From Trypanosoma brucei (lineage: Eukaryota): a stretch of 64,000 bases of DNA. A program made the translations under genes and the position numbers. The stretch is from positions 1,184,001 to 1,248,000 of the forward strand of contig CM000208.1 in NCBI GenBank assembly GCA_000002445.1, in the 5' to 3' direction. Positions within the stretch are counted from its first letter, which is position 1; each line of letters begins with the position of its first letter. Under the pieces are notes generated by a model. The model saw only the letters and a list, made by a program, of their open reading frames with translations, made no database searches and was not told where the DNA came from. Shown here piece after piece: positions 1 through 64,000 of the stretch.

Positions 1-709
1 AGAAACGGCACCCCGTCGATAAATTTTTTAAATGGAAGTGCTCCGGCAAATGCAAATCCTCTACCTTGAGATGCAACGCCCGCTGGAGCGCTTCTACCCA
101 CGCTGACACATTTGATGGCAGCGAGGACACGGAAACTCTTCCCATAGCCATCTTACGCCGCAGCCCCCTAACTAACCTCGTTGAGGCACGGCAACATATT
201 TAAAATTAAGAAAATGTTGAGCGAAGCTGTGTATATCATCAGAGAGTAAGGAGAGCGAGATGGGGAAATGAAGAAATAGAGTGGCACAACCAAACGGAGA
301 ACGGGAGACCACGACGGTACAAAATCAACGAAACAAACAAAAGAAAGAGACTCGAGGATAATGAGCCAGGAGCGGAAAAGTATAGGCCAAAGCGTGAAGG
401 GAACCCAGTTGTCACAACACATTACCTAGAACTACTTTTGGTAAGGGAACAAAAGGTACTTTACGAAAGAAGGGCGCCCAACACTGGAGGGGTAAAACCA
501 CATGTTCTCCTTTCTCAAAAGTTCTGATGTACCACTTGCATCACACACCAGAGCGTCCGTTATTGATTCGCCCCCAGCGCAGCTATCCAGAACATCTATT
601 TTGGCATTTCTGCTGTTTTGCTCCGTCCTCTTGCCCTCCTCCCAACGCCATCCTCTGGCCGAAAGTACAGCCAATATCTACATTCTCCAGTAAACAGGTG
701 CGGCTGATC

Positions 710-1048
710 CTACAACCCCTTGAAGACGACAATTGCTACATAACCTTTATGGAACATGTACATAAGGTGCTTCATCTCATATGAAATTTCGAAGCCAAAT
801 CCCTCACCCATCACACAGTGCCATGAAGGGCCGTACTTTTTGTCCATCTGTTCCTTGATGTGTCTTGCTGCAAGTTCGTAGCTGTCTTCGTGCTTCTCAA
901 TCGCGTTTACCACAATTTCCTTGCACTCGGCGCGCATTTCTTCCGCCATGTCACTCATCTTCTCTAATGGATAGTTTAACGGTGTTACATATTGACGAAT
1001 GGTATCGATGTTGCAGGGCCCGTCAGGTTCCTTCACGTTGGACGTCAT
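710..1048 (-). CDS. Dynein light chain LC8-type (112 aa)
   Basis: Full-length match to LC8/DYNLL family signature (…KYGPSWHCVMGEGFGFEISYEMKHLMYMF…GYVAIVVFK); purine-rich tract upstream on coding strand. Confidence 0.85.
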   Translation of the reverse strand: MTSNVKEPDGPCNIDTIRQYVTPLNYPLEKMSDMAEEMRAECKEIVVNAIEKHEDSYELAARHIKEQMDKKYGPSWHCVMGEGFGFEISYEMKHLMYMFHKGYVAIVVFKGL

Positions 1049-1455
1049 TGCTTGTTGTGGCCTCTCTATCTAGCTTCATGAAGAGAAAACCATTTATGAA
1101 CCACCATATTTTTGCAGCAACACACACACACATTGAAAGTATTGCGCAGTCATTATCGAGAAAAGGGTTTAGGGAACCAAATTGGAAAGGAGAGATACAA
1201 CAAACAACAACCGTTGCAACGCAACCCCCCGAAACATCAAACTGTGGCGTACCACTCGATATCATGTGTAAAGAATAAACGTGCACTGAGAGGACGGGAT
1301 TCCAACACCAACGGCACGTAGAGGACCACGTTGAAAAAAAGAGAGAAAGACAATATATTTAAATCATTGAACGTGTCAACTCATCAGCTACTGACAGATA
1401 CCGGGTCGACTCTCATAAAAGCAAAGAAGCTTCCGTACGGAGGAAGTTGTCCCCG

Positions 1456-2169
1456 TCATATAGCTGCGCCACCAAACTTCACTCCTTCATACGGCCGCCT
1501 GTCACTGCCATCTAGGTTGAACAATGTGACACTGAACAAGCCCTTGTGGGAGACGGGCCGCTCGGCGAGAGTGTGAAGAAAGCACCGCACCGCCTGCTCC
1601 TGGGAAAGTGCGCCCACGTCCTCGATTGGAACTGCTTCCTGTGTCAACCGTGGAAGAAGTTGCTCACTTTCCCGACTGTAAAGCAAACATTGGCCATCAA
1701 CTAATTCGTCAAAAGTCATAACAACACCTTTCTGCGACAAGTACGCAACTGTTGTTCCTGCACCCCTCTCGAGAATCCACGCAAGCAGTGACTGCTCGAG
1801 TTCCTTCAGCCCACCTTTACTAGTTGTAACCAATACAGAAACATCTCCCATACCATCGCCGTCAGACGTCAGAACACAGTGTTCCGACCACTGTGCCACT
1901 AACGATGAAATCACCTTCTTGACATCTTCTGGTCGAAGACGGCGATTAATCGTCTCATTCCGAAACAAACCACTATTGCAGCTGTACAATCGAAGAAGTG
2001 GGCACGTGTCACGTTTCCTATGTTGTGCATGAAAAGCAGCGTGGTCCATCACCAAATTTCCCCACAGTGCCATCTGCCGTTCTAGCGCACTCGGCGACGG
2101 CTGCAGCGTGAAGAAAGGAGGAAGTTTAAAGAAGTCCCAGTGACCCGGCTCCTTTGACATCTGATGCAA
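1456..2169 (-). CDS. VPS25: ESCRT-II subunit VPS25 homologue (237 aa)
   Basis: N-terminal W-x-F-x-PPFFTLQP motif and C-terminal GVKF match the VPS25 family; winged-helix-size protein. Confidence 0.7.
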   Translation of the reverse strand: MHQMSKEPGHWDFFKLPPFFTLQPSPSALERQMALWGNLVMDHAAFHAQHRKRDTCPLLRLYSCNSGLFRNETINRRLRPEDVKKVISSLVAQWSEHCVLTSDGDGMGDVSVLVTTSKGGLKELEQSLLAWILERGAGTTVAYLSQKGVVMTFDELVDGQCLLYSRESEQLLPRLTQEAVPIEDVGALSQEQAVRCFLHTLAERPVSHKGLFSVTLFNLDGSDRRPYEGVKFGGAAI

Positions 2170-2693
2170 ATCAGACTTCTACTTTTCTTAATAAGGAAGG
2201 ATGTTATGCGTGTGTTCGGTTTTAGCATTCAAGAAGGGCAAGGAAAATGAGGGGGGGACGAAAGAGGAAAGATGATGCTTCCATGGACAGAAAACGTGCA
2301 AAAAAAAAAAAAACAGCGACGACATGTGCATTTTACACACAAGAAGAGGGTAAACTCGCGACACATTTCCCATTGCATGCCACTTCTTTGTGACGACATC
2401 ACGCGGGAGGGAATAAAATGCCGCTCGTAAAAGGAAAAAGCTGAAAGTATTTACCTTTGAATTCACTCCCTCACCAGCCGCCCACCTAGCCGTTGCTCGT
2501 GCCATAAAATCCCCATGGTTCTTTCTTTCGCTCTCCTTCTTCAATTCCTTTTCCGTTTCTTTTTCAACGCAAACAACACGAAAGGCGAAGTGTGGAGCTG
2601 GTAACGGGAGGCGGGGGGAGTCCCCCGAAGCAGAGATAAATACATGCCGAAGGAACAAGTGACACCATCCGAAGCATGGCGAAGTTGATTTCT

Positions 2694-3314
2694 CTAGCTT
2701 ACAGATTGCACTCGCTCTACGCCGTCCTTCGTTACAGCCTTACATATAAAAGTATTGTTGCTTACCACTACTCGCTTCTTCACCTCATCACAGCATTTTT
2801 GCATTAGCTCAACTCCCTCCTGTGCTGTCAAATTGGGACGCCACATCCGGTCAAGCATGGCGGTAACAAACGGTGCTCCGTATCCGTGACAGCCGTAAGG
2901 CACCTCCTGAAGTGTGCCCAGGTAATCCAGATAGTAGAGGTGCGCACCTGTTGCAACATCGTCCTCCGCGGATGCCGGTACGTCGAAACCAGCGAGCAGG
3001 CAATTGACAGGATACAACCCGTCACGGCTACGCAGCGCCCCAGCAAGCGTATTACGCATAAAAGATGCCGTAGCGTGTGTGCTTATCATACGGCCGTGCT
3101 CGCGCATCTTCTTGAGCGCCATATTGCATTTCACGTACTCCACAAAGTGCGTCCGCGGCCCGTTTTCACCCGCGCAGGCCACCACCTTGTGAGAGTCGAG
3201 TTCCGTGATCTTATCCTCCGTATCCGTTATCTTAATGTAGTAAAACGCATTTAACCCCGCAGCTGCGACCAAAACAAAGTCCTGGCACCTAAACCCGATA
3301 GTCGTCTCTGCCAT
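2694..3314 (-). CDS. Proteasome beta subunit, non-catalytic beta type-2 (beta-4) (206 aa)
   Basis: Collinear with PSMB2 (…FVEYVKCNMALKKMREHGRMIS…LAGALRSR…NCLLAGFD…LYYLDYLGTL…YGCHGYGA…); no Thr1 propeptide junction, so non-catalytic. Confidence 0.85.
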   Translation of the reverse strand: MAETTIGFRCQDFVLVAAAGLNAFYYIKITDTEDKITELDSHKVVACAGENGPRTHFVEYVKCNMALKKMREHGRMISTHATASFMRNTLAGALRSRDGLYPVNCLLAGFDVPASAEDDVATGAHLYYLDYLGTLQEVPYGCHGYGAPFVTAMLDRMWRPNLTAQEGVELMQKCCDEVKKRVVVSNNTFICKAVTKDGVERVQSVS

Positions 3315-4396
3315 TGCGCGTCCTTGTTGGAATATATACGTATACGTATATATGTGTGGATGTATAAAATATACTTACTTTCTCTTTCCGTTTTATATTC
3401 CTAGACCCCTTTGTGTTGCTGTTTTTTTTTCCCACCTTTTTTCTCTTATCTTACGGTCGCAAGCAAGCACAGTCCAACAAATGTTACGAATGCTTATTCA
3501 TCGCGGGAAGATATGGAGAAGGGCATGAAGAAATAAAGAATGCACATTTCCCTCCTTCTGTATACCTGGGTATTTCCAAGCAGGGGAGATTGACGGTGAC
3601 AAAGTAAGACTAAAAGGATTTTTTGAAAAAAGAAAACTCCTTCACCGTTTCCTCATTGCTTTTTCTCCCACTTGCAGCTTGCTGCCATTACACGCACACA
3701 CGCATATATATATATATCAATGATCCACCCCCACTTTGGGGTATGGAAGCGAAATGGAACGGAACAAGGTGGAGTGGGAGATCAGTAAACACATGTCTCA
3801 GACACAAACACCTCTTTATACCTTTATGGTAAACGTGGATTTTTATCAACAATCCTGCGCGTATGTGTGATTCACGCCGTTACAGCGCTCAATCCGTAAT
3901 TCTAAAATGCATTTTGCCTACGGCTAAGTGGAGGCAAGCACCATCACCGTCAAACCGCCGGCAACCGCTTTTAGCAAAAAACAGGGAAGCAGTGATTGAA
4001 TTAACATTTTCTCTCTTTTTTCTCCCTCTCCTCCCCCGCCGCCCAACAAACAAAAGGCTCTTTGCAAAGTTTATTCCAACTAGACATGACACAAGCGAAA
4101 CTAAAAAAGGGGGAGAATCACAAGGATTTGGGCCCTCATTTGTGTGACCGTAAGGAGTGCTTTCCCACTGCTTTCCTTCCATCCATTAGCTTTTCCCACA
4201 AAATGGGTAAAACCAGCATCCGGCGACGACACGTGCGCGCCACCGAGGTTGTTAAACTGGCAAATGGAAAAGGGAAGAAAGGAGGTCACACGGCGGCGGC
4301 TCGCGAACAAGGGCCTCGACGCAGAACTGAATAAAAACAAAACGATGCATCGCATGGGCTCAAGTGACAACTGTTACGCATCATCTGCGGTGCATG

Positions 4397-5509
4397 TTAA
4401 CAGAGCTTCAAGTACTCCAATGTGCGCAAAGCTCTTTCCCCACTAAGCTGGGCTACTTTTATGGGAGTACACCACACTCCTTGAAAAAACGCACCCGCAG
4501 ACAAATCTGCATCAACACTACAAAGAAACTGAAGAGAATCAAAATGTCTATCGTCGGTGGCGCACATGTGCGCTGCTGTCTCACCATCGTCCGTACGCTC
4601 ATTGACGTCGCAGCCGGCCCCCAGTAGCGCCCTTTTCAACTGAGCGGCTCCGTCAGACGTGTTAAGACAAGCGATATGAAACGGAGAGCGGCCCTGAGCG
4701 TTCTTCGCACTCGCATCAGCACCCGCTTTCAGTAGTAGCTTCAGCACAGCCGTCGAAAAATTGTGTTTACCGCACAAAACATGTAGTGCTGTGTTGCCCT
4801 CCTCGTCCGCTTTATTCACAATATGCGATCCGGAATCACCAAACTGCGCTAACACTTCACTAACCGTTTCAGAATCGCAAGACGAGCTGCGAATAACTGC
4901 CATGAGTCGTTCACACTCTGGTGACAAGGGAGCAAATTTACGCACAGGTGCACAAAGAGTTTCGTTACAGCGTACCCCTAGTGACTCTTCCAGGGAAGGA
5001 TGGCTCCCTTGTAGCTGCGTCGGGTGGTTGAACAGGCGGACAGACTGTCTATCCCATCCAGATCCCTTAACTCCGACTATTCCACCACTAAAGTGACCCC
5101 AAAGGGTGTTTACCCTTTCCATTGTGTGTTGCTCCATCAAACTAAGGCACGCCTCAGTCCATAACAACCGCTGTATCCTTTCGGAAAGCTCGCTGGTGCG
5201 CAGCCGCAAGTTTTCATGCTCTGCTTGCTCCACCAACTCCTCCTTGGTAGCATCCAGTTCATCCATAAGGCACCTTATTGTGGTCTCTTCTTCGTCCATA
5301 CGCGCACTAAAATTTTGGAACTCCGCTGTCTCAATGTCCTCGGTTCGCCGCAGTTCCTCAACGGCGTCATGAATGCGCGCTAACCGCCTATTTATAAGTG
5401 CGACAGCCTCCTCACCTGGGGCCGCGTAGGTGTGCGGGGGGTTGTCTGCCTCAGAAATGCTTGTTGCTGATGTGCTCATTGGCTTGTTTGTCTTTGAAGC
5501 ACACAGCAA
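4397..5509 (-). CDS. Ankyrin-repeat protein with N-terminal coiled-coil (≤370 aa; true start may be internal Met)
   Basis: C-terminal half has tandem ankyrin repeats (GNTALHVLCGKHN…LLKAGADASAKNAQGRSPFHIAC…DDGETAAHMC); N-terminal half heptad/charged coiled-coil. Confidence 0.6.
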   Translation of the reverse strand: MLCASKTNKPMSTSATSISEADNPPHTYAAPGEEAVALINRRLARIHDAVEELRRTEDIETAEFQNFSARMDEEETTIRCLMDELDATKEELVEQAEHENLRLRTSELSERIQRLLWTEACLSLMEQHTMERVNTLWGHFSGGIVGVKGSGWDRQSVRLFNHPTQLQGSHPSLEESLGVRCNETLCAPVRKFAPLSPECERLMAVIRSSSCDSETVSEVLAQFGDSGSHIVNKADEEGNTALHVLCGKHNFSTAVLKLLLKAGADASAKNAQGRSPFHIACLNTSDGAAQLKRALLGAGCDVNERTDDGETAAHMCATDDRHFDSLQFLCSVDADLSAGAFFQGVWCTPIKVAQLSGERALRTLEYLKLC

Positions 5510-5829
5510 ATGGGCATGTAACTAGTAGAGTATAAAGATTATGTCCTACCGACTGTACAATCCGCGGCTTCACACAACGGCACCACAAGCGGAAGACGTC
5601 CCCTACGAATTCAACTGCCTAAAGTTAGATGAGGAAGAAAGGTGAGGAGAAACCGCAAAAAAAAAACAATACACTGCCAACAACAATACAAAATTCATAG
5701 AGCAGTAAAAATCATGCACATTTCTGGTACGAGTGACACAAACATACTTGACGAAGTGTATGGGCGTGAATGTATATACGAAGAGAAATGTAAGCATTCT
5801 CTCCTTCAGTCGCAAAAGCTTCCCTCTCT

Positions 5830-7263
5830 CTATGAGTGGCTATCTTTCATTTTGCGCCTCGCTTGCCTTGCCAACGCTTCCGCGCAGGGTCTGTAGGATC
5901 TACGGTGGATGGAGGACAAACCGTGTTTCTTCACAGCACGCATGTGATGATCCACAGGATAGCCCTTGTTCTCTGCAAAGTGATACTTTGGGTACAATGG
6001 ATCAAGATAGTCCATTATCTCATCCCGCGAGACCTTGGCAAGACACGAAGCAGCTGCAATTGTAAGGCTGCGCTTGTCGCCCTCTATGATCGGCTGCACG
6101 CAGCCACCCGTCTGAACATCAGTGAAAACGGAAACCGTTTCGTAGGGCGCTGTGTGCCCATCAACTAAGACCAATGGAGGCTGGACAGGTTCTGCGTCAA
6201 AAAAGTCAGTCGCACCCTCTACCAAGTCGATTTGGTCGGGAACCTCATATCGCCGGCGATCATCGTTTGCAGCGGTTATACAAAACCTCGAGAACAGATA
6301 CTGGGCAATAGAACAGTTTTTGGGTCGAGGTGCTACATGGTAGGAAAAACGCGCATCATTCAGCGCATCCCAAACACCGAGGCAACATCGATGCATGGTG
6401 TTCATAGAGGCGGAATAGATGTTAACCGTGTCAATGTAAGTGTGGTTTGCAATACCAATGGCCCAAAAGTACAAGTAATTACCGCTAACATTGCTACCGT
6501 GGTATGAAATCAAATACGGCGTCTGCATGGAGAGAAGCTTCTTAAAAGGCAGTTTGCCCAGTTTGGTGTGTGAAGGAAGTCGTTTCTTCAGCACATTATC
6601 GGGCACCGAATCGCCCCCGGCATGGTGAACCACGAAGTCCTGGTCTTCCACTAATGAAAACAAATTGTGGTACCCGGTGATATTGTTATATACGACTTTA
6701 CGTTGGGTTTCCGAAACTGACTTGCTGTCAAATATCTGAAACTCCTCATCGGCATCGTACAGTGCCTTTAGATCGTTGTTAAAACTTGAACGTGGGATGC
6801 GACATACGGCCGCCCCAACCACCGGCCCAGCAAGTGGTCCACGACCAGCTTCATCACAACCAATTGTTAAAAACGTTTCTTTTATACTTCGCCGAATCAC
6901 CACCCCGTTCTTCCGCATGCGTGCCATTAACTGCTCCTTTTCCTTTTCAAGTCTACGCATTTCCGGTGTGAGATGCTTCGGGAACTGGAGCTGTTGCTGC
7001 CGCCGCTGAAGGAAACTGAGGGGTGGTGGGGAAAGAAGACCGTCACGGAACAACTGGTATCCAACCATATCAAGCGTACTATCAAGCGTAGCCACGCTGT
7101 CGACCGTCGTGCGAGGTGGGACGCGAAGCTCACGCAAAGCGTCCCACGGGGTCTTGCGCTCATGAGACCCCCGGTCAGCGCTATTTTTACACGGCATCGT
7201 GGGCCGGAAGGCACCAAACAAAAGTGCTGGGGAATGTGAAAAACACGCCCTCACACCCAACAT
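5830..7263 (-). CDS. Ribonuclease H2 catalytic subunit A with long N-terminal extension and internal insertions (≤477 aa)
   Basis: RNase HII motifs GCDEAGRGPLAGPVV (metal-binding DE), …DSKS…, …IAAASCLAKVSRD…, …ENKGYPVDHHM…; catalytic motif begins ~130 aa into ORF. Confidence 0.8.
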   Translation of the reverse strand: MLGVRACFSHSPALLFGAFRPTMPCKNSADRGSHERKTPWDALRELRVPPRTTVDSVATLDSTLDMVGYQLFRDGLLSPPPLSFLQRRQQQLQFPKHLTPEMRRLEKEKEQLMARMRKNGVVIRRSIKETFLTIGCDEAGRGPLAGPVVGAAVCRIPRSSFNNDLKALYDADEEFQIFDSKSVSETQRKVVYNNITGYHNLFSLVEDQDFVVHHAGGDSVPDNVLKKRLPSHTKLGKLPFKKLLSMQTPYLISYHGSNVSGNYLYFWAIGIANHTYIDTVNIYSASMNTMHRCCLGVWDALNDARFSYHVAPRPKNCSIAQYLFSRFCITAANDDRRRYEVPDQIDLVEGATDFFDAEPVQPPLVLVDGHTAPYETVSVFTDVQTGGCVQPIIEGDKRSLTIAAASCLAKVSRDEIMDYLDPLYPKYHFAENKGYPVDHHMRAVKKHGLSSIHRRSYRPCAEALARQARRKMKDSHS

Positions 7264-7742
7264 GGAGGGTCAACTCTCTTCCGCCACAGGGCGCAGACAG
7301 CTAAGGCTTTGAACAATCTGCTGCTCCTCCAGACTTCCAAACGTCCTTGCTATCTATCTACCACTGCACGATGCAGTACTAAACAGTGCAAACAATAATA
7401 ATAATAACATTGGAGAAGTGCGCAGCATGTGTTAATGTTAAAAAGTAAAGTGGGAAACTTCCACGTCAGGAAGAAAAGAAGTCCAACCACCACTCGGTAA
7501 GGTAAACACCGCAAAATGTTTAAAGAGAGAAAAAGGAATAGAAGAGAGAAGTGTAGAAAAATAAAAACCTTACTTTTAACCTTCGTCATGTAGTTTTAAT
7601 AGCTTCGACAAAGAGGCTTCCGTTCTCTCTCACTCTCCCTCTCCCCCAGCAACAACTACGCCGAATGGGGAAGAAGAAAAGAAAAGAGAAGAAAGAATAT
7701 AATTAAATCACGTCCCTCCCACTGAATAATATACTGTGTTGC

Positions 7743-7934
7743 TTAAAGTGGCTTTGGGCGTTTTTCCGATGCTAGTGCCTTGAAGCGTCTCTTAATGGTT
7801 ACACGGTGACGGCTGTATTTGTCATCGGGGCTGAAACGTGCGGGATGCGCGCTGAGTGTTGGTTTCCCATCCGGGTCCATCTTCTTTAAAGTGTACTGCC
7901 GTTTGCCGTCCACGAGATAAACTTGAAGGTGCAT
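7743..7934 (-). CDS. NOP10: H/ACA snoRNP subunit NOP10 (63 aa)
   Basis: [18 protein letters not shown]…[24 protein letters not shown] is a near-textbook NOP10 sequence; lies inside an otherwise gene-poor AT-rich stretch. Confidence 0.85.
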
Positions 7935-7968
7935 GATGAATTACCCCTTTTGTGCGTGTTACTAATAG

Positions 7969-7971
<3 letters not shown>

Positions 7972-8003
<32 letters not shown>
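7972..8003. repeat. (TA)n microsatellite
   Basis: ~16 TA units read directly. Confidence 0.95.
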
Positions 8004-8005
<2 letters not shown>

Positions 8006-10143
8006 TCCTTTTCTCCTTCTTCTTCAAAGCGTGTCTCAAGATAGAGAAGTGAGATGAAGAGCACCATTTAGAGTCGGAAGCGGTGAAGGAATTAAAACAA
8101 CGAAAAGATAATATTATTTTTTCCTTTGCTAAAGGGAAGAAAATGCCGTTACATAATCAACGAAACAAACAGCACAATCACACACGAATGCACCGCGCCT
8201 ACACGCAGTACAAAGAATTCGCGCATGCACTTTAATGAATACTGAATGCTGTGGGAAAACAAAAACAGAAACAAGGTATAGGCGCTGTGAGAAAAGACAG
8301 GAGTAAGGAAAAACAAAAAGATGAGCGGTGAATTTAAAAGAAAAAAAGGAAAGGGGGGAAAGAAGAGGGGGGGGAAAGAAAAAAAAAAAAATAGCGCCAG
8401 CAAAGAAAAAAAAAGAAAACGTTTCTAAAACCTTAAAGCTTAAAGAAACGGTGCCGTTCCTTCATGCTTACGCACACGTACACACACTTCCTCTCCCTTT
8501 CCAACACTGCATGTTATGTTACATCACCACAACTAATAACAACTAATAATAATATTAATACTGAAATTGATATCGTGAAAAATAGCGAAAGAACGTTGTG
8601 ATGCGGCTGGGCAATGATGCAGAGGTGAGGTTGGTCATGTGAGAAAAGAACAGCGTGCTGCAACAAACGCAAACAAAAAGAATATACGAATCGATACAAA
8701 AAAGTAAGGAAGGGAAAAACACATCTTCAAGAGGTTGTCGATCACTGGCAATTATTGCATGATATGTTAGACGGTAAATGAAGCGGATACAAATAAACAA
8801 GGAAATAGAAGGGGGGAGAAGTGGAAAAGTGGAGCAAAAATAAGACAAGAACAAAACGAACTTGTGGGTTTGGAAAAAGCGAAAGTGATGCCCAATCTAC
8901 CTGAAACTGCCAGTTGAAAAGATGAAGAAAAGTGGGGCGGAAAAAAATGGCCCCGTACGTCCACAACTCAATTTGCACTCAGTAATCCCCAAGTGCACAT
9001 AAACATTTCAATCATCTTCTTTTTAATTATTTGTCATCCAGCTAGATTCCTATAAAATTAGGTTATGAGAAGGCAACAAGCACGGCCAGAAGACAGGAAA
9101 CTGCCTCCGGTGCGATTATGAAAATTATTAGTCTTTTTTGTCCTCCCTATTCTTCTTTTCCCCTTCCTACTCACCTCTTTATTTATTTTCGCTGAAACCC
9201 CTAGTATTCTTCTACACCACGCACTCCCTTTTTTTTTTTCTGTCCCATTATTTTTACCTTTTTTTTTTCTGTACACCAACATCTCATAAAAATGTTTGTG
9301 TTTTGAATCACCATACGGTGCCATCCACCTGCTACTGTGAAAACAAAATCAAATCGAAAAAAAGAATGAAAAGCACTTTTCCCCCTTTGTGACGTGACAG
9401 AAGAAACTCCATATCAGGTGGGTCCCCCTTTAACTCTAAGGAAAAAAAAAACAAAGCGTCAACAGAGGGTAACAGAGAAAACAGAACAGAATAAAGAAAA
9501 AGAAAAGGAAATTAACAAAAACAGAGAAACGTGTACCTCGTACATACATGCAAACAAAATGAGGCACAAACACGTGCCGGAAATGGGCAACCGACATGAC
9601 TCTTCTCTCTTCTGACGCTTTTATATTTATTGTAACTTTCATTTTCTCTCATCCACCCACAGGATTTTATTGCGCATCGAGAGCCAAGAGGTGTCACATT
9701 CAGTGCCATGTGCATACGCAGAGAGGGAGGGCTGCACATTCATTAAAAGCGAATGAAAACCACAAACAAATATGTGTCCACCGCTATACGGAAATGAAAG
9801 GACCTATCGATGAGGAATATACATCACCACTCCTCCCATCCTTTTGATTGAAGCACAAATACATCCACCATAAATAATTACCGCGTGCTGATTTTGCATT
9901 TGTACGACTGCCAACGATTATTCGACGGTGCCGTTTCCTCCGCAACCCTTTTCTCTCTTCGTTCTGTCTTTTGTTTTGCTCCTTCCATCTATTGCCTTTG
10001 TTGTTATTTACGTTAAAACCGACAACTTTTCATTGGTTGTCCTCATATTTAGCCGTTAATACGGTCAATCAGGATGCCCTCACGCAAGCGCATAAATGCC
10101 TTAGATCTACACTTTACTTGGGTCTAAAACCCCCACACCATAC

Positions 10144-11424
10144 TTATTCCCATTCATTAGATGGATCGTAACGACCATAGTATGAAACTACCATCTTTGG
10201 ACGCCTCTCTAAGTGTGCACGAACCAACCGATCGTCACGCATTTCACTCGTGATGTAACACACGTTGTCAAGTACGGAATACAACTTTTGTTGTGAGAGA
10301 AATGTTGGAAGACGCCTATTAGATCCGGCTTCGACACAGAGCCACATCCAACAGTAGTATAAACTGCGGAGCTCGTAGCGAATAAATATTTCCGGAAGGC
10401 GCTCACCACACCTGGGAAACTCAAGGCTCATCTCATCACTCCCGTTAATATCTAGTCCATTGTACTCCTCCTCAGCCCGCCTGTTTTCATCCTCCACGTC
10501 CTTCAGGTACATCTCCTCCACGCTGGCTCGTATTTTTCTGTAATTCAACTCCACGTGCGCGTCCACGTAGGTTTTGTGACGCTTGTAAGCACGCTGCAGA
10601 ATCACAGCCGCTTCCCGTAGTTGGCGAAAGCTGTGAGAAGATAATGGACATCGGCGGCGCAGGTAAGAAAGAACAACACCAACAGCAATCACCTTCTCTC
10701 GCGTCCGCGGCGATGGAAGTTTTTCCCGTGATTCACTCGGGGCCAAGGTTACCTTTTTTTTACCTCTCTTTCGAAGCCATAGCCTGCAGATAGGAAGAAG
10801 AAGATTGCGAAGGGTCTTCAGAGCACACCTTGAGTGGTGACCCGATTCCCCTTCATTCAGCGGAGGAAGTGTCGAGGTTGTTACGGCGTTGTTATACAAG
10901 GCACCGCAACCGCGATGTTGGGCGTTAATAACATCCAGCACCGAAAGACGCCCAGCGGTGAAATGATCGCCAATTTCAACTTCCGTGGCTGTTTTGAGGC
11001 GGCGTCGCACCGCCTTTTTTCGGGAATTAAAGCCATAAAAACATTCCCCTGACGACCTTCGGAGGGTCCGTTTCCAGTCTGTGGGTCCTAAAACTCTATC
11101 TCTCTCCCTTTGACCCAAGGCATTAATACGTGAATGAAACGCCATACAGTGACGTCTTACCCTTGGTAACGTGCTGACAGGTTGGTTCTTTGACGTGCAA
11201 GGAACCTGGCTTCCCAGCGGTTCAAGTCGCAGATCGTGAACGTGGTTCATACGGGCCAGTTCTTCATCGTGAAATGCATTTCGTGTGGCGATGGGCCTCA
11301 GAGCTCGCACCGCCATTTTTTTTTTTCGCTTTACTTTCACTCCGCTTCCACTGTTGTTTTTGTCTTCTTTTTTTTGGGGGGGGGGATATCCTGGGCAAAC
11401 AATGGTAATCGACTGAAACACCAC
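10144..11424 (-). CDS. Hypothetical protein, basic, IQ-like motif (≤426 aa; probable start at internal Met ~11316)
   Basis: Long ORF in transcribed orientation of the minus-strand gene array; IQ-like LREAAVILQRAYKRHK; no family recognised. Confidence 0.4.
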   Translation of the reverse strand: MVFQSITIVCPGYPPPQKKEDKNNSGSGVKVKRKKKMAVRALRPIATRNAFHDEELARMNHVHDLRLEPLGSQVPCTSKNQPVSTLPRVRRHCMAFHSRINALGQRERDRVLGPTDWKRTLRRSSGECFYGFNSRKKAVRRRLKTATEVEIGDHFTAGRLSVLDVINAQHRGCGALYNNAVTTSTLPPLNEGESGHHSRCALKTLRNLLLPICRLWLRKRGKKKVTLAPSESREKLPSPRTREKVIAVGVVLSYLRRRCPLSSHSFRQLREAAVILQRAYKRHKTYVDAHVELNYRKIRASVEEMYLKDVEDENRRAEEEYNGLDINGSDEMSLEFPRCGERLPEIFIRYELRSLYYCWMWLCVEAGSNRRLPTFLSQQKLYSVLDNVCYITSEMRDDRLVRAHLERRPKMVVSYYGRYDPSNEWE

Positions 11425-11862
11425 AGGAATAAGGGGGGAAAAAAACTAATCTATACGGAGTTTTTTTGTCTCCCGAACAGGCAGAAAACGAAATGAAAGA
11501 GAAATTATTCGTGCGTTCGTCTGGGAACGAGGACAGCACAAATCACCCACCGCGTGACACAAGCCAGCAGTGACGTCAGCAGCGGCAGCAACAAAATATG
11601 CTGAGAGTAGTGTGAAGTATTATTTACTTTAGTATGTGTATTGATTAACCTTCTGCCCTTCCTCTGTCAGGACTAGAAGTACCCGTTCCCTCCTTCGACT
11701 ACCCTATCCCTCAGCTCTCATCCCCTTTTACTTCATCTCCTATCATCGTTCAAAATTAAAACAATGAAAGCAAGGAAAATAAACAACACAACCACAATGC
11801 GGGCGATACGCCTTTCCTGAAATTTGGCTTCAAACAGCCATTGAAGTACACTGCTGCTGCTA

Positions 11863-12618
11863 CTATTTACCTTCAAGGAGTAAACGGGGGGCATCTCCGT
11901 ACACCCACCGGTGCTTGTCTTGTGCGTACTCCAGTTCGTCCGACAGGGATTTAAAAACTTTGTTGTAATCTACCGGTTGTTGAGGCCCTCCACCACTCAT
12001 TGAATTCATCATCATAGCGTTCTCGTCTGGGATGCCCCCTTCTCCGAGTAAAAGCTGAAGGACGCTGTTGGAGCCAAACATAATCAGAAAGTACATGCTG
12101 AGTGACGTCACGTAATTACAGTCGAGGTCGTCAATCTCCACGCCACGCTGCATCATCCCTCGGAACCTAGATGCAAGCACGAATGGAAACTTGGCCACGA
12201 CAAAGCCAGAGAAAAAGTAGGAGACGAGCATCATCATTCCCATGCTTGGAAGCATCGACAACACATTCCCTTTCATCATATCGCCCAGAACGGTAGGGTC
12301 ATTCATGATCTCCATAGGGTTTACCTCAATCTTTTTTTTCAAGGGCCCCTCACGCAATGCCTTTACGCGTTGCTGGAAAGCCTCCGACGGTAGTTTCCTT
12401 CCCTCCGAGAGAAGGTGCCGTGCGCAGTTGACCGTATTTGCGCAGCACATGGTCTCCATCTTGGGAGACGCGCTGGTCTTCATCAGAATAGAGGCGTAAT
12501 GCTTTAGGATTCCAACAAAAATAACCAACGCAATAAGGGGGAACAGAACCCAGTCACGGATGCTGGGGTCCAAAAGAATGTTCTGCGTCATTGCGTGTAA
12601 TCTCCTTACCCCTACCAA
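11863..12618 (-). CDS. EMC3: ER membrane protein complex subunit 3 (EMC3/DUF106 family) (251 aa)
   Basis: Collinear with EMC3: N-terminal TM (LLDPSIRDWVLFPLIALVIFVGILKHY), …DPTVLGDMMKGNV…, FSGFVVAKFPFVLASRFRGMMQRGVE, second TM region. Confidence 0.8.
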   Translation of the reverse strand: MVGVRRLHAMTQNILLDPSIRDWVLFPLIALVIFVGILKHYASILMKTSASPKMETMCCANTVNCARHLLSEGRKLPSEAFQQRVKALREGPLKKKIEVNPMEIMNDPTVLGDMMKGNVLSMLPSMGMMMLVSYFFSGFVVAKFPFVLASRFRGMMQRGVEIDDLDCNYVTSLSMYFLIMFGSNSVLQLLLGEGGIPDENAMMMNSMSGGGPQQPVDYNKVFKSLSDELEYAQDKHRWVYGDAPRLLLEGK

Positions 12619-13010
12619 CAGTTTTACTTATATCCCCTCAAATAGTGTAAAGAAATAATACACACACAAACAAGAAATGAAAGGAAAGGAAAACATATAT
12701 ATACATATATATATATATATATATTCACTTTACGTTTTGAATTTCTGCGGCACAGGCGCCAAACAGCACCAGTTATACAGCACAAGAGAACATTATTGAA
12801 TAAACGAGCGGGGGAAAAGAAAAAAAGAAGGGCCAGCAAGGTGAAAACACATAAAGGAACAGACTTATGTTCCACTGGCATATTCTTTAACGGTGCCATT
12901 CTTTTTTTTTTCCTCCAGCTGCTTTTAGAAGGGGGAGGAGTGTATAGTTACCAGGAAAATGAAACATGCTCTCCAGAGAATAAACGCGGTTGCGAGCAAA
13001 TTAGTGCGTG

Positions 13011-14351
13011 CTATTTCTCTGGTGGAGGTATTTTGCCGTCGACATGCGACCGAAAAATGTCTTCGGTAAATTGAAGAATACGTTCGCAGTACTTAAGCGG
13101 AGGTATGGTTGATAGCGTATCCATCCTCCACAAAAATGACTTGAAGAGTTTTGCGAGTTTCTTTTTAAATGTATATGGTGTTAGAACATCAATGACACCG
13201 ATGTAGTACACTTCTTGGTTGTACAAACTGAAAATCCCTTTCGAAAACTTACATTCACCTCCGCACGTCATCGTCCACTCAGGCCTGTTTTCCATCGCAC
13301 CCTCGGGAGGTCCGCAACGGGGATACGGCATGCGCATGCTCCGAAGCCGCTTCGTCGGGTTGGATATCCCCTTTTCCTCGTACGCTACGCCTATGAGAAG
13401 GGAGTAGTCCATCAACCCCACACTTGCAAGAAACTTACAATCGTCCCGAAGGGTAAGAAGAAGTTTCTCCCTTTGCTCCTTATCTAACCAAAAATAGCGT
13501 GTCAGGTCCTTATCCTTCTTCGTCGCAAGTTTGTTTTTATCAGTCGCTTTCGGCATTTCTTTCAGACCAGAGATGCCTGTCCCAGAAGGAAAATATTGCG
13601 TTGTGTCGGTGCCAGGTGTCGTACTTTGACCTGTGGTCGAATCGTATGGGTGCTGAAAAAGCTTTGCAAAGTGCTTGTATTTCCCGGGTTTTGGCCGGCG
13701 GCCCTTTAAATCCCATTTCTCATTTAGCGTGCGGCACGGCGCAAACACATCACCAAAGCAAAGTACGTAGCCTAATTCTCCCCGAAACTCCACACGAAGA
13801 AGCATATAAAATCGCATCAACAGGGTATTAGAATGTTCACGAAAATGTTTCGCGTAACGCGGAAGCAAATGGAGCAACACGTCTACTTCGACCTTTGCAA
13901 TGATTTTACACAACAGGTACTTGGATTTCGACTCGAGAAATAGCGCCATAGAGCGGCCCTCACTGAGCTCGAGGTCCTGTCGCTCATTCGGTAGATCCCA
14001 CTCATCAGCAAATGTCTTCTTGTCAAAGCCGTCAAGTTTCCGCAAAAGGTAAAACACATCGGGGGCGTACTCGTACACATTCATGGGTTCCTTACCATTG
14101 CCATAAGGACACAGAACACTTAGCCGTCGCCCATTACGGCATTTTTCTTCAGTGATATGCTCTAACGCTACCGTATCGCCTTCACGTTTGTTACCTTCCT
14201 GTTCTTTTTCTGCGTCCTCGGTGAGTTTTGAGCGCTCCTCGTGCTCTTCACCCGATGGCTTGCTCGCATACTTAAGGGCAGCGGCGACCTGCCGGCCAGT
14301 GAGTCCCTTGCCACTCGTAGCCGCACCACAAACCGCCTGGCATGAACCCAT
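13011..14351 (-). CDS. Phosphatidylinositol-4-phosphate 5-kinase-like (PIPK) (446 aa)
   Basis: PIPK catalytic blocks (…FYLLRKL…, MDYSLLIGV, YYIGVIDVLTPYTFKKKLAK); N-terminus MGSCQAV fits myristoylation/palmitoylation motif. Confidence 0.8.
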   Translation of the reverse strand: MGSCQAVCGAATSGKGLTGRQVAAALKYASKPSGEEHEERSKLTEDAEKEQEGNKREGDTVALEHITEEKCRNGRRLSVLCPYGNGKEPMNVYEYAPDVFYLLRKLDGFDKKTFADEWDLPNERQDLELSEGRSMALFLESKSKYLLCKIIAKVEVDVLLHLLPRYAKHFREHSNTLLMRFYMLLRVEFRGELGYVLCFGDVFAPCRTLNEKWDLKGRRPKPGKYKHFAKLFQHPYDSTTGQSTTPGTDTTQYFPSGTGISGLKEMPKATDKNKLATKKDKDLTRYFWLDKEQREKLLLTLRDDCKFLASVGLMDYSLLIGVAYEEKGISNPTKRLRSMRMPYPRCGPPEGAMENRPEWTMTCGGECKFSKGIFSLYNQEVYYIGVIDVLTPYTFKKKLAKLFKSFLWRMDTLSTIPPLKYCERILQFTEDIFRSHVDGKIPPPEK

Positions 14352-15706
14352 CCGTGCAGATCACCGGAAAGGGGTGAAAGCAAGCAAAAAATAAGGGGGC
14401 AAACAACGAAAAAGGGACGAAACCTATATGTATATATAGGGGGACAAACCTGTACCTTTATATACAACAATGCAAGCAAACGAGGATAAATTGGAAACTG
14501 GTTTTCTAGCTGCCTTCTGGGACCTTGCTTCCTTTATTTTGTAGTACTCATTCACAACAAAAACCCTCCTTTTGAAAAGAAAAAAAGAGACGGGGAATAA
14601 ATTGGTAGATCCGGGGGGGGAAATCATCATAGAGTTAAACAAAAACAACAGACGAGAGTGGACAAAAAAATGGGTAACTAGAGACTATATGCAACGGTAA
14701 ATGTGGGTGGTTGTCTGACAACGCAAAACTTACGTGACTTTAATCCCCTCCCCAAACTTTCTCATCATTTCAACCCACAGTCAGCAGGAAAAGCAAAAAC
14801 AATATATGCCACCGACTTTATCAATTGCCCACAACCGCAACATTCAAAACTGGCGGTAACCATGACCAGACGGCTGGAAACTTCAACAAATATAAAGAAC
14901 CAATCGTGAGGGTGAAGCTAACGGCTCAGCTTACGCAACACTGAGTACCTTGCACATATGCGAAAAGGCAAGAAAAGATATCTGAAAAACTCATGTGAAG
15001 GCTCCGGCTCAACTCATTGGAACAATTTAGTGAACTCCTTCTAACGCTCGGTACGTTTTTTTCCCGGTCCAACCACCAACAGCAGAAGTGCCACCGTCAC
15101 CACCATATGGGGAAAGAAAAATCAGTAAAATCAACAGTCGAGTCCATAAAGAAGAGATAGATGTAGCACCCGGGTAAAAGATCAATAACTGATAGCACAC
15201 ACACAAGAGGGGGGAAAGAAAAAAAAGGAAAAAGAAGAAGCGGAAAAAATTTGGACGTGGTGAAATGAACCCGAAGACAAAGTAAAAAATCCTGTGCGGT
15301 CCGCGTAGGTTGCAATAAAGGTGAAGGAAAGAAAATATTTACCGCAAATAGACTGCACTGCACCGAAAGCGCGTCAAACAAGATTAGTAAAACGACGTCC
15401 GAATTGAAAAATATGCGGTTCCACGCCCACAACAAAAACAGAAAGACACGCCAGGTATGTGACATACCCCCTCGCGGCTATGGATTCCGGCGCGGGCAAA
15501 GGGAAACAACAATCCGAAAAAAAAAAAGGCAATGCATATCAGACTCACTTGCACCGTTTTTCAACGCTCAATCGGTACCTCAAGAAGAGATAACGAAAAG
15601 GCAGCGATTTTTATTTTTTATTTTTGCAAAAGTGCGCTAAAGAGAAGGGGAACCTCACAGGTGCAGAAGGAACCGCCACCAGGTTTGCCCGATGTACTCT
15701 AACGCA

Positions 15707-17383
15707 TCAGTAGCCCCCCTGGTCCCCAAATCGCCTCTGAATGTCGCCATTGAACGGGTTCTCAGTAGGTAAGATGCCGAGGTCTTGCATTTTCGCAAAT
15801 ACGCGAGCCCCCATAAGCGCTGTGGCGATTTGAGAAGGATGGAAACCATCAACCGGGTTAACAAGTTTCCATAGGGGGCCTTCGAAACTGCTAACGACTT
15901 CGCCAATAACGTCGCCAAGTGCATGGACTTTAATGTTTTCTAAATCAGTTGATTCATCCACGACGCGTGATATCATTGCATTCATTGCGCTGGCTCGCTC
16001 CCACGTCTCGTTCCGCACCGATTCGTTCGAGTTAAGCCACCCCCAGCAGGGCGAAACCTGCAGACAGTTCAAGTAATCATACAGATTACCGTACGTTACG
16101 TCGCTGTTGAGGGTGCCGATGGGATGGATCCGATTAACGATGCTGCCAATTGCAGCGCGTGCATCCACAAGAGAAACTATAAGAACATGGCTTCCGGGTG
16201 GTAAGAAGGAGTCCGCTTTCTTCACTGCCTCAGAAAGGCTATGGTAGTAATCAAGTGGGGTGGGTGCATCCTGCGGCCGAGGGCACACATCGTTCCCAAC
16301 CATAGAAAAGAAGACATAAGCGGGTTTCACACTCTCGGAACGGTTTCTGGCGACTGAGTCCAAAATAGAAAGAATACTTCCACTCCTAGCACCATTATGT
16401 CCCAGATTTTGATAATCACGGTGATTACATCGATTCAGCTCCACAAGTTTACTGTAAACCGATGCCATCGGCCCATCGACGTCCGGTTCATATCTTGTAG
16501 AGTTGGCGAAACCAGTTAAGCCGGAGAGCATCGGCCAGTCTATCTCATTGTCAAGTACAGGTATTATATTAGCAACCGCCTCTGAGGAAAGATCAAGTAT
16601 CGAAACATATCCTAAGGGAATACCAAAGTCGGCCGTTGCGCTGTCTCCGACCGCAATGACGCCCATGGGAGATGAGTTGCTGCACCACAATTCCTCATAA
16701 GTTTTTTTGCTCGATTCTTCCACGCCGTAGATGCCGTTGCAATTCTCATCCCTCTGGGAGTCAGTACTGTTCCGACCTGGGTACACCCGTGCATCGTCGT
16801 CATCACAATCGCGCCCCCTCCAATCCGTTCCACGTTTCGTTGGGTATGTTGAGAATCGATCCCCATCTTTATCATGTGCGGAATCTTCAAACAAAGGCCG
16901 GCAAAGAGTTGGGAACGTTCGGCAGGCATCCACCAATTTCCTGCCATCCAGGCGGTAAGCACTTCGTAGCTTATGTAAAGGCAAGGTGTCATTTTTGTCA
17001 GGCGGGAAGAGAATGCACTCTTCAGTATCGCAGTACTTCATTATCTGGCAAACTTTATCAGGTGTCCTTCCCTCATCAATCAACTGCAATGCCCCTTCCA
17101 ACAGAATGAGAGAAGCGGTCTTACAAAGGACGGCTTCAGCAGACCTGAAGAAGCTGCAAAAAAGGCCCAGAGCGTCCTTGGCTGGTATTTGATGTAGCTG
17201 ACCCAGTTGAGAGACCGTGGCAACTACGGCAGTACAGAGTACACACCCCCAGGTGTCTGAAGAACCCAGTGACTTGCTCTCCCTCGCTTCGGCTTTCGCA
17301 GTGTGGATGGACGGGCACACAACGGTTAGTTGCAGAAGCGCTGTGAACAAAAGCAGTTTGTAAAATATATAGAGTCGACTCAT
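15707..17383 (-). CDS. Secreted saposin-like + GDSL lipase/acylhydrolase (acyloxyacyl-hydrolase-like architecture) (558 aa)
   Basis: Hydrophobic signal peptide; saposin-B-like Cys pattern (CVLCTAV…FCSFF…LCK…CQIMKYC); GDSL block I (VIAVGDSATADFGIP) and block V (DGFHPSQ). Confidence 0.7.
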   Translation of the reverse strand: MSRLYIFYKLLLFTALLQLTVVCPSIHTAKAEARESKSLGSSDTWGCVLCTAVVATVSQLGQLHQIPAKDALGLFCSFFRSAEAVLCKTASLILLEGALQLIDEGRTPDKVCQIMKYCDTEECILFPPDKNDTLPLHKLRSAYRLDGRKLVDACRTFPTLCRPLFEDSAHDKDGDRFSTYPTKRGTDWRGRDCDDDDARVYPGRNSTDSQRDENCNGIYGVEESSKKTYEELWCSNSSPMGVIAVGDSATADFGIPLGYVSILDLSSEAVANIIPVLDNEIDWPMLSGLTGFANSTRYEPDVDGPMASVYSKLVELNRCNHRDYQNLGHNGARSGSILSILDSVARNRSESVKPAYVFFSMVGNDVCPRPQDAPTPLDYYHSLSEAVKKADSFLPPGSHVLIVSLVDARAAIGSIVNRIHPIGTLNSDVTYGNLYDYLNCLQVSPCWGWLNSNESVRNETWERASAMNAMISRVVDESTDLENIKVHALGDVIGEVVSSFEGPLWKLVNPVDGFHPSQIATALMGARVFAKMQDLGILPTENPFNGDIQRRFGDQGGY

Positions 17384-17648
17384 TTTTCCAGGCTGTGGAA
17401 AGGGGGTCTTAATTAGCTAGCGCTATTTAAAGCGGCGCTTCCAGAATGAAAAAAAAGTCTGGAGGCGAAGAAAGGGTGTTTCACGGCTATCAAAAAAAAA
17501 AAAAAGAAGAGGCAGCAATAAGGCGTCGATTAGTCCGTTACATCTGAGACAGTTACAATTTTTATCGCAAAACAACCACAACCATCCATCCTTAAAACCG
17601 CCTGCAATCCATGTGCACAAACCAAAAAGAGGTACACCACATCATGTA

Positions 17649-18059
17649 TTACTTCCCCTTCTGCAACTTTAACAGCAATTTTTCCTTTACTGAAGTTTTG
17701 ACCGTGGGTGCCTCCACTGCGACAGTGTTGCCGAAGATGGCGGTGGCTTCTTCACGTTTCCGCTTATGCGACATGATTTGCTGCAACACGTATGCCTCTT
17801 GATCCTCAGCTGACTTTCTTGTCGGTCCATTCGGTCCTGGAGTGTTAGGCAGCGGATCAAGGGCGCTTACCGCGGTGCTCCTATCGATGTTGCCGACCCT
17901 GCTCCCGGCTATACCACTGTCCTCTCCGGTTCCACGACCAAACACCTTCTCACGAAGCGCACGCCGCCGCTGTTCACGCCACGCCACCGGGTCCTTACAC
18001 AACTCCAGTAAATCTGGGTTGACATCTTGAAGCGAACCATCATCCCCATCGTGGGACAT
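17649..18059 (-). CDS. Hypothetical small protein (~136 aa from Met at 18059; ORF track extends to 18182)
   Basis: ORF in array orientation; acidic N-terminus, basic C-terminus; no family recognised. Confidence 0.3.
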   Translation of the reverse strand: MSHDGDDGSLQDVNPDLLELCKDPVAWREQRRRALREKVFGRGTGEDSGIAGSRVGNIDRSTAVSALDPLPNTPGPNGPTRKSAEDQEAYVLQQIMSHKRKREEATAIFGNTVAVEAPTVKTSVKEKLLLKLQKGK

Positions 18060-18555
18060 CGCCCTAATACTACGCAGTATAAAAGGGCAAGGATGCAGCG
18101 GCGTCAGGCAGCAGATAAGTGTCCCCACACTCACCACGCAGGGACACACAAATGGGGGAGGAACAGTTCGCAACAATACCAAACGATACTATGAGCATAT
18201 AAACCTGTCACACACGAAAATCCCACTGGAGGAGAACGTGGCACACAAATTCGACCCCGCTCAGATGGTAAACCAGACAGTGACATCTCACTTTACAAAA
18301 AACTCAAAAAGAACGCAGCAGATGACAAATCGTCACGGCAATTTCACAATATGAGGTGGGCGGAGAATGGATGAAGGAAAGAGATAGTAGTCATAACGGT
18401 GGGCTCATTGTAACTATGACATGTTGTATTCGTAAATAATCATACGGTAAGGTCACCAAAAATAATACGTGTTGGAATCACTGCACAATAAACCGTCTGA
18501 CAGCCTATTCCTATGTACTAGCCAAGATGGGAAAGGTAATACATACGCACATGCG

Positions 18556-18643
18556 AAATTGCTCAGTCGGTAAGTCATGTAACATCTCACTTTACAAAAA
18601 ACTCAAAAAGAACGCAGCAGATGACAAATCGTCACGGCAATTT
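18556..18643 (-). ncRNA. Candidate C/D-box snoRNA (88 nt), copy 1
   Basis: Minus strand reads 5'-AAAUUGCc-GUGACGA-(63 nt)-CUGA-GCAAUUU-3': C-box-like GUGACGA (one mismatch to RUGAUGA), D box CUGA, perfect 7-bp terminal stem; on the transcribed strand. Confidence 0.45.
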
Positions 18644-18854
18644 CACAATATGAGGTGGGTGGAGAATGGATGAAGGAAAGAGATAGTAGTCATAACGGTG
18701 GGCTCATTGTAACTATGACATGTTGTATTCGTAAATAATCATGCGGTAAGGTCACCAAAAATAATACGTGTTGGAATCACTGCACAATAAACCGTCTGAC
18801 AGCCTATTCCTATGTACTAGCCAAGATGGGAAAGGTAATACATACGCACATGCG

Positions 18855-18942
18855 AAATTGCTCAGTCGGTAAGTCATGTAACATCTCACTTTACAAAAAA
18901 CTCAAAAAGAACGCAGCAGATGACAAATCGTCACGGCAATTT
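18855..18942 (-). ncRNA. Candidate C/D-box snoRNA (88 nt), copy 2
   Basis: Identical C box/D box/terminal-stem arrangement one repeat period (299 bp) downstream of copy 1. Confidence 0.45.
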
Positions 18943-19658
18943 CACAATATGAGGTGGGCGGAGAATGGATGAAGGAAAGAGATAGTAGTCATAACGGTGG
19001 GCTCATTGTAACTATGACATGTTGTATTCGTAAATAATCATGCGGTAAGGTCACCAAAAATAATACGTGTTGGAATCACTGCACAATAAACCGTGTGACA
19101 GCCTATTCCTATGTACTAGCCAAGATGGGAAAGGCAGACGTATAAACCCAATGCCGCTCAGTTTCTTGTGTCTCAGTGACATCCTACTTTAAACGTCAGT
19201 TCAAACAGAACGCATTTATTGACAGGGCATCATAGCGGCGATCAAACTAAGGTAGCGCAGTGACAGCTAACTCATTGTAACTATAACATGTTATATTCGT
19301 AAATAATCATACGGTAAGGTCACCAAAAACAATACGTGTTGGAACCGCAGCTTGGTGCAATAACTTGGAAAATCACAGCTCCCAGTATCTAGCCGTAAGA
19401 TCGGTACCAACCGTGGCGGCTCCGCAACCGTTGGTACCGACGCTACCGGGGCAGGGCAACGTCCGTTACAGGCATAACGCTGCAGCGATCCTTTGGCAAG
19501 CAAAGCTACGGAAAAAAGAAACACAACCAAGAGATGTGCCACCATGCGCTCGAAAGTTTATGAGTTCAGTAAACAGTCGGACAAAAGAGACTATCCCTAC
19601 ATCTCAAGCACATTAACACACGGTGGGGTTGCACAGGCCTGTACAAAACGTAATTATG

Positions 19659-19661
<3 letters not shown>

Positions 19662-19698
<37 letters not shown>
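19662..19698. repeat. (AT)n microsatellite
   Basis: ~18 AT units read directly; second (AT)n at 19975-20004. Confidence 0.95.
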
Positions 19699-19701
<3 letters not shown>

Positions 19702-19970
19702 CTGCTGTGACCTAAAGAAAAAAGTGAATAGAAAGAACGGGAAAACCGAAAGGCAGGGACGTCGATGTGTGACAGAAGGAGATGCCCTCTACCGACCCAC
19801 CCGCTCATCCATCCTAGAACGTATAAGATTTTGTACATTCCAGCCACGGCAGCACGCTCCTAGCAACCAAGAAAAATAAAATGTAGTTTGTGCAAACGGT
19901 TATGCAGCGTCCCCACCACCAAAAAAGAAAAAGGTAAACCAAAGCAAACAAAGGCGGGGGAGCATAAACG

Positions 19971-20009
<39 letters not shown>

Positions 20010-20084
20010 GGGGGACCAACAAGAGCCCTCGCAAGTACTTGAAACGAAACTAAAGGAGAAATAAGGGAAAGCACAGGCCCACAC

Positions 20085-21830
20085 CTACGCAGAAGAACAT
20101 TGACTTGTATCCAATAACTGATACGGATCGTACCAAATCGGAACCGACACACCCCCGAGGTCCACACCCGCAGCTTTACGAAGAGCCTTACGCCACTCCG
20201 CCTGACCGTCCTCGCAATACTTCGCCTTGCGGTCCATGAAGTTGTTTACGTCCCCCTCCGCTTCAGGATCCGGTAGCGTAAGAAACTCCGTAGGAAGCCG
20301 CCTGCAGCGGGAATTGGAAACACAGAGCTGGGGCTTGACCGAGTGTCCATCGCTGGAAGCTACTTTTTGCTCGAGCCCCTCGCGGCCCGTTGGCGGACGC
20401 TTCACACGGGCAGGTTGCTCTAGATCCCGATGCGAAGGCATGAGCACGTACCGAGCTTCGAGCTCCCTCACTAAGTTTGTCCACTTCTCACGCTCTCCCT
20501 TTGGAATTACTTCGATGTTCCGAAGCCAGTCCAGGTTCCGCCGGCCTCGGCCGTTCAGGTCACGCAGCCATGACTGGCGACTCTCGGTACCCCATGACAT
20601 AAGTCGCATCCGGAGCAGCTTCTCCACAAGACCAAAAAGAAATTTAAATTGGCATCCCCACTTGGGTTCACCCACGAAACGTCGCAGGACAGCTATTCCA
20701 CCGTTACCTTCAAACGAACGTTGAATGCTCTCGTCAGATTCCACAATGATGTCCGTTAAACTTTCTGCCTGCTCGGCGGAGTCACATACCTGACATAGAC
20801 GAACAAAAGTCAGTACCATGTTTGATCTATCCTCTCCCAATCCCCTCGCTGAAGGGCTCCCCATGATTTGTGTCAATTTTTCCCTCCAGCGTGTTCGTCT
20901 AGGTGAAAAGTCGTCTACCTGTTTTGCCATAGCGGGTACGACAGGGTGTTCCATGTTTATCCTCTGCTGGATTCTAGTGGCTGGTGGATAACACATGCTA
21001 CTGGCGTGTGAGTTCGAGCAGGAAGGAGTGGAATCCGTAACCCCTCCCATGCTCTCGCCTCTGGATGTACCGTCCGTGTTAGCGAGTACGGTAACCTCCG
21101 TTGTTTTCATACTTAGCCACGATCCACTCCGGAGGTAGTTTTCTACACCTTGGCGCCTGTGGGAAGCGGATGGGAAGCGCACATTCGACGCCATGCTAAG
21201 GTTTTGGTATCGTGTCCCCCCTTTCCGCCAGTCAAGGAACTTTGTATGATATGTTTGCTCCGAAAAGACACCCCCAGGTATACCCGATTCGGAGATTAGG
21301 AAATAAATAAACTGTTTGACCACCTCGTCCCACTTGGGGCGGTTTTCTTCAGATATGACATCGTAGAGTAACTTTAACATGTCGCAGCTAGTCGCGTAAG
21401 AGATCGCCAGTCCGCTCTTGTTTCCCCATGTATACCGGGGTTTTTTTACACCATTCTTCACCGCCTGAACAGCCTGCTTTTCATACTCCAAACGTACCTG
21501 TTGAAGGAACATCTCAACAGCCACTCGAAAATAGTCAACAACTCTGTAATGGCCGTCTGGAAAACTATCATAGTTGGAAGCAACATACCGGACTACGTTA
21601 CGCGCAGAAGGGGAAACATGAATAACACTATCGTCGGGTTTTAGGAACTGTAGATTTGGGTTTCGCTTAACATTGCGGAACACTGGGTCATGACCGGAAA
21701 CTGAGGAAGTTTCACCAGAGAAAACGCTCGTTGCACCCTCTGATATCTGTCTGCTAGTGCGGGAACCGACTGAGCTTGGCGCGCTACTCAGAGAACTCTT
21801 ATATGAAGTGTCATACCCCGACGAACCCAT
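20085..21830 (-). CDS. Hypothetical protein (~581 aa from MGSSGYD… at 21830; ORF track over-extends to 22052 into a repeat element)
   Basis: Long ORF in array orientation; polypyrimidine tract + AG on coding strand just upstream of Met 21830; no family recognised. Confidence 0.5.
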   Translation of the reverse strand: MGSSGYDTSYKSSLSSAPSSVGSRTSRQISEGATSVFSGETSSVSGHDPVFRNVKRNPNLQFLKPDDSVIHVSPSARNVVRYVASNYDSFPDGHYRVVDYFRVAVEMFLQQVRLEYEKQAVQAVKNGVKKPRYTWGNKSGLAISYATSCDMLKLLYDVISEENRPKWDEVVKQFIYFLISESGIPGGVFSEQTYHTKFLDWRKGGTRYQNLSMASNVRFPSASHRRQGVENYLRSGSWLSMKTTEVTVLANTDGTSRGESMGGVTDSTPSCSNSHASSMCYPPATRIQQRINMEHPVVPAMAKQVDDFSPRRTRWREKLTQIMGSPSARGLGEDRSNMVLTFVRLCQVCDSAEQAESLTDIIVESDESIQRSFEGNGGIAVLRRFVGEPKWGCQFKFLFGLVEKLLRMRLMSWGTESRQSWLRDLNGRGRRNLDWLRNIEVIPKGEREKWTNLVRELEARYVLMPSHRDLEQPARVKRPPTGREGLEQKVASSDGHSVKPQLCVSNSRCRRLPTEFLTLPDPEAEGDVNNFMDRKAKYCEDGQAEWRKALRKAAGVDLGGVSVPIWYDPYQLLDTSQCSSA

Positions 21831-21865
21831 GTTAAGCGCTCTAACACACCTACAACAAAAAAGAG

Positions 21866-22268
21866 AAAGGAAAAAAGAGATTACGTATATCCGACGGGGC
21901 AACAACAGCAAAGTATAACAGATGCAACACAACACACGAGGCACATGCCGAGGTTGAGGTGCCGATACCCAAGGAGGTAATATTAAAATAATGTAACACA
22001 TAAACTTCTGCACGTGAACTTCCCGAACAAACACAAACACACAAACACACACAGAAGATAATCAGACAGCTCTTATTTCCCTCACACATTTGAGTTCACA
22101 CTACTCTATAACATGGAACGGAACAAAGTGGAACTTCAGCACGCAGAGAATACAAGAAAAACAAATTACCACTGGAGGTGTGTATAAAACAAAAATAAAC
22201 GTCCGCCAGAGAGAGAGAGATAGAGGGAAAGAGGCGATGTATCTGAAAATAATACCACTTCCGCGTAG
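21866..22268. repeat. ~400-bp dispersed repeat, copy A (inverted relative to copy B at 59993-60395; ~97 % identity)
   Basis: Direct alignment of A with the reverse complement of 59993-60395 shows only a few substitutions and microsatellite length differences; homology ends abruptly at both edges. Confidence 0.9.
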
Positions 22269-22537
22269 GGGAGTTGAATGTAAGCAAATATATATACGAT
22301 GTACTAGGTGTACAGTCATAACGGATGTCTGTACATATATATATATACTATGGCATTGCGGTAACAGCACACGACCCGACGCGGCACGCCAAGGAGTAAA
22401 AGATAGAACAATAATTAAAATTTAAAAAAAAAACACCTCTGTTCTGGCACATTCCCTCTCTCTTTACTGCTCGGGCACTAATCGAAGGGGTACGGGTCTC
22501 CACTATGTGCATCACCGAATGTAACGGCGGGCACACC

Positions 22538-22951
22538 TTATTTACGGAATGACACTACACGATCAAGGATGGTGCGCCCAATGAGTATCTGGGCCTTCAG
22601 CCTCGCCAGCATTCGGTGATCAGCGAGGGTGCCGGTCCCGTCGCTGCTGCACACAATCAAACTCGGCATCAACATCTGAGGATGGCCACGTGAAGTTACT
22701 GCGGATGCGGGGGGGCTCAAGGAATCAAGAATCGTTGTGGAGAGCGACATTACATCTTCCTCCCCGCCTTTTCCCGTATCGCTTCCGATACGTTCCCAAC
22801 GCATGAGGGCCATTCTGTAGAAGCAAAGCAACTCTCTTGGATCAGCACCGGGTTCGATCCTGATTCCATCAAGTGCGCACAATGCCTCCAGGTGAACGAC
22901 TGGTGTAACGCGCTGATCCCTTAACAGAGCAAACATGTCAATTACCTGCAT
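22538..22951 (-). CDS. Hypothetical protein (137 aa)
   Basis: ORF in array orientation between two other genes; no family recognised. Confidence 0.35.
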   Translation of the reverse strand: MQVIDMFALLRDQRVTPVVHLEALCALDGIRIEPGADPRELLCFYRMALMRWERIGSDTGKGGEEDVMSLSTTILDSLSPPASAVTSRGHPQMLMPSLIVCSSDGTGTLADHRMLARLKAQILIGRTILDRVVSFRK

Positions 22952-23300
22952 GAATCACCTCTTATATAAAGGTAGCGAGGGAAACGCAAGTGCTTCACAC
23001 CACAGCTATCCCCAAAGGCAGAGAAATATAGTATTACAGTGCTAGCAAACGTTATCACGCGTAGGTCGTGCGACATGCATGCGGCACACATCCACGAAAG
23101 AAACCCCAGGAAGTCAGAAAAGTGAACAGGAAATTCGTTGGGGCACACAATCGGACGGGTAAAGCAACAGAGAGAAATGAAAGCTAGGGCAACTCACAAA
23201 GGGAGTTCCGCCCGCACAAATAGTGGGCTTTAAAGCAACATCCCACCCTCATTCAACAGTACAGTGGCGATTGCCTAGAGGTTTTCACATACTGCAAGTA

Positions 23301-24326
23301 TTACCGCTTGAGGAATTGCTGAATGGTCGATGCGAACTCAGCCCTTTGTGTGGTTGGAACGGGGTCTCTGAGTAATGCGGCACCGTCGGAGTTAACAGTA
23401 GTTTCCTGCGCCCTTGAGTACGACATTACATCTACTAACCCAGAACAGCCCCTTGAATCTCCACAACCGCCTCCCAACGTCAAATTCTTCACACGTGACA
23501 CGCCATCATCAACCGCAACGCTGACACTTCTGGAGCAACGACCTTCACTTTCCACACGTTGTTGCCTTGCCCCTAGCGAGTAACCCGCTATTCTTGAAAG
23601 TTGCCTTTCGATTTCCTTTACCTGCTCGTGCAGTACGTGGATTTCAACCCGGGGAACCAGCTGCTTTTCAACAAGCGCCAGCCGTTCTGCTGAAAGCATG
23701 CACTCGGCTGTTAATCGGTGCATGTCAGCCAACCGATCCACATTCAGCAATCTAATCCCCTTCGCCATGTATTTGCTATAACCTTCCATCAAGCCTAGAA
23801 GTTCCCTCCGCAGCCCAACCCCCATCCGATGCAACTCCTCTTTAACACGCGCAACTTCTCTATTCATGGATTCAAGCCAGCTCACACGCAGGGAGTCTAG
23901 TTCCTGCTCCATCTGTTCCACAGTTGTTCGCACTACTCGCTCCTGAAAGGATAACATATCCGCTGACAGGCGACCCTTCATCTCCCGGAGGTTCTTTGAG
24001 CTTGTCGCTATGGCTATGTCGTTCACATTTTTAAGGCTCGTCACATACGAGCGGAGGGAACTCTCTGCAGCAACAAGTATGTGCTCCTTCGTGCGAAACG
24101 AAATCTGCTCCATCTTCTCCTGGTCACACGTGAGGGGTTCGCCTTGAACACGTTGAACCTGCTGCTCCGCAGGAACAGAAAAGGGAGCAGAGCGTAGCTC
24201 TTTTTTAAACAGATCCGTTTCATTGGCATGAGCTACAAGCAGTCGTATGACATCAATTAGGTCCGAAGAGCACGTGTTAGAGTCCAGCAGATGCTCAAAC
24301 CTCCGGTTCAGGGCCTCCGTCACCAT
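23301..24326 (-). CDS. Hypothetical coiled-coil protein (341 aa)
   Basis: Central region heptad-rich and charged (…EELHRMGVGLRRELLGLMEGY…LVEKQLVPRVEIHVLHEQVKEIERQLS…). Confidence 0.45.
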   Translation of the reverse strand: MVTEALNRRFEHLLDSNTCSSDLIDVIRLLVAHANETDLFKKELRSAPFSVPAEQQVQRVQGEPLTCDQEKMEQISFRTKEHILVAAESSLRSYVTSLKNVNDIAIATSSKNLREMKGRLSADMLSFQERVVRTTVEQMEQELDSLRVSWLESMNREVARVKEELHRMGVGLRRELLGLMEGYSKYMAKGIRLLNVDRLADMHRLTAECMLSAERLALVEKQLVPRVEIHVLHEQVKEIERQLSRIAGYSLGARQQRVESEGRCSRSVSVAVDDGVSRVKNLTLGGGCGDSRGCSGLVDVMSYSRAQETTVNSDGAALLRDPVPTTQRAEFASTIQQFLKR

Positions 24327-24600
24327 AGTGGATACTGCACAACGTTCCTTTTTTCTTTTGGTTCGATTTGATGGTCCACCGTTGTATCAGGTTAGTTTCA
24401 GAAGAGGAAGCAACCGAATTATTCTCAAGGAAGAAAATAGCAGCAGCAATCACGTAAATGTAAAATCACAGGAATGCAACTGAACAACTGATACTTACCT
24501 CCGTGTTTGTCCCTTTCTCATCCAACAGCCCTAAACAAAGCGTGCTTCCCCCTTCCTTTAATAAACGAAACGTCTTTCCCCATCTCCATCCCAGGCACAT

Positions 24601-25206
24601 TTAAAAAATAATAACAGATTTGCGTTGTAGAACAACCATTTCAAACACTTTCCGGAACCTTTCCCCAACGCCGGTCAGATCACCAGCGAGTGCAAAACCC
24701 TCAGAGGAGACGAGGCCCTTTGCAATAAGGGTAAATGGCTCGTCCCTCTCCAATATCATCTCAAGTACAAATAACAACCCCCTCTCCGTTACCTTCGTGT
24801 CGCTAATGTCGAGTAGTTCCACCTGCGCAGGCACTGCTGAAAAACGAATGACTTGAGACAAAAATATGACGACTTCATCGTTGATGCGGTTGTTCCCGGC
24901 AGCTCGAATGGTTCTTACATGGGGTAGCTGGCCGTTCGCCAGCGCTAATGCAGCAGGAAAGGGTGGAACACCACCAATATCGATGTCGGATTCTTCTGAT
25001 GTGAGAATTCGCATCAATTCCCCCCTTTCATGATGAGTCGCTCCAGACGCAAAAAGGTTGAACATACTATCGACTAGCTTTTGGGCTCTCGTGGTGGCCT
25101 TTGACAGGGTTTCAAGTTGTGCGCCTTCCTCTGCGATCCGCATACGCGTAGCGCCCGCCATGCGCTGGAGCTCTGACATGGTCTTTCGTGTCCCATCACT
25201 ATACAT
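24601..25206 (-). CDS. Hypothetical protein with leucine-rich-repeat-like C-terminus (201 aa)
   Basis: Regular L/I/V spacing resembling RNI-like LRRs (…LDISDTKVTERGLLFVLEMIL…); weak. Confidence 0.4.
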   Translation of the reverse strand: MYSDGTRKTMSELQRMAGATRMRIAEEGAQLETLSKATTRAQKLVDSMFNLFASGATHHERGELMRILTSEESDIDIGGVPPFPAALALANGQLPHVRTIRAAGNNRINDEVVIFLSQVIRFSAVPAQVELLDISDTKVTERGLLFVLEMILERDEPFTLIAKGLVSSEGFALAGDLTGVGERFRKVFEMVVLQRKSVIIF

Positions 25207-26035
25207 CGGTATCCCACGGGAGATGGCACCCTCCTTCTTCGTTTCGCTCGATCACGCCGCCCACAATACACACACACACTCAGTTTACTCCTCGTTTGGT
25301 TTGCACTCAGTTTGGGATACCTGAACTGTGGCGTGATAAACGCACACCGAGCGGCAAAGTTTGTATACACCGACTTTTATGAACGTTTTAACTGATTGAG
25401 GCGACAGCCACGGTTTCTCACTCACTTGGTAACGAACAAATAAACCCCGTCCAAACTATGGTAGAAATGAAGAAATGGTGGGAGAAACTCACAAAAAGTA
25501 CGGTGAGCGTTACGGTAAGAACTCTACGGCACCTCGGATGGCAGGGGGATTCACGTCATAGCTAGCGTGTCATTCTGCAAGGCAAGAATCAACAATCTGT
25601 GCGGGCAAAAGTATGGGCTTTATGGGCCAATAAACTACTGGACGTAATTCTGCCGACCCTAGCCTCGTTATCGGTAATGATTACGCATGTACCAAGATGT
25701 TAGCGGTGAATAACCTCAGAATTTTCCGAATATGAGGAGTATCGTCAACACCGCCACTATTATTATTATTATCTTTTTTTTTTGGGGGGGGGTCTAGAAG
25801 AGGACGGCGGTGCACACGGCGAGGCAAAATACGACCGTCCTTTTGCATCCACACTATCGTTAACGAAACCATTATAAATAACATCCCTCTGATAAGAATT
25901 GCTTCAAGAAAAAGAGGCAAACACAAAGCACCTGAAGGATCGGCCAGGTTCACTTGACGCAAAGGTAACTTCGCTGCTTGCAAACTAAGCGAGTTAATAG
26001 CAACGACATTTTCGCGATCGCTGCAAACGAAAGAA

Positions 26036-26578
26036 TTAGGGCCGCGAGCGCTTCCGTTTTTTTCTCGAAGACGCGGATACTGAAGTTGCGCTACGACTCA
26101 CCACCTCTTTCAGGTACACTTTCAGATAATCTAGTCGAATGGTCTCTGTAGACCCCGTGGCGTCCGTCAGTTCTAAGATAGGGTCCTTCAGGAGTATCGT
26201 CCACATTCCATCCTTCACACGGTAAACCGGGTACAAAACTTCCTCGTCCAGAACATCACAGGGGGTTGTGGCTACAGTGTGCGTCACCTCTGAAGGCGGT
26301 AAGGGGAACTCCATTTCCGCAGGCCTCGTGCTGAGCGTGGGAGCGTCAATCGAACTGAGACCAGATTCACCTCCAAGAGTGGCGTGACCCACAAGTGACG
26401 GTGCCGACGTGCGCACGCGCACTTGTGAGCGGACGGGCGCTTCCGCCAGCGTCCGGTCCATGGCAATATCAAATATTTCCCAGAGTTGCTGTTTCTGCCC
26501 TTCAGTGAGGAGGCAGTCGGACTCCAGTTCGGCCAACGTCGCCCCAAGTGCCACACCCAGCAGGCTCTCACGGTACAT
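26036..26578 (-). CDS. Hypothetical protein (180 aa), basic C-terminal tail
   Basis: ORF in array orientation; KKRKRSRP C-terminus (NLS-like); no family recognised. Confidence 0.4.
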   Translation of the reverse strand: MYRESLLGVALGATLAELESDCLLTEGQKQQLWEIFDIAMDRTLAEAPVRSQVRVRTSAPSLVGHATLGGESGLSSIDAPTLSTRPAEMEFPLPPSEVTHTVATTPCDVLDEEVLYPVYRVKDGMWTILLKDPILELTDATGSTETIRLDYLKVYLKEVVSRSATSVSASSRKKRKRSRP

Positions 26579-26934
26579 TTGCGCAGTTAGGGCAGACCCA
26601 CCAAAAGCGGCGCTCCACTCTTATTTCCTAAGAAACCGTTTTTAAAACGTATCCCACGAGAACAAAAGGGGGAAGAGGTCCGGCAAAATGGTAAGGTGAG
26701 GGAGAGAAGAAAGTTACAGAAAAACACGACCCGATGCAAACTCTTATCGACTGAAAATGACACGGTGCATAAGAAAGAGGGAGGTAAAGCAACAGGGAAA
26801 GACAGCACTCAAGTCGAACCGTATCCCCTTCTGCGATCCTTGTCTCCTTTTTTCTCGCCTTCATTCGCCGCCACGTAAGTACGCACACTCGTCGACATCC
26901 GCACCCCCTACAAACCTAAGTCAAGCGCACATGA

Positions 26935-28353
26935 TCACTGTAAACCGTATGCCTTCTTTACGAACAGAAGCCGTTCAAGCACCACTTTCGACTCTTTTTC
27001 AGCACTCGCCTCATCTGGCAAAACCACCGCACCACTGCTCAAACACTGTAAAAGATTCTGCTGGGCTTCGTTACGAACGTTGAGTGTCACACATGCCCAC
27101 AAAGTTTGCAGGAGTGTTATCCCATCAAGTGCATCACGGTGCACGGACAGCAACTGCGTACAGACGTGCACGAGTTCGTCGCTCCTCTCCTGCACGACAG
27201 CGAAGCTCGTCAAGATCCCGGCGGCGTCAACGGGACTGACGTACCCGCCTTGTTTCACGATAGACACGAAGCGCGACGCTAACAATGGAAAGAGCTCACC
27301 GTCGAAAAGGTCGAAGGAAGCGAGGGAGCTCAATGTTTGGTTGATCTCATCAGGTCGGAAATCAGCAACAACCTTACAAGCGCGTTCAGCAAGTGTCCCA
27401 AGTACCTCCTCGGCGGGTACATTAGCGCGGTAAAAGGCATCACACGTCTTCGCAATAGAATTCGAGTCAAATGTATTGCCAATAGCCACAATCCGCTCAC
27501 CACACGCCGTAAAAAGAGGTGATGGGGCTCGTCCGGCCTTTGCGAGGCACGAAACGAGGGATGCCATCAGTGGCGCCGGTAACTCCGCTAGTTCTCCGAG
27601 CAAGCGTTGCTCAAGCGCGGTGAATAATGCGTCGTCCACGAAACCGATTTCCGCAAACCCATCAAGGATGGTGACAGCCACTAGCGGTGGTCCTTGTGAT
27701 GCTTGTCGTTCTGCTTGATCACGTAACGTAAGGAATAGGTCTCTGTGAAAATACCGCACACGGGAAAGGGCGTGTGCCACGTTCGCCGTATGCGCTACGA
27801 ACGTGCGTGGGTCCTTCATCACAACGGCCGCCCTGTCGCAGATAACTTTATAGAATTCCTCGTGATGCACCTGCGCTCTGCCATAGGCGTTGATAAGAAC
27901 TGCACACGAAACTGTGTCGAGAGTTGCTGCGAGTGTAATGAGCCTGCGTATGTACGTGAAAAGGACCTCGTACAGATGTGGTGAACGCAAAATCAAACAA
28001 GAGTGAGCAATGCGGGCTAGAGATGGTGCGTCCATCACCCCCACTGCCTCAGGTGTCAGGCTTAATCCCACGACGGCACCGAACGGCTGGCCTTTGGTTG
28101 GCGATATTCGCAGCTGTGTAGCCGCGTGGCATATTTTTCCCGCCACAACTGGAGTCCACGCCGAGTGGATGTCATCGAGTGACTCATTTTCAAACAACTG
28201 CCTCCCGTGGAGAATGAGGTCTTGTTTACGCTCAGATGTACCCAACTGGTGTTGCACCTTTTCTACTGATGAGACGAAAGCCTCAGTTGAGATTAACCGC
28301 GGCGCTGGGCAACAACATGATCCCCCTATTGCTAGTGAATAACGCCGGATCAT
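26935..28353 (-). CDS. Hypothetical alpha-helical repeat protein (472 aa), possibly FASTK/heptatricopeptide-like
   Basis: Repeated ~35-40-aa helical units rich in L/A (…LINAYGRAQVHHEEFYKVICDRAA…, …VSCLAKAGRAPSPLFTACGERIV…); assignment tentative. Confidence 0.4.
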   Translation of the reverse strand: MIRRYSLAIGGSCCCPAPRLISTEAFVSSVEKVQHQLGTSERKQDLILHGRQLFENESLDDIHSAWTPVVAGKICHAATQLRISPTKGQPFGAVVGLSLTPEAVGVMDAPSLARIAHSCLILRSPHLYEVLFTYIRRLITLAATLDTVSCAVLINAYGRAQVHHEEFYKVICDRAAVVMKDPRTFVAHTANVAHALSRVRYFHRDLFLTLRDQAERQASQGPPLVAVTILDGFAEIGFVDDALFTALEQRLLGELAELPAPLMASLVSCLAKAGRAPSPLFTACGERIVAIGNTFDSNSIAKTCDAFYRANVPAEEVLGTLAERACKVVADFRPDEINQTLSSLASFDLFDGELFPLLASRFVSIVKQGGYVSPVDAAGILTSFAVVQERSDELVHVCTQLLSVHRDALDGITLLQTLWACVTLNVRNEAQQNLLQCLSSGAVVLPDEASAEKESKVVLERLLFVKKAYGLQ

Positions 28354-28818
28354 TAGTTTCTATTGTCGCGGACGGCGCTCTTCTAACAATCGAACAAATC
28401 ACCTATGAGATACCAATAATATATATATATATATATATCAAAAAAGCAGTGAACCCGGGGAGAATATGCAGTGCACAGAAGCGCAGGAGGAAGGAAAACA
28501 ACCAATGAAAAATGCTAACACAACGGTGCGACCGCTAGTTACCTCCAAATACCTAGAGTACAAACATAGGTAAAATATGTAGCGGGGCAAATCAGGACCG
28601 GCGACCACGCACTAAAGTGTACCGCCTGGGATTACAAACACATTGATACATCCCAAAAACCAGAGGGTTGATAACTCTACTGCAGCAATTGTCGAGTGCA
28701 TCTATCGATAGCAAGAAGCATTTGGTCACTCCCTCTTCCCAAACTTGTAACGAAACTCTTTTTTTTGCTCTATCTGGTTTAACTCCGTTATGTGGCTTCA
28801 GGATGTAATACCTGTTTA

Positions 28819-29997
28819 TTATATGAGGCCGACAGTCTTCAAATATTGTCTAGTTTCATAGCTACCATAGCCGTCACTTTGTGAGTCGTAACCTGTGACG
28901 GAAGCGCTGGTCTCACCGAATTCATCCTTGTCTGGTTGATTCCAACCACGAGAAGAGTTCCAACCTTTCACCGACTGTAATTCCTCGCCACAACTGACTC
29001 CTCCAGTCACGGAGCTCCCAACAACGGGACCAGAACCTGAAGTACCAGTGTGCGGTGGTATAAATTCTTCTTCTCGTCTGGTGACGTGTGAAGCGTCCAC
29101 TTTACGGCTGCTTGGTACGATACGCTTGCGCGCCCTCTGGTGATGATGTTTTTCCTCTGAAGGAGCAGAGCTAAACAATGAAGACGTCACATGACGCGCA
29201 CCATAATCAAGACGGGAGGCAGACGAAGTCGAGCTGCGCGCGGTGGGCCGCGCCGTTGGTTTGGGATCATCTTGATTAACACTAACATTCATACTCGCCG
29301 AGTGTCCCGTAGCAACAGAAGTGGAGGTGATAGCCGAACGGTTTGGTGTCGGTAGCTTACCGCGCAGCGACGACAATAGAGGGTTTTCTCCACGCACGCC
29401 GCGGGTGGCACTACTGTGGCGAGAGCCAGCGGAAGGATCCCACGGAGCTGCGGACTCCGAGGAGCGATTCATCATGCTCTGCCGAGACACATCAGAATCC
29501 CCCGGTGGCGGTGTGCAGGAGCGCGATACTTCCCCCTGATGTTGTGCAGTGGAAGGTTGGCGCTCCGTAACCACGGCATCCTCCCTGTGCTCACCCGCCC
29601 TACCACGCACACTGCTAGAGGTGACGGGGGCGTCTACAGCTGTCAGGGGTGCCCCTACAGAAGCAGAGAGTGCGGTGTGTACCGGAGCGCTCTGACTGGC
29701 GTCCTCGGAATCATGCTTCGTAGTTGAAGCATTTAGATGAGGAAGCGCAGAAATGGCCATGTAAAGTTGCTGTAGTGATAGCGCCATCGACTGCAACTGA
29801 ATTTGGAACGCCTGTTGCTGCTGGTACAGCAGCTGCAACATTAGTCGGTCTTCCTGCGTAAAGGAGCCCCCACCACTCACAGTGCTTTCCGCGGGACGTC
29901 CTGCTATGTGGAACAGCTGCCGAGCTGAGAAAGGTGCGGTTGGTGTAGAGAAGATATTCGAGACTCCCCCCTGGAAGGGTGCCTGCATCCCGCTCAT
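28819..29997 (-). CDS. Hypothetical Ser/Thr/Pro-rich low-complexity protein (392 aa)
   Basis: Long ORF in array orientation; >30 % S/T/P, Q-rich N-terminus; no domain recognised. Confidence 0.4.
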   Translation of the reverse strand: MSGMQAPFQGGVSNIFSTPTAPFSARQLFHIAGRPAESTVSGGGSFTQEDRLMLQLLYQQQQAFQIQLQSMALSLQQLYMAISALPHLNASTTKHDSEDASQSAPVHTALSASVGAPLTAVDAPVTSSSVRGRAGEHREDAVVTERQPSTAQHQGEVSRSCTPPPGDSDVSRQSMMNRSSESAAPWDPSAGSRHSSATRGVRGENPLLSSLRGKLPTPNRSAITSTSVATGHSASMNVSVNQDDPKPTARPTARSSTSSASRLDYGARHVTSSLFSSAPSEEKHHHQRARKRIVPSSRKVDASHVTRREEEFIPPHTGTSGSGPVVGSSVTGGVSCGEELQSVKGWNSSRGWNQPDKDEFGETSASVTGYDSQSDGYGSYETRQYLKTVGLI

Positions 29998-31093
29998 AAG
30001 AAACAGGGTACTGAGATGATGACCCGAGACCTTGGAAAGTTAAAATGAATAGTAAAAAAAAATGGGAAAAAAACAGGCAAACAGTGGGGAACAGCACTCA
30101 GAGTCCTATCCGTAGAAACAGCTAGTGTCCACTTAGAAGTCTCATCAAGGCGTAAAAACACACATTCACGTACGCGCAGGGCATGCAACAACAAAGCGAC
30201 TAAAGAAAACAATACAAAAAAGGGTTAGATTCCTCCCTCCCCCCAAACTTTGTAGCAGCTGATTAAACGTTGTGGCAAACGGTAGTGGGAAGTTAGCCAC
30301 AACTCGGTTTCGTTACTAGCTCCTCAGCGTTAGAAATAAAGAATACAGTTCATGTAAAGGTAAGCTCATTCCTTTATCGGTAAGATGGTAATGGCATGCA
30401 CGAAGTGACCAAAATACCACCTATCCTCAGTATATCCTGAAGTAAATAATCCACAACGACGGTATTTTAAAAAACAACATAACGACCAACTAAAGGGAGC
30501 TCGACAACAGTATGTTATTGAGTGGACAGACGGGGGTGCATCCACCACTTACCCGCCAACTTGCAACATTGAAAAAGGCGGCGTGATTTCCGTGCGTTTC
30601 AAGCACCAGTAACACATGTGGAAATCACCTTTTAGTACGTTAAAGGCAAGGTATTCCACAAGCAGCAACCACCTCACAGCCCTTCCAGCGTGAAACCAGA
30701 CCGGGTGACCCGCAGGAATTGGCAACAAGATGCGGTCACCACCACGACACAACAAAACAGGTCCGTGGGGCGGTGCACATATCAATCTACTAGCATGGTG
30801 GTGACTGAGTGAGGGTTGCGGTCAAAATTGCAACAACACTGCCTACCGAGAAGCGGCAGAAGCGTTTCGAACCCATTAGAAGTTACATAAGCACATTTCC
30901 CCCTTCTTAGTGTCAATAAAATGGCAGATATGATGCGTGGCGGCAACGTCACAGGCAGACAGGCTAATAGTTCAGTTCAAAACAAACAACGAAAGGAAAT
31001 GGCATTCGACGACGTTGGGCCACCCCGCTGCCAGGAGGTGGCAAACAAAGAGCACAAAGGAAGATTTGGCGTTCTCTAAACCAGAACAGGTGT

Positions 31094-32401
31094 TTACCGA
31101 CCCATCTCCGCCTCTCCCTTGTGCTTTTTAGAAAGCCGATGAATCCCCTCCACATGGCTGTCCCCATCGACGCCGGTTGTTTCACCAATCAACAACTTCG
31201 CTTCATTAAGATCCTGTTCCTCCACAGGAAGAGACGACAGCAATTCTGCTTCCGACACACCTTGCATAGACTGCTGCTCCTCCACAGACAGACCAAATAT
31301 CCTGGCTGCATCCTCATAGCAGTTTGTTTCCCGCTGAAGTGCAATCATCAAGTGTTTTAACGCCGTAATGTTAGGCACACTTCTCGTCAAGTGATATTTC
31401 GTGTACACATACGGTGTCCGGTAGATCACATGGTGCCGCAACAAACCTCGATACAATTCCATCCATGACGCACATGCCATTGGAGTGGCCATAAAATCCG
31501 TACAAGGTTCCCGGTCGTCACCGGGGTCTTCCCGTGGTTCGGACGACACCTTCGAAAAGACACTCATATCCAACATGGCGTGGCGGGCAATCATGGCGGC
31601 ATCGAAACCAAACTGCGCAGCCTTACGCCTGCCGTCACCCCTAGATGATATAGATCCATTAAGAACGAAACAGACCTTTGAAAACAACTTGTGACTACGG
31701 AGTTGGCTGATTGTTGCCGCAGCTCGCTCATAGTGTGGGGGTGAATCGGGCAGTTGATCAGGCGTGCGGGCATGCAAAGTTATTGCATGAACACGATCGG
31801 GGCCTACCCCCTCCATCACAGATAGTAGCATTTGCGCCGTAGCATCAGCCGTATCAAGAAGCCGGGTTTTAAAACTAATGGGAACCCGTCGGCGACGGGC
31901 CACGACTTTCTCGGGGCTGTTAACCGCCTCATCAACAGCGACAAGTATAGCCGCAGCTCGCGCAGGGTCCCGCATGAGTGCCGCACCCATTCCATTGTCA
32001 ACACTAAACTTTTTGGGACACCCCATGTTTACGTCGATGCCATCCACGTCGTCTACGCATAGCAGCGCTGCACGCGCACCAATGGCCGGTTCGGCCACAC
32101 CCAACTGCAGCACAACCGGCGCCCCCTCCCCTTGCGAGTTGCATCCACCACGCGCCACTGTAGCGAAGGCAATGCTTCGCTTGAACTTATTCTTATATGG
32201 TTCATACGAAACAAACTCAACCATGGAACAGGGGCAGCCAGTGTACGTACGGACCTCCCGCTTGCAGCGAATCAGTTTGGAGGCCACCACCTCCTCAGAA
32301 AACACAATGTCAGCCCCCTGCGCTGCACAGAAAACTCGGAAACCGACGGTCCCAACACGCACCATTGGGGCAAGAATTGTTTTCCCATTGAAAATGGACA
32401 T
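31094..32401 (-). CDS. tRNA-dihydrouridine synthase (Dus family) (435 aa)
   Basis: Dus signature: …ILAPMVRVGTVGFR…, …GIDVNMGCPKKFSVDNGMGAALM…, FMN-binding TIM-barrel order; C-terminal extension. Confidence 0.85.
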   Translation of the reverse strand: MSIFNGKTILAPMVRVGTVGFRVFCAAQGADIVFSEEVVASKLIRCKREVRTYTGCPCSMVEFVSYEPYKNKFKRSIAFATVARGGCNSQGEGAPVVLQLGVAEPAIGARAALLCVDDVDGIDVNMGCPKKFSVDNGMGAALMRDPARAAAILVAVDEAVNSPEKVVARRRRVPISFKTRLLDTADATAQMLLSVMEGVGPDRVHAITLHARTPDQLPDSPPHYERAAATISQLRSHKLFSKVCFVLNGSISSRGDGRRKAAQFGFDAAMIARHAMLDMSVFSKVSSEPREDPGDDREPCTDFMATPMACASWMELYRGLLRHHVIYRTPYVYTKYHLTRSVPNITALKHLMIALQRETNCYEDAARIFGLSVEEQQSMQGVSEAELLSSLPVEEQDLNEAKLLIGETTGVDGDSHVEGIHRLSKKHKGEAEMGR

Positions 32402-32958
32402 CCCTCCTCGATCACAACGGCCCCGGACCGTTTCACAAACCCCCTACTGAAAGAGGAATGCGAAACTCAGCGCAGAGGGAGCAACTTGCGGCCTTCAAAT
32501 ATCAAGGGAACACAAATCAGGGTAAAGGAAAGGGCAAGGCAAGGGAGGGAATAATAACGTAAACACAGTAAAATTCCGCTGACGAGGGAAGCGGAAAAGC
32601 ACGTAAGCAAAAAAAGATATATATATATATATTATATGTACAGCTAGCTGACCTTGCTGCCGTTGAGGCTAAGGGTTAAAGGAAAAAATGGTTGTTAAAA
32701 CTAAACGGTAGACGAAGAGATACTAGTAGATAACGCGCGTTCACAAGAAAAAAACCCAGGTGGATTCCACAATTATTACCAGTGAACACAGCCCGAAGGA
32801 CCGCCACGGAACAAAAACATATAATTAAATGACTATCCCCTACCATACATCTAGACACCCAGTTGCTAATTGCTCTTCTGTGAAGAGAAAAAAAAAATGC
32901 ACATTGTCACCTTCCGCTCCATCCCCCCCCCCCATTCCCTATGTTGCCTATTCGATAT

Positions 32959-33642
32959 CTACTCCGCGTTCAGGTACACCGCGAACTCATGAAAGTCTCG
33001 GTCAAACTCCGCCTCGATCTCCGCAAAGGTGTACGCCGGGCCTTCATCGGCTGCCGGCTCATCTGTCCAGTCAGGGTGCATGACTAACCACGGACGGTTG
33101 TGAATGTAAAACCACTGCTGGCACATTGGGCACTTGTTCTTGCTGTACCCTTTCATCATCATGTAGTAGGTCGACTGTGGCACATGAGGAGCACAATTTC
33201 CAAAGCACATCACGATCTGCTGATCTCCAGGATTGCCCACAGCCTCTACACGGATAGGGCGTTCTTCGCTTCCAATTGGAGGTTCGTATAGGTGGTTCAC
33301 GGCAACGTAGGGTCGTTCGTTCCACTCCTCTCGGTCGTGCTCCTCGAGGATAAGAGTATCATCCGCCTCGAACAAGTGCCAAACCTTCGCGGGCTCCTGC
33401 CAGTAGAGACGCCCGGACCCCGTTACAACATCATCATAAACGGGGAGCGCTTGGTCCATCAGTTTGCTCATAAAGGGACTCTTACGCCATGTGTCGGGTG
33501 GCTGCTGGAACTCATTAAGGTTATGCGGCTGGACTGGGTACGGTTTGTCTTGATACGGTGTAGGTCCAGTGTTACCGCCGGAGAGAGCCGTTCTGGTGGC
33601 AGCAAGAAACGAAACCGAAGATTTGCGTAACATGTCAGCCAC
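32959..33642 (-). CDS. Mitochondrial zinc-ribbon protein, cytochrome c oxidase subunit 5b-like (227 aa)
   Basis: C-x3-C…(19 aa incl. aromatic-x3-KGY)…C-P-x-C matches COX5b Zn-binding module; N-terminus presequence-like (MADMLRKSSVSFLAATRTALSGG). Confidence 0.5.
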   Translation of the reverse strand: MADMLRKSSVSFLAATRTALSGGNTGPTPYQDKPYPVQPHNLNEFQQPPDTWRKSPFMSKLMDQALPVYDDVVTGSGRLYWQEPAKVWHLFEADDTLILEEHDREEWNERPYVAVNHLYEPPIGSEERPIRVEAVGNPGDQQIVMCFGNCAPHVPQSTYYMMMKGYSKNKCPMCQQWFYIHNRPWLVMHPDWTDEPAADEGPAYTFAEIEAEFDRDFHEFAVYLNAE

Positions 33643-34632
33643 ACAACACTTTCTTTTATGCTTATTAACCTATTTATTTCTTGCGAAGACCACACAAGGT
33701 GCAGTGAACAGGAAATAGTGAATGAAAAAGGAAGAATTTAAGCCATTGAGTGGGAAGAGGGTGGTACATAGGGGTGGCATGCGCCCACTGCACGCCGCAC
33801 CCCACACGAATAATTGGCATCCGAACGTACGCTAACACTACCACTTCTGCTTCCCATTCACACCACTATATGTGTAAAGGGCCATAATCGAATGTTCCCG
33901 CTATGAAAATCAAATGCCGGTTAAAAGAAAAGCTCGGGAAAGCAAAAGTGGATGAGCAAGCATATTCGAGTGTGTGTGTGTGTGTGAATGTTAGCCAGAG
34001 TGAGGAGATGTAAGAAGGAAAAAAGACAAGGACTGGGGGGAAGCACTACTCTATTGGTCGCTCCTATATCCACAGTACATAAAAATGATAAAGCGAAGAG
34101 TCAAGACAAACAGAGGGAGAAACCAGTAAACATCAGAGGAGGGCCGATTGAGGCCTCTTGTTTCCCTTTTGCTTTCATTCAAGTATTTTGCTGATGTTGC
34201 CTACTTTACTTTTCGCGGAAACCGTTGGAGGTAAAGTGCGCTAACACTGGAGATTGTGTGTTTACAACATTTGTAGAACACGCTAAACTGCTGTTGATTT
34301 TCTCCACAATCTGAATAGTAAACAAGAGAAAACGGCGTGTACGCGTGTGTGCAGATAAAAAATATTGATGAAAGATTGAACAATGGAAAATGCTTTATGC
34401 GAAGCCGTTTTCACACTGCAATCCCCTGTGTATCAGTATACACTCATAAGCGGGACCATATACATAATTGTATGTTACACAGTATGCATACACAGGTCGT
34501 TTCACGCAGGGCGGATAATCGTGCGGCTCACGGGCTTCTTCGTTCAAAAAGTGGCTCACGCATACGCGACGGTGGTGGGAAGGGGAAGAAAATGGGGAGG
34601 CACCTGTACTTAGTATTTCATAATTATTGGAT

Positions 34633-35547
34633 CTACGCCCTGCCAAATGCCTGCAACATACCGAGGCTTGTTGTGTTGTCATTAGCAATCCTTATCTGGC
34701 CACCCCCGCCACCACCACCTACTCTACCACTCACACGGGAACCAAAGCCCTCACATCGGTTTCCAAATGTGTTTCCGTGCGATGGCCGTGAAGAGGCGCT
34801 GTGAGAGCTTGCCTGCGTCCCCGAAAAGGTGATTCCCATGGGATTTGCTGTTCGCTGCTGTCGCTGCTGCGCCCCTCGTTGCTGCCTCGCGATCGCGGGT
34901 GGGGCACGCGGCTGCCTATTATTTGGACAGGGTTCCTTGGCGCACGGCTCCCCCCACATAGCAGCACTGGTCTGACGCGCCTGTCGTGCCGCGCGCATTG
35001 CCTCAATGAACTCACGGTGTTGTTCACGCCAGCGCGTGCGCGGCACACCCGGAGCAGGTGAAGAAGCACCGGGCGCTGCCTTCTTCCTCCCCTTTGCGGA
35101 AGGCGCACCGAAACAGCCGCCACTGTATTGGCCCTCAATCGCCCGCTGCTTGCTGCTATCAAACACCTTGCGCTTGACGTTGCCCTTGCAGACGCTCTCG
35201 TGATAAGCAATCCGATCAAACAGGAATTTCCTACCACAGCGAGAACATGGGTGTAAATTCATATTTCCCTCCGGGTGCTCGGATCCGTTGGCAAAAGGAT
35301 CGTGCTCGTTTAGCGTTCTTGCACCATTTGCGCCATTGCCACAGGCAACACCACCAGCACTACTTTTCGTTCCCTTATGAGGCGTCGGACTTATATTTGG
35401 CATGACTGGCATAGGCCCATTGGGGTTGAGTTTCCAGCGCTTGAGGGCTTTCTGGTAGCATTGTGGTACGTGTATACCCAGGGAAGCCGATCCGAACCCC
35501 TGTTGACACAAGGGGCAAATGCGAAAGAGAGGCGGCATTGTGCACAC
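34633..35547 (-). CDS. C2HC-type zinc-finger protein (two zf-C2HC_2-like fingers) (304 aa)
   Basis: Two C-x2-C…H-x4-C fingers (CPLCQQGF…HVPQC and CSRCGRKF…HESVC); remainder low-complexity Gly/Arg/Gln-rich. Confidence 0.65.
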   Translation of the reverse strand: MCTMPPLFRICPLCQQGFGSASLGIHVPQCYQKALKRWKLNPNGPMPVMPNISPTPHKGTKSSAGGVACGNGANGARTLNEHDPFANGSEHPEGNMNLHPCSRCGRKFLFDRIAYHESVCKGNVKRKVFDSSKQRAIEGQYSGGCFGAPSAKGRKKAAPGASSPAPGVPRTRWREQHREFIEAMRAARQARQTSAAMWGEPCAKEPCPNNRQPRAPPAIARQQRGAQQRQQRTANPMGITFSGTQASSHSASSRPSHGNTFGNRCEGFGSRVSGRVGGGGGGGQIRIANDNTTSLGMLQAFGRA

Positions 35548-36243
35548 AAGAAAAAAACAAGGACGGAATATGAAACTGTAACTAGTAAAGCGAATGACAG
35601 TTGTATACTTGTACAGAACCTTCTGATCTCCTTTGCTGGTGGCTGCTCACCAGACGAAACAAGGGACTGGGAAAAGACAACGAATGAAGAGTAAAAGAAC
35701 ATCTGCTTTCTCATGGCCGTCCCTACAAAACAAAAAAAAAACACGGCGGAGGGCAGGGAGAAGTAGCTTCAGGTTCATGTTATCTCGGCGACACAGAGAG
35801 GCGGTAAGCACAATCAATGACAAAATCATTATAATCCCCTCCTCCCTCCCTCCCTCCATCAGCCCCCGGAGAGGCTCACAATAGTGTTTAAGAGTTTCTC
35901 AGAACCATTTTCATTGCCTGCAGCACATACCACATCTTTAAAATGTCTACCTTCCAACACTCAACGCACTGGAAAACGAAGCCTCACCTCATGAGTAAAC
36001 AACAAAGTAAAGTCCCGCTCCATAATACAAACCCACTGCACATTCCTTCACACGCCCCGCCTTCCATAGGAGTTTCGTTTGCAGCCAGTAACCCCCAAGA
36101 AGAGATAGGACAACGAAGAAATAGCGGGAACCCATAAGTACGTTTGGGTGTGCATGCATAAACTCGTGACATTTGAGTGGCGTGGTAATAGTTTTCTTAT
36201 TAAGGGGATAGCTGACCTCCGAAGAGGAGACGGCACCGAGTCA

Positions 36244-37743
36244 TCACCTATAGTGAAATGTTTGCTTTTGCCGGCGCGAACGAGGGTCAACCGTGAAAGA
36301 AAATCCTGAGGGCATCCCGCCTTCGCCACAGCCGCCCTGAAACATCATGTTCATCATCTGAAAAATGTCGGCTTGACGTGCCGGAAAGTCACTCGTACCC
36401 CCAGGACTAGATGCATCATCAAGTTGCCCTGAGTCATACAACCTTTTCTTCTGGGGATCTGAGAGAATGGAAAACGCCTCACCTACTTCCTTGAACATCT
36501 TCTCTGCGTGAGCCTTTTCCTCCTCGGTCGCGTGGGCCCACTTATCCGGGTGCCACTGCAAACAACCCTTCTTGTATGCACGTTTAATGGAGGAGTCATC
36601 CGACTCTCCCTGCGGCAGACCCAATATTTTGTAATAGTCCTTCCTTTTTGCTCTCTTGGCACTAATCTTCATTTGCTGCGCCTCACCATTGTACGAAGGG
36701 TCCATCTCTGCCGCCCTTTGGATATCCCTCAGGGCGTCGTCATAGTTCTCGAGGGCCTCGTGGATACGGCTACGACGGGCGTACAACTTCGCACTTTCCG
36801 CGCCGTTTTTGATAGCAAAGTCACAGTCAAGTAAAGCGCTTGAATATTCTTTTAGCTCCATCTTGGCAGCAGCCTGGTTACCCCGTAGAACGGCTGTCAT
36901 TCGAATGTTTGAGGGATCGACTTCTATTGCAGCCTTGTAACAATTAACGGCAGCGGTGAATCGTTTCTCCTTAAAAGCCGCGTTACCCTCGGTCTTTTGA
37001 GACTCCACTGCCCGTATCTTCTTCAAGAGCTCAGTAGCCTTTCGATTGTCGGGATCCAACTCAATCGTGTGACGAAGTATCGACTGTGCGTTATTCAGCC
37101 CGCTTTGCCCACTATAGTAACTGGCGAGTGCCCGAACATAAAGATAGTAGGTATCATCAGCGTGTGCACTGGAAAGAGCCGTCAGCGATCGGATAACCCT
37201 CTCGGGGTACAGTGAAGCTTGAGACTCGCCCAACATAATGCCGACAATGGCACAGTCCGGGAACAGTTGGGCCGCCTTCACTAACTCACGTTCCGCCGCC
37301 AGAAAGTTGCGTTCCTCTAGCAGACGCTGACCAGCTTCAAACCCCCTTTGGCCTTCTTCGGCAGTTCTATGAAGCTCCTGTATCTGCTTTTTGTCTTCCG
37401 GAGACGCGCCACAAGCTTCCAGAACCACGAGGGCTTCCTTTAGTTTTTGCGTCGCTTCCCTAAATCTACCCAGATGACAAAGTGCGTTGTGCAGACGCGA
37501 GTATCCCTTAACAAATGTCTTATCATTGGCGATTGCTGCTTCAGCATCAAGCACTGCCTTCTGATATTCTTTCATTTTTATGTAAGCTGCACTTCTGTTA
37601 GAAAAGAGTGCTGCCTCCTTGGAATTTAACTTAATCGCTTCGGAGTAGAGTTTAACAGCGTTGGCATATGCTTCACTTTTAAACGCCTTGTTTCCTTCCT
37701 CGCGTAGCTCCATCCAAGAAGCAACACCATCATCAGGCTCCAT
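36244..37743 (-). CDS. TPR-repeat + DnaJ (J-domain) co-chaperone, DNAJC7/TPR2-like (499 aa)
   Basis: Multiple TPR units (…AYANAVKLYSEAIKLNSKEAALFSNRSAAYIKMKEYQKAVLDAEAAI…) followed by J domain (DYYKILGL…AYKKGCLQWHPDK…) with HPD. Confidence 0.85.
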   Translation of the reverse strand: MEPDDGVASWMELREEGNKAFKSEAYANAVKLYSEAIKLNSKEAALFSNRSAAYIKMKEYQKAVLDAEAAIANDKTFVKGYSRLHNALCHLGRFREATQKLKEALVVLEACGASPEDKKQIQELHRTAEEGQRGFEAGQRLLEERNFLAAERELVKAAQLFPDCAIVGIMLGESQASLYPERVIRSLTALSSAHADDTYYLYVRALASYYSGQSGLNNAQSILRHTIELDPDNRKATELLKKIRAVESQKTEGNAAFKEKRFTAAVNCYKAAIEVDPSNIRMTAVLRGNQAAAKMELKEYSSALLDCDFAIKNGAESAKLYARRSRIHEALENYDDALRDIQRAAEMDPSYNGEAQQMKISAKRAKRKDYYKILGLPQGESDDSSIKRAYKKGCLQWHPDKWAHATEEEKAHAEKMFKEVGEAFSILSDPQKKRLYDSGQLDDASSPGGTSDFPARQADIFQMMNMMFQGGCGEGGMPSGFSFTVDPRSRRQKQTFHYR

Positions 37744-38585
37744 CTGCTTAAAGAGTACTAGCCCCGAGTCAACAGTTCCACGGATCCTATATGTTAGATT
37801 GCGGGTTCCACCTTGCTATATCCTAATATGCTCCTGAAACCGAAGGGTCCTGTAATGCCTCCGCGGCCTCTGTGACACACCTGAATAACCTCTTGAACAA
37901 CAATGAGAAACAAAACGGAAAAGAATGGGTGGAACCCAGGGAGACTAACTTATATGCACAACCTTTAACAACAACCCCCGATGCAAAGCAAACGTCAAAC
38001 ATCGTTGCGGACCATACCTCTCGTTCTTGTACCTTCCTCCTCCATACACACGCATATACCAAAATGAGGAAAAGTACCGATGATCGATAACCTTTTAGTA
38101 TTTTCCAAATGCGGGGCGGTAAATGTACAGTGACGGTGTCGCCACTGAGAGGAAACTAAAGGAATCCTCCCATACTGAATGGGGCCCTTACGCCACGTAC
38201 AGTATCACCGTCATTAACCGCCCGGGAAGCTCTGCACGACGTTAAAATGTCGTCAACCACTGCTTCGGTTGATGCCCAGTGTGGTCTACATGCAATTACA
38301 AAACACGACACCAATAGCGGCTCTCGCCGCGCTCAGGCACCTCCACAACCGACGGCAGTGCATCAACCACAAACTAGTACCTTAGCACAACCGAACGCAC
38401 AACAATAAACCAGACGACTTGGGGACCCGGCGGTGCAAAACCTGAATGGGGAACTTATGTGGTGCAGAAGTGGGGACTACGAGCTCTTCTGGGTTCAGTT
38501 CCTCTATTACACGTGACAGACAACCATATAAGCACGCAACCTACGATCAAATAGTCCTATATGGCATGCCTCATTAACTGTTGCA

Positions 38586-40700
38586 TTACCTTGTAAAGAA
38601 AATGTCGTGCAAAATCTCCTTCCTCTCCTGGATAACCAAGTCACGACACATATCATTAACAGCAAGCGAAATCCCGAACGTCGTCGCACTGACAGGCCAC
38701 CTCCGTGGCATGCAGCGGCGGAAAGAAGCATAGAATCCAGGTTTTAGACACACACTCTTAGCGTCGACTACGCCAGAAGACGTGAGTTGCTCCACCTGTC
38801 CACGTCGCCTTCCGACATTAATGAAATAGGTAGTGACATGACCGACGAAAGAGGCGAGCACGCCAGCAAAAAGTCGCTGACCGAACGAAGTGCAGTGACA
38901 GTGTTCCTTGAGGAATTCGTAGGTCGCAAAACCGACGCCCCCAACAGGCCCTACACCCATAGCCGCAAAGGTACTCCACTCGCGAAATGATCGCGGAGAT
39001 TGCGCTTTTGCTATATCGTGAAGTAGCCAATAATGTGAATGAAAGTGACGTGGAGTCGTGTGTTTCACTGCTCGGGCGCCCACATGCGCGATAGGGTACA
39101 GCAGAGCCGTTGCCGCCGCCGTCGCCACAGCGCCTGCAACAAAGTTTGTAGCCGGCGTTGGCGTTAGAGAAAATAACAGCCGCTCTGAAGCTGTCTGGCA
39201 TATGTCAAACAGTGAGTAAGTGAGGGCACCATACGAAATAACTCGCATCATTGTGACGTCACCACCGTGGGCTGCAACACCTCTCCAGCAGAGCAAACCA
39301 CTCGACAGGGGACCGTGCCGGCCGGTTGTACGTGAATATAAACGGCCCAAACACACTTGAAACAAGATTTTAAGTTGAAGAAGTGCAGCTGTACATGTTT
39401 GGGCCACACACGCGGCCATCATTCCGCAAACAAGCCCCTCTGGAAGAGACACCAAGTTTCCCCGACGGGAGTATTTCACTACCTCCTCATCGTACTCGCG
39501 CATGCGCCGCTTAACGATATCATTGACAGTAAAAACAGTGCTAACGGCTATGGGGCCTTTAATCCAGTTCATGGAAAGGCCTTTATACCAACCCTGAAGG
39601 AAGCCTTCCTCCTTGTAAATCACACGAAGTGCATGGAAAACACCGCGGTAACGACCTGGCGTCACTTGCATGCGGCGCCGAACAATGTCCAGAGGGTAGG
39701 TAGCGGACTGAGCAACAAGTCCAGCAAAACCACCAGCCACAATCCTCTCATGCACAGAAATGGACTTCTCGGACGAAAGCTCACGCCATCGAACAATATA
39801 GCTCTTCAGAGTCTCGAAGACAGCAAAACTACACCCTGCATAGGGCATAATGCCAATAACAGTAGGAACTAGTCCAGAATATAGCGACCTCCAGCCGTGA
39901 TCGGCCACCAGTGACCTGTAAGCCCGGCAGTAGCTGGGGATCACCCCCTTGTCGAAATTGTGAACAGCAAGTCGCGCCCTCATGAGGTCCAGAGGGTAGG
40001 TGCACGCCGTTGCCGTAGCACCCGAAAGTGAGCCACTCAGGAACCGTATGATAACCATTGTGCCCTCATTCTTTGAAGTACTTGTCCGATCGGCGATCAG
40101 TAAATACTGAAACCCCTCACGATAGTAATCAAACGTTACAAATGTCACGGCGGCATATGGCACAACTCGTATCATCGTTGCGCCATTACCTATCCACAAT
40201 CCAGCTATACCGTGCTTCCTCACTGTTGCCATACCCAGCTTACATGCATTGTAAAGTGAGAAGCGCCGCTGGGAGTCTACTTGGAAGATTATCTTAACCT
40301 TGTCAGCGGGTGCAATTACCGTTTTGCTAACGGCACCAGCGATCCCACCAGCGGCAAACCCTTCTAGGAAACGTACAACTCCCTGGACGACTCGAGCAGC
40401 AGAACTCGGTTCTTCAGTAGCGGAGAACTCGCCGTAATATTGAAATCTTTCGAAGTCGATCTCATATTGTCCTAAGGAGGTAAACCGTTTGTGATGCTCT
40501 TCGCAGAAACGACTCCACTGTGCCTCCGAGAGTCCTCCTTTTCCTTCGTGATCGAAGCACTGTACAAGCTCTCGAATATGTTCAGGCGGAAGGAAAATCA
40601 GTGGGGCCACCTTCTTCACTATGACGTCAGTTGGAATGTACGGTACTCCCGTCGTGGAAGAAGTTGTAGACCGACCTGCATCAACGTCCTTGGCCAGCAT
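38586..40700 (-). CDS. Mitochondrial carrier family protein with second, degenerate carrier-like module (704 aa)
   Basis: N-terminal ~60 aa EF-hand-like; residues ~100-400 hold three carrier repeats with P-x-D-x-x-[KR] motifs (PADKVKI, PLDLMRARL, PLDIVRRRM); residues ~420-704 form further TM helix pairs without canonical motifs. Confidence 0.7.
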   Translation of the reverse strand: MLAKDVDAGRSTTSSTTGVPYIPTDVIVKKVAPLIFLPPEHIRELVQCFDHEGKGGLSEAQWSRFCEEHHKRFTSLGQYEIDFERFQYYGEFSATEEPSSAARVVQGVVRFLEGFAAGGIAGAVSKTVIAPADKVKIIFQVDSQRRFSLYNACKLGMATVRKHGIAGLWIGNGATMIRVVPYAAVTFVTFDYYREGFQYLLIADRTSTSKNEGTMVIIRFLSGSLSGATATACTYPLDLMRARLAVHNFDKGVIPSYCRAYRSLVADHGWRSLYSGLVPTVIGIMPYAGCSFAVFETLKSYIVRWRELSSEKSISVHERIVAGGFAGLVAQSATYPLDIVRRRMQVTPGRYRGVFHALRVIYKEEGFLQGWYKGLSMNWIKGPIAVSTVFTVNDIVKRRMREYDEEVVKYSRRGNLVSLPEGLVCGMMAACVAQTCTAALLQLKILFQVCLGRLYSRTTGRHGPLSSGLLCWRGVAAHGGDVTMMRVISYGALTYSLFDICQTASERLLFSLTPTPATNFVAGAVATAAATALLYPIAHVGARAVKHTTPRHFHSHYWLLHDIAKAQSPRSFREWSTFAAMGVGPVGGVGFATYEFLKEHCHCTSFGQRLFAGVLASFVGHVTTYFINVGRRRGQVEQLTSSGVVDAKSVCLKPGFYASFRRCMPRRWPVSATTFGISLAVNDMCRDLVIQERKEILHDIFFTR

Positions 40701-41156
40701 TCACAGGAAACCAACTAAGGCAGCTACACTGTCCCAGTGCCGACACCGTTGTCTATAACTGGGGTGCCAAACGTCAGGGGAAAAGCGACCAGGGAGTGAA
40801 ATCGCGCACACAACCGAGCGCTTTACGACTTTGGGTGCCGTCGGGAACACTCCTTCCTGATTCAGCTTCAAAAGAAAGAGAAAGAGCATAGGGCGAAAAT
40901 AAAACAGGTGTAAGTCGAAAACATTTAACAACGACCGGTAGTTTTCCCCACCGCATATGCATACATGTATGTGCTCACAGTCGTATAGCAGTCAAGTAAA
41001 CGTAAAATGTACCAACAGAATCACTGCATATTGTGATGTAAGCCTCACACAGAGCAATATATAACCTTGAACCAAGAATACAACCTGACGACACGACCTC
41101 CAGCACATCAGATGCCTGCAGGTACAGCAAAAGAAAAAAGGCTACATCTAGAGAAG

Positions 41157-42617
41157 CTAGTTGATATCTGTTTTGTTCCGCTTCCTTATGTATGAATCGA
41201 GCTCGCCTTTAATGGAACGGAACCCGCACTCGTAATCTTGTCCCTCAAGGCGGTACAGTCGAAGTTGTTCTTCAGCTTCTTCGTACAGCGCCTTTATGCG
41301 TGTCAGCTCCCTTCTTACCACCTTCAGTTCAATATTGTTGGAGTGTTCTTCCTCGGACAACCCCACATAATTTGAGATACCGCGGTTCCAGCAACTTTGC
41401 ATGTTTTCGACGTACGCATCGATCTCCCGCAATGTGGGGACCGCAGAAAGTCCCTGAGGTGATGCCTTGTTAGACCCCAGACGAGGAAGTGACTCCCGTT
41501 TTATCAACAATGGGGGCTCACACTCCTCAATCTTCCTCCAGTAATTTTCATCTATTTGTGACTCAACGGCACCTGGTTCCTCTGTAGTGACGCTCACCTT
41601 CCCCTTCCACCCCCTCCTGGTTGGTTTAGGAAGCCTCTTTTTCGGTTCAAAAGGAGCTAATATGTGTTGAGTTACTGGGTCAAAAAAACTATTAACCCAG
41701 TCCATTTGGGGAAACATTGACATAAACTGACCAATTAACTGAGAAGTTGTTAAAATAACTCCCTCGTCTGACTTACTAAAGGGCATAGTCCCCTGGCATT
41801 TGTTTTCCATGTGAACGACTGCTACAGCTGATTTTCGAGGTGTTTCTGTCGTAAATACAGGAAAAATAAGGAGACTTGAAGTGACACGCGATGAATCAAC
41901 CGTATACTGATTAAGGGCAATCCCGCTACCCAAAACTTCCGCGTCCACAGAGCCTAGGCATCTGTGATGAACCAACTGGGGGGGAAATGCAAGCCTGGCC
42001 GCGCAGTTTGCTATGGAAATCATCTCATCATCTTTGCGAATAAATATATGAGATGAGGATGCTTTCGAAATTCTTGTCGCGCCTTCAAGGATATTATACA
42101 ACGTAGCAGCTATGTACTTTGATACCTCCTTCGATATTTGAAGAGGTCCGCCAGGTACCTTCTCCCTTGGAATGCGATACGCCGTTACACTTGAAGGTTT
42201 GGTAATTACAACCTTCTTCCCTTCGTTAGAACGACGTTGCCCGGGTGTTTGCCTTCCCTCGTTAACTAGCTCAGGTAACCCGTCAGCGCGTTTGGGTCGT
42301 TCCTTCTCCGTGATATCACCAGTCATAGTCCGACCACTCTCCCGTAATGCCGATTCTATCGGCCCTATAGCGTCACGGATTCTATCAGGTAGCGGTCCCA
42401 CTTGGTGATGAAATTCCGGGCGTGTCCTTGCAAAGGTATCAAGCATTTCAGCTATTAGTTTCAGTTCATCAATCTGTTCACGATGAGGAAAGGCCATCCT
42501 TTTTTTTTTGTCCTCAGTTAGTAAATACGACCTAGTTACTTTCGATATCGTAGCAAATAAAAAACGTATATGTACGTATATATAGCGGCAACGACAATAG
42601 CAATTAGAATCGCTCAT
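41157..42617 (-). CDS. Hypothetical protein (486 aa)
   Basis: Long uninterrupted ORF in array orientation; C-terminal coiled-coil-like segment; no family recognised. Confidence 0.5.
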   Translation of the reverse strand: MSDSNCYCRCRYIYVHIRFLFATISKVTRSYLLTEDKKKRMAFPHREQIDELKLIAEMLDTFARTRPEFHHQVGPLPDRIRDAIGPIESALRESGRTMTGDITEKERPKRADGLPELVNEGRQTPGQRRSNEGKKVVITKPSSVTAYRIPREKVPGGPLQISKEVSKYIAATLYNILEGATRISKASSSHIFIRKDDEMISIANCAARLAFPPQLVHHRCLGSVDAEVLGSGIALNQYTVDSSRVTSSLLIFPVFTTETPRKSAVAVVHMENKCQGTMPFSKSDEGVILTTSQLIGQFMSMFPQMDWVNSFFDPVTQHILAPFEPKKRLPKPTRRGWKGKVSVTTEEPGAVESQIDENYWRKIEECEPPLLIKRESLPRLGSNKASPQGLSAVPTLREIDAYVENMQSCWNRGISNYVGLSEEEHSNNIELKVVRRELTRIKALYEEAEEQLRLYRLEGQDYECGFRSIKGELDSYIRKRNKTDIN

Positions 42618-42698
42618 TGGAACGGCAACGACAGACCCTGTATAAAGATGATAATTTTCATCGTATACACAAATTCAACGTACATTTAAAAAAAATGA

Positions 42699-43580
42699 TC
42701 AACGCTCACTACAAAAGAACGCAGGTTTAAATCTTGCTATAACAATGGTCATATTGTCACAGCCTGTTCCTTGTATGCATGGGGCCAGGCACCTATCCAG
42801 AACAGCTTCACACACTAAACCAATATCATCTTCGGTATCCTTAAAACTTTGATGAATCAGCTGACAACAGTCATCATTTGACAAAACATCCCAAACTCCA
42901 TCGCACGCAACAACAACAAAAGCATCTTCCTCTTTTATATCAATTCTAGTCACATCAGGCAAGGCAGTAACTATCTGTTCCTCCCAAGACAACTCGCTAT
43001 TCTCTTTGTAGTCAAAATCACCTATAGCTCTACTAACGGCTAAATTTCCATCGACACGATGGGACTGAACCGTCCCTCCGGCTCGCAAAATACGCTCCTT
43101 TTCACCCGGAGCAGAAGGTTTGTGATCAATACTTAGAGGAATGGCGCGAGTTCCACGGTACAAAACTGCCCTACTATCACCAGCATTTGCGCATATAACC
43201 TCGTTTTGAGTTAACATAACGCAAATGGCCGCAGTTCCACCCTCTGACCTCAGCATCGACATTTTGGACAAATTGGAGTCAATCGCACCAAACGCCTTTT
43301 TGAAAGCCTCATCGTATGAGCCACTGCGATACTCTGGTGTTAGCATCAGCTCATCAAGGAGATGTTCCCTACAATACTTAGCGATTTTGTTACCGTTATG
43401 TCCATCGAAAACGCCGATGAATGTATGATGTTTATTCCCACCTAAATTCAACTGAGCTACGTGAGCATCTTCCATGGTTTTGCGCCACCCCTGCATCGCG
43501 CAACACCCAACATGAATATGGGACGTTTCAAATGTACTGGTGTGCTTCTCTGTGACAGGTTTGGACAGCGTTTCCCCCAT
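42699..43580 (-). CDS. Protein phosphatase 2C (PPM family) (293 aa)
   Basis: PP2C motifs in order: …GWRKTMEDAH…, FIGVFDGHNG…, …CANAGDSRAVL…, …VVACDGVWDVLSNDD…. Confidence 0.85.
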   Translation of the reverse strand: MGETLSKPVTEKHTSTFETSHIHVGCCAMQGWRKTMEDAHVAQLNLGGNKHHTFIGVFDGHNGNKIAKYCREHLLDELMLTPEYRSGSYDEAFKKAFGAIDSNLSKMSMLRSEGGTAAICVMLTQNEVICANAGDSRAVLYRGTRAIPLSIDHKPSAPGEKERILRAGGTVQSHRVDGNLAVSRAIGDFDYKENSELSWEEQIVTALPDVTRIDIKEEDAFVVVACDGVWDVLSNDDCCQLIHQSFKDTEDDIGLVCEAVLDRCLAPCIQGTGCDNMTIVIARFKPAFFCSER

Positions 43581-43781
43581 ATCTCCTGATAATAAGAAAA
43601 TAAATGTGGCAAAGCTTTCCCTTTAAGGGGACTTGAAAGTTGTGATAAAGAGAAGCCAATTTGATGGTATTAACGAAACGAATGGGATGAATGCAGTGTG
43701 ACATATTCTAAAGGAAGGGTGTCTAAGCAATGTCCACACAAACGCGGTCACACCACAGCAGTCTCTTTTTTTTTTTCTGTT

Positions 43782-43784
<3 letters not shown>

Positions 43785-43814
<30 letters not shown>
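43785..43814. repeat. (AT)n microsatellite
   Basis: ~15 AT units read directly. Confidence 0.95.
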
Positions 43815-43817
<3 letters not shown>

Positions 43818-43968
43818 TATGTGTGTGTCTGTGTGTTCATCTTTATATATCATTAAGTACGTAGTCATTAGAGACTTCTTTCCCTGTAGGATATCAACAG
43901 AAGTAATAACATTTGATCAAGTGTTCGTTTTTATCCTCGGACATATATATTCCCTCTCCCCCGTTATA

Positions 43969-45282
43969 TTAATCATCATCTGAAAAATTCTGCAGCTCGT
44001 GGAACCTACCTAGTGCCCTTGACCAAGTTGTGGACTGATTTCTATCGCAAAGTTTTGACGTAAAGCCAACAAAAACAGACTGATCTTCCCTCGACACCGC
44101 AGTCATCGGCTGCTTTTGGATGTCTGCATTGTCGGGTGCAGGCTCAAAATATTGCAAGTCTCTCGGGCTATTCAGCTCCACAGAAAAAGGGGCCTTCTCA
44201 TTTCGGATACTGTCGGTCAGAGGGACACCCTTACAGAATGGGTGGCGGATTATTTCCTCAAACCCGTATCGCTCTTTTGAATCGGCAATAAGGTGAGAAA
44301 TCAAATCAATTGCTTCCTTTGACACCGTCGTTTGATCCTTCGGAAACTCCAAGTGCTCTTTGAACTGTATTATCTTCTTAGCGGTTGCGGTGTTATTATC
44401 GTTGAAAAATGGAGGATATCCAAATATCATTTCATATAGAATAACACCAGCGCTCCACCAGTCACAGGAATAGTCATATCCCCTTCCAATTAGAACCTCA
44501 GGTGCAATGTAGGCGGGTGAGCCGACAGTAGAAAAGAACATGACCTTTCTTTCCTTTTTATCCCTGAAGCGTTTCTTTACGTCATCATCAACGGTTACAT
44601 CCTCCGTTAAATAGCTATCGTCGGCTACGGATGTACTTTCAGCCTGATCCGGATCTCTCTTAGACAACCCAAAATCTGCTAATTTAACATGGCCCTCCCG
44701 ATCAATAAGGACATTATCCGGCTTCACATCCCTGTGAACATAGCCCATCTTGTGCAGCGCATTCAGTGCTAAAACCAACTCAACGAAATAAAATCTTGCC
44801 GTTTCTTCCGGGAAGACATCGTAACGGATGAGCCAAGAAATAAGATCCCCTCCGGAGCAGTACTCTGTTACTATATAAAGGAAGTCTTGATCTTGGAATG
44901 CTACCACCAAATCCGTAATCCATGGACAACTTACTCGCTTCTGCCGTAGTTTTGCGTCAGAAAGAAGATCTCTCTCTGTGTGTACATTAAGTGATTGCTT
45001 CCTTTTCACAATTAGATCCTTTCGTATCTTTTTCATGGCATAGACAATGTGAGGTTCTTCCGGTCTCCAACACTGAAACACCTCCGCGAATGCACCCCTC
45101 CCAATTGCGTCCCCAACACAGAACTCGTTCACTGTGTGCTTCTTCTGTCTACCTCGGGAATGTTCAATAGCAAAACTTTTCTTGTCCCCCACCATTCCTT
45201 TAACGTAGTACTCACCTGTATACTTTTTGGCAACGGCAACCTTTGCGTCAGTGCCAACTTGAGATTTAGGCACATCTGACAT
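43969..45282 (-). CDS. NDR/LATS-family AGC protein kinase (PK50/PK53-like) (~438 aa from MSDVPKS… at 45282)
   Basis: Kinase subdomains (GRGAFAEV, YAMKKI, HRDVKPDNVLI, DFGLSK, …GSPAYIAPEV) with long DFG–APE insertion typical of NDR kinases; ORF track over-extends 5' by 33 codons. Confidence 0.85.
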   Translation of the reverse strand: MSDVPKSQVGTDAKVAVAKKYTGEYYVKGMVGDKKSFAIEHSRGRQKKHTVNEFCVGDAIGRGAFAEVFQCWRPEEPHIVYAMKKIRKDLIVKRKQSLNVHTERDLLSDAKLRQKRVSCPWITDLVVAFQDQDFLYIVTEYCSGGDLISWLIRYDVFPEETARFYFVELVLALNALHKMGYVHRDVKPDNVLIDREGHVKLADFGLSKRDPDQAESTSVADDSYLTEDVTVDDDVKKRFRDKKERKVMFFSTVGSPAYIAPEVLIGRGYDYSCDWWSAGVILYEMIFGYPPFFNDNNTATAKKIIQFKEHLEFPKDQTTVSKEAIDLISHLIADSKERYGFEEIIRHPFCKGVPLTDSIRNEKAPFSVELNSPRDLQYFEPAPDNADIQKQPMTAVSREDQSVFVGFTSKLCDRNQSTTWSRALGRFHELQNFSDDD

Positions 45283-45536
45283 CTTGCCTGTTTTTTCTCC
45301 CCCACCAAAGAGCTTGAGGCTCAAAACAGTAGTAACAGTACAAGGCGAATAGAAAAGATGTTCAATAATTAGCAAACACATATCAACTCACGGCTATGTG
45401 CATGCACATACGCTCAAAAATTTTAAAAATCCGATGGGTCATTTTTTAGTCGCACACAGTAAATAAAATAATAGCAGAGGAGAGCGAGGAAGTGAGTCAA
45501 AAAGATTAGATGGAACACAACATCGGAGACAAACAT

Positions 45537-45980
45537 TCATAGGAGTAGCTTTTTCTTTCGATGCTCTAGTTTTGTAGGCTTCATACGTGTTCTTTTTGGC
45601 CATTTATTCTCGCCGCCCTTCGAGGCTTTTAAGCTGCTTTTCAACTGTTTTTGGATAGACAAATTCTTCCAGTCCAGGAACGGTGCCCTCTTCAGATCCG
45701 ATGGAAGGTGCACAAGTCGTACACTTGATCCCTTTAAGAAAACACGACCCTCTACAGAAAGCGAAGAGTCTCGGTGCTGGCACCGCACATCAATAAGTTC
45801 TATGTCCCCACATATTGCATCAAGTTGCATCAGCTTGCCATCATAAACACTGCCATCAGTAGTTTCCACCTTGACGAGGAATCCGGTCGCCTCACAAATG
45901 GCACGTAAGGGAATATCAGCTACACCTTCCATATCCCTAATAACGACTACCTCAACGATCAACTTGCCTATTTCTCCCAC
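45537..45980 (-). CDS. Sm-like (SmD3-type fold) protein with basic C-terminal tail (147 aa)
   Basis: Sm1/Sm2 motifs (…FLVKVETTDGSVYDGKLMQLDAICGDIELIDV…RVFLKGSSVRLVHLPSDL) aligning best with SmD3; first gene of the minus-strand array. Confidence 0.6.
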   Translation of the reverse strand: MGEIGKLIVEVVVIRDMEGVADIPLRAICEATGFLVKVETTDGSVYDGKLMQLDAICGDIELIDVRCQHRDSSLSVEGRVFLKGSSVRLVHLPSDLKRAPFLDWKNLSIQKQLKSSLKASKGGENKWPKRTRMKPTKLEHRKKKLLL

Positions 45981-48900
45981 AATTTTGACAATTTGAAAAA
46001 AGTGCTAGTGGCGACCAAATCATGCAAAAAATCGACTTTCTTTACGTCTTATTACAAATTAATGCACTCACACACGGTGCTCCCGAACACAAAAAAGTTC
46101 AGGGCAAGCCAGAGAGGGAAAAGAGGCGTACGAAAACCACCAAGTGCTATGAAACATAGATGCCAAAAACAAAACCCTATCGCACAACACCACCTTCGTG
46201 GAGTGTCATCGCGGTCCACGCGAGTCCGGGGCCTCCGTGTCGCGCTGCGAGCAGCAACGACATATGGGTGAAGTATGCCCACGCACAATCGTCCTGAAGA
46301 ATAAAGAAAAACTGCTCCATAAGCCTGTTTACAGACACACTTCACAAAGACATAAACAGTAGGATGTCACTGGAATCAACAGACAACTAGGAACAAGGTT
46401 GCAAAAAAAAAGTCCATTTGATTGCTTCTCACATCAAACATTACATACATACACATGCTATACCGCTCTATACCACCTTACGAATCAACATATGGGTGGA
46501 ACCCCCGCACAAAGCGCGTCCTGCACAACAAATCCCCACGACCAATAGCAACCAGAAAATGAGCAAAAGCGGTTACGGCGGCGCCCGCCGCGATGTGCTG
46601 GAAACAGAAGTAAAAGAAAGATGGAGAAAATTCCACAACAACGATCTCCCACATCGGGACGCTGCTCCGCGCTGCAGCATAAGAAAGGGGCTCCTCTCAA
46701 TTTCCATGCTCACACGAGGGGCTGCTAATGACGGGAAGGCTACGAAGATGGTGAAGTAGCCACAGGGGTCCCCCGTCCGCTTCGGATCCGACGATCGTCT
46801 GTCGTACCCCATCGCCTGTGAACAAAATGTCCCAAACCGAAGAAACCCCAGCTCTCTCCGGCGCTCTAGCCCCAGCCTCGCTACGGTTTTTTGGCCCGCG
46901 CCACCGGCAACCACCAGCAAAGAACGGGGAGGAGCACACCCACGAACTCTGGTGCCCCAAGGCACCGAAGCGTAGTGCGACAAACCGTTAGGAAAGAGTT
47001 GTCACGGACAAAAACGAAAAGAAGAGGAGAAAACCCATGGGGTGCCACTCACACCCATACCGCTAACGCCTGGCACCCGCTTAGGTGAATCAGAGGCAAA
47101 GAACCACCTCTCCACCCGTACCTGAAACCCTTGAAGCAACCACTGCCACTTCGGCCTCTGCAGCGATATCCTCGAGCGCTTTGTTTACATGGGACAGACC
47201 GCTGAGCGTAGGTAGGGAGTAAAGTGACTCAATCACAGTGCTTTTGAGCCTGCCGCAAAAGCGCAGATTTTTCACTTTCTTCAAAAGACACCACGGCCAG
47301 CGGTGCCGGCCACCGACCCACTACAAGCATAGTGGTTGCTAAACATGGGGTGGTTTTGCCACCACCGCCACCATACGGATCGGTAACTAGTTCCCGCCGG
47401 CCGCTACTTGTGGCAGTAGCCAGTTGACGGGGATAGGGCGGTAGTGATGTATGTTGACCTTTTGCCACGGCTCGATCCTCCGTCCCACCGATGCGCCGGC
47501 ACCTCCATCAGTACGCTGAACGCGGAGCACTACAAGCTGCGTTAACAACCGGATGAGTTTCCCATTTCGGAAAGTAAGATTTCGCCGATCGGAAGGTTGA
47601 TCATCCCCTTGGTTTTTGCGACTTAATGAGCATGTTGGACGCTCACGATTTGGAAGTCAGTTGTGGGTGCTGCAGCGGAGGCCCTGGAGGGACACGAAAT
47701 CGCGCATTGCATTTCGATAAACGCAGTGCACCATTATAAAAGCGATTATTCACGTTCGGTGGGGAGTCTTCATCACACTTTACTGTGCCGCAAATGATGC
47801 ACCACGGTAAATTCGGGGCGAAATCAAAAGGTACCAGCATACGGTTCCACTGAAGATACAATCCTGAGACTGTAGTATTCAGGAGGGACCCAGCAATATT
47901 TGCAGTGAGAGAAGAACTGACCTATTGGCCCACCGAGACGTCCACCAACACGATTCTGTCCTCCTCATGCGTTACCATGTGAATGCGCGCACTTCCCTCC
48001 CCCCATACACACACCACCCCAGAACTGATGCATGTCTGGTATATCTCGAACAACTTTACACCCCGCTAACGCGTGGCTCCGTTCAACTTCTTTGAAGTGT
48101 GATTTTGCGAAGGCACCCCCACCCCTAATCCAAACTACAACTTTTTACAATCATCTCTCGGTGTCTAAAAGCTCGTTATTCGCTGCAAAGCGTTGGTTAA
48201 GCACAAAATTGTATACGCCTACGGACTACATAGTACCCGAGTTCAAAGAGAACCATCGACAGCTACCGCAGCGTTCCCACTATTCAGCACAACGGGGCAC
48301 TTCCGAAGTACTGTAGGTAACGGCCGATAGTCTGTGGAATTATACACTTTACACAAACAGGGCATATAATTATGCGGTGATTTCCCTAGTGTTCGATGCT
48401 ATTCAAGATGTGAGAATGCATTTCCTACGGTGACTAAAAGTGTGTTATATCGACATAGTTTTCCCCCGCACATACTAATAATATACTATGCGGTGTTATG
48501 TGCACAATATGGGAGGTGTGGCTACTGTATATGTTATTTGTTAACTCTTCCTTCGGATGAAACACTACAGTGTCACACCTCTCCTTCTCACATCATATGT
48601 ATGTGCTTCACCTCACATTATTACTCCATACCATCGTGTTCTAATGGGAAAAATAATGCGGAATGATAGATTAGGTGAAAAAAGAAAAGATCAGAAAGGC
48701 ATGACTATCTCTCTCTATGGTGTGTGGTATACGCTGTTGATGCTTTGAAAGTTCTGCATCATCACGTGATATCGTATATCCACATGCTGTGTGCATGTAT
48801 TCGTGTGATGCATGCTTGGAACAATGGAGAGTGTGACCATGTCAGTTTGTGTTCACCACCGTGCTCTTCATCTGTAGGAGTAGGTAAAACTAACAACAGA

Positions 48901-51566
48901 TCATCAATATTTCAACGAAGGGAAGACAGGGTCGGTTTTAATATGCGGCCGCCGAGTATCGGAGCAACGGTGGAGCCCCAACGTATCCGTAGTGTTCAAC
49001 CCCCTCCGTTGCGGTCTCCGCGTCCCCGCTCCTCATTGTTCGGCCGCTTTTGAAGACGCCACGTTGAGACTGGAACCTGTGTCTTGCCGCTTTTGCTGGA
49101 AAGAGGAAGGAAGATCACTGTGGCCACTAACAGTGGAGGGTCGGGTGTCGTGAGATGTGTCTATCTTCCGTTGGGGTTTTCTTCTTGGGAAAGCGGTTTA
49201 CCTTAGTGGGCGGCGGTAACCTGTTCTATTTGGAAGGATGTCGTGCAGGGGGTGAGTGAGTTTTCTTGACCAAGTTTACGAATTTGTTGTGCACCCCTGT
49301 TTTATCCCACTGCTTGAAGTGTTTCGGAATAGATGATAGGGAGGATGGTATGGCAAGAAACCTGCCGGGACCTTTACCGTTTCACCGCTGACTACATGTT
49401 CCCACAATTTTCTACCATATCCTTCGGGCGGCATTGCAGTGAGAGTGCCATGTGGGACAGGGGACAGATTGGAACTTGATCTTCCGGAGGTCTTCGGAGT
49501 TATAGAGTGATTGCTTCTCTTCTCCTTTCCTTTGGCGTGACTCTCATACGGAGGCTCTTGGTGAGCAGGATACAATTCGCCTGCTGACTTTTTGGTTTAT
49601 TTTTTCCCATATTTCAGTGTTGCGGGGTCACTTTCGGCACCGTTGGGAATCGAGAAGTGACGTATAAAGGTGTTCGCTTCTGCAGCAAAAAGTGGTTCCG
49701 TTTGGTATTCATTTGTGGAGACACTTTCCCTCCTTTCCATTTCGGAAAACTTTTTGTCACGGAAGAAGGGCTTTTGGTATTGTCCCGTCCGATGATCTTT
49801 GCCCCGATCGTTCCATCATGAATAATAGCTACAACTGTGTGTGTCTGTACGGCTGTGGATATTTCCCCAGTCCCCAATCGCTTCGGTCGCTTTTACTCTT
49901 TTATAGCACGGTTTAGAGTTGGTAAACTGGTGCCGTTCTGTGGAAGCAGTGGCCGGAGGAAAGTGTGGGGTGAAGTCGTTAGCTCGTTTGAGTTGACGCA
50001 GGCCTTGGAGAATGTCATGTGGTGACCTCCGTGGGCTGTGGCCGTGTCGCCAATTTGTGGCGGCGCAGTCCTTTGATGTGACTGAATCGGGTGCATAACT
50101 TGTTCTCCGGCCATGCTCACGGTTTTTTTTGTTTTCGCTGCCGCTTCAGCCGTCTTCTCCCCAGCAGATTATGAAATATGGTCCGGCGCGTGGGGGAAAT
50201 GAGTTGGTTCCACCCAAGAACGTTGGAGCCAGAGGCCTATGCTGCCTTTTCCCGTGTGTATTTGTGAAGGGGGGGGGGACGAGGCTCAGAGGAGCGGCAT
50301 GTCCATTTTTTGTGAATCCTCTTTGTCCACTGGGGAAGGAGATTGAAGTCAGGGTTGCCTGGGGGGATGACTCAATGCGCGCCGTCGGATGAGCAAACTT
50401 ATGTTTAGCGGCCCTTGTGGTGATTGCGTCAACCGGTGGGTCGACGGTAGTGGTGAGCTCAACTTCTGTTTTTGAGTTGCCGGAGCTCCGCCGCTGTGCC
50501 GGCAAAGGGGAAGGTTGGTACTGGTTAGCCCTCAGGGTACAGAGTTTGGTCTCAAATACACTGAAGGCGCCCCCTACTCGGCAGCCGCGCCTCTGAGCGC
50601 TGTTCGCCCGGATGAGTTGGTTCGTAGATGCTGCACTGGGCGCTGTGTAAAGCTCGTGGGGGGTTGGAATGGATGTGATAATCGCGTAGCAGTTTAGTGA
50701 GGATGGCGTCGACGGCGACGCCCTTTCGCATCCCTGAAGTCTTTAATATGTCTGTTCTTGTTCGACGAGGGGTTTGCTGCGGATCCCACCAAGAGTTGGT
50801 CTCGCAGTATTTTGGCCGCGGCTCTGCCCACGCTGGGTGAATTGCGCTTTGCCTGGTTTCCCCCGCCAGAGCGGGGTACAGTGGCCGGGCTGCGCGTGTG
50901 GGGTGCCGTCATTGCTGAGTGTGTCGGTGTTGTGCCCGCCCCGTTCCTGTTGCGTTAAGCAGGATTGGGCCCGGTGGGGGTTTGGTGACTCCAACCGAAG
51001 CGTCGGCATGTGGATGCGCCCCATCGTTTCTGGTGGCTGACATGTTTGGTTTCGTCGTATTGGGCCCAGGGTTATAGTGGGCGACAGGGTCTGGCTTGCG
51101 TAACCCGTCGCTTTTTCTTGTTGGCAGTTGGTGCCTTTTATTCGACGGTGGTGGCGTTTTCTGGAAATCGGTCCCCGTTCTGGGGTTCTGTCGTTGAAGG
51201 ACTCCTTGTACTTACCATATTATGATATGCATTTTGTTTGCCACCGTATGGCTTCGTTTTCTGTTTGCGTCCCTAACAGAGCAGGTGGTATCGTGGATAC
51301 CGGCGGTGCGAGGGGTTGTGCATGTTATGGCGGGCTTTGCACGACGAGCCTTGAATCCACCTTTTTTAATTATTTCAGTTCGGATTGCAGGTGATGTGCT
51401 TGCCCACACCCTGCAATTTGTTTAAAGTTTAATGGCAGTGCCGATGCCATTTTTGTCTTGGCGTATGCTAGGCGCGTGAGTTGTAGATGTCTAAGAAAAT
51501 AGTGTTGATATAGCCCTCTGTTTTTTGTTTAAGTGGTGATGTTATTGTTTTTCTTTAATCTTCCTG
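45981..51566. promoter_or_regulatory. Divergent strand-switch region (candidate bidirectional RNA pol II transcription start region), no convincing CDS
   Basis: Flanked by first gene of minus array (…45980) and first gene of plus array (51567…); only short unrecognisable ORFs; 46.0-47.5 kb C+A-rich on plus strand, 49.0-51.5 kb G+T-rich with G-runs (G10 at ~50270). Confidence 0.6.
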
Positions 51567-52205
51567 GTGTTGTTTAGTGCAAAGCTAGGTGCAATGGAGG
51601 ATATGGGCGACTTGGCGAAGGGCAACTTGGCTTCGTCCAAGTGGCTTGGCACTTTCAGCCTCCTTTATGCCGAAGTGGTTGTTTCGTTTGCGAGTGCCAT
51701 AGTTCTACTTGTTTTGACTGTTGTCCAGTTACTTTATCGAACCAGCTGGCGGGCCAGGAAGTTATGGAGAGTAGGAAACGAGGTGCGCTTCGATGGGGAG
51801 CGTTACCTCGCGAAACCGGAGGGCGACATTGGTCGGAAAATTTTGGAAAGGGGCATAAAATCGCATGAAAATGTTTACTTTGAGCGTCCCTCAGGCACAC
51901 TTCCCCCAATTGTAGCGAATGACTGTGACGCTAGGGTAAATTGTCTCTCTATGATTGCGGAGACAAGGAAGATACTCTACAAGCAGTACGGGGAACCGGC
52001 GCGTTTAATGTCTATGCGTTGTTGTTTGTCGTGTATAGAAAATGTTTTGCCGTCGAGCCAAGCGGAGGATTTCCTTCGCATATATGAGTCTGTCCTTTAC
52101 GGGCAGTATCGCGCGGATGGGGTTCCGGAGGTGATTTCTGACGAAGAGATAAAGTTTTTGCACGTTTTTTACCACAATTCAATTCTCAAAGAGATTCAAT
52201 GGTAG
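51567..52205 (+). CDS. Hypothetical membrane protein (212 aa)
   Basis: First ORF of plus-strand array; one predicted TM helix (FSLLYAEVVVSFASAIVLLVLTVVQLL); no family recognised. Confidence 0.4.
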   Translation: MLFSAKLGAMEDMGDLAKGNLASSKWLGTFSLLYAEVVVSFASAIVLLVLTVVQLLYRTSWRARKLWRVGNEVRFDGERYLAKPEGDIGRKILERGIKSHENVYFERPSGTLPPIVANDCDARVNCLSMIAETRKILYKQYGEPARLMSMRCCLSCIENVLPSSQAEDFLRIYESVLYGQYRADGVPEVISDEEIKFLHVFYHNSILKEIQW

Positions 52206-52412
52206 CGCGGTGTTAAAACGTGCCAGGGAACATGTTTAAAATATACCCTTCACTTGTATCAAACTGTCAAAAAATGTTGGCTGCTTTCAGTTTTAATATT
52301 TACCAATCGATAATAATATTTTCTCTCTTGCTGTCTATATTTGCATGCAACAATGCATTGAGGTTCGTGTATTTACATTTTTATGCGTATAGACCGTCAC
52401 CCGTAAGGCAAG

Positions 52413-53321
52413 ATGAGCATCACCATAAAGTTGACCAACGGTGATAAGAAGACTGTCGAAGTACCTGACCTAAGTATAACAGTTATCCAGTTTAAGGAAC
52501 TTGCGGAGAACGCTGTTGAGATACCTGCAGCTGAGCAAAGAATTGTTTTGCGAGGAAAGGTTCTTAAGGATACAGATGTTCTCTCCGCGGTGGGCTTGGA
52601 GCACGGACAAGCTGTTCACATTGTGCGCGGACAACAGCCGAAAACTCAAGCAACATCCACGTCTGCACCCGTCCCAGGACCCTCAAACCCGCCTCACGTG
52701 GCGAGTAATTCGTACTCTACCGCGTCTAATGCTCCCATGAATTCAAATTCTGAGAGTTCCAACCCTTATATGCCGCTGGCGGGATATATGCCAACTTCAC
52801 TGAGTGGGGGTGTAAACGCTGCGGGTATGGGAGGATCGTTCCCCCCGTTTTCCAGTGATGCTGCTGCGCAATTGATGCAGTCTCCGTTGTTTTCCCAAAT
52901 GATGCGGGATATGTTGGGAAATCCCCAGTTTATGCAGACAATGATGCAATTTGCTGGAAACCAGTCAAGGGGCAATGATGCAGGAATGCAGCAACTGTTA
53001 AGCGACCCTCTCATGATGCAATACGTCATGCAGTTGGCGTCTAATCCGGAATTTTTGCAGGAGATGACGCGAATGGTGCCCGGAGGAGGCCCCCTTTCCG
53101 CCCCTCAAACTCCCTTTTTTGGACAGCCAATCCCGAACTTGACAGGGGCACCGCAAGGAGGTGGTTTGTCGCAACCTCAGGGAGACCCACGGGTTGTGTA
53201 CCAATCCCAACTTCAACAGTTAAGGGATATGGGGTTTCCGAACGAAGAAGCGAATATTGCGGCATTGCAGCAAACCCAAGGTAATATTCACTTCGCGATC
53301 GAAAGGCTTTTAAATGGGTAA
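52413..53321 (+). CDS. Ubiquilin/Dsk2-like shuttle factor (UBL – STI1-like Met/Gln-rich repeats – UBA) (302 aa)
   Basis: N-terminal ubiquitin-like domain (MSITIKLTNGDKKTVEV…), central M/Q-rich STI1-like repeats, C-terminal UBA (…QLQQLRDMGFPNEEANIAALQQTQGNIHFAIERLL). Confidence 0.8.
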   Translation: MSITIKLTNGDKKTVEVPDLSITVIQFKELAENAVEIPAAEQRIVLRGKVLKDTDVLSAVGLEHGQAVHIVRGQQPKTQATSTSAPVPGPSNPPHVASNSYSTASNAPMNSNSESSNPYMPLAGYMPTSLSGGVNAAGMGGSFPPFSSDAAAQLMQSPLFSQMMRDMLGNPQFMQTMMQFAGNQSRGNDAGMQQLLSDPLMMQYVMQLASNPEFLQEMTRMVPGGGPLSAPQTPFFGQPIPNLTGAPQGGGLSQPQGDPRVVYQSQLQQLRDMGFPNEEANIAALQQTQGNIHFAIERLLNG

Positions 53322-53569
53322 GCAGCAGAGGCCACTAGGTATATTTTGCGATTAGCTGAAACCGAGGCATTTCTTATGTTAAGTCTCTGTATTTAGCTAT
53401 GATCTCACTATTTCCCTCTTTTCTTCGTTGGGTTGTGTACCTAGCGATGTTTTACCTCGACAATTCTCGGTCGAGGGGGCTAAGGCGGTTTCTACCCCTA
53501 TCAATCTTTGAAAGAAGTTATGGGTGTCTCCTCCTACCTTCATTTATTGCAAGGTGGTTGCTACATAAA

Positions 53570-53602
53570 ATTTTTATTTTTTGTCTCTGCTTTCCTCTTA
53601 AG
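53570..53602 (+). promoter_or_regulatory. Polypyrimidine tract + AG: candidate spliced-leader trans-splice acceptor for CRK3
   Basis: tttttattttttgtctctgctttcctcttaAG ends 33 nt upstream of the CRK3 ATG. Confidence 0.5.
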
Positions 53603-53635
53603 TTCTTCAGGAAACGTTAGGTTGAAGGAGGAGAT

Positions 53636-54571
53636 ATGACAATGCTTGGGGCGTTAACCGGTCGACAACTTTCCTCTGGTCTTAAGGATCAGTTCGACCG
53701 CTATAATCGAATGGACATACTTGGAGAAGGAACGTATGGAGTTGTGTACCGTGCTGTTGACAGGGCAACGGGACAGATCGTCGCACTGAAGAAAGTGAGA
53801 TTAGATCGCACCGATGAGGGAATACCTCAAACAGCTCTTCGGGAGGTATCTATTTTGCAAGAAATCCATCACCCCAACATTGTTAATCTTCTAGATGTTA
53901 TATGTGCCGATGGGAAGCTTTACTTGATATTTGAGTATGTTGATCATGATCTCAAAAAGGCTCTCGAGAAGAGGGGTGGAGCATTCACGGGAACTACACT
54001 AAAAAAGATAATTTACCAGCTACTCGAGGGACTTTCGTTTTGTCATCGGCACCGCATTGTCCATCGAGACCTAAAACCAGCAAACATACTTGTCACCACG
54101 GATAATTCCGTTAAAATAGCAGACTTTGGATTGGCTCGCGCTTTCCAGATTCCGATGCACACTTACACTCACGAGGTTGTCACACTCTGGTATAGAGCGC
54201 CAGAGATTCTCCTCGGTGAAAAGCACTACACCCCGGCAGTGGATATGTGGAGCATTGGTTGTATTTTTGCTGAACTAGCTCGAGGTAAGGTACTCTTTCG
54301 TGGTGACAGTGAGATTGGACAGTTATTTGAGATTTTTCAGGTGCTTGGCACCCCAATGGATGCTGAGGGGTCGTGGTTGGGGGTGTCGTCTCTTCCAGAC
54401 TATCGTGACGTCTTTCCAAAGTGGAGTGGAAAACCCCTCACTCAGGTGTTACCAGCGCTTGACGGTGATGCCGTTGATCTGCTTTCTCAGATGCTGAGGT
54501 ATAACCCTGCTGAACGTATTTCAGCCAAGGCGGCGCTGCAACATCCATGGTTTAGTGATGCCATGTTTTAG
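53636..54571 (+). CDS. CRK3: cdc2-related kinase 3 (CDK1-like cyclin-dependent kinase) (311 aa)
   Basis: Near-identical over most of its length to remembered trypanosomatid CRK3 ([13 protein letters not shown]…, [45 protein letters not shown], …PWFSD). Confidence 0.9.
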
Positions 54572-55022
54572 ATCATTATACATAATTAGACATCATTTGT
54601 TTTCGCTCGTTGTTCCAATCAGATTTTAGATGGCATGCTTTTTCTGTGCAGTTGAGAGCCCAGTAGAGCGTTTTACATGCCCATCCTCGCCTAAGCAGGT
54701 ATGTCTTATAAGAGGATGTGTCGGTCTTTGAGGGTCTTTTCCTTTCCTTAAAAGCTGTTCTGGACGTATTTGTTACAGTAGATCAACCTGTGCGTTCTAT
54801 CTTCGATACTTTTTTCTGGAGGAAACAAGTACAATAACGAGGAGGGAAGAAAATAAAACTTGTTCTGTGCCCAATTCTCTTTCTCCCTTTATAAAAATCA
54901 TCACTATCCTTTTATTTATCTCGATATTGTATTGCTATAATAATTGTTGTTGTTTTCATTTTCTGTCAGTTTTATTTAGCAGACTTGGTGCTTGGTGTCG
55001 GTGTGTTCTACAAGCGAGAGGA

Positions 55023-55760
55023 ATGACAGCACTATCGAATGAAGAAATGTATGTAGCAAAAGCTGCCGTTGAAGAGAACAAAAGGCTGTATAAGCTCCTA
55101 AACGGGTTATCAAAAAGAGATGAAATTGTCGAAGAAAGTGCCGTTGCAAACAGCAATTACGGTATTTTTTCACTACAGCGGCGGAACGAAGTCCTAAAAA
55201 ATGACATCAATGAGCTGGAGAATCAACTTGATGACTGCGATGTCGGATACACGGACACCGTGTTGGAATACAACCGATTAAAGGAGCGGCGAGGGCACTT
55301 ACGCAATGAAACCCAAAGCTTGCGCAATATTTTGAGTCACCAGTTTCCAAAGGTACGAGAGGCTGAAAGACTTGAAATGGAGCGTAAAAAAATTAAGGAA
55401 ACGAGTGAAGAGAAAAATGTGGAGGCAAAAGATGAAGCAAAGCGTTTGAAGGAGATGAAAGAAAAGGAAATGAGCCAAGTTAGTGTGCTGTTGAGAAAGG
55501 AGACCCACCTGCAGGAAAAGCTAGACAAAATGATACTGCCACTAGATACCACCGACCGCCAGGCGATCAGGTCAGCGATCAGTGCTGCTGACAGGACAAT
55601 CCAGAGACTGAAAGTAGAGATTAACAAGTATCAATCCTTTCGCCAGCCACATCAAAGTACAAGGGCTGACGATGCGGACTGTGGTCTAGCAAAGCTAAGG
55701 GAGGAGTACTATGCACTTCGTGAGAAGTTAGATATGTTGCATCAAGATGCGAGTATGTGA
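55023..55760 (+). CDS. Hypothetical coiled-coil protein (~245 aa from MTALSNEEMY… at 55023; ORF track starts at 54867)
   Basis: Continuous heptad/charged sequence (…LENQLDDCDVGYTDTVLEYNRLKERRGHLRNETQSLRNIL…KRLKEMKEKEMSQ…); upstream 52 codons are Cys/Leu-rich, probably UTR. Confidence 0.5.
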   Translation: MTALSNEEMYVAKAAVEENKRLYKLLNGLSKRDEIVEESAVANSNYGIFSLQRRNEVLKNDINELENQLDDCDVGYTDTVLEYNRLKERRGHLRNETQSLRNILSHQFPKVREAERLEMERKKIKETSEEKNVEAKDEAKRLKEMKEKEMSQVSVLLRKETHLQEKLDKMILPLDTTDRQAIRSAISAADRTIQRLKVEINKYQSFRQPHQSTRADDADCGLAKLREEYYALREKLDMLHQDASM

Positions 55761-56023
55761 TTAGCGATTAGCGGTGCATTGATGTTCACTTGTTGCCGCG
55801 TTTCGATTTTTTTTTTGTGTGGGTATGCAGGCATACATATAATTATTGCTTACGCTGTCAATGTACATCCATCTACGTGGAGGTTCATCATCAGGGAGGG
55901 ATTGCCCAGTAAAAATATATTTATGTATCTGTTTTGGCTGATTTTACTCGCTTTTTCTTTAGCTTCCAGGTTGATTTTGTCTATATACCTATTTTACTGT
56001 GCCTTTTCAATCCGTAGTCTGAG

Positions 56024-58264
56024 ATGAGGAGGTTTTGTGATGTCGTCTTTTATCCGAACCGATTTTACCGATTGGCGTCGTCGGCTTTCTTAAAAAACAT
56101 TGATAAGCTTCGAAATATCGGTATCAGCGCACACATTGACAGTGGAAAGACAACTGTCACTGAACGAATCCTTTTTTATACCGGTAGAATCGACAAAATC
56201 CACGAAGTTAAAGGGGGATCAGAGGTTGGTGCAACAATGGATTCGATGGAACTTGAAAAAGAAAGGGGGATAACAATCCGTTCCGCCGCAACACAGTGCA
56301 AATGGGGTGATCATTTGATTAATATAATAGACACCCCTGGACATGTCGATTTTACTATTGAAGTGGAACGTGCCCTTCGTGTCCTCGACGGTGCAGTGAT
56401 GCTGATGTGCGGAGTCGGTGGTGTGCAGAGTCAGACCCTTACGGTGGACAGACAGATGAAGAGGTATGGTGTGCCCCGTGTTTGTTTTATCAATAAACTA
56501 GATCGTGACAATGCTAACCCTAGGCGTGCATTGGAAATGGCGAGGGAACGCTTGGGGGTGAATGCCGCATTTATTCATCTCAATATGGGAGTTGCACAAG
56601 ACTTTGAAGGTGTTGTCGACGTCATAGAGTCCCGTGCTGTATACTTTGACGGTAAAAATGGGGAAAAGATCCGATTTGAGGATATACCAAGCTACATTGC
56701 CGATGACGTGGTGGCAACACGAAAGGAGCTTATATCAAGATTGGCTGACTGTGATGCCGAAATGGAAGATGTTTTCTTAAACGATGTGGAGCCTACAGCA
56801 GAGCAGATTCACTCAGCGATTCGGCGCACCACGATTGCAAACAAGTTTGTGCCTGTGTTAGTGGGTTCAGCCTACAAGAACAAAGGCATACAACTTCTTC
56901 TTGATGCCGTCTGTCGTTACCTACCTTCCCCAATGGAGAAGCCAAATTCGGGTTACTCGGTGACCAAGGTAAAGGACGATGAAGGTAACGTTGCCAACGT
57001 TAAGGGCGAGATCGTTCCTTTAGCGACTGATGACGAAAAACCTCTCGTGGCAGCTATATTTAAGCTTGAGGAAACGAAGAAAACCGGCCTTCTTAATTAC
57101 ATTCGTGTTTACCAGGGTAAAATGAGAAGGGAACATTTAATGAATGTTCGTAGCGGAAAAACGTTTCTTCCTCAGAAGCTGGTCCGTATGCACGCGAATT
57201 CCACCGATCAGATCGATGAAGTGAGGGCGGGTGACATATGCGCTATCCAGGGTGAAATCGATGCGTCATCTGGAGATACTATCGTGAAGGCAGGTGTGAC
57301 GGCCGGTCAACTAATTACTTGTGAGGACATGTATGTACCACCACGTGTCATTTCCGCGTCAGTCAAAATCAACAATGACCGCGACAGTAGCAAGTTGAGA
57401 GAGCGAATGGGCGCATTCATGCGGGAGGACCCGACTTTCTGTTTTTATCGTAACACGGAAACAAATGAGGATATCGTCGAAGGCATGGGGGAACTTCATC
57501 TCGATATATACATTGAGCGCTTGAAGCGCGAGTATGATCTTGAAGTGGTGTTGGGCAAACCGACGGTCAACTATCGTGAAGTGATCACTGAGAGAAAGGA
57601 ATTTGATTTCGTTTACAAAAGGCAAAGTGGTGGTGCAGGACAGTGGGCCCAACTGAAGGGATTCATCGATGTGCTACCCATTGATATGTCGGTGGAGAAA
57701 GGAGTGAAAAACAAGGTTACCGTAAAGTGTTCCAACGGGGATGTACGTGAGGCCTTACAAAAGTCTGTCGTCAAACAGCTGGAGAGGAAAATTTTTGTGA
57801 AGGGGGAGTTGATGGGCGCTCCTGTATGGGGCGTTCACTTTCACCTTAGCGGGGGTGCGATGCATGAGGTGGACTCGACAGACTTAGCATTCAGGAACGC
57901 AACTCAAGAGCTGTGGGAGACGCTCCTTCCTCAGTTAAAACCTACACTTGTTGAACCCTACATGGTTGTGGAGATTACAGTTCCATCGACTTGCATGACT
58001 GATGTGAGCACTGAGTTTGCAAAGCGTGAAGGCGTTGTTACAGAGACGACTATTAGCGGAACAGATGCTATAATTCGTGGAGAGACAGCTCTGGATACAA
58101 TGTTTGGGTTCATTTCTGATCTCCGCAGACTTACAAAGGGTCAAGGGGATTTTGGCATGCAGTTTAAGGAGTACCGACCGATGCAGCAGTACAAAGCGCA
58201 ATGTCGCATGGACGAGCGGAACAAAGACCTTGGTCGTAAGCTGTACAGGTTGAGTGGACAGTAA
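56024..58264 (+). CDS. Mitochondrial elongation factor G (EF-G1) (746 aa)
   Basis: GTPase motifs G1-G4 (AHIDSGKTT, DTPGH, NKLD); EF-G domains II-V collinear; N-terminal ~35 aa presequence-like (MRRFCDVVFYPNRFYRLASSAFL). Confidence 0.9.
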   Translation: MRRFCDVVFYPNRFYRLASSAFLKNIDKLRNIGISAHIDSGKTTVTERILFYTGRIDKIHEVKGGSEVGATMDSMELEKERGITIRSAATQCKWGDHLINIIDTPGHVDFTIEVERALRVLDGAVMLMCGVGGVQSQTLTVDRQMKRYGVPRVCFINKLDRDNANPRRALEMARERLGVNAAFIHLNMGVAQDFEGVVDVIESRAVYFDGKNGEKIRFEDIPSYIADDVVATRKELISRLADCDAEMEDVFLNDVEPTAEQIHSAIRRTTIANKFVPVLVGSAYKNKGIQLLLDAVCRYLPSPMEKPNSGYSVTKVKDDEGNVANVKGEIVPLATDDEKPLVAAIFKLEETKKTGLLNYIRVYQGKMRREHLMNVRSGKTFLPQKLVRMHANSTDQIDEVRAGDICAIQGEIDASSGDTIVKAGVTAGQLITCEDMYVPPRVISASVKINNDRDSSKLRERMGAFMREDPTFCFYRNTETNEDIVEGMGELHLDIYIERLKREYDLEVVLGKPTVNYREVITERKEFDFVYKRQSGGAGQWAQLKGFIDVLPIDMSVEKGVKNKVTVKCSNGDVREALQKSVVKQLERKIFVKGELMGAPVWGVHFHLSGGAMHEVDSTDLAFRNATQELWETLLPQLKPTLVEPYMVVEITVPSTCMTDVSTEFAKREGVVTETTISGTDAIIRGETALDTMFGFISDLRRLTKGQGDFGMQFKEYRPMQQYKAQCRMDERNKDLGRKLYRLSGQ

Positions 58265-59992
58265 GTGCCTGATCTGTGGCGTTAATCACGACGAAAATAA
58301 TAACAAATTATTCGTTTGTTAATCATTAGCTAGGGCAACGTCTTTTTTTTTTTTCAAAGCACGAAGTCGCGTGTTTACAGAGTTTTTTTTAGGTGGTAAA
58401 GGAACTGGACCTAATCTAATATACTGTCGTGGGGAGGCTGTTTTCTCCTCTGACAAAGTTCGGCGCTAAAGACGGTCTCTCTTACCCTCCTTCACACATC
58501 ATGGAAGGAAGTCTACATCGGCTCTGTAATGATTTTGGGTTTGAGCAAGTAAGCCTAGTTTTTCATTTTTTTATCTTCGTAAAGCTACAGCTTCTCTGTA
58601 ACCATTTGCTTCCTTCTATTGTGTCGCGTCGTGTACGTTCTGTTTTGCCCTTACTCTTATGACCGGTATCGTGTGAGATGTCTGTATTCGTGTCGAGGTT
58701 TCTGTGCATGTGTGTTAGATAGCGGTGCCATCTTTCTTTAGTAGTTATCACCGTAGATAATGTGTCTGGTATCGTTGAAAGTCCTCAGTAAATCTCCACA
58801 TCTAGTGGAGAGGAACTACTGATATTGTTCGCACCGCAATTTCTTTTGGGAGGGGTGTCCTCCATCGCAGGTTTTGGAGGAGATGGTTCCCCGCTTGCTA
58901 CACCCCTTGCGGATGTGGGCGAACTGACAATGCCAGATACACCCACCTCAGTGGGGCGACGCCCGGTTGTCGTTATGGTTTCCCCCTCTCACACTCGGTT
59001 GCTGCTGGGGTTTGAAGGCAATCTTGCAACAGGGTGTGCGCTTATTTACGTTTCTTGCGAGGGGAAGTTTGAGTCTGACAGGAAGCTCACCCGGTGGTTC
59101 TCACAGGGACGAGGTGCAAGTTCATTTGTGGAGGGAAAATAGCCTTGGTTTCGCGTAGATGGGCTATGCATTGGCTGGGAGTACACTCTCGATACCGTTT
59201 GTACTTTACCGACGCTACTTGGGCGGCTCTCCCATCCCTTGTGTAGTGTCATTTATTCGCGGCACTGCGGAATGGATATTAGTTTGGCATGCTTTCACAT
59301 ATCAGGGGTGACAACGGGAGTATCGCTTCGGTTTAACGTGGTGACCTCTCCGCTGACCCTATGATGGTACTCGATGCGGTTTGGCGAAAGGCGCGGCACA
59401 CCAACAGGTGCGGCAGTCTGTGAAAAAACGCTATTTTTTTTGATCACCGTAGTAAGCTTGTGATACATTAAGATGGAGTTTCAGGGGAGGTTTTTGCTGG
59501 GGTAAAGGTTTTTCTTATGGTGAAACATTTTCTCTCGGGTTGGCTTCAAATTCGTAGTTCTCCAACTACTGTTCGGTGGTTTACAAAATTGTTTTACAGG
59601 AATGCGGGTACATTGTTCACTTGTCGTAAAAAAAAAAAAAAACTGTCGTGCTTGCTGGTTGCATCGGGGATTTGTGCCTTGATTCTCTTCAGAGCGGTTG
59701 AGTGCGAGCATGAGCACGGAGACCTATGCCACCAAAACGTATGCATACAGGCGACATGTTGATAGTCCTCTGAGAAATCAAAGTTAGCAACACTTACCAC
59801 GGAGTAGGTGTAAAAAGAATAATAGCAGATGGACGCGGTTGCCATTTGCATTTTCGTTCAACGTCTGCAAATAGCAGTTAACAATAAGCTTCTTTTTTTT
59901 TTTCACTTTCCAGGTTCAAAATAGCCCCTTGAATTGCATGCTCCTGCAGCTTGAAGTTCCCGTGTATTTTCTGAGGGCGAGACATTTATAAC

Positions 59993-60395
59993 GTAAAAGT
60001 GGTATTATTTTCAGATACATCGCCTCTTTCCCTCTATCTCTCTCTCTCTCTGGCGGACGTTTATTTTTGTTTTATACACACCTCCAGTGGTAATTTGTTT
60101 TTCTTGTATTCTCTGCGTGCTGAGGTTCCACTTTGTTCCATTCCATGTTATAGAGTAGTGTGAACTCAAATGTGTGAGGGAAATAAGAGCTGTCTGATTA
60201 TCTTCTGTGTGTGTGTTTGTGTGTTTGTGTTTGTTCGGGAAGTTCACGTGCAGAAGTTTATGTGTTACATTATTTTAATATTACCTCCTTGGGTATCGGC
60301 ACCTCAACCTCGGCATGTGCCTCGTGTGTTGTGTTGCATCTGTTATACTTTGCTGTTGTTGCCCCGTCGGATATACGTAATCTCTTCTTCTTTCG
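59993..60395. repeat. ~400-bp dispersed repeat, copy B (reverse complement of copy A at 21866-22268)
   Basis: See copy A; ends ~120 bp upstream of the eIF4E-family ATG; contains (GA)n and (GT)n-like microsatellites and a pyrimidine-rich 3' end. Confidence 0.9.
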
Positions 60396-60501
60396 GTGTG
60401 ATGGATTTGAACTTGGTTAAGTAAGAAACGACAATTGGGAGAAATAGTTGTGACTGACGGAAACCCTGGCAGGACAGGGAACAAGGGACATTCTTCAGTA
60501 A

Positions 60502-61113
<612 letters not shown>

Positions 61114-61969
61114 GTTTCGACACAGGTGATGTGATTGTAGTTCGTTATGTAGGGTGCGATCCCTGAAGACGCATATTTGCATGTTTGATTGCTGGGGCAG
61201 CAGCTTGTTGCACGGATCAAATGTCACCCGGGATGCGAATTAGATAATGGGATCGACCTCTACCACATAGTAGCTGTTGCAGCTGTTACAGCCAGAAACA
61301 ACTACTTGGTCCTGTTTTCACTCATTCCTCCTTTCAAGCTGGTTTCTAGTGCGACTGTAAACGAAATGGGAATTGCCATTTGGGTGTACCGCAAGTGGGC
61401 ACGGTCGTCACCGTCTCTGCGCACGAATTTGTTGTGGCTGCCGTGTCCCTAGGCAATTTTTTCCTATTTTGTGGAGGCTGCTGCCGGTAACAGAGGGACC
61501 GGAGGAAGGACGCTATCTTGCAGTTTATGCTTGTCATTCCCTTTTTCTTTAATCTATGCGTTTGAAATCCTGTACGGCAGGTGCTGTTTGGTGGTCAATG
61601 TGTGACTATGGTGGGTGTTATATCTGGTGTCTATGCAGGTGAGTAATATCGCGGGGAAGAGGAGGATGGATATCAGAGTGATAGGGGTGAATAAGCTATA
61701 CCAGGGGATCGAGTGGGCAGAGGAGCCCACGTGGGTTTTGTAATTGTTAGTGTTAGTATTGCAGCCGACTTCGTTAATTGTACAGGTGGTGCCACATCTG
61801 AATGTTTGGTAAGGGTACTTGTCCGTGATTTGTTGACAACAGTTGTTCACGTCCCTCTTTCTTTATTTGATATAACTGTGGAATTGGGGACTTTCGTGCA
61901 CCTCGTGTATGCATGATGCTATATTTTTGTTGCTTACTATGTACTTGCTTATTATTGGACAAAGGAAGC

Positions 61970-62425
61970 ATGCTGGTTTTCGTCAAGTTGGCTGGCGGTA
62001 AGACAACCGCTGTACAAACGGCCGCCGACGACACCGTGGCGAGCGTCAGGGCGAAGGCAGGTCTAGGTGAGAATGATCTCCTCTTCTACGGCGGTGAGTG
62101 CCTGTGCGACGGTGCATTGCTGTGCGACTACGCGCTGAAGCGGGAGAGCACCATCCAGGCGATGCTCCCGGTTGAGGGTGGTAAGGGCAAGAAAAAGAAG
62201 AAGAAGGTTTTCACGAAGCCGAAGAAACCCATTCACCGTCACAAACTCGAGAAGATGCGTGCGTTGAAGTACTTCAAAGTCACGGAGAACGACGACGGCT
62301 CATTCAAGGTGGAACGCACGCGTGACGAGTGTCCGAACCCGAACTGTGGCGCTGGCGTCTTCATGGCGCAGCACAAGGGACGAAAGTACTGTGGTAAGTG
62401 TCACCTGACGTACACCATGAAGTAA
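61970..62425 (+). CDS. RPS27A: Ubiquitin-like–ribosomal protein S27a fusion (~151 aa from MLVFVKL… at 61970)
   Basis: C-terminal S27a Zn-ribbon (…[28 protein letters not shown]) preceded by K-rich linker and divergent ubiquitin-fold domain ending …VEGG. Confidence 0.8.
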
Positions 62426-62722
62426 TTCCGAAAAGCAGCTTCAGTGCTCCCTCCTGTTACTTTATATTCATTTTGGTTTCTCTCTCTATATAGCACTCTT
62501 AATGCTGGATATTTGTTGTATTGCCCTTCAGACCTTTCCACAAGGTGGAGGGGGGACAGGTGTTATTTTGGAAACGTCGCTCCTTTTCTACCACTTGTCA
62601 ATGCTGATCTCTTTCCCGTTTCAAAAAAATTTCGAATCGTTAACAAACAAACAAACAAAACGTAGCTTGCCCCTTTTGAATTATACGTGTTGTTGTTGCC
62701 TTCGCGTCGGTTGTCCACAGCA

Positions 62723-63595
62723 ATGGGTTTGGAGGATATTGATGTAGATGACCCACCTCTCACGACGTCTGCGACACCACAGACCCAGAAGCAATGCTCA
62801 TCAACTTTGCCTAACCCGCCTGTTACCAATGTTGTCAAGGGTGCCTCAGCGCCCGTCGATCTCGTCGATTTGTTTGGTGATTTAAATGTTTCAACTGCTA
62901 CCCCTGTGGTGGTAACGGCGGCGACTGTGGGGGCCGCAACCAACAGCAAGAACCAGGCACATTATGCTGGAAATACCGCCGACGATGATTTTGAGTGGGT
63001 TACTGCGAAACCAAGTGTAGCGCCACCATTGGCACCGAAGAGTTATCAGGGAAATGCTGGAACCTCTAACGACCCCCTTGATAGCTTTTTCTCTCAGGCC
63101 GTTCCCACCCCCGCCGCTACAGAGACTGCAAAACCTCCCGACTCTTCTAATGATCTGTTCGACTTCTCGGAGCCGGTTGAACGCGTTAAGTACACAAATG
63201 AGAACACCTTACTAGAGGCTTTCGCAAATCAAGGCAAAGCAAATCAGGGTGGTGGGAGTAAGGGACCGACACTCGCTGACCTTAGCAAAGGGTCTTCCGA
63301 CAATGTGGTGAAGGCTCGCTTGTTAAAGTTGATGAATTACTACGATGTTCTTGGAGTTACGCCTGATGCCACAGAGGCCGTTATACGTCAGAGGTTTAAG
63401 AAGAAAGCACTTGAACTCCATCCTGATCGCGTCGGGCGGGACCAGACACCAGAAGAAGTGGAGTTGTTCAAAGTGATGACGAAGGCACACGAGGTTCTTA
63501 CAGATCCAGAAGAACGGGCGAAGTATGATGCTCAGCTTTTGGGTGGTGTGCCGAGCGGTAGCCCCGATTCTGATTGGTTCTTTCCACCGAGTTGA
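62723..63595 (+). CDS. J-domain (DnaJ) protein, J domain C-terminal (~290 aa from MGLEDIDVDD… at 62723)
   Basis: C-terminal J domain YYDVLGVTPDATEAVIRQRFKKKALELHPDR…KYDAQL with HPD; N-terminal two-thirds low-complexity/acidic. Confidence 0.7.
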   Translation: MGLEDIDVDDPPLTTSATPQTQKQCSSTLPNPPVTNVVKGASAPVDLVDLFGDLNVSTATPVVVTAATVGAATNSKNQAHYAGNTADDDFEWVTAKPSVAPPLAPKSYQGNAGTSNDPLDSFFSQAVPTPAATETAKPPDSSNDLFDFSEPVERVKYTNENTLLEAFANQGKANQGGGSKGPTLADLSKGSSDNVVKARLLKLMNYYDVLGVTPDATEAVIRQRFKKKALELHPDRVGRDQTPEEVELFKVMTKAHEVLTDPEERAKYDAQLLGGVPSGSPDSDWFFPPS

Positions 63596-64000
63596 GTGTA
63601 ATATACCCTCTTTGTTTTGTGCTTGCTTCATTTTTTTTTTTGGTATGTAGCGCGAGTGGATAAACTCATATTAGCGGTCACCGTGTATGGTACGCGACGC
63701 GGTTGAGTACATACATGTTTCTTTTGCGAATGCATGGTTTCCTGTATCTCCCACTCTTCATGTTTCTTGGTGTGCGCGTGTGTCCGTGTTCTTTACACCG
63801 CCGTGATCGACTGTCTACTTGTTGGTCCGCAGCAGACGTCCAGTGAGGACGAGGCCTCCGCCTGAGGCATTCCACGAAATCACGGTGTAGAGAAAACGTT
63901 TGAGTGCGCATTTATTAATATGTACCAAAAAAAATGTTTGGTTGCTCTGTGATAATAGAAGGAAAGAGATGATGGCGTGACTCACTTCCTCGTGGTACGC

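What the first reader, a model, noticed from the sequence alone, without database searches (positions are those of the whole stretch)
15707..17383. Secreted saposin-like + GDSL lipase: acyloxyacyl-hydrolase (AOAH)-type architecture in a kinetoplastid
The protein has a signal peptide, a saposin-B-type six-cysteine module, and a GDSL/SGNH hydrolase domain (block I GDSATADFG, block V DGFHP). AOAH, the lipid A secondary-acyl-chain deacylase of animals and some amoebozoans, is the only well-characterised family with this combination. A protist parasite carrying such a secreted lipase suggests lipid remodelling or detoxification of bacterial lipopolysaccharide in the insect-gut or host environment, or a secreted phospholipase role.
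Basis: partly seen in the sequence, partly recalled or inferred. Interest (0 to 1): 0.55.

Follow-up and report, generated by a model that had tools for sequence, protein, structure and literature searches.

The report
Known trypanosome GPI inositol deacylase gene
This ORF is the already characterised Trypanosoma brucei gene GPIdeAc (Tb927.10.4780), a true relative of the animal LPS-detoxifying lipase AOAH that the parasite is reported to use to strip a fatty acid from the inositol of its GPI membrane anchors, so the finding is correct but not new.

Summary
Window 15707..17383 (-) encodes a 558-aa protein with an N-terminal signal-like segment, a six-cysteine saposin-like domain, an acidic metal-binding-type stretch and a GDSL/SGNH lipase domain.

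It is a full-length homologue of acyloxyacyl hydrolase. phmmer against AOAH structure 5w7d gives E = 4.5e-102. The AlphaFold model matches murine AOAH at TM 0.85-0.90, while generic GDSL esterases reach only E ~1e-4. Ser248, Gly331, Asn364, Asp512 and His515 are invariant in 55 family members.

The protein is 100% identical to T. b. brucei TREU927 XP_822725.1/Q38BC3, "GPI inositol deacylase precursor" (GPIdeAc, Tb927.10.4780). Güther et al. cloned it in 2001 (EMBO J 20:4923). Reviews list it with GPIdeAc2 (a PGAP1 homologue) as the two reported T. brucei GPI inositol deacylases.

It is far more abundant in bloodstream forms (>30-fold protein), which argues against the proposed insect-gut LPS role. 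The family call is right. The functional guess is only loosely right ("lipid remodelling").

Verdict: already known, low interest. Side observation: AOAH-family genes turned up in prokaryote-labelled assemblies (a Spirochaetia MAG and Ca. Uabimicrobium).

The parts
15707..17383 (-). Complete coding sequence of GPIdeAc (Tb927.10.4780), 558 aa plus stop codon at 15707-15709
   Evidence: ORF. Identical over 558/558 residues to XP_822725.1 / Q38BC3_TRYB2 'GPI inositol deacylase precursor'. Gene ID.
17291..17383 (-). Residues 1-31, putative cleavable signal peptide (MSRLYIFYKLLLFTALLQLTVVCPSIHTAKA)
   Evidence: It holds the only strongly hydrophobic N-terminal segment (Kyte-Doolittle 19-residue window >1.6, centred on residues 13-19). 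The cleavage site after AKA is my reading of the (-3,-1) rule, not a predictor result. The AF2 model has low confidence for residues 22-40.
16991..17260 (-). Residues 42-131, saposin-like domain (equivalent to the AOAH small subunit), six cysteines C47 C50 C76 C87 C112 C118, plus invariant C123
   Evidence: Pfam PF20825 E 1.3e-6, above its cut-off. Matches AOAH small-subunit chains 5w7a_A and 5w78_A. Cysteines conserved. All-helical in the model, H42-114.
16883..16990 (-). Residues 132-167, linker between the saposin and lipase parts. It corresponds to the region where mammalian AOAH is proteolytically processed, and is shorter in the Trypanosoma clade.
   Evidence: Alignment blocks. pLDDT is 68-71 for residues 151-170. 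Whether it is cleaved in T. brucei was not testable.
16724..16882 (-). Residues 168-220, acidic Asp-rich stretch at the start of the lipase part (DKDGD...GRDCDDDD...DENCNG), probable calcium-binding region
   Evidence: D171, D173, D175, D192, D212, C193 and C215 are invariant in 55 homologues. Sub-threshold Pfam 'putative metal-binding motif' PF11617 at 192-218. Calcium binding in AOAH is from my memory of the AOAH structure paper, which the library does not hold.
15803..16660 (-). Residues 242-527, GDSL/SGNH hydrolase domain
   Evidence: Pfam Lipase_GDSL E 6.2e-7. Aligns to AOAH large-subunit chains at E 2.2e-97. Model matches at TMt 0.89-0.91.
16640..16642 (-). Codon of Ser248, the catalytic nucleophile in block I (GDS)
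   Evidence: Invariant. Aligns with the position mutated to Ala in the S262A murine AOAH crystal constructs, GDAAG versus GDSAT. Coordinates verified.
16388..16402 (-). Block II GHNGA (residues 328-332), containing the oxyanion-hole Gly331
   Evidence: G331 invariant, N330 >=90% conserved. Coordinates.
16286..16297 (-). Block III GNDV (residues 363-366), containing the oxyanion-hole Asn364
   Evidence: G363, N364 and V366 invariant. Coordinates.
15836..15850 (-). Block V DGFHP (residues 512-516), containing catalytic Asp512 and His515
   Evidence: D512, G513, F514 and H515 invariant. Coordinates.

Best explanation
**Identity.** This is the Trypanosoma brucei gene GPIdeAc (Tb927.10.4780, chromosome 10).

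**What it encodes.** A soluble secretory-pathway protein of the acyloxyacyl hydrolase (AOAH) family. Its parts, in order, are a signal peptide, a saposin-like lipid-binding domain, an acidic (probably calcium-binding) segment and an SGNH serine esterase domain.

**Mechanism (inferred from the family and the conserved residues).**
- Ser248 attacks the ester carbonyl.
- His515 and Asp512 act as base and acid.
- The backbone NH of Ser248 and Gly331, plus the Asn364 side chain, form the oxyanion hole.
- The saposin domain packs against the lipase and helps engage or extract a membrane glycolipid.

**Substrate (reported in the literature, not tested here).** The fatty acid esterified to the myo-inositol ring of glycosylphosphatidylinositol intermediates.
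- Deacylation is needed to complete fatty-acid (myristate) remodelling of the VSG anchor precursor.
- GPIdeAc supplies part of that DFP-sensitive deacylase activity, alongside the unrelated PGAP1-type enzyme GPIdeAc2.

**Analogy.** The trypanosome removes an 'extra' acyl chain from a glucosamine-containing phosphoglycolipid, as AOAH does on lipid A, but the substrate is its own GPI.
For: **Identity**
- 558/558 residues identical to XP_822725.1/Q38BC3 'GPI inositol deacylase precursor [T. b. brucei TREU927]'.
- Same 90% cluster as CAC50079.1 'GPI inositol deacylase [T. b. brucei]', with 5 differences.
- Gene ID Tb927.10.4780 = GPIdeAc.

**Family**
- phmmer to AOAH 5w7d: E 4.5e-102 over residues 43-558.
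- AF2 model: pLDDT 90.5, pTM 0.87.
- Foldseek top 11 hits are all AOAH, E down to 1.4e-45, TMq 0.85 / TMt 0.90. The next family is at E 2.6e-4 with TM <0.3.

**Active site**
- S248, G331, N364, D512 and H515 are invariant in 55 homologues.

**Function from the literature**
- A 2025 review states that GPIdeAc and GPIdeAc2 (PGAP1 homologue) are the two reported T. brucei GPI inositol deacylases, and that deacylation is essential for fatty-acid remodelling in bloodstream forms.
- The inositol deacylase is DFP-sensitive, as expected for a serine hydrolase.
- The primary paper exists: Güther, Leal, Morrice, Cross, Ferguson 2001, EMBO J 20:4923.

**Stage expression fits a bloodstream-form GPI role**
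- Protein >30-fold higher in bloodstream forms.
- Translational efficiency rank 390 in bloodstream forms versus 5994 in procyclic forms.
- mRNA 2.6-fold higher.

**From my memory of the 2001 abstract, not verifiable here**
- The enzyme was purified by [3H]DFP labelling.
- HA-tagged protein had inositol deacylase activity.
- The authors themselves pointed out the AOAH similarity (signal peptide + saposin + GDSL).
Against: - I could not read the primary papers. Güther 2001, Güther 2003 and Hong 2006 are not held. The biochemical details therefore rest on secondary citations and memory.
- From memory, GPIdeAc null mutants are viable and keep a normal VSG anchor and residual deacylase activity. 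If so, this enzyme is not the sole, and perhaps not the principal, biosynthetic deacylase.
- No ER-retention motif (KDEL/HDEL/MDDL) and no transmembrane or GPI-signal segment is present. How a soluble protein would stay with ER GPI intermediates is unexplained by the sequence.
- Orthologues exist in Trypanosoma species (T. cruzi, T. theileri, T. rangeli) for which the acylation/deacylation cycle is described as controversial.
- T. brucei alone has Asp at the otherwise >=90% conserved His252, next to the nucleophile. The significance is unknown.
Confidence: 0.88

Rival explanations
1. First reader's reading. It is a secreted AOAH-type enzyme whose job is to deacylate bacterial lipopolysaccharide (or act as a secreted phospholipase) in the tsetse gut or host environment.
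For: - True AOAH homology over both domains, with intact catalytic and acidic (calcium-type) residues.
- No obvious retention signal, so secretion or lysosomal delivery is possible.
- AOAH itself has broad phospholipase, lysophospholipase and acyltransferase activities (reference title).
Against: - Expression is strongly biased to mammalian bloodstream forms rather than the insect procyclic stage, where gut bacteria would be met.
- The literature assigns it GPI inositol deacylase activity.
- None of my literature searches found a paper linking this gene to LPS.
Confidence: 0.04
2. It can deacylate GPI in vitro, but its main physiological role is different. It would be a broad-specificity lipid esterase of the secretory or endolysosomal system, for example catabolising surplus GPI precursors or other (lyso)phospholipids. 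GPIdeAc2 (PGAP1-type) would then be the true biosynthetic inositol deacylase.
For: - Two deacylases are reported, and only GPIdeAc2 belongs to the universal PGAP1/Bst1 family.
- The title of Güther et al. [quoted passage not shown]
- The AOAH family is known for broad substrate range.
- No ER-retention motif.
- From memory: the null mutant is viable with unchanged VSG anchors, and GPIdeAc2 knock-down gives the stronger phenotype (cites the PGAP1 knock-down phenotype).
Against: - The enzyme was (from memory) purified as the DFP-labelled inositol deacylase activity itself.
- Total deacylase activity fell in the null mutant.
- Strong bloodstream-form up-regulation parallels the stage in which inositol deacylation of precursors is required.
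Confidence: 0.15
3. It is a generic GDSL esterase with a fortuitous cysteine-rich N-terminus, not an AOAH relative.
For: The Pfam domain scores for this protein are modest on their own (30.2 and 28.9 bits), and SapB_1/SapB_2 do not hit.
Against: - Full-length E 4.5e-102 to AOAH.
- There is a 40-order-of-magnitude gap to any other GDSL structure.
- The saposin region independently matches AOAH small-subunit chains.
- Cysteines are conserved.
Confidence: 0.005

Closest known systems
Trypanosoma brucei GPIdeAc (Tb927.10.4780; XP_822725.1 / Q38BC3; original deposit CAC50079.1; Güther et al. 2001 EMBO J 20:4923)
   Same: It is this gene. It is 100% identical to the TREU927 reference protein.
   Different: Nothing. 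The strain-427-type cDNA deposit differs at 5 of 558 residues: T182A, A307T, A469S, D480N, I484V.
Mammalian acyloxyacyl hydrolase, AOAH (PDB 5w78, 5w7a-f)
   Same: - Same domain order: signal peptide, saposin-like domain, acidic metal-binding-type stretch, SGNH lipase.
- 33-40% identity.
- Same catalytic Ser/Asp/His and oxyanion Gly/Asn.
- Conserved cysteines, including C123.
- Same conserved C-terminus FGDQGG(Y/H).
- Same predicted fold, TM 0.85-0.90.
   Different: - Reported substrate is the parasite's own inositol-acylated GPI rather than the acyloxyacyl-linked chains of lipid A. Neither activity was tested here.
- The inter-domain linker is shorter.
- There is a 4-5 residue deletion after block III (CPRPQ versus CNGHxDTxxH).
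- T. brucei has Asp252 instead of the conserved His.
- Proteolytic processing into two subunits is unknown for the trypanosome protein.
PGAP1 / Bst1 / T. brucei GPIdeAc2 (Tb927.3.2610), the canonical eukaryotic GPI inositol deacylase
   Same: Same reported reaction (removal of the inositol-linked acyl chain from GPI) and both are serine hydrolases.
   Different: - Unrelated family and architecture. PGAP1 is a multi-pass ER membrane alpha/beta-hydrolase-type lipase.
- The window protein has no PGAP1 Pfam hit and only an N-terminal hydrophobic segment.
- This is a functional analogue, not a homologue.
Generic bacterial, fungal and plant GDSL/SGNH esterases (e.g. ChoE 6uqv, Iah1 3mil, Vibrio thermolabile hemolysin 8h0c)
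   Same: Core SGNH fold and the four conserved blocks.
   Different: - Only distant: Foldseek E 1e-4 to 1e-2, TM 0.25-0.30, 10-15% identity.
- They lack the saposin domain and the acidic N-terminal stretch.

Membership tests
Acyloxyacyl hydrolase (AOAH) family | Full-length sequence homology to AOAH covering both small (saposin) and large (lipase) parts | tested here: met
   phmmer E 4.5e-102, query residues 43-558 versus chain residues 24-562 of 5w7d. Small-subunit chains are matched separately at E 4.1e-6.
Acyloxyacyl hydrolase (AOAH) family | N-terminal saposin-like domain with the six-cysteine pattern | tested here: met
   PF20825 at 28.9 bits versus cut-off 27. C76, C87, C112 and C118 are invariant, and C47 and C50 are conserved in >=90% of sequences. 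The region is helical in the model. SapB_1/SapB_2 profiles did not hit this protein.
Acyloxyacyl hydrolase (AOAH) family | SGNH catalytic set: Ser (GDS), Gly, Asn, and Asp-x-x-His | tested here: met
   S248, G331, N364, D512 and H515 are invariant across 55 homologues. S248 aligns with the S262A position of the crystal constructs.
Acyloxyacyl hydrolase (AOAH) family | Acidic (calcium-binding) segment at the N-terminus of the lipase part | tested here: met
   Residues are conserved at sequence level: D171, D173, D175, D192 and D212 invariant, D195 and D208 >=90%. There is a sub-threshold PF11617 hit. Actual Ca2+ binding is not testable with these tools.
Acyloxyacyl hydrolase (AOAH) family | AOAH three-dimensional fold with the saposin domain packed on the lipase | tested here: met
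   Model pLDDT 90.5. Foldseek to 5w7e/5w7f/5w7d: E ~1e-45, TMq 0.83-0.85, TMt 0.88-0.90 over 535-543 columns.
Acyloxyacyl hydrolase (AOAH) family | Proteolytic processing into disulfide-linked small and large subunits | not testable with these tools
   C123 and the lipase-domain cysteines are invariant, and the linker is lower-confidence and shorter. Cleavage needs protein chemistry.
Acyloxyacyl hydrolase (AOAH) family | Enzymatic removal of secondary (acyloxyacyl) chains from lipid A | not testable with these tools
   I found no report that this protein acts on LPS. So it is a sequence and structure member of the family, not a demonstrated acyloxyacyl hydrolase.
T. brucei GPIdeAc (the characterised gene) | Sequence identity to the reference GPIdeAc protein | tested here: met
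   Exact match to XP_822725.1 / EAN77897.1 / Q38BC3. 553/558 identical to CAC50079.1.
T. brucei GPIdeAc (the characterised gene) | GPI inositol deacylase activity, DFP-sensitive | not testable with these tools
   Reported in the literature. The primary paper was not readable here. A GDS serine nucleophile is consistent with DFP sensitivity (inference).
PGAP1/Bst1-type GPI inositol deacylases | PGAP1-like lipase domain and multi-pass membrane topology | tested here: not met
   No PGAP1 family among the Pfam hits at E<=1. The only non-signal hydrophobic peak lies inside a saposin helix. The protein works like PGAP1 but is not a member.

The most novel reading that the evidence does not exclude
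GPIdeAc may still be a working AOAH-type enzyme with a second or ancestral substrate, such as bacterial LPS/lipid A, host oxidised phospholipids or lysophospholipids met in the endocytic pathway of bloodstream forms. In that reading, GPI inositol deacylation is only part of its physiology.

The observations that leave this open:
- It is a strictly conserved AOAH orthologue in every Trypanosoma species sampled.
- It is not seen in Leishmaniinae or Bodo among the top 120 hits. This is weak negative evidence only.
- It is reportedly dispensable for VSG anchor structure (from memory).

The T. brucei-specific His252Asp change next to the nucleophile might mark a specificity shift.
Probability: 0.12. 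Interest if true: 0.4.

Novelty: already known. Interest (0 to 1): 0.08.

Why it matters
As a discovery it does not matter. The gene, its activity and (from my memory of the 2001 abstract) its resemblance to AOAH were published in 2001, and it is annotated as such in every T. brucei genome record.

It remains a tidy textbook case of enzyme recruitment. A saposin-plus-SGNH lipase that animals use to strip acyl chains from bacterial lipid A has been put to work by a parasite on its own glucosamine-containing glycolipid, the GPI anchor precursor that underlies the VSG coat.

The residual open questions are modest:
- What each of the two unrelated inositol deacylases really does in vivo.
- Whether GPIdeAc keeps AOAH-like activities.
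- How a soluble protein without a retention signal acts on ER lipids.

Tried and rejected
1. **Primary papers.** I tried to read Güther et al. 2001 by DOI and PMC id, Hong & Kinoshita 2009 and the AOAH structure paper. None is held. Statements about their content are marked as memory.
2. **Literature linking AOAH and this gene.** Searches for 'acyloxyacyl hydrolase' + 'trypanosoma', + 'inositol deacylase' and 'saposin' + 'brucei' + 'deacylase' found nothing relevant in the open-access library. The three hits were coincidental.
3. **Genomic context as a functional clue.** Rejected. The neighbours are RNase HII, EMC3, PIP5K, a Dus, a DnaJ-TPR protein, a mitochondrial carrier, PP2C and kinases. 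They are unrelated, and trypanosome polycistronic units are not operons (established knowledge).
4. **First tree attempt.** It timed out. I redid it with a fast Kimura-distance NJ. Bootstrap values were computed but not printed, so only the topology is used, and only loosely.
5. **Alignment A1** was built from a reference that dropped Met1 instead of the stop codon. I discarded it for numbering and replaced it with A2.
6. **Model coordinates** are not exposed to scripts. Catalytic-triad distances and disulfide pairings could not be measured.
7. **tRNA scan of the window** was empty.
Full report
**1. Observation**

- GDSATADFG is at residues 246-254 and DGFHP at 512-516.
- Pfam gives Lipase_GDSL (E 6.2e-7, residues 242-527) and the saposin-like domain PF20825 (E 1.3e-6, residues 47-131). 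Both are above their curated cut-offs.
- Pfam also gives a sub-threshold metal-binding motif at 192-218.
- The classical SapB_1/SapB_2 profiles did not hit this protein.
- The N-terminus has the only strongly hydrophobic segment apart from one saposin helix. There is no KDEL-type motif, C-terminal hydrophobic tail or further transmembrane segment. This fits a cleavable signal peptide and a soluble lumenal or secreted protein.
- Upstream of the ATG lies a long polypyrimidine tract followed by AG dinucleotides. This is the usual trypanosome trans-splice acceptor context (direct reading).

**2. What it is**

*Sequence and fold.*
- phmmer against all PDB chains gives a single family. The match to acyloxyacyl hydrolase has E 4.5e-102 over residues 43-558 of the query and 24-562 of murine AOAH.
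- There are separate matches to the isolated large (E ~1e-97) and small (E 4e-6) subunits.
- An AlphaFold2 model built on a 55-sequence alignment is confident (pLDDT 90.5, pTM 0.87).
- Foldseek against the PDB returns AOAH chains as the top eleven hits (E down to 1.4e-45, TMq 0.85, TMt 0.90).
- The next family, ordinary bacterial and yeast GDSL esterases, starts at E 2.6e-4 with TM below 0.3.
The protein is an AOAH-family member, not a generic GDSL esterase.

*Conserved residues (alignment A2).*
- The SGNH catalytic set S248, G331, N364, D512 and H515 is invariant.
- So are twelve cysteines and the acidic residues D171, D173, D175, D192 and D212.
- Ser248 aligns with the residue mutated in the S262A crystal constructs.

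*Identity.*
- The large protein search shows the best hit at 99% identity in T. b. gambiense, named 'GPI inositol deacylase precursor'. Orthologues are present in T. congolense (64%), T. conorhini, T. cruzi (53%), T. theileri, T. melophagium, T. vivax and T. rangeli.
- An exact-sequence look-up shows the window protein is identical to XP_822725.1 / Q38BC3 of T. b. brucei TREU927.
- It clusters with CAC50079.1, 'GPI inositol deacylase [T. b. brucei]', from which it differs at five residues.
- Papers give the gene ID as Tb927.10.4780 (formerly Tb10.70.2420), symbol GPIdeAc.
- The window is therefore part of T. brucei chromosome 10.

**3. What is known about it**

[quoted passage not shown] The library does not hold it.
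- From my memory of its abstract:
  - The enzyme was labelled with [3H]DFP, purified and sequenced.
  - The authors noted its similarity to mammalian AOAH (signal sequence, saposin domain, GDSL lipase domain).
  - HA-tagged protein had inositol deacylase activity.
  - Null mutants were viable with reduced but not abolished activity and normal VSG anchors, implying a second enzyme.
- Readable sources agree with the outline:
  - A 2025 review lists GPIdeAc and GPIdeAc2 (a PGAP1 homologue) as the two reported T. brucei GPI inositol deacylases. [quoted passage not shown]
  - The inositol deacylase is DFP-sensitive, and GPI intermediates are in dynamic equilibrium between acylated and non-acylated states.
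- Expression data:
  - Protein is >30-fold higher in bloodstream than in procyclic forms, with only 3.5-fold more mRNA.
  - It is one of the most translationally up-regulated genes in bloodstream forms.
  - mRNA is 2.6-fold up.

**4. Mechanism**

*Shown here.* An intact SGNH active site, an AOAH-like fold with a saposin domain, and conserved acidic and cysteine residues.

*Inferred from the SGNH and AOAH families.*
- Ser248 is the nucleophile and His515/Asp512 the charge relay.
- Gly331 and Asn364 form the oxyanion hole.
- The saposin domain helps the enzyme address a lipid embedded in a membrane.

*Taken from the literature.* The physiological ester is the fatty acid on the inositol of GPI intermediates.

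*The analogy.* The parallel with AOAH is chemical as well as structural. Both remove an additional acyl chain from a glucosamine-containing phosphoglycolipid.

**5. Rivals**

- *Insect-gut LPS detoxification.* This is disfavoured by the bloodstream-stage expression and by the assigned activity. I give it about 4%.
- *Broader lipid catabolic role.* This is more serious. GPIdeAc's main in vivo role may be broader lipid or surplus-GPI catabolism, with GPIdeAc2 doing the biosynthetic step. It fits the redundancy, the 2003 title, the missing retention signal and the broad specificity of AOAH. I give it about 15%.
- *Generic esterase.* Refuted.

**6. Differences from AOAH seen here**

- The Trypanosoma clade has a shorter saposin-lipase linker.
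- It has a 4-5 residue deletion just after block III (CPRPQ versus CNGHxDTxxH).
- T. brucei alone replaces the >=90% conserved His four residues after the nucleophile with Asp (GDSATADF versus GDSAxAHF).
- Their functional meaning is unknown.

**7. Phylogenetic placement**

- In a distance tree the Trypanosoma sequences form one clade.
- That clade sits next to a group of protist and environmental sequences, including a ciliate-labelled transcriptome. It is separate from the metazoan AOAH clade (support values were not recovered, so this is indicative only).
- All listed homologues share the saposin + GDSL architecture. The family is much wider in eukaryotes than 'animals and some amoebozoans'.
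- No Leishmania, Crithidia or Bodo protein appears among the 120 best hits, all with E < 1e-84. This hints at absence outside Trypanosoma but is not a test.

**8. Context**

- The gene sits in a long minus-strand polycistronic unit among unrelated housekeeping genes (RNase HII, EMC3, PIP5K, Dus, DnaJ-TPR, mitochondrial carrier, PP2C, kinases).
- A divergent strand-switch region lies at about 45.4-51.6 kb.
- Context carries no functional information in trypanosomes.

**9. Verdict**

- The proposed biology is mostly not what the enzyme is known for.
- The whole thing has been in the literature since 2001.
- Novelty: already known. Interest: low.

Noticed in passing
L001:2806-4662 (+) (OZ253446.1, 'MAG: Spirochaetia bacterium', 2.34 Mb chromosome); also L002: This is a full-length AOAH-type protein (618 aa) in a record labelled bacterial. 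It carries Pfam Saposin 4.5e-25, SapB_2 4e-12 and Lipase_GDSL 3e-13, and is 38% identical to GPIdeAc over residues 47-558. The flanking DNA is poorly coding with the standard bacterial code (coding fraction 0.37) but 0.83 if TGA is read as sense. So the organism is either TGA-recoded or mislabelled. The AOAH ORF itself has no in-frame TGA.
   Followed up: partly
L003:2929-4233 (+) (Candidatus Uabimicrobium amorphum complete chromosome); L004, L005 (other Uabimicrobium / Planctomycetota): This is a 434-aa homologue of the AOAH large subunit (acidic stretch + GDSL, no saposin), 32-34% identical to residues 167-558. It sits next to the DnaG primase gene, so the context is genuinely bacterial. Uabimicrobium is, from memory, a bacterium that engulfs other bacteria, and an AOAH-like lipid A deacylase there would make biological sense.
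   Followed up: partly
window 16628-16630 (-), residue 252: T. brucei (all subspecies in the cluster) has Asp at a position that is His in >=90% of 55 AOAH-family sequences, including T. congolense, T. vivax and T. cruzi (GDSATADF versus GDSAxAHF). It lies four residues after the catalytic serine.
   Followed up: partly
window ~45400-51550: About 6 kb has no ORF of 150 aa or more. It lies between the last minus-strand gene (kinase, 43969-45381) and the first plus-strand ORF (51567-52205). The sign of the GC skew flips near 48 kb. This looks like a divergent strand-switch region, i.e. a probable RNA polymerase II transcription start region. No tRNA genes are present.
   Followed up: no
window 20085-22052 (-): This 655-aa ORF has a weak, sub-threshold hit to the DNA-binding domain of the base-J-binding protein JBP1 (PF18526, E 4.9e-4, 20.5 bits vs cut-off 25). 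It may be a JBP-related base-J reader.
   Followed up: no
window 38586-40700 (-): This 704-aa ORF has four matched mitochondrial-carrier stretches (PF00153, E 2.5e-77), the best of them at residues 314-402. That is about twice the length of an ordinary carrier, so it has a large extra N-terminal region of unidentified nature.
   Followed up: no
window 11863-14351 (-): The two genes immediately downstream of GPIdeAc on the same strand encode an ER membrane complex subunit (EMC3/TMCO1, E 1.2e-49) and a phosphatidylinositol-4-phosphate 5-kinase (E 4.4e-55). Both are membrane or inositol-lipid related. This is most likely coincidence, given trypanosome gene organisation.
   Followed up: no

What the first reader, a model, noticed from the sequence alone, without database searches (positions are those of the whole stretch)
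18258..19345. Tandem ~300-bp array inside the minus-strand unit carrying two intact C/D-box snoRNA-like genes
The 2.0 kb gap between the CDSs ending at 18059 and starting at 20085 holds ~3.6 head-to-tail copies of a ~300-bp unit with no ORF. On the transcribed (minus) strand each full unit contains an 88-nt element 5'-AAAUUGCc-GUGACGA-…-CUGA-GCAAUUU-3'. It has a C-box-like GUGACGA (one mismatch to RUGAUGA), a canonical D box CUGA, and a perfect 7-bp terminal stem immediately outside the boxes. Trypanosomatid snoRNAs are known to be encoded in tandemly reiterated clusters within such arrays and processed from the polycistronic precursor. This arrangement fits that pattern. The remaining ~210 bp of each unit could hold a second small RNA (for example a single-hairpin H/ACA-like snoRNA); I could not resolve one by eye. 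The terminal copies are truncated on the D-box side (no 3' stem), as expected for array edges.
Basis: partly seen in the sequence, partly recalled or inferred. Interest (0 to 1): 0.7.

Follow-up and report, generated by a model that had tools for sequence, protein, structure and literature searches.

The report
Known trypanosome C/D snoRNA gene array

Summary
The repeat is real. It has a 299-bp unit with three near-identical copies plus a diverged leading copy, at 18247-19351 on the transcribed minus strand of T. brucei chromosome 10.

It is a box C/D snoRNA cluster, but each unit holds two C/D genes, not a C/D gene plus an H/ACA gene.
- **Gene A** (about 88 nt, three intact copies and one copy with a broken C box). 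Its D guide pairs perfectly over 11 bp with helix 69 of LSU rRNA and selects LSU-beta A520.
- **Gene B**, which comes in three forms.
  - B1 is canonical. Its D' guide is conserved across five trypanosomatid lineages and selects LSU-alpha A762.
  - B3 has the same 5' half as B2 and a different 3' half.

B2 and B3 appear to work through an upstream D' guide plus a UUGA D' box. This guide pairs over 13 bp with 5.8S rRNA and selects A43.

Published T. brucei modification maps list Am520 as guided by TB10Cs7C2 and 5.8S Am43 as guided by TB10Cs7C3a. The array is therefore very probably the known cluster TB10Cs7.

No H/ACA-like RNA is supported, and the terminal copies are not truncated. Interest is low. 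One small open point is that B1 may be the conserved guide for Am762, which the literature assigns to other snoRNAs.

The parts
18247..19351 (-). Whole snoRNA gene array. Order on the transcribed strand: A1(defective) - B1 - A2 - B2 - A3 - B2 - A4 - B3.
   Evidence: It lies between two minus-strand CDSs. The same genes flank homologous clusters in T. cruzi, T. grayi, Leptomonas and Phytomonas.
19266..19351 (-). A1, the edge copy of snoRNA A. Its C box reads GCGGUUC instead of GUGAUUC and one guide base is changed. Probably non-functional.
19153..19239 (-). B1, a canonical C/D snoRNA (probably TB10Cs7C1). C box AUGAUGC, D' guide GCGUUCUGUUUGAA (19200-19213) followed by CUGA, D box CUGA, terminal stem GCCGC/GCGGC. 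Predicted target is LSU-alpha A762.
   Evidence: The D' guide is conserved in five lineages. Its target UCAAACAGA is present in 42 kinetoplastid rDNA contigs. Am762 has been detected by LC-MS in T. brucei.
18997..19084 (-). A2, snoRNA A (probably TB10Cs7C2). C box GUGAUUC, C' AUGAUUA, D guide GUCAUAGUUACA (19007-19018), D box AUGA. Target is LSU-beta A520 in helix 69.
   Evidence: Am520 is assigned to TB10Cs7C2 in PMC9283944 Table 2 and in the PMC10662448 supplement.
18698..18785 (-). A3, identical to A2.
18399..18486 (-). A4, snoRNA A with one substitution outside the guide.
18855..18942 (-). Stem AAAUUGC/GCAAUUU, C box GUGACGA, D' guide CUGCUGCGUUCUUU (18906-18919), D' box UUGA (18902-18905), C' UGAGAUG, D box CUGA. 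Target is 5.8S A43.
   Evidence: 5.8S Am43 is assigned to TB10Cs7C3a.
18556..18643 (-). B2 copy 2, identical to copy 1. D' guide at 18607-18620, D' box at 18603-18606.
18247..18344 (-). B3. It has the same 5' half and D' guide as B2 (guide 18308-18321, box 18304-18307) but a different 3' half (GUCACUGUCUGGUUUACCAU-CUGA-GCGG...). Probably the second isoform of TB10Cs7C3.
18786..18808 (-). Spacer hairpin AAUAGGCUGU-CAG-ACGGUUUAUU, immediately 5' of each A gene. Further copies lie at 19085-19107 (loop CAC) and 18487-18509. Role unknown.

Best explanation
The array is a reiterated cluster of box C/D snoRNA genes in Trypanosoma brucei chromosome 10, very probably the published cluster TB10Cs7.

It lies in an intergenic region of a minus-strand RNA polymerase II polycistron. 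By inference from what is established for trypanosomatid snoRNA clusters, it is transcribed as part of the long precursor and the individual snoRNAs are cut and trimmed out.

Each snoRNA is inferred to assemble with the C/D proteins (SNU13, NOP56, NOP58, and the methylase NOP1/fibrillarin). It base-pairs with pre-rRNA through the 10-13 nt upstream of a D or D' box. The rRNA nucleotide opposite the fifth guide position is then 2'-O-methylated.

- **snoRNA A**: D guide, targets LSU-beta Am520 in helix 69.
- **snoRNAs B2 and B3**: D' guide plus a UUGA D' box, target 5.8S Am43.
- **snoRNA B1**: D' guide plus a CUGA D' box, targets LSU-alpha Am762.

Shown here: sequence anatomy, synteny, cross-species guide conservation, base-pairing with rRNA, and coincidence with experimentally mapped Nm sites. 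Inferred: expression, processing, protein binding and actual catalysis.
For: - **Organism and context.** The flanking protein is 99% identical to a T. b. equiperdum chromosome 10 protein. Gene order is conserved across trypanosomatids.
- **Synteny.** Homologues of both snoRNAs sit at the same intergenic position in T. cruzi, T. grayi, Leptomonas and Phytomonas.
- **Conservation pattern.** In the alignments the invariant blocks are exactly the boxes and two guides. These are UGUCAUAGUUAC in A and GCG-N-UCUGUUUGA in B.
- **Reference rRNA.** Kinetoplastid rDNA was retrieved by a metagenome scan and verified with Rfam: SSU 1290, 5.8S 109 and LSU 2041 bits.
- **snoRNA A.** Its D guide makes 11 Watson-Crick pairs with GUAACUAUGAC in every contig that covers helix 69. 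Position 5 falls on the second A.
- **snoRNAs B2 and B3.** The D' guide makes 13 pairs with 5.8S nt 39-51, with position 5 on A43. Only 5 of 300 shuffles reach this length.
- **Published maps for A and B2/B3.**
  - LSUb_520 (A) is assigned to TB10Cs7C2.
  - The LC-MS fragment is Psi-A-(Am)-C-Psi-A-Psi-G, and the helix 69 pseudouridines are at 518/522/524/528/530.
  - 5.8S_43 Am is assigned to TB10Cs7C3a.
- **snoRNA B1.** Its predicted site A762 is a detected Am, seen in the fragment U(Cm)A(Am)ACAG.
Against: - I could not see the deposited TB10Cs7 sequences or coordinates, because Michaeli 2012 Supp. Fig. S4, Rajan 2020 and Liang 2005 are not held. The identity rests on matching two targets and the chromosome.
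- No Rfam family reaches its gathering score.
- The boxes are non-canonical: A has GUGAUUC and AUGA; B2 has GUGACGA and a UUGA D' box.
- B1's duplex is only 9 contiguous pairs, which is not better than shuffles on its own (170 of 300).
- The literature assigns Am762 to TB9Cs2C2/TB11Cs2C2.
- An earlier table assigned 5.8S Am43 to TB6Cs1'C1.
- The rRNA used for scanning came from environmental kinetoplastids, not T. brucei. T. brucei sequence was verified only at the three target sites.
- B2 is absent from one T. b. equiperdum assembly.
Confidence: 0.85

Rival explanations
1. The amplified 88-nt element (B2) is a decaying paralogue of B1 rather than a working guide. On this reading the real genes of the cluster are only A and B1, and 5.8S Am43 is guided by another snoRNA.
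For: - The C box GUGACGA departs from RUGAUGA, whereas B1 and the orthologues keep GAUG.
- The ancestral CUGA D' box is replaced by UUUU.
- B2 is missing from the T. b. equiperdum assembly, and B3 there has UUGA in place of the D box.
- PMC9283944 Table 2 assigns 5.8S_43 to TB6Cs1'C1.
- The two B2 copies are identical, so they carry no information about selection.
Against: - The substitutions that separate B2 from B1 lengthen pairing with 5.8S from 8 to 13 bp and leave a UUGA box exactly 5 nt from A43. That is unlikely for random decay (5 of 300 shuffles).
- C, C' and D boxes and a perfect 7-bp terminal stem are retained.
- The later and more complete map assigns Am43 to TB10Cs7C3a.
Confidence: 0.12
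2. The repeat is a generic satellite or non-coding tandem repeat, and its box-like motifs occur by chance.
For: Rfam finds nothing at gathering thresholds. Folding energies of the elements are not different from shuffles.
Against: - The unit is unique in the window.
- Homologous elements occupy the syntenic spacer in five lineages, and conservation is confined to the boxes and guides.
- Three guides point at three experimentally mapped Nm residues.
Confidence: 0.01
3. Each unit also encodes an H/ACA-like (AGA-box) snoRNA in the spacer between B and A.
For: - The spacer contains AGA (ACA in the first unit).
- Leptomonas and Phytomonas versions of the cluster do contain a hairpin-plus-AGA element with compensatory changes.
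Against: - In T. brucei the AGA/ACA lies in the 3-nt loop of a 10-bp hairpin, not 3 nt from the end of a 60-70-nt hairpin with a pocket.
- Spacer folds have z-scores of -1.5 and +1.05.
- T. cruzi has only about 45 nt between B and A.
- The Leptomonas element has no counterpart in the T. brucei spacer.
- No Rfam H/ACA-like family matches even at E of 10 or below.
Confidence: 0.03

Closest known systems
T. brucei snoRNA cluster TB10Cs7 (members C2 and C3a named in PMC9283944 and PMC10662448)
   Same: Same species and chromosome. One member guides LSU-beta Am520 and another guides 5.8S Am43, exactly the sites selected by snoRNA A and by B2/B3 of this array. The 'C3a' name implies isoforms, as with B2 and B3.
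   Different: Nothing known to differ. Sequence identity could not be checked because the deposited sequences are not held.
Yeast snR63 / human SNORD46 (guides for the helix 69 Am: 25S A2256 / 28S A3739; site numbers from my own knowledge)
   Same: They work alike. The guide pairs with the universally conserved GUAACUAUGAC of helix 69 and methylates the second A.
   Different: No demonstrable homology: the Rfam snR63 match is 10.6 bits against a gathering score of 50. snoRNA A is about 88 nt with variant boxes GUGAUUC and AUGA, whereas snR63 is 255 nt.
Rfam RF00133 SNORD33/Z195
   Same: Overall C/D layout and length. It is the best Rfam match to B2 (23.1 bits, E 0.49).
   Different: The score is below the gathering score of 44. 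The SNORD33 D guide for 18S is not shared. B2's functional guide is the D' one, against 5.8S.
Other reiterated trypanosomatid snoRNA clusters (for example TB10Cs1-Cs5 and TB11Cs4, listed in the PMC3091756 supplement)
   Same: Tandem units of a few hundred bp, several snoRNAs per unit, located inside a Pol II polycistron, with variable copy number.
   Different: Most of those clusters mix C/D and H/ACA-like genes. The T. brucei version of this one has only C/D genes, while its Leptomonas and Phytomonas counterparts do include an H/ACA-like gene.

Membership tests
Box C/D snoRNA (class) | C box (RUGAUGA) near the 5' end and D box (CUGA) near the 3' end, retaining the GA dinucleotides needed for the K-turn | tested here: met
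   B1 has AUGAUGC and CUGA. B2 and B3 have GUGACGA and CUGA. A has GUGAUUC and AUGA, variants that are conserved in five lineages. The edge copy A1 (GCGGUUC) fails.
Box C/D snoRNA (class) | Short terminal stem bringing the C and D boxes together | tested here: inconclusive
   B2 has 7 bp, B1 has 5 bp, T. cruzi B has 5 bp with one G-U, and B3 has about 4 bp. A has no consistent stem across species.
Box C/D snoRNA (class) | Guide of about 10 bp or more, complementary to rRNA and immediately upstream of D or D', with a known Nm at the nucleotide paired to guide position 5 | tested here: met
   A: 11 bp, Am520. B2/B3: 13 bp, 5.8S Am43. B1: 9 bp (plus 3-4 more if one guide base bulges), Am762.
Box C/D snoRNA (class) | Stable 70-100-nt RNA bound by NOP58/NOP56/SNU13/fibrillarin and dependent on NOP58 | not testable with these tools
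   No expression or CLIP data are available here. The literature reports expression for the named cluster, but the figures and supplements are not held.
T. brucei cluster TB10Cs7 | Located on T. brucei chromosome 10 | tested here: met
   None of the other listed chromosome 10 clusters (Cs1-Cs5, Cs2', Cs4') lies near this position.
T. brucei cluster TB10Cs7 | Contains a C/D snoRNA guiding LSU-beta Am520 (C2) and another guiding 5.8S Am43 (C3a) | tested here: met
T. brucei cluster TB10Cs7 | Sequence identity to the deposited TB10Cs7C1/C2/C3 sequences and coordinates | not testable with these tools
   The sources holding the sequences are not held.
Trypanosomatid H/ACA-like snoRNA | Single hairpin of about 60-75 nt with an internal pseudouridylation pocket and an AGA/ACA box 3 nt from the 3' end | tested here: not met
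   The spacer folds differently and its AGA lies in a hairpin loop. z-scores are -1.5 and +1.05. There is no Rfam hit.
Rfam SNORD33 (RF00133) and snR63 (RF01259) | Covariance-model score at or above the family gathering score | tested here: not met
   23.1 bits against 44, and 10.6 bits against 50.

The most novel reading that the evidence does not exclude
B1 (probably TB10Cs7C1, which has no assigned target in the tables I could read) may be the evolutionarily conserved guide for LSU-alpha Am762. A 2023 map reported that site as novel and attributed it to TB9Cs2C2/TB11Cs2C2.

B2 and B3 may have arisen from a B1-like gene after tandem duplication. The D' box shifted 5 nt upstream: CUGA was lost and a UUGA from inside the old guide was recruited. 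A few further substitutions followed. The shared GCGUUCU core was thereby retargeted from LSU-alpha to 5.8S A43. This would be a worked example of how a methylation guide acquires a new rRNA site.
Probability: 0.4. Interest if true: 0.3.

Novelty: already known. Interest (0 to 1): 0.15.

Why it matters
The finding matters little beyond annotation. The cluster and the modifications it guides are already in the T. brucei literature.

Three things here are useful:
- A correct parts list for the locus: two C/D genes per unit, and three B isoforms.
- The demonstration that the amplified element works through its D' guide rather than its D guide.
- A testable suggestion that B1 is a conserved guide for Am762, and that B2/B3 illustrate guide retargeting after duplication.

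Helix 69 and 5.8S modifications are of some interest because rRNA modification levels change between the parasite's life stages.

Tried and rejected
- **Rfam.** The gathering scan of the whole window gave 0 hits. The E-value scan of 18000-20100 gave only sub-threshold hits, plus microsatellite artefacts on the (AT)n tracts.
- **First target guess for A.** I first took the target to be yeast A2220/snR47. This was wrong. Counting against the pseudouridine positions in helix 69 shows it is the A2256/snR63 site, which is T. brucei A520.
- **First alignment of B2 to B1.** It suggested that B2 had simply lost its D' box (UUUU) and guide. I rejected this once the 5.8S pairing with UUGA was seen.
- **Other guide regions.** The D guides of B1, B2 and B3 and the D' region of T. 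brucei A have no rRNA match better than shuffles and are not conserved between species.
- **H/ACA-like RNA in the spacer.** Not supported.
- **Literature.**
  - Liang 2005, Barth 2008 and Rajan 2020 are not held.
  - The Michaeli 2012 supplement is not held.
  - Sequence-string searches of the paper library found only 28S R2-target papers.
  - The Doniger 2010 tables list no snoRNA at this position.
- **Exact-protein look-ups.** The 581-aa flank protein and P0005 found nothing.
- **Upstream part of the spacer (19352-20084).** It shows no conservation with other species.

Full report
**Observation.** The repeat exists as described. Tandem Repeats Finder reports a 299-bp period at 18283-19134, with 2.8 copies at 99%. 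The repeat finder gives three in-register 299-nt copies and four copies of an 81-nt core, the fourth at 19271-19351 with 93% identity. About 3.6 units is therefore a fair description. The array lies in the 2.0-kb spacer between two minus-strand ORFs: the upstream one ends at 20085 and the downstream one starts at 18059. It contains no ORF of 100 aa or more and occurs nowhere else in the window. The 88-nt element with GUGACGA, CUGA and a 7-bp terminal stem is present twice, at 18855-18942 and 18556-18643.

**Context.** The upstream protein is 99% identical to a Trypanosoma brucei equiperdum chromosome 10 protein. The window is therefore T. brucei chromosome 10, and positions 1 to about 48000 form a minus-strand polycistron. 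I used orthologues of this protein to fetch the syntenic spacer from these sources:
- T. b. equiperdum (L001), T. cruzi (L002-L004) and T. conorhini (L005, where the contig ends at the spacer);
- T. grayi (L006), Leptomonas pyrrhocoris (L007) and Phytomonas (L008);
- a second T. equiperdum assembly (L129, where the contig also ends at the array).

**Anatomy.** Read on the minus strand, each unit holds two box C/D genes.
- **Gene A** (about 88 nt; intact at 18997-19084, 18698-18785 and 18399-18486). Its features are C box GUGAUUC, an internal GUGA, C' box AUGAUUA, the stretch UGUCAUAGUUACA, and D box AUGA. The leading copy at 19266-19351 has GCGGUUC in place of the C box and is probably dead.
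- **Gene B** comes in three forms.
  - B1 (19153-19239) is canonical: GCCGC-U-AUGAUGC, the guide GCGUUCUGUUUGAA, CUGA, a C'-like box, then CUGA-GCGGC.
  - B3 (18247-18344) has the same 5' half as B2 but a different 3' half, with its own CUGA.

The terminal copies are therefore paralogues, not truncations.

**Comparative evidence.** Homologues of A and B occupy the same spacer in all five lineages.
- In the A alignment the invariant blocks are AUGAUUC, the C' AUGAU, and UGUCAUAGUUAC(A/G)AUGA.
- In the B alignment the invariant blocks are GAUG of the C box and GCG-N-UCUGUUUGA followed by C(U/C)GA. The 3' guide region differs in every species.

Conservation limited to boxes and guide segments is the signature of functional C/D snoRNAs. 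Copy number varies: L001 has two units fewer, and two assemblies break at the array.

**Targets: reference rRNA.** No T. brucei rRNA was available. I scanned metagenome contigs with a kinetoplastid 5.8S anchor taken from published T. brucei primers. This gave 78 kinetoplastid rDNA contigs. One of them was verified by Rfam as SSU, 5.8S and LSU.

**Targets: results of a snoscan-like search.** The search required an ungapped duplex covering guide position 5.

| Guide | Best pairing | Nucleotide at position 5 | Shuffles reaching this length |
|---|---|---|---|
| A, D guide | 11 Watson-Crick pairs with GUAACUAUGAC in every contig covering helix 69 | second A | 11/300 |
| B1, D' guide | 9 pairs with UCAAACAGA in 42 contigs | second A | 170/300 |
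| B2/B3, D' guide CUGCUGCGUUCUUU followed by UUGA | 13 pairs with 5.8S nt 39-51 | A43 | 5/300 |

- For B1, the conserved GCG can add 3-4 further pairs if one guide base bulges. That base is the only variable position in the guide.
- The D guides of B1 and B3 and the D' region of T. brucei A also find nothing above chance.

**Match to experimental maps.**
- PMC9283944 Table 2 lists LSUb_520 (A) as guided by TB10Cs7C2.
- PMC10662448 places the helix 69 pseudouridines at 518, 522, 524, 528 and 530. Its supplement gives the LC-MS fragment Psi-A-(Am)-C-Psi-A-Psi-G for Am520/TB10Cs7C2. This fixes A520 as the second A of GUAAC, which is exactly the residue selected by snoRNA A.
- The same supplement lists 5.8S_43 Am (fragment GA(Am)G(Am)AC) as guided by TB10Cs7C3a. 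That is the residue selected by B2 and B3.
- It also lists LSU5_762 Am (fragment U(Cm)A(Am)ACAG) as a novel site, attributed to TB9Cs2C2/TB11Cs2C2. That is the residue selected by B1.

Two different genes of one chromosome 10 array hit the two sites assigned to two members of one chromosome 10 cluster. This makes identity with TB10Cs7 very likely. The natural reading is C1 = B1, C2 = A, and C3a/C3b = B2/B3. I could not see the deposited sequences, so this remains an inference.

**Mechanism.** By inference from established trypanosomatid biology, the array is transcribed with the polycistron and the snoRNAs are excised and assembled with the C/D core proteins. Each then guides 2'-O-methylation of the rRNA nucleotide paired to the fifth guide position.

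- The class is correct.
- The proposed D-box guide is not supported.
- The element's working guide is the D' one.
- The rest of each unit is a second C/D gene, not an H/ACA gene.
- The spacer AGA/ACA lies in the loop of a 10-bp hairpin.
- The edge copies are paralogues.

**Rivals.**
- *B2 is a decaying copy.* This fits its odd boxes and its absence from L001. However, the substitutions that distinguish it from B1 lengthen the 5.8S duplex from 8 to 13 bp and leave a UUGA exactly in register.
- *Generic satellite.* Excluded by synteny and guide conservation.
- *H/ACA-like gene in T. brucei.* Not supported, although the Leptomonas and Phytomonas clusters do carry one.

**Novelty.** The cluster and two of its targets are published, so this is already known and the interest is low. 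The residual novel reading has two parts. First, B1 may be the conserved guide for Am762. Second, B2/B3 may be a retargeted duplicate of it, created by a 5-nt shift of the D' box.

Noticed in passing
window 20085-21830 (-): The protein upstream of the array has a weak match to the JBP1 DNA-binding domain (PF18526): 21.2 bits, below the cut-off of 25, at aa 97-210. The Phytomonas orthologue carries the same Pfam mark. It may be the base-J-binding protein JBP3; that name is from memory and was not tested.
   Followed up: partly
window 19380-19500 (-): Just upstream of the array, 121 nt fold very stably (-51.7 kcal/mol, z = -2.2), including a 9-bp perfect hairpin GGUACCAAC/GUUGGUACC. BLAST found no counterpart in the T. 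cruzi, T. grayi, Leptomonas or Phytomonas spacers. Function unknown.
   Followed up: partly
L007 about 8683-8752; L008 about 9063-9128: The Leptomonas and Phytomonas versions of the cluster contain a conserved single hairpin with an internal loop, followed by AGA. The upper stem shows compensatory changes. This is a typical trypanosomatid H/ACA-like snoRNA. It is absent from the T. brucei, T. cruzi and T. grayi spacers.
   Followed up: partly
L002 8299-8398, L006 8228-8327, L007 8915-9014 versus window 18997-19084: snoRNA A of T. cruzi, T. grayi and Leptomonas keeps a second (D') guide, CAUGCUUUC followed by GUGA. It pairs over 11-12 bp with SSU rRNA GAAAGCAUGGG in 13-15 kinetoplastid rDNA contigs. 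T. brucei A has lost this guide. PMC9283944 Table 2 lists no Nm site between SSU_721 and SSU_1517, the stretch where I estimate this target lies (about SSU 975).
   Followed up: partly
L001 7918-9336; L005; L129: Copy number is polymorphic or hard to assemble. One T. b. equiperdum assembly has two units fewer and lacks B2 altogether. Its B3 has UUGA in place of the D box CUGA. Two other assemblies (T. conorhini and a second T. equiperdum) have contigs that end at the array.
   Followed up: partly
window 19661-19698 and 19975-20004: Two perfect (AT)n microsatellites (19 and 15 repeats) lie in the upstream part of the spacer. They produce spurious sub-threshold Rfam miRNA and pestivirus matches.
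   Followed up: no
window about 48000-50000: GC skew changes sign here. This is consistent with a strand-switch region between two polycistronic units.
   Followed up: no
window 18487-18509, 18786-18808, 19085-19107 (-): A 10-bp hairpin (AAUAGGCUGU / ACGGUUUAUU) abuts the 5' end of every intact A gene. It might mark a processing site. It is not seen in the other species.
   Followed up: no

What the first reader, a model, noticed from the sequence alone, without database searches (positions are those of the whole stretch)
21866..22268. Near-identical ~400-bp inverted repeat pair placed just upstream of two unrelated genes on opposite strands (second copy 59993-60395)
21866-22268 and the reverse complement of 59993-60395 align end-to-end at ~97 % identity. 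Differences are a few substitutions plus length changes in internal (CA)n/(GA)n runs. Similarity stops abruptly at both edges. Both copies have the same orientation relative to transcription. Copy A ends 35 nt 5' of Met 21830 of a 581-aa hypothetical gene (minus strand). Copy B ends ~120 nt 5' of the eIF4E-family gene ATG (plus strand). The element's pyrimidine-rich 3' end contributes to the polypyrimidine tract/AG region where spliced-leader addition is expected. The two downstream genes share no similarity, so this is not a gene duplication. Possible explanations are a short interspersed/retroposon-like element that supplies trans-splicing signals, or a recently homogenised 5'-flank cassette that could co-regulate both mRNAs. 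It also creates spurious ORFs in the six-frame track that inflate the apparent start of the 20085 gene.
Basis: seen in the sequence. Interest (0 to 1): 0.65.

Follow-up and report, generated by a model that had tools for sequence, protein, structure and literature searches.

The report
Duplicated splice-acceptor spacer kept identical
A roughly 400-bp piece of non-coding spacer DNA sits in front of two unrelated Trypanosoma brucei genes (JBP3 and EIF4E5) on either side of a transcription start region; the two copies are kept almost identical by gene conversion and are not a jumping element, so this is a real but fairly ordinary genomic curiosity.

Summary
The repeat is real. Copy A is 21852-22260 (sense on the minus strand) and copy B is 59997-60399 (plus strand). 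Over 386 core positions they differ by 2 substitutions and two 2-nt microsatellite indels. The flanks are unique and there is no third copy in the window.

The window is T. brucei-group chromosome 10. The copies lie in the two arms of a divergent strand-switch region, so both are transcribed in the same sense. Copy A ends 21 nt before the ATG of the JBP3 orthologue. Copy B ends 126 nt before the ATG of EIF4E5 (Tb927.10.5020).

Both copies, with the same junctions, occur in T. b. gambiense DAL972 and T. equiperdum IVM-t1. Neither T. cruzi nor T. vivax has them. Four substitutions and one 8-nt insertion are shared by the two copies of one genome but differ between genomes, and no core site groups by locus. 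That pattern means interlocus gene conversion.

The unit has no target-site duplication, A-tail, Pr77 start, spliced-leader remnant, Rfam match, stable fold or frame-conserved ORF. It is no better conserved between strains than its flanks. Its 3' ~150 nt is AG-free and ends in a polypyrimidine tract just before the first AG, which fits a passive trans-splice acceptor region.

The SINE reading is not supported, homogenisation is supported, and co-regulation is untested. Genome-wide copy number could not be checked.

The parts
21852..22260 (-). Copy A of the duplicated unit (409 nt, sense on the minus strand). It lies in the 707-nt spacer between a conserved 137-aa gene and the JBP3 orthologue.
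59997..60399 (+). Copy B of the duplicated unit (403 nt, sense on the plus strand). It lies in the 2.26-kb spacer between the EF-G gene and EIF4E5 and carries a 10-nt deletion in its 3' polyY tract relative to copy A.
22208..22234 (-). polyY1 of copy A (CCTCTTTCCCTCTATCTCTCTCTCTCT). The first AG after it is at 22173-22172, a candidate alternative spliced-leader acceptor.
   Evidence: read from sequence; use as an acceptor is inferred
21852..21880 (-). polyY2 of copy A, the 3' end of the unit.
21850..21851 (-). First AG after the 153-nt AG-free run (22004-21852). Predicted major spliced-leader acceptor of JBP3, giving a 19-nt 5'UTR.
   Evidence: consensus from PMC2916883; inferred
60023..60051 (+). 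polyY1 of copy B. The first AG after it is at 60086-60087.
60381..60399 (+). polyY2 of copy B, shortened and interrupted in this genome.
60420..60421 (+). First AG after the 163-nt AG-free run (60257-60419). Predicted spliced-leader acceptor of EIF4E5, giving a 104-nt 5'UTR.
   Evidence: inferred
20085..21830 (-). Gene downstream of copy A: the 581-aa orthologue of Leishmania JBP3. It contains the DWRKGGTRY J-binding signature.
60526..61113 (+). Gene downstream of copy B: EIF4E5 (Tb927.10.5020), 195 aa.
22538..22951 (-). Conserved 137-aa gene upstream of copy A. Its stop codon lies 278 nt before the unit.
56024..58264 (+). EF-G family gene upstream of copy B. Its stop codon lies 1732 nt before the unit.
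45382..51566 (.). Divergent strand-switch region between the two polycistronic arms that carry the copies.

Best explanation
A segment of about 409 bp of intergenic DNA was duplicated in inverted orientation within the T. brucei lineage. One copy now lies in each arm of a divergent strand-switch region on chromosome 10, immediately upstream of JBP3 and of EIF4E5. It was copied as DNA, not through retroposition. Since then the two copies have repeatedly exchanged sequence by interlocus gene conversion, which keeps them 99-99.7% identical within each genome. Because the arms are transcribed divergently, both copies are read in the same sense. In that sense the unit is a typical trypanosome processing spacer. 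It starts with one polypyrimidine tract. Its last ~150 nt form an AG-free zone that ends in a second polypyrimidine tract. The first AG after that tract is the predicted spliced-leader acceptor of the downstream gene. The unit therefore most likely acts passively as the trans-splice acceptor region of both genes, and possibly as part of the polyadenylation-determining region or 3'UTR of the upstream genes, without a sequence-specific regulatory role. What is shown: the duplication, its presence across the T. brucei group, its absence from T. cruzi and T. vivax, the concerted evolution, and the lack of transposon, RNA-gene and coding features. What is inferred: which splice sites are used, the direction of the original copying (copy A looks like the insertion), and the absence of a regulatory role.
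For: The duplication has unique flanks and only two copies in 64 kb. The same two loci, the same junctions and the same 37.7-kb spacing are seen in T. b. gambiense DAL972 and T. equiperdum IVM-t1. Concerted evolution: alignment columns 94, 267, 358 and 400 and an 8-nt insertion group the sequences by genome, and no core site groups them by locus. Paralogue differences are 2, 1 and 3, against 3-9 for orthologues. Lineage specificity: T. cruzi and T. vivax keep the same gene order around both genes but share no upstream sequence and have no homologue of the unit. The spacer from the 137-aa gene to JBP3 is 256 nt in T. cruzi, 354 nt in T. vivax and 707 nt (298 + 409) in T. brucei. Splice signals: polyY2 starts about 30 nt (A) and about 39 nt (B) upstream of the first AG. 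This falls inside the published -14 to -43 window for major T. brucei acceptor sites (PMC2916883). The AG-free runs of 153 and 163 nt are among the longest on the sense strand, and comparable runs in the window mostly end just upstream of gene starts. No extra constraint: between-strain mismatches are 1.2-2.5% in the unit and 0.6-1.0% in the flanking spacer.
Against: Genome-wide copy number was not measurable with these tools, so a third or source copy elsewhere cannot be excluded. No spliced-leader or poly(A) mapping data could be retrieved, so the acceptor assignment is only a sequence prediction. The AG-free run is only modestly unusual (about 3% of mononucleotide shuffles reach it). T. congolense, the closest outgroup, could not be examined. 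Variants shared between paralogues could partly reflect conversions that predate the split of the sampled lineages. The strain comparison (3 genomes, few substitutions) has little power to detect weak selection.
Confidence: 0.7

Rival explanations
1. A selected regulatory cassette. The shared unit gives JBP3 and EIF4E5 mRNAs a common long 5'UTR, spliced after polyY1 and carrying four uATGs, or a common processing efficiency. Its near-identity would then be maintained by selection for co-regulation.
For: PolyY1 followed by an AG 35 nt later is a plausible alternative acceptor in both copies. Four ATGs lie in the unit in the sense orientation. T. brucei genes have a median of two acceptor sites (PMC2916883). 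Both copies sit in the same position relative to their genes.
Against: The unit evolves at least as fast between strains as its flanks. The microsatellite indels and the 10-nt polyY2 deletion differ between copies and between strains. No equivalent shared element exists in T. cruzi or T. vivax. The identity pattern is explained by gene conversion alone. The fold is no more stable than shuffled sequence (z = -0.15).
Confidence: 0.12
2. A small independent non-coding transcript duplicated to two places: a spliced-leader-capped, polyadenylated lncRNA of about 200-300 nt, bounded by its own polyY1 acceptor and by the polyY2 of the next gene.
For: The layout polyY - AG - about 300 nt - polyY - AG mirrors that of a trypanosome gene cassette.
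Against: There is no Rfam family and no stable or unusual fold. ORFs change frame between copies because of microsatellite indels. No called protein in the 5.8-billion-sequence database carries the element frame apart from JBP3 models. There is no extra conservation between strains.
Confidence: 0.08
3. A short non-autonomous retroposon (RIME/TbSIDER-like SINE), or another mobile element, that inserted upstream of both genes.
For: It is a discrete unit with sharp edges at two unrelated loci. Short ingi-clade elements of 260-1030 bp exist in T. brucei (PMC3820030).
Against: There is no target-site duplication (longest flank match 4-5 nt), no A run of 5 nt or more, and no A-rich 3' end on either strand. 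CCCTGG, the first six bases of the published L1Tc Pr77 primer (CCCTGGCTCAGCCGG), is absent from both strands. There is no spliced-leader remnant and no HDV-like ribozyme or other Rfam hit. The length of 403-409 nt does not fit the 571-nt TbSIDER1 consensus. TbSIDER copies are a median 16% diverged from consensus, whereas this pair differs by less than 1%.
Confidence: 0.06
4. A dsRNA/siRNA-producing long inverted repeat of the kind catalogued in T. brucei (IR1-IR7).
For: The arms are near-identical and similar in size to IR1 (422 bp). All seven catalogued inverted repeats yield siRNAs and share very high arm identity (PMC3447711).
Against: The arms lie in opposite, divergently transcribed polycistronic units separated by the transcription start region. 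Both are therefore transcribed in the same sense, so the RNAs are identical rather than complementary, and no single transcript should span both arms. The pair is not among the seven repeats listed; chromosome 10 has only IR6, at 467-478 kb.
Confidence: 0.03
5. An assembly or collapse artefact.
For: Short-read assemblies break at the unit.
Against: The pair is present with unique flanks and copy-specific differences in three independent assemblies, including chromosome-scale ones of 3.9 and 4.1 Mb.
Confidence: 0.01

Closest known systems
Long inverted repeats IR1-IR7 of T. brucei (Tschudi et al. 2012, PMC3447711)
   Same: Both are low-copy inverted duplications inside megabase chromosomes with essentially identical arms. 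Arm length is close to that of IR1 (422 bp). The high identity implies ongoing homogenisation.
   Different: Each listed repeat spans only about 3.6-12 kb in total and produces siRNAs. Here the arms are 37.7 kb apart, straddle a divergent strand-switch region and are transcribed in the same sense, so no hairpin RNA is expected. This pair is not in their table.
Concerted evolution of duplicated sequences by interlocus gene conversion (general mechanism; established knowledge)
   Same: Paralogues within a genome are more alike than orthologues between genomes. Homology stops abruptly at unique flanks.
   Different: The usual trypanosome examples are tandem gene arrays with their spacers. Here the unit is non-coding, dispersed, inverted, and placed upstream of two unrelated single-copy genes.
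Trypanosome trans-splicing acceptor regions (polyY tract plus AG; Nilsson et al. 2010, PMC2916883)
   Same: There is a polyY tract of 14-24 nt starting about 30-39 nt upstream of the first AG, preceded by an AG-free zone. The predicted 5'UTRs of 19 and 104 nt fall in the normal range.
   Different: Ordinary acceptor regions are unique sequences. Here about 400 nt of one is shared almost base for base by two genes. Acceptor use was not verified experimentally.
RIME / TbSIDER1-2 short ingi-clade retroposons (Bringaud et al. 2011, PMC3820030)
   Same: A short, non-coding, dispersed repeat lying in intergenic DNA.
   Different: It lacks the 5' 76-79-nt signature, an A-rich tail and a TSD. The length is wrong. 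TbSIDERs are about 16% diverged from consensus, whereas this pair is more than 99% identical.

Membership tests
ingi-clade short retroposons (RIME, TbSIDER1/2) | 5'-terminal 76-79-nt signature (Pr77), which starts CCCTGGC... | tested here: not met
   CCCTGG and its complement CCAGGG are absent from both copies. Only the first 15 nt of L1Tc Pr77 were available as a reference. No HDV-like ribozyme or any other Rfam hit was found.
ingi-clade short retroposons (RIME, TbSIDER1/2) | A-rich 3' tail and a target-site duplication flanking the element | tested here: not met
   There is no A run of 5 nt or more. The sense 3' end is T/C-rich and the antisense 3' end is ...CCACTT. The longest match between the 5' and 3' flanks is 5 nt (A) and 4 nt (B).
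ingi-clade short retroposons (RIME, TbSIDER1/2) | Family of dispersed copies (10 + 12 TbSIDER copies, with the TbSIDER1 consensus at 571 nt) | not testable with these tools
   No T. brucei whole-genome collection was searchable. Only 2 copies occur in the 64-kb window. The length here is 403-409 nt.
Processed retrocopy of an mRNA | Spliced-leader sequence at the 5' end and poly(A) at the 3' end | tested here: not met
   The 3' 15 nt of the spliced leader (sequence taken from my own knowledge) has no match in the window at up to 2 mismatches. There is no A tail.
Duplicates under interlocus gene conversion (concerted evolution) | Paralogues within a genome are closer than orthologues between genomes, and derived variants are shared by both copies of one genome | tested here: met
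   The six-sequence alignment and distance matrix give paralogue differences of 2/1/3 against orthologue differences of 3-9. Columns 94, 267, 358 and 400 and an 8-nt insertion are genome-specific in both copies.
Duplicates under interlocus gene conversion (concerted evolution) | Same insertion junctions in all genomes (a single ancestral duplication) and absence from outgroups | tested here: met
   The flanks are identical in the window, DAL972 and IVM-t1. The unit is absent from the syntenic loci of T. cruzi and T. vivax. T. congolense was not testable.
Trans-splice acceptor region | PolyY tract of about 15 nt lying within about -14 to -43 of an AG, with an AG-free zone upstream | tested here: met
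   Read from sequence. AG-free runs are 153 and 163 nt, reached by about 3% of shuffles. The consensus comes from PMC2916883.
Trans-splice acceptor region | Spliced-leader addition mapped at that AG in RNA | not testable with these tools
   The supplements of PMC2916883 held no entry for the gene ID. No RNA-derived contigs were retrievable.
siRNA-producing long inverted repeats (IR1-IR7) | Both arms transcribed so as to give complementary RNA, and siRNAs detected | tested here: not met
   The arms lie in opposite divergent polycistronic units and are both in the sense orientation, so complementarity at the RNA level is not expected. This step is an inference. siRNA data were not testable. The pair is absent from the published table.
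Structured ncRNA / snoRNA gene | Match to a curated RNA family, or a fold more stable than shuffled sequence | tested here: not met
   Rfam gave 0 hits at gathering score over the window. At E <= 1 the only hit was a chance lncRNA match of 15.8 bits. MFE z-score is -0.15.

The most novel reading that the evidence does not exclude
The pair is more than a passive duplicate, in one of two ways. (a) It is a shared processing/5'UTR module that couples expression of a transcription-termination factor (JBP3) and a cap-binding factor (EIF4E5). (b) It is a recombination substrate whose crossovers can invert the 37.7-kb segment holding the whole divergent strand-switch region. Such an inversion would keep every gene co-directional with its polycistron but would swap which arm feeds JBP3 and which feeds EIF4E5. 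The repeated gene conversion seen here shows that the two copies do pair and recombine. All three T. brucei-group assemblies, and the outgroups, have the same orientation, so no inversion is fixed.
Probability: 0.1. Interest if true: 0.55.

Novelty: new member of a known kind. Interest (0 to 1): 0.3.

Why it matters
There are four modest reasons.

1. It is a clean natural example of interlocus gene conversion acting on a short (about 400 bp), non-coding, dispersed inverted repeat across 38 kb and across a transcription start region in T. brucei. This bears on how readily ectopic recombination operates in core chromosome regions.

2. It explains wrong gene models. Public JBP3 models of 638-670 aa start inside the repeat, while the conserved start is Met 21830.

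3. It breaks short-read assemblies. It will also cause multi-mapping of spliced-leader and 5'UTR reads for JBP3 and EIF4E5, so expression or splice-site calls for these two genes need care.

4. It offers a natural experiment: two unrelated genes share the same ~400-nt acceptor region, which allows a test of how far the upstream spacer determines processing efficiency.

Tried and rejected
**Inversion-breakpoint origin (staggered-break model).** Rejected. T. cruzi and T. vivax have the same gene order on both sides as T. brucei. RESC6-like, 180-aa, 201-aa, 341-aa and 137-aa genes precede JBP3, and the ubiquitin-like, kinase and EF-G genes precede EIF4E5.

**Extra copies detected through called proteins.** Searching with the 655-aa ORF, which includes 74 element-derived residues, returned only JBP3 orthologues. 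This is a weak negative, because small ORFs are seldom called.

**Spliced-leader site data.** The supplements of Nilsson 2010 held no entry for Tb927.10.5020, and the gene ID for TbJBP3 was not given in PMC7055916 or PMC8544896. RNA-derived Logan contigs for the 581-aa and 638-aa products are not on record.

**Relic of the T. cruzi 395-aa CAP-Gly/CRAL-TRIO gene in the long EF-G to EIF4E5 spacer.** tblastn found nothing.

**Extended or older homology around the unit.** blastn and tblastx of the whole spacers found none.

**Metagenome scan with an invariant 40-mer.** No matches.

**T. congolense.** The orthologues (P0006, P0023) have no contig on record, so the nearest outgroup was not examined.

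Full report
**1. Observation**

Aligning 21800-22340 with the reverse complement of 59920-60470 gives one continuous block of near-identity flanked by unrelated sequence. The repeat finder reports the same pair as three abutting inverted segments, split only by two dinucleotide-repeat length differences (I1-I3). BLASTN of copy A against the whole window finds itself, copy B (97.75% over 400 columns) and otherwise only microsatellite-level noise. A sensitive blastn/tblastx comparison of the two complete spacers finds no further homology. Over 386 ungapped core positions the two copies differ by 2 substitutions, plus two 2-nt indels in the (TC)n and (TG)n runs.

The 3' edge needs a correction. 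In T. b. gambiense both copies remain identical through a 29-nt polypyrimidine tract. In the window, copy B has a 10-nt deletion and three substitutions there. The units are therefore A = 21852-22260 (409 nt, sense on the minus strand) and B = 59997-60399 (403 nt, plus strand).

**2. Context**

- All long ORFs from 1 to 45381 are on the minus strand and all from 51567 onward are on the plus strand. GC skew changes sign near 48 kb. This is a divergent strand-switch region of a trypanosomatid chromosome.
- The EIF4E protein encoded at 60526-61113 is identical to that of T. b. gambiense DAL972 chromosome 10 (FN554973.1) and T. equiperdum OVI. The window is 99.2% identical to DAL972 over 13.5 kb. 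The source is therefore a T. brucei-group genome; the exact strain was not identified.
- The gene after copy B is EIF4E5, Tb927.10.5020 (Pfam IF4E).
- The gene after copy A is the orthologue of Leishmania JBP3. One source names the L. donovani homologue JBP3, at E = 3.5e-80. There is a sub-threshold Pfam DB_JBP1 match at residues 97-210. The protein contains DWRKGGTRY, which fits the D-(W/F/Y)-x-x-GGTRY signature described for JBP3 and JBP1 (PMC8544896).
- Orthologues from six other Trypanosoma species begin with unrelated, mostly Ser-rich N-termini that resemble the sequence following Met 21830. The element-derived extension (MCYIILILPP...) is seen only in T. brucei-group gene models of 638 and 670 aa.
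- Upstream of copy A lies a genuine small gene, 22538-22951 (137 aa). It is 29% identical to the syntenic T. cruzi and T. vivax ORFs, with pairwise E-values of 2.5e-13 and 4e-9.
- Upstream of copy B lies an EF-G family gene.

**3. Distribution**

Both copies occur at the same two loci, with the same junctions and about 37.7 kb apart, in DAL972 (L007, L001/L013) and in T. equiperdum IVM-t1 (L004, L012).

Short-read assemblies break there:
- A T. equiperdum OVI contig begins inside copy B.
- Another OVI contig ends 49 nt into copy A.
- Three Logan contigs end exactly 30 nt into copy A, as expected for a k = 31 graph entering a repeat.

Assembly artefact is therefore excluded.

T. cruzi (L014-L017) and T. 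vivax (L018, L019) conserve the gene order on both sides. The upstream regions of their JBP3 and EIF4E5 genes share nothing beyond simple repeats, and the T. brucei unit has no homologue there. The spacer between the 137-aa gene and JBP3 is 256 nt in T. cruzi, 354 nt in T. vivax and 707 nt in T. brucei, which is 298 nt plus the 409-nt unit. Copy A therefore looks like an insertion into an otherwise ordinary spacer (an inference). T. congolense could not be examined.

**4. Concerted evolution**

This comes from the six-sequence alignment of three genomes with two copies each and its tabulation.

- Four substitutions (columns 94, 267, 358, 400) and an 8-nt insertion are shared by both copies of one genome and differ between genomes.
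- No core site separates all A copies from all B copies.
- Within-genome paralogue differences are 2, 1 and 3 substitutions. Orthologous A-A and B-B differences are 3 to 9.
- The junctions are identical in all genomes, so the duplication happened once, before these lineages separated. The pattern therefore requires transfer of sequence between the loci, that is, interlocus gene conversion on several occasions.
- In DAL972 the A-type 3' edge is present in copy B. Either a conversion tract reached the end of the unit there, or the deletion arose later in the other lineage.

Between strains the unit shows 1.2-2.5% mismatches, against 0.6-1.0% in the adjacent unique spacer and 0.2-0.4% in the coding DNA downstream of copy A (0.1-0.3% in the EIF4E5 5' flank plus CDS downstream of copy B). 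There is thus no sign of purifying selection on the unit itself.

**5. What it is not**

- *Not a retroposon.* There is no target-site duplication (longest flank match 4-5 nt), no A run of 5 nt or more, and no A-rich 3' end on either strand. CCCTGG, which begins the published L1Tc Pr77 primer (CCCTGGCTCAGCCGG), is absent. The length does not fit: TbSIDER1 is 571 nt. TbSIDERs are about 16% diverged from their consensus (PMC3820030).
- *Not a processed retrocopy.* There is no spliced-leader remnant and no poly(A).
- *Not a known or structured RNA.* Rfam gives nothing at gathering score across the window, and only a 15.8-bit chance hit at E <= 1 around the unit. The minimum-free-energy fold is no better than shuffled sequence, z = -0.15.
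- *Not coding.* The longest sense ORFs change frame between the copies because of the (TG)n indel. The protein database holds no product carrying the element frame other than JBP3 models.
- *Not a remnant of an inversion.* Synteny is unchanged in the outgroups.
- *Not expected to give double-stranded RNA.* The arms lie in opposite, divergent transcription units and are both in the sense orientation. The pair is absent from the published catalogue of seven T. brucei long inverted repeats (PMC3447711).

**6. How it most likely works**

Read in the sense of transcription, the unit has this layout:
- 26 nt of leading sequence.
- A 27-29-nt polypyrimidine tract (polyY1).
- A T-rich stretch with the first AG 35 nt after polyY1.
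- A middle part containing four ATGs and a (TG)n/(TTTG)n run.
- A final 150 nt containing no AG at all, ending in a second polypyrimidine tract (polyY2).

The AG-free runs are 22004-21852 (153 nt) and 60257-60419 (163 nt). They are among the longest on the sense strands of the window, and about half of the comparable sense-strand runs end just upstream of gene starts. About 3% of mononucleotide shuffles of the unit reach this length, so the signal is suggestive rather than decisive.

The first AG after polyY2 is at 21851/21850, which is 19 nt before the JBP3 ATG. For EIF4E5 it is at 60420/60421, which is 104 nt before the ATG. PolyY2 begins about 30 and about 39 nt upstream of these AGs. Published major acceptor sites in T. 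brucei are AG preceded by a polyY tract at -14 to -43, with median 5'UTRs of 32-47 nt and a median of two sites per gene (PMC2916883).

The best-supported reading is that the 3' part of the unit is the branch/polyY/AG-exclusion region of the spliced-leader acceptor of both genes. PolyY1 may provide an alternative acceptor, or may direct polyadenylation of the upstream gene. These steps are inferred from sequence; no spliced-leader mapping could be retrieved.

**7. Comparison with known things, and novelty**

The closest described objects are the long inverted repeats IR1-IR7 of T. brucei. They have arms of 422-10,011 bp that are essentially identical. They differ in being compact and in producing siRNAs.

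Mechanistically this is ordinary concerted evolution of a low-copy duplication. Functionally it is an ordinary trans-splicing spacer. What is unusual is the combination:
- the unit is non-coding, dispersed and inverted;
- it straddles a transcription start region;
- it serves two unrelated single-copy regulatory genes.

I rate it as a new member of a known kind. It has practical consequences for gene models, assembly and read mapping, and modest biological interest.

The most novel readings not excluded are a real co-regulatory module, or a substrate for a transcriptionally neutral 37.7-kb inversion of the strand-switch region. Together I give these about 10%.

**8. Limits**

- Genome-wide copy number, T. 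congolense, splice-site usage and small-RNA data could not be tested with the available collections.
- The comparison rests on three genomes.

Noticed in passing
window 18280-19351 (minus-strand sense; spacer between the JBP3 stop at 20085 and the next small gene): A 299-bp unit is tandemly repeated about 3 times at 99% identity, with an older partial 81-nt copy at 19271-19351. T. b. gambiense and T. equiperdum IVM-t1 have only one 257-nt copy plus the partial one, so this is a strain-specific amplification in the JBP3 3' spacer. It has no Rfam match.
   Followed up: partly
L004 12311-14227 (IVM-t1, 638 aa) and L007 10864-12876 (DAL972, 670 aa); window ORF 20085-22052: Public gene models of the JBP3 orthologue start inside the repeat unit. 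The extension is not conserved in any other Trypanosoma orthologue, so the true start is most likely Met 21830 (581 aa).
   Followed up: yes
L017 7169-8356 (T. cruzi) versus window 58265-59996: T. cruzi has a 395-aa CAP-Gly/CRAL-TRIO gene between EF-G and EIF4E5. T. vivax lacks it, and so does T. brucei, where tblastn finds no relic even though the spacer is 2.26 kb long.
   Followed up: partly
window 60381-60399; L012 and L001 equivalents: The polyY tract in front of EIF4E5 carries a 10-nt deletion and 3 substitutions in the window genome and in IVM-t1 but is intact in T. b. gambiense. This is a natural polymorphism in the predicted splice-acceptor signal of EIF4E5.
   Followed up: partly
window 22538-22951 (minus strand): A 137-aa ORF with no Pfam match is a conserved syntenic gene: it is 29% identical to ORFs at the same position in T. 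cruzi and T. vivax.
   Followed up: partly
window 7956-8020, 12683-12755, 19653-19717, 19965-20021, 28411-28459, 43769-43843: Long (TA)n microsatellites recur in intergenic spacers and account for most of the other 'repeat families' reported by the repeat finder.
   Followed up: no
window 45382-51566: The divergent strand-switch region is a stretch of about 6 kb without long ORFs and without tRNA genes. The DAL972 and IVM-t1 annotations call two small minus-strand ORFs (131 and 79 aa) there.
   Followed up: no

What the first reader, a model, noticed from the sequence alone, without database searches (positions are those of the whole stretch)
45981..51566. Gene-free 5.6 kb divergent strand-switch region with mirrored strand-composition skew
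All ORFs ≥60 aa between the minus-strand Sm-like gene and the first plus-strand gene are short, overlapping and unrecognisable. Composition is asymmetric in a mirrored way. 46.0-47.5 kb is C+A-rich on the plus strand (so G+T-rich on the strand transcribed leftward). 49.0-51.5 kb is strongly G+T-rich on the plus strand with G-runs, including G10 at ~50270 and repeated ggtgg/gttgg motifs (so G+T-rich on the strand transcribed rightward). In African trypanosomes, GT-rich tracts at divergent strand-switch regions have been reported to drive directional pol II initiation and H2A.Z deposition. This region therefore looks like a bidirectional pol II start with a GT-rich element facing each gene array. 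The 47.5-49.0 kb centre has mixed composition and may be the nucleosome-depleted core.
Basis: partly seen in the sequence, partly recalled or inferred. Interest (0 to 1): 0.6.

Follow-up and report, generated by a model that had tools for sequence, protein, structure and literature searches.

The report
Known trypanosome divergent transcription start region
This is the gene-free gap between two back-to-back gene arrays on Trypanosoma brucei chromosome 10, where RNA polymerase II starts transcribing outward in both directions; its mirrored G+T-rich composition is real, but it is a typical example already listed in the literature.

Summary
Window 45933-51593 (5,661 bp between the two first start codons) has no credible ORF, Pfam domain, tRNA or Rfam RNA. 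Its two arms are G+T-rich on the outward-transcribed strand: 0.602 for 45933-47250 on the minus strand and 0.605 for 48751-51593 on the plus strand. A 1.5 kb centre has no skew. The cumulative GT-AC curve of the whole 64 kb has its minimum at 48359.

Gene coordinates in the supplements of Kolev et al. 2010 place the window on T. brucei TREU927 chromosome 10 (window x = v4 coordinate x + 1,184,000). Their Table S14 already lists both flanking arrays as "Divergent" pol II transcription units. The one ORF annotated inside the gap (Tb10.70.2240) gave no detectable transcript.

The published coding-strand 10-mers of Wedel et al. 2017 hit the arms 16:0 in the sense orientation. Their density is only 1.3-2.7 times that of the arrays.

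The same skew sign runs through the whole arrays. Third codon positions have nearly the same composition as the arms, so the skew marks transcription polarity and does not prove a promoter element.

The strand switch is conserved in five other trypanosomatids, but its length ranges from 0.44 to 7.7 kb and its sequence is not conserved.

Verdict: correct reading, ordinary, already known.

The parts
45537..45932 (-). First gene of the leftward array: Sm-like (SmD3-like) protein, 131 aa, Tb10.70.2250.
   Evidence: Weak LSM domain hit. The orthologues are 123-131 aa. The translation starts with M at 45932. The published poly(A) site 1229448 equals window 45448.
45933..47250 (-). Left arm. It is G+T-rich on the minus (leftward-transcribed) strand and about 51% G+C. 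This is the presumed dispersed promoter and leader region of the leftward array.
   Evidence: Sense-strand G+T 0.602, G-skew 0.134, T-skew 0.275. Wedel 10-mers hit 0 times on plus and 7 times on minus. CCACC occurs 12 times against GGTGG twice on the plus strand, and A4+ runs 19 times against T4+ runs 6 times. Pyrimidine tracts on the minus strand at 47010-47034, 46606-46630 and 46296-46311.
46573..46812 (-). Tb10.70.2240, an annotated 'hypothetical protein' ORF. It is the only gene model inside the gap and is most likely spurious.
   Evidence: It is listed in Kolev 2010 Table S2, the annotated ORFs that gave no detectable transcript. The enclosing frame has a codon score of 0.074, in the junk range. 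No Pfam hit.
47251..48750 (.). Centre without consistent skew. This is the presumed non-transcribed spacer between the two outward-facing start regions. It includes an A+T-rich stretch at about 48300-48900 (G+C 0.36-0.45).
   Evidence: G+T 0.483, G-skew -0.061, T-skew -0.010. 100-bp profile. Wedel 10-mers hit once on plus and twice on minus within 47501-49000.
48359..48359 (.). Skew switch point: the global minimum of cumulative (G+T)-(A+C) for the whole 64 kb window.
   Evidence: The T-A minimum is at 48369 and the G-C minimum at 48635.
48751..51593 (+). Right arm. It is G+T-rich on the plus (rightward-transcribed) strand and about 52% G+C. This is the presumed dispersed promoter and leader region of the rightward array.
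   Evidence: Sense-strand G+T 0.605, G-skew 0.154, T-skew 0.268. It is the most GT-rich stretch of the window at 0.5-2.5 kb scales. Wedel 10-mers hit 9 times on plus and 0 times on minus. T4+ runs occur 27 times against A4+ runs 3 times.
50269..50278 (+). G10 run on the coding strand of the right arm. G10 is the top-ranked strand-biased 10-mer of T. brucei start regions. Its length varies between isolates (G8 in T. equiperdum).
   Evidence: In Wedel Dataset EV1, GGGGGGGGGG occurs 132 times on the coding strand and 17 times on the non-coding strand in region 1. Alignment to T. equiperdum.
51594..52205 (+). First gene of the rightward array: conserved hypothetical protein, 203 aa, Tb10.70.2230. 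A pyrimidine-rich tract (51547-51566) and the AG at 51576-51577 just upstream form a plausible first trans-splice acceptor. That site is inferred, not shown.
   Evidence: 100% identical to T. equiperdum TEOVI_000651400, with orthologues of 187-202 aa across trypanosomes. Sequence read directly. Table S14 names it as the first ORF of the unit.

Best explanation
The region is the divergent strand-switch region of T. brucei chromosome 10 (TREU927 v4 about 1,229,933-1,235,593). It lies between the unit starting at Tb10.70.2250 (leftward) and the unit starting at Tb10.70.2230 (rightward).

Mechanism, inferred from the T. brucei literature. RNA polymerase II initiates over a broad zone in each arm and runs outward. 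Each arm acts as a dispersed, orientation-dependent promoter whose coding strand is rich in G and T. The arms are packaged in H2A.Z/H2B.V nucleosomes carrying H4K10ac and H3K4me3, and they form R-loops. The roughly 1.5 kb unskewed centre is the non-transcribed spacer between two unidirectional start regions. RNA made from the arms is an untranslated leader. It is discarded when the first gene of each array is trans-spliced.

Shown here: the gene-free state, the mirrored skew and its switch point, the strand polarity of published promoter-associated 10-mers, the identity of the locus, and its published listing as a divergent pol II start.

Inferred: that the GT-rich arms themselves recruit polymerase and H2A.Z at this locus, and where exactly initiation occurs.
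For: - Locus identity: four published gene or poly(A) coordinates fit one offset.
- Kolev 2010 Table S14 lists both arrays as 'Divergent' units and reports 5'-triphosphate read enrichment at every divergent unit.
- No gene or RNA lies in the gap. The only annotated ORF gave no transcript of its own, and the Kolev novel-transcript entries returned by the look-up (Tb10.NT.50 at 1.124 Mb, then Tb10.NT.51 at 1.243 Mb) include none in this interval.
- Mirrored skew, with the global minimum of the cumulative curve at 48359.
- Wedel 2017 coding-strand 10-mers: 7 hits in the left arm and 9 in the right, all in the sense orientation and none antisense. They include G10, the top-ranked word.
- The 5.66 kb size fits the 5-10 kb described for T. 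brucei divergent regions with two oppositely oriented promoters.
- The two-arms-plus-neutral-centre layout matches the two R-loop and H2A.Z peaks at the boundaries of divergent regions, with depletion at the centre.
- In five other trypanosomatids the same strand switch exists, and the cumulative GT-AC minimum again falls inside it.
Against: - No chromatin or nascent-RNA data for this locus could be read directly. Table S14 is a list of units, not a signal track.
- The GT richness of the arms (about 0.60) is only modestly above ordinary intergenic DNA of the same arrays (0.563 pooled, up to 0.62).
- The composition of the arms is close to that of third codon positions: A .205, C .223, G .289, T .283. 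The skew could therefore be a by-product of transcription.
- Wedel 10-mer hits fall into only about five clusters per arm. Their density is 1.3-2.7 times that of the array sense strands.
- The elements proven to drive transcription were synthetic concatemers with long G and T homopolymers. They reached only about 1/12 of endogenous levels.
- In Phytomonas the equally long syntenic gap has almost no GT enrichment, 0.449 and 0.516.
Confidence: 0.85

Rival explanations
1. The mirrored skew is a passive footprint, not a promoter element. Transcription-associated mutation or repair asymmetry enriches G and T on the non-template strand wherever polymerase II runs. The arms show it most clearly because they are transcribed and free of coding constraint. 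On this reading the region is still the place where transcription diverges, but the GT richness does not cause initiation.
For: - The same sign of skew runs through the whole arrays. Sense-strand G+T is 0.523 in coding sequence and 0.563 in intergenic DNA, and the cumulative curve falls and rises monotonically over 64 kb.
- Third codon positions (GT3 0.573, G-skew 0.129, T-skew 0.162) have nearly the base composition of the arms.
- GTTGG, GGTGG and G4+ counts are what the composition predicts (plus my own arithmetic).
- There is no sequence conservation between species, although the skew is conserved.
Against: - Intergenic DNA inside the arrays is also unconstrained and transcribed, yet it has a much smaller G-skew: about 0.04 against 0.13-0.15 in the arms.
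- Wedel 2017 showed that synthetic GT-rich elements drive orientation-dependent transcription and H2A.Z deposition, and that inverting start-region fragments reduces activity.
- The two readings are not exclusive.
Confidence: 0.35
2. The skew switch marks a DNA replication origin. On this reading the asymmetry reflects leading- and lagging-strand bias rather than transcription.
For: ORC1/CDC6 is reported to bind all strand-switch regions, and about 45 of them fire as origins. An A+T-rich stretch (48300-48900, G+C 0.36-0.45) lies at the switch point.
Against: Only a minority of strand-switch regions are origins, and no sequence feature distinguishes them. Replication and transcription would be co-oriented here, so sequence alone cannot separate them. 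Nothing in the window points specifically to an origin.
Confidence: 0.1
3. The extra 5 kb, compared with T. cruzi and T. rangeli, is the decayed remnant of a gene, pseudogene or retroelement. Its coding-like G+C content would reflect that origin.
For: The arms have 51-52% G+C and G>C, like coding sequence (50% G+C, G-skew about 0.10) and unlike ordinary intergenic DNA at 43%. The gap is 0.44-0.49 kb in T. cruzi and T. rangeli.
Against: - No Pfam domain in any frame at E<=1.
- Codon scores are in the junk range.
- No repeats and no similarity to the rest of the window.
- No tblastn match to the syntenic gaps of other species.
- The strong T>A skew is not coding-like. Coding T-skew is about 0 overall.
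Confidence: 0.04
4. The gap hides an unannotated non-coding RNA gene or a small protein gene.
For: The gap is long. There are pyrimidine tracts followed by AG on the sense strand of both arms that could serve as splice acceptors, for example 49511-49534 (+) and 46606-46630 (-).
Against: No Rfam or tRNA hit. The Kolev 2010 novel-transcript entries returned by the look-up (Tb10.NT.50 at 1.124 Mb, then Tb10.NT.51 at 1.243 Mb) include none in this interval, and the only annotated ORF is in the 'no detectable transcript' list. Nothing is conserved with other species.
Confidence: 0.04

Closest known systems
Divergent transcription start regions of Trypanosoma brucei with GT-rich dispersed promoters (Siegel 2009; Kolev 2010; Wedel 2017, PMC5579346)
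   Same: [quoted passage not shown] At 5.7 kb it falls within the described 5-10 kb. It has a coding-strand G and T excess, strand-biased published 10-mers including G10, and an unskewed centre. This very locus is listed as 'Divergent' in Kolev 2010 Table S14.
   Different: Nothing essential differs. It is not one of the two regions functionally dissected by Wedel, which lie at Tb427 chr10 0.80 and 1.63 Mb. The density of the published 10-mers is modest, and the left arm is short (1.3 kb against 2.8 kb).
Sequence-specific pol II core promoters in T. brucei divergent regions (Cordon-Obras et al. 2022, Cell Rep 38:110221; cited in PMC9566855 and PMC11796357)
   Same: The genomic setting is the same: two oppositely oriented, orientation-dependent promoters within a divergent strand-switch region.
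   Different: The paper is not held in the library and I do not know its motif, so the window was not scanned for it. The SPARC study could not find similar motifs under its promoter peaks.
Mammalian CpG-island promoters
   Same: Both show broad, dispersed initiation, divergent transcription, G+C enrichment relative to their surroundings, a G-rich non-template strand, and R-loops. Kolev 2010 makes this comparison.
   Different: In T. brucei there is no regulation of individual genes and the downstream units are polycistronic. There are two separated unidirectional start regions with a 4:1 sense bias rather than one bidirectional core. Briggs 2018 did not find that positive GC skew dictates R-loops in T. 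brucei.
Syntenic strand-switch regions of other trypanosomatids (T. cruzi, T. rangeli, T. theileri, T. melophagium, Phytomonas EM1)
   Same: The flanking genes are the same, with Sm-like / kinase / PP2C on one side and the 200-aa protein / ubiquilin-like / CDC2-like kinase / mitochondrial EF-G on the other. In all five the cumulative GT-AC minimum falls inside the gap.
   Different: The length is 438-7,707 bp against 5,661 bp here. No sequence similarity was detected. In T. cruzi the gap is little more than two facing pyrimidine tracts around a G+C-rich core of about 170 bp. In Phytomonas the gap is long but barely skewed.

Membership tests
T. brucei divergent transcription start region (dTSR / divergent SSR) | [quoted passage not shown] | tested here: met
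   All long ORFs from 1 to 45932 are on the minus strand, and all from 51594 to 64000 are on the plus strand. The flanking genes have Pfam and orthologue support.
T. brucei divergent transcription start region (dTSR / divergent SSR) | Experimentally mapped as a pol II start (5'-triphosphate RNA enrichment; catalogued unit boundaries) | tested here: met
   This was tested by looking up published tables, not raw data. The window was mapped to Tb927_10_v4 through four gene or poly(A) coordinates. Kolev 2010 Table S14 lists both arrays as 'Divergent' units beginning at Tb10.70.2250 and Tb10.70.2230.
T. brucei divergent transcription start region (dTSR / divergent SSR) | Enrichment of H2A.Z, H2B.V, H4K10ac, H3K4me3, BDF3 and SPARC | not testable with these tools
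   No ChIP-seq tracks are available here. The SPARC supplements do not mention the flanking gene identifiers.
T. brucei divergent transcription start region (dTSR / divergent SSR) | G-over-C and T-over-A excess on the coding strand, flipping within the region | tested here: met
   Arms have G-skew 0.134 and 0.154 and T-skew 0.275 and 0.268 on their sense strands. The centre is about 0. The switch is at 48359.
T. brucei divergent transcription start region (dTSR / divergent SSR) | No expressed protein-coding or RNA gene inside; size in the 5-10 kb range | tested here: met
   Tb10.70.2240 is in the 'no detectable transcript' list. The gap is 5,661 bp, against the 5-10 kb stated.
Functional GT-rich promoter element in the sense of Wedel et al. 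2017 | High density of the published coding-strand 10-mers and long G and T homopolymers | tested here: inconclusive
   Polarity is perfect: 16 sense hits and 0 antisense hits in the arms. But the hits form only about 5 clusters per arm. Density is 3.5-4.5 per kb, against 1.6-2.7 per kb on the sense strand of the arrays. There is one G10, and the longest T run in the right arm is 8.
Functional GT-rich promoter element in the sense of Wedel et al. 2017 | Drives orientation-dependent reporter transcription and H2A.Z deposition | not testable with these tools
   This needs transfection and ChIP. The locus is not regA or regB of Wedel, whose primers are absent from the window.
Sequence-specific pol II core promoter (Cordon-Obras 2022) | Presence of the defined promoter sequence elements | not tested
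   The paper is not held, and the motif is unknown to me.
Replication origin at a strand-switch region | Early-replication peak in marker-frequency sequencing | not testable with these tools
   No MFA-seq data are available here. Only about 45 strand-switch regions are origins, and no distinguishing sequence feature is known.

The most novel reading that the evidence does not exclude
The G+C-rich, G+T-skewed arms could be lineage-specific DNA added in the African-trypanosome branch to what is a compact gap of about 0.45 kb in T. cruzi and T. rangeli (two facing pyrimidine tracts around a G+C-rich core). The broad 'dispersed promoter' of T. brucei would then be an evolutionarily recent expansion. 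It might have been built and maintained by transcription-coupled mutation bias that reinforces its own directionality, rather than being an ancestral promoter design. The 7.7 kb but barely skewed gap in Phytomonas leaves the ancestral state open.
Probability: 0.12. Interest if true: 0.4.

Novelty: already known. Interest (0 to 1): 0.12.

Why it matters
It matters little for discovery. This is one of about 70 divergent start-region pairs in a well-studied model parasite, and this locus is already listed as such. The check does show that mirrored G+T skew plus a gene-free gap picks out a pol II start region from raw sequence. It also adds two cautions. First, the skew extends over whole arrays and third codon positions, so it reports transcription polarity and does not prove a promoter element. 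Second, the same strand switch is kept across trypanosomatids while its length varies 17-fold and its sequence is not conserved.

Tried and rejected
- Inverted repeat between the two arms (a 'mirror' by sequence): only 14-26 nt chance-level pairs were found.
- Hidden RNA genes: ARAGORN and Rfam (at gathering score and at E<=1) found nothing.
- Hidden or decayed protein genes and retroelements: six-frame Pfam found nothing. Codon-usage scoring gave junk-range values. A tblastn search of 162 open pieces against the syntenic gaps gave a best E of 0.006, not significant for that many queries.
- Sequence conservation with T. theileri, T. rangeli, T. cruzi and T. vivax gaps by blastn with word size 7: best E 0.16.
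- Duplicates elsewhere in the window: none.
- Specific GGTGG or GTTGG motif: counts are as expected from base composition.
- Whether the locus is Wedel's regA or regB: their primers are absent from the window.
- Locus-specific chromatin data: the SPARC supplements do not mention the flanking genes, and the Wedel supplements hold no list of start-region coordinates.
- Papers not held: Cordon-Obras 2022 and Siegel 2009.
- T. congolense would be the best species for footprinting, but its proteins have no contig on record. T. vivax and T. equiperdum contigs break inside the gap.
- The bacterial promoter/terminator scan was not used because it does not apply.
- The third large protein search and the structure tools were not spent on junk ORFs.

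Full report
WHAT THE WINDOW IS. Every long ORF from 1 to about 45.9 kb is on the minus strand, and every one from about 51.6 kb onward is on the plus strand.

The genes next to the gap are as follows:
- On the left: an Sm-like protein, an AGC/NDR-type kinase and a PP2C phosphatase.
- On the right: a conserved hypothetical protein, a ubiquilin/DSK2-like protein, a CDC2-like kinase, another hypothetical protein and mitochondrial EF-G.

The Sm-like protein is about 60% identical to T. congolense and T. vivax proteins. The first right-hand protein is 100% identical to a T. equiperdum protein. The window therefore comes from the T. brucei group.

Supplementary tables of Kolev et al. 2010 (PMC2936537) fix the position exactly:
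- Tb10.70.2260 (serine/threonine kinase) at Tb927_10_v4 1227969-1229381(-) is window ORF 43969-45381.
- Tb10.70.2280 at 1225157-1226617 is window ORF 41157-42617.
- The poly(A) sites of Tb10.70.2250 (1229448) and Tb10.70.2220, the DSK2-like gene (1237502), fall 89 and 181 nt after the stops of the Sm-like and ubiquilin-like ORFs.

Window coordinate x is therefore chromosome 10 v4 coordinate x + 1,184,000. The kinase is probably PK50 (Tb927.10.4940) and the CDC2-like kinase CRK3 (Tb927.10.4990). That rests on gene order and family and is an inference.

BOUNDARIES. The orthologues are 123-131 aa and 187-202 aa. The real start codons are most likely ATG 45932 (131 aa) and ATG 51594 (203 aa). The gap is then 45933-51593, or 5,661 bp.

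IS IT GENE-FREE? Yes, as far as sequence and published transcript lists can show.
- There is no tRNA, no Rfam match at gathering score or at E<=1, and no tandem array.
- The 46 stop-to-stop frames of at least 60 codons have codon-usage frame scores averaging 0.097. Antisense junk frames in the arrays average 0.117 +/- 0.069. The 38 real genes of the window average 0.272 +/- 0.065.
- The long open frames on the minus strand of the right arm (198 and 158 codons) are expected, because that strand is poor in T and so poor in stop codons.
- Six-frame translations with stops masked hit no Pfam family at E<=1. There is no reverse-transcriptase or endonuclease remnant.
- Nothing in the gap resembles the rest of the window.
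- The only gene model ever placed here, Tb10.70.2240 (window 46573-46812, minus strand), is in Kolev's Table S2 of annotated ORFs 'not producing a detectable transcript'. The entries of Kolev's novel-transcript list returned by the look-up include none in this interval: Tb10.NT.50 lies at 1.124 Mb and the next listed, Tb10.NT.51, at 1.243 Mb.

IS THE MIRRORED SKEW REAL? Yes.
- Plus-strand G+T is 0.416 in 45981-47500, 0.489 in 47501-49000 and 0.611 in 49001-51566.
- The right arm is the most GT-rich stretch of the window at 0.5, 1, 1.5 and 2.5 kb scales. Over 2.5 kb it reaches 0.615, against 0.577 for the best stretch elsewhere.
- With boundaries redrawn where the skew actually fades (47250 and 48750), the two arms are almost identical in composition on their sense strands. 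G+T is 0.602 and 0.605, G-skew 0.134 and 0.154, T-skew 0.275 and 0.268. They differ in length, 1.3 kb against 2.8 kb. The 1.5 kb centre has no skew.

What sets the arms apart from ordinary intergenic DNA is not G+T as such. Intergenic DNA is already at 0.563 because it is T-rich: T 0.339, G 0.225, G+C 0.43. The distinguishing features are high G (0.29-0.30), low A (0.17-0.18) and about 52% G+C.

The G10 run is at 50269-50278. GTTGG is strand-biased (11:1) but GGTGG is not (6:4). Both occur about as often as the base composition predicts, roughly 6.7 and 6.6 by my arithmetic. They are not motifs in their own right.

COMPARISON WITH THE PUBLISHED PROMOTER SIGNATURE. Wedel et al. 2017 (PMC5579346) reported the following:
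- Transcription starts at the 5' end of H2A.Z domains, with a 4:1 sense bias.
- All fragments of two start regions drive a reporter.
- 10-mers enriched at least six-fold on the coding strand are mostly runs of G or T.
- Synthetic concatemers of these words drive orientation-dependent transcription and H2A.Z deposition, at about 1/12 of endogenous levels.

I took their list of 157 words (Dataset EV1) and counted exact matches:
- Left arm: 0 on the plus strand, 7 on the minus strand.
- Right arm: 9 on the plus strand, 0 on the minus strand.
- Centre: 1 and 2.

Polarity is perfect and includes the top word, G10. The hits fall into about five clusters per arm. Their density (3.5-4.5 per kb) is only 1.3-2.7 times that of the sense strand of the arrays (1.6-2.7 per kb). 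The locus is not one of the two regions Wedel dissected, because their primers are absent from the window.

PUBLISHED STATUS OF THIS LOCUS. [quoted passage not shown] The text states that 5'-triphosphate RNA reads were enriched 'at every divergent transcription unit'.

Later papers give matching descriptions:
- Start regions are broad 5-10 kb regions marked by H2A.Z and H2B.V. Those annotated as divergent show either one SPARC peak (a bidirectional promoter) or two (two nearby unidirectional promoters).
- The 5-10 kb region between two divergent units contains two oppositely oriented core promoters.
- Divergent strand-switch regions show two R-loop peaks at their boundaries that correlate with H2A.Z, H2B.V and H4K10ac, with depletion at the centre.

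The anatomy found here, two skewed arms around a neutral centre, fits that picture.

WHAT THE SKEW DOES AND DOES NOT SHOW. The sign of the skew is the same throughout both arrays. Sense-strand G+T is 0.523 in coding sequence and 0.563 in intergenic DNA.

Third codon positions of the 38 genes have A .205, C .223, G .289, T .283. That gives GT3 0.573, G-skew 0.129 and T-skew 0.162, which is nearly the composition of the arms. The arms thus look like transcribed DNA free of coding constraint.

This favours, or at least allows, the view that the skew is largely a footprint of transcription polarity. Against a purely passive origin, intergenic DNA inside the arrays has a much smaller G-skew (about 0.04). 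Wedel's synthetic elements also work in an orientation-dependent way. The two readings are compatible, and sequence alone cannot separate them.

COMPARATIVE ANATOMY. The same strand switch, with the same flanking genes, exists in five other trypanosomatids. The gap lengths are:
- T. theileri: 1,497 bp
- T. rangeli: 491 bp
- T. cruzi: 438 bp
- T. melophagium: 1,412 bp
- Phytomonas EM1: 7,707 bp

In all five the cumulative GT-AC minimum of the 20 kb locus falls inside the gap. There is no detectable sequence similarity to the T. brucei gap at the DNA or translated level.

In T. cruzi the gap is essentially two facing pyrimidine tracts around a G+C-rich core of about 170 bp. In Phytomonas the long gap is barely skewed, 0.449 and 0.516.

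The boundary between the two units is therefore ancient. Its length is labile (17-fold range) and its sequence is free to change. The long G+C-rich GT-skewed arms are, among the species seen here, particular to the T. brucei lineage.

T. equiperdum is 99.7% identical over the 1.7 kb it covers. The differences include G10 to G8 and T8 to T9. Its contig, like the two T. vivax contigs, ends inside the gap.

RIVALS.
- Replication origin. ORC1/CDC6 binds all strand-switch regions, about 45 fire, and no distinguishing sequence is known. This cannot be tested here.
- Decayed gene or mobile element. Tested and not supported.
- Hidden RNA or small gene. Not supported.

VERDICT. It is a typical member of a well-described class, so interest is low. 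The only mildly new points are the near-identity of arm composition with third-codon composition and the 17-fold length variation of a conserved strand switch.

Noticed in passing
window 18283-19134: Tandem repeat with a 299-bp unit, 2.8 copies, 99% identical, in an intergenic stretch of the minus-strand array.
   Followed up: no
window 58678-60271 (+): This corresponds to the published novel transcript Tb10.NT.51 (chr10 v4 1242678-1244271) of Kolev 2010. It overlaps the 105-aa ORF at 58825-59142.
   Followed up: partly
window 43969-45381 (-): Kolev 2010 Table S1 places the splice-acceptor site of kinase Tb10.70.2260 at 1229326, which is window 45326 and inside the long ORF. The real start codon must lie downstream of the first ATG.
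   Followed up: no
L005 9563-10000; L002 9510-10000; L001 8504-10000; L008 8589-10000; L007 2294-10000: The same strand switch between the Sm-like gene and the 200-aa gene is conserved in T. cruzi, T. rangeli, T. theileri, T. melophagium and Phytomonas. Its length is 438, 491, 1,497, 1,412 and 7,707 bp, against 5,661 bp here, with no sequence similarity.
   Followed up: yes
L004 position 1 (= window ~49894); L003 1-819; L006 1-497: The T. equiperdum contig ends inside the gap, and so do the two T. vivax contigs, one from each side. Short-read assemblies seem to break in this region. G10 (window 50269) is G8 and T8 (window 50123) is T9 in T. equiperdum.
   Followed up: partly
window 11376-11385 (+) and 32923-32933 (+): There are two other long homopolymers. 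One is a G10 on the antisense strand of the minus array. The other is a C11, which is G11 on the sense strand, in the intergenic stretch 32402-32958. G10-type runs are therefore not exclusive to the start region.
   Followed up: no
L008 8875-9780 (+): The T. melophagium annotation places a 195-residue gene call, spanning 906 bp, inside the syntenic gap. No counterpart is called in T. theileri, T. rangeli or T. cruzi.
   Followed up: no
L003, L005, L006 (whole loci): The loci labelled T. vivax (35-38% G+C) and T. cruzi (41% G+C) have lower G+C than I expected from memory for those species. Their genes do translate to the named proteins. I did not examine this further.
   Followed up: no
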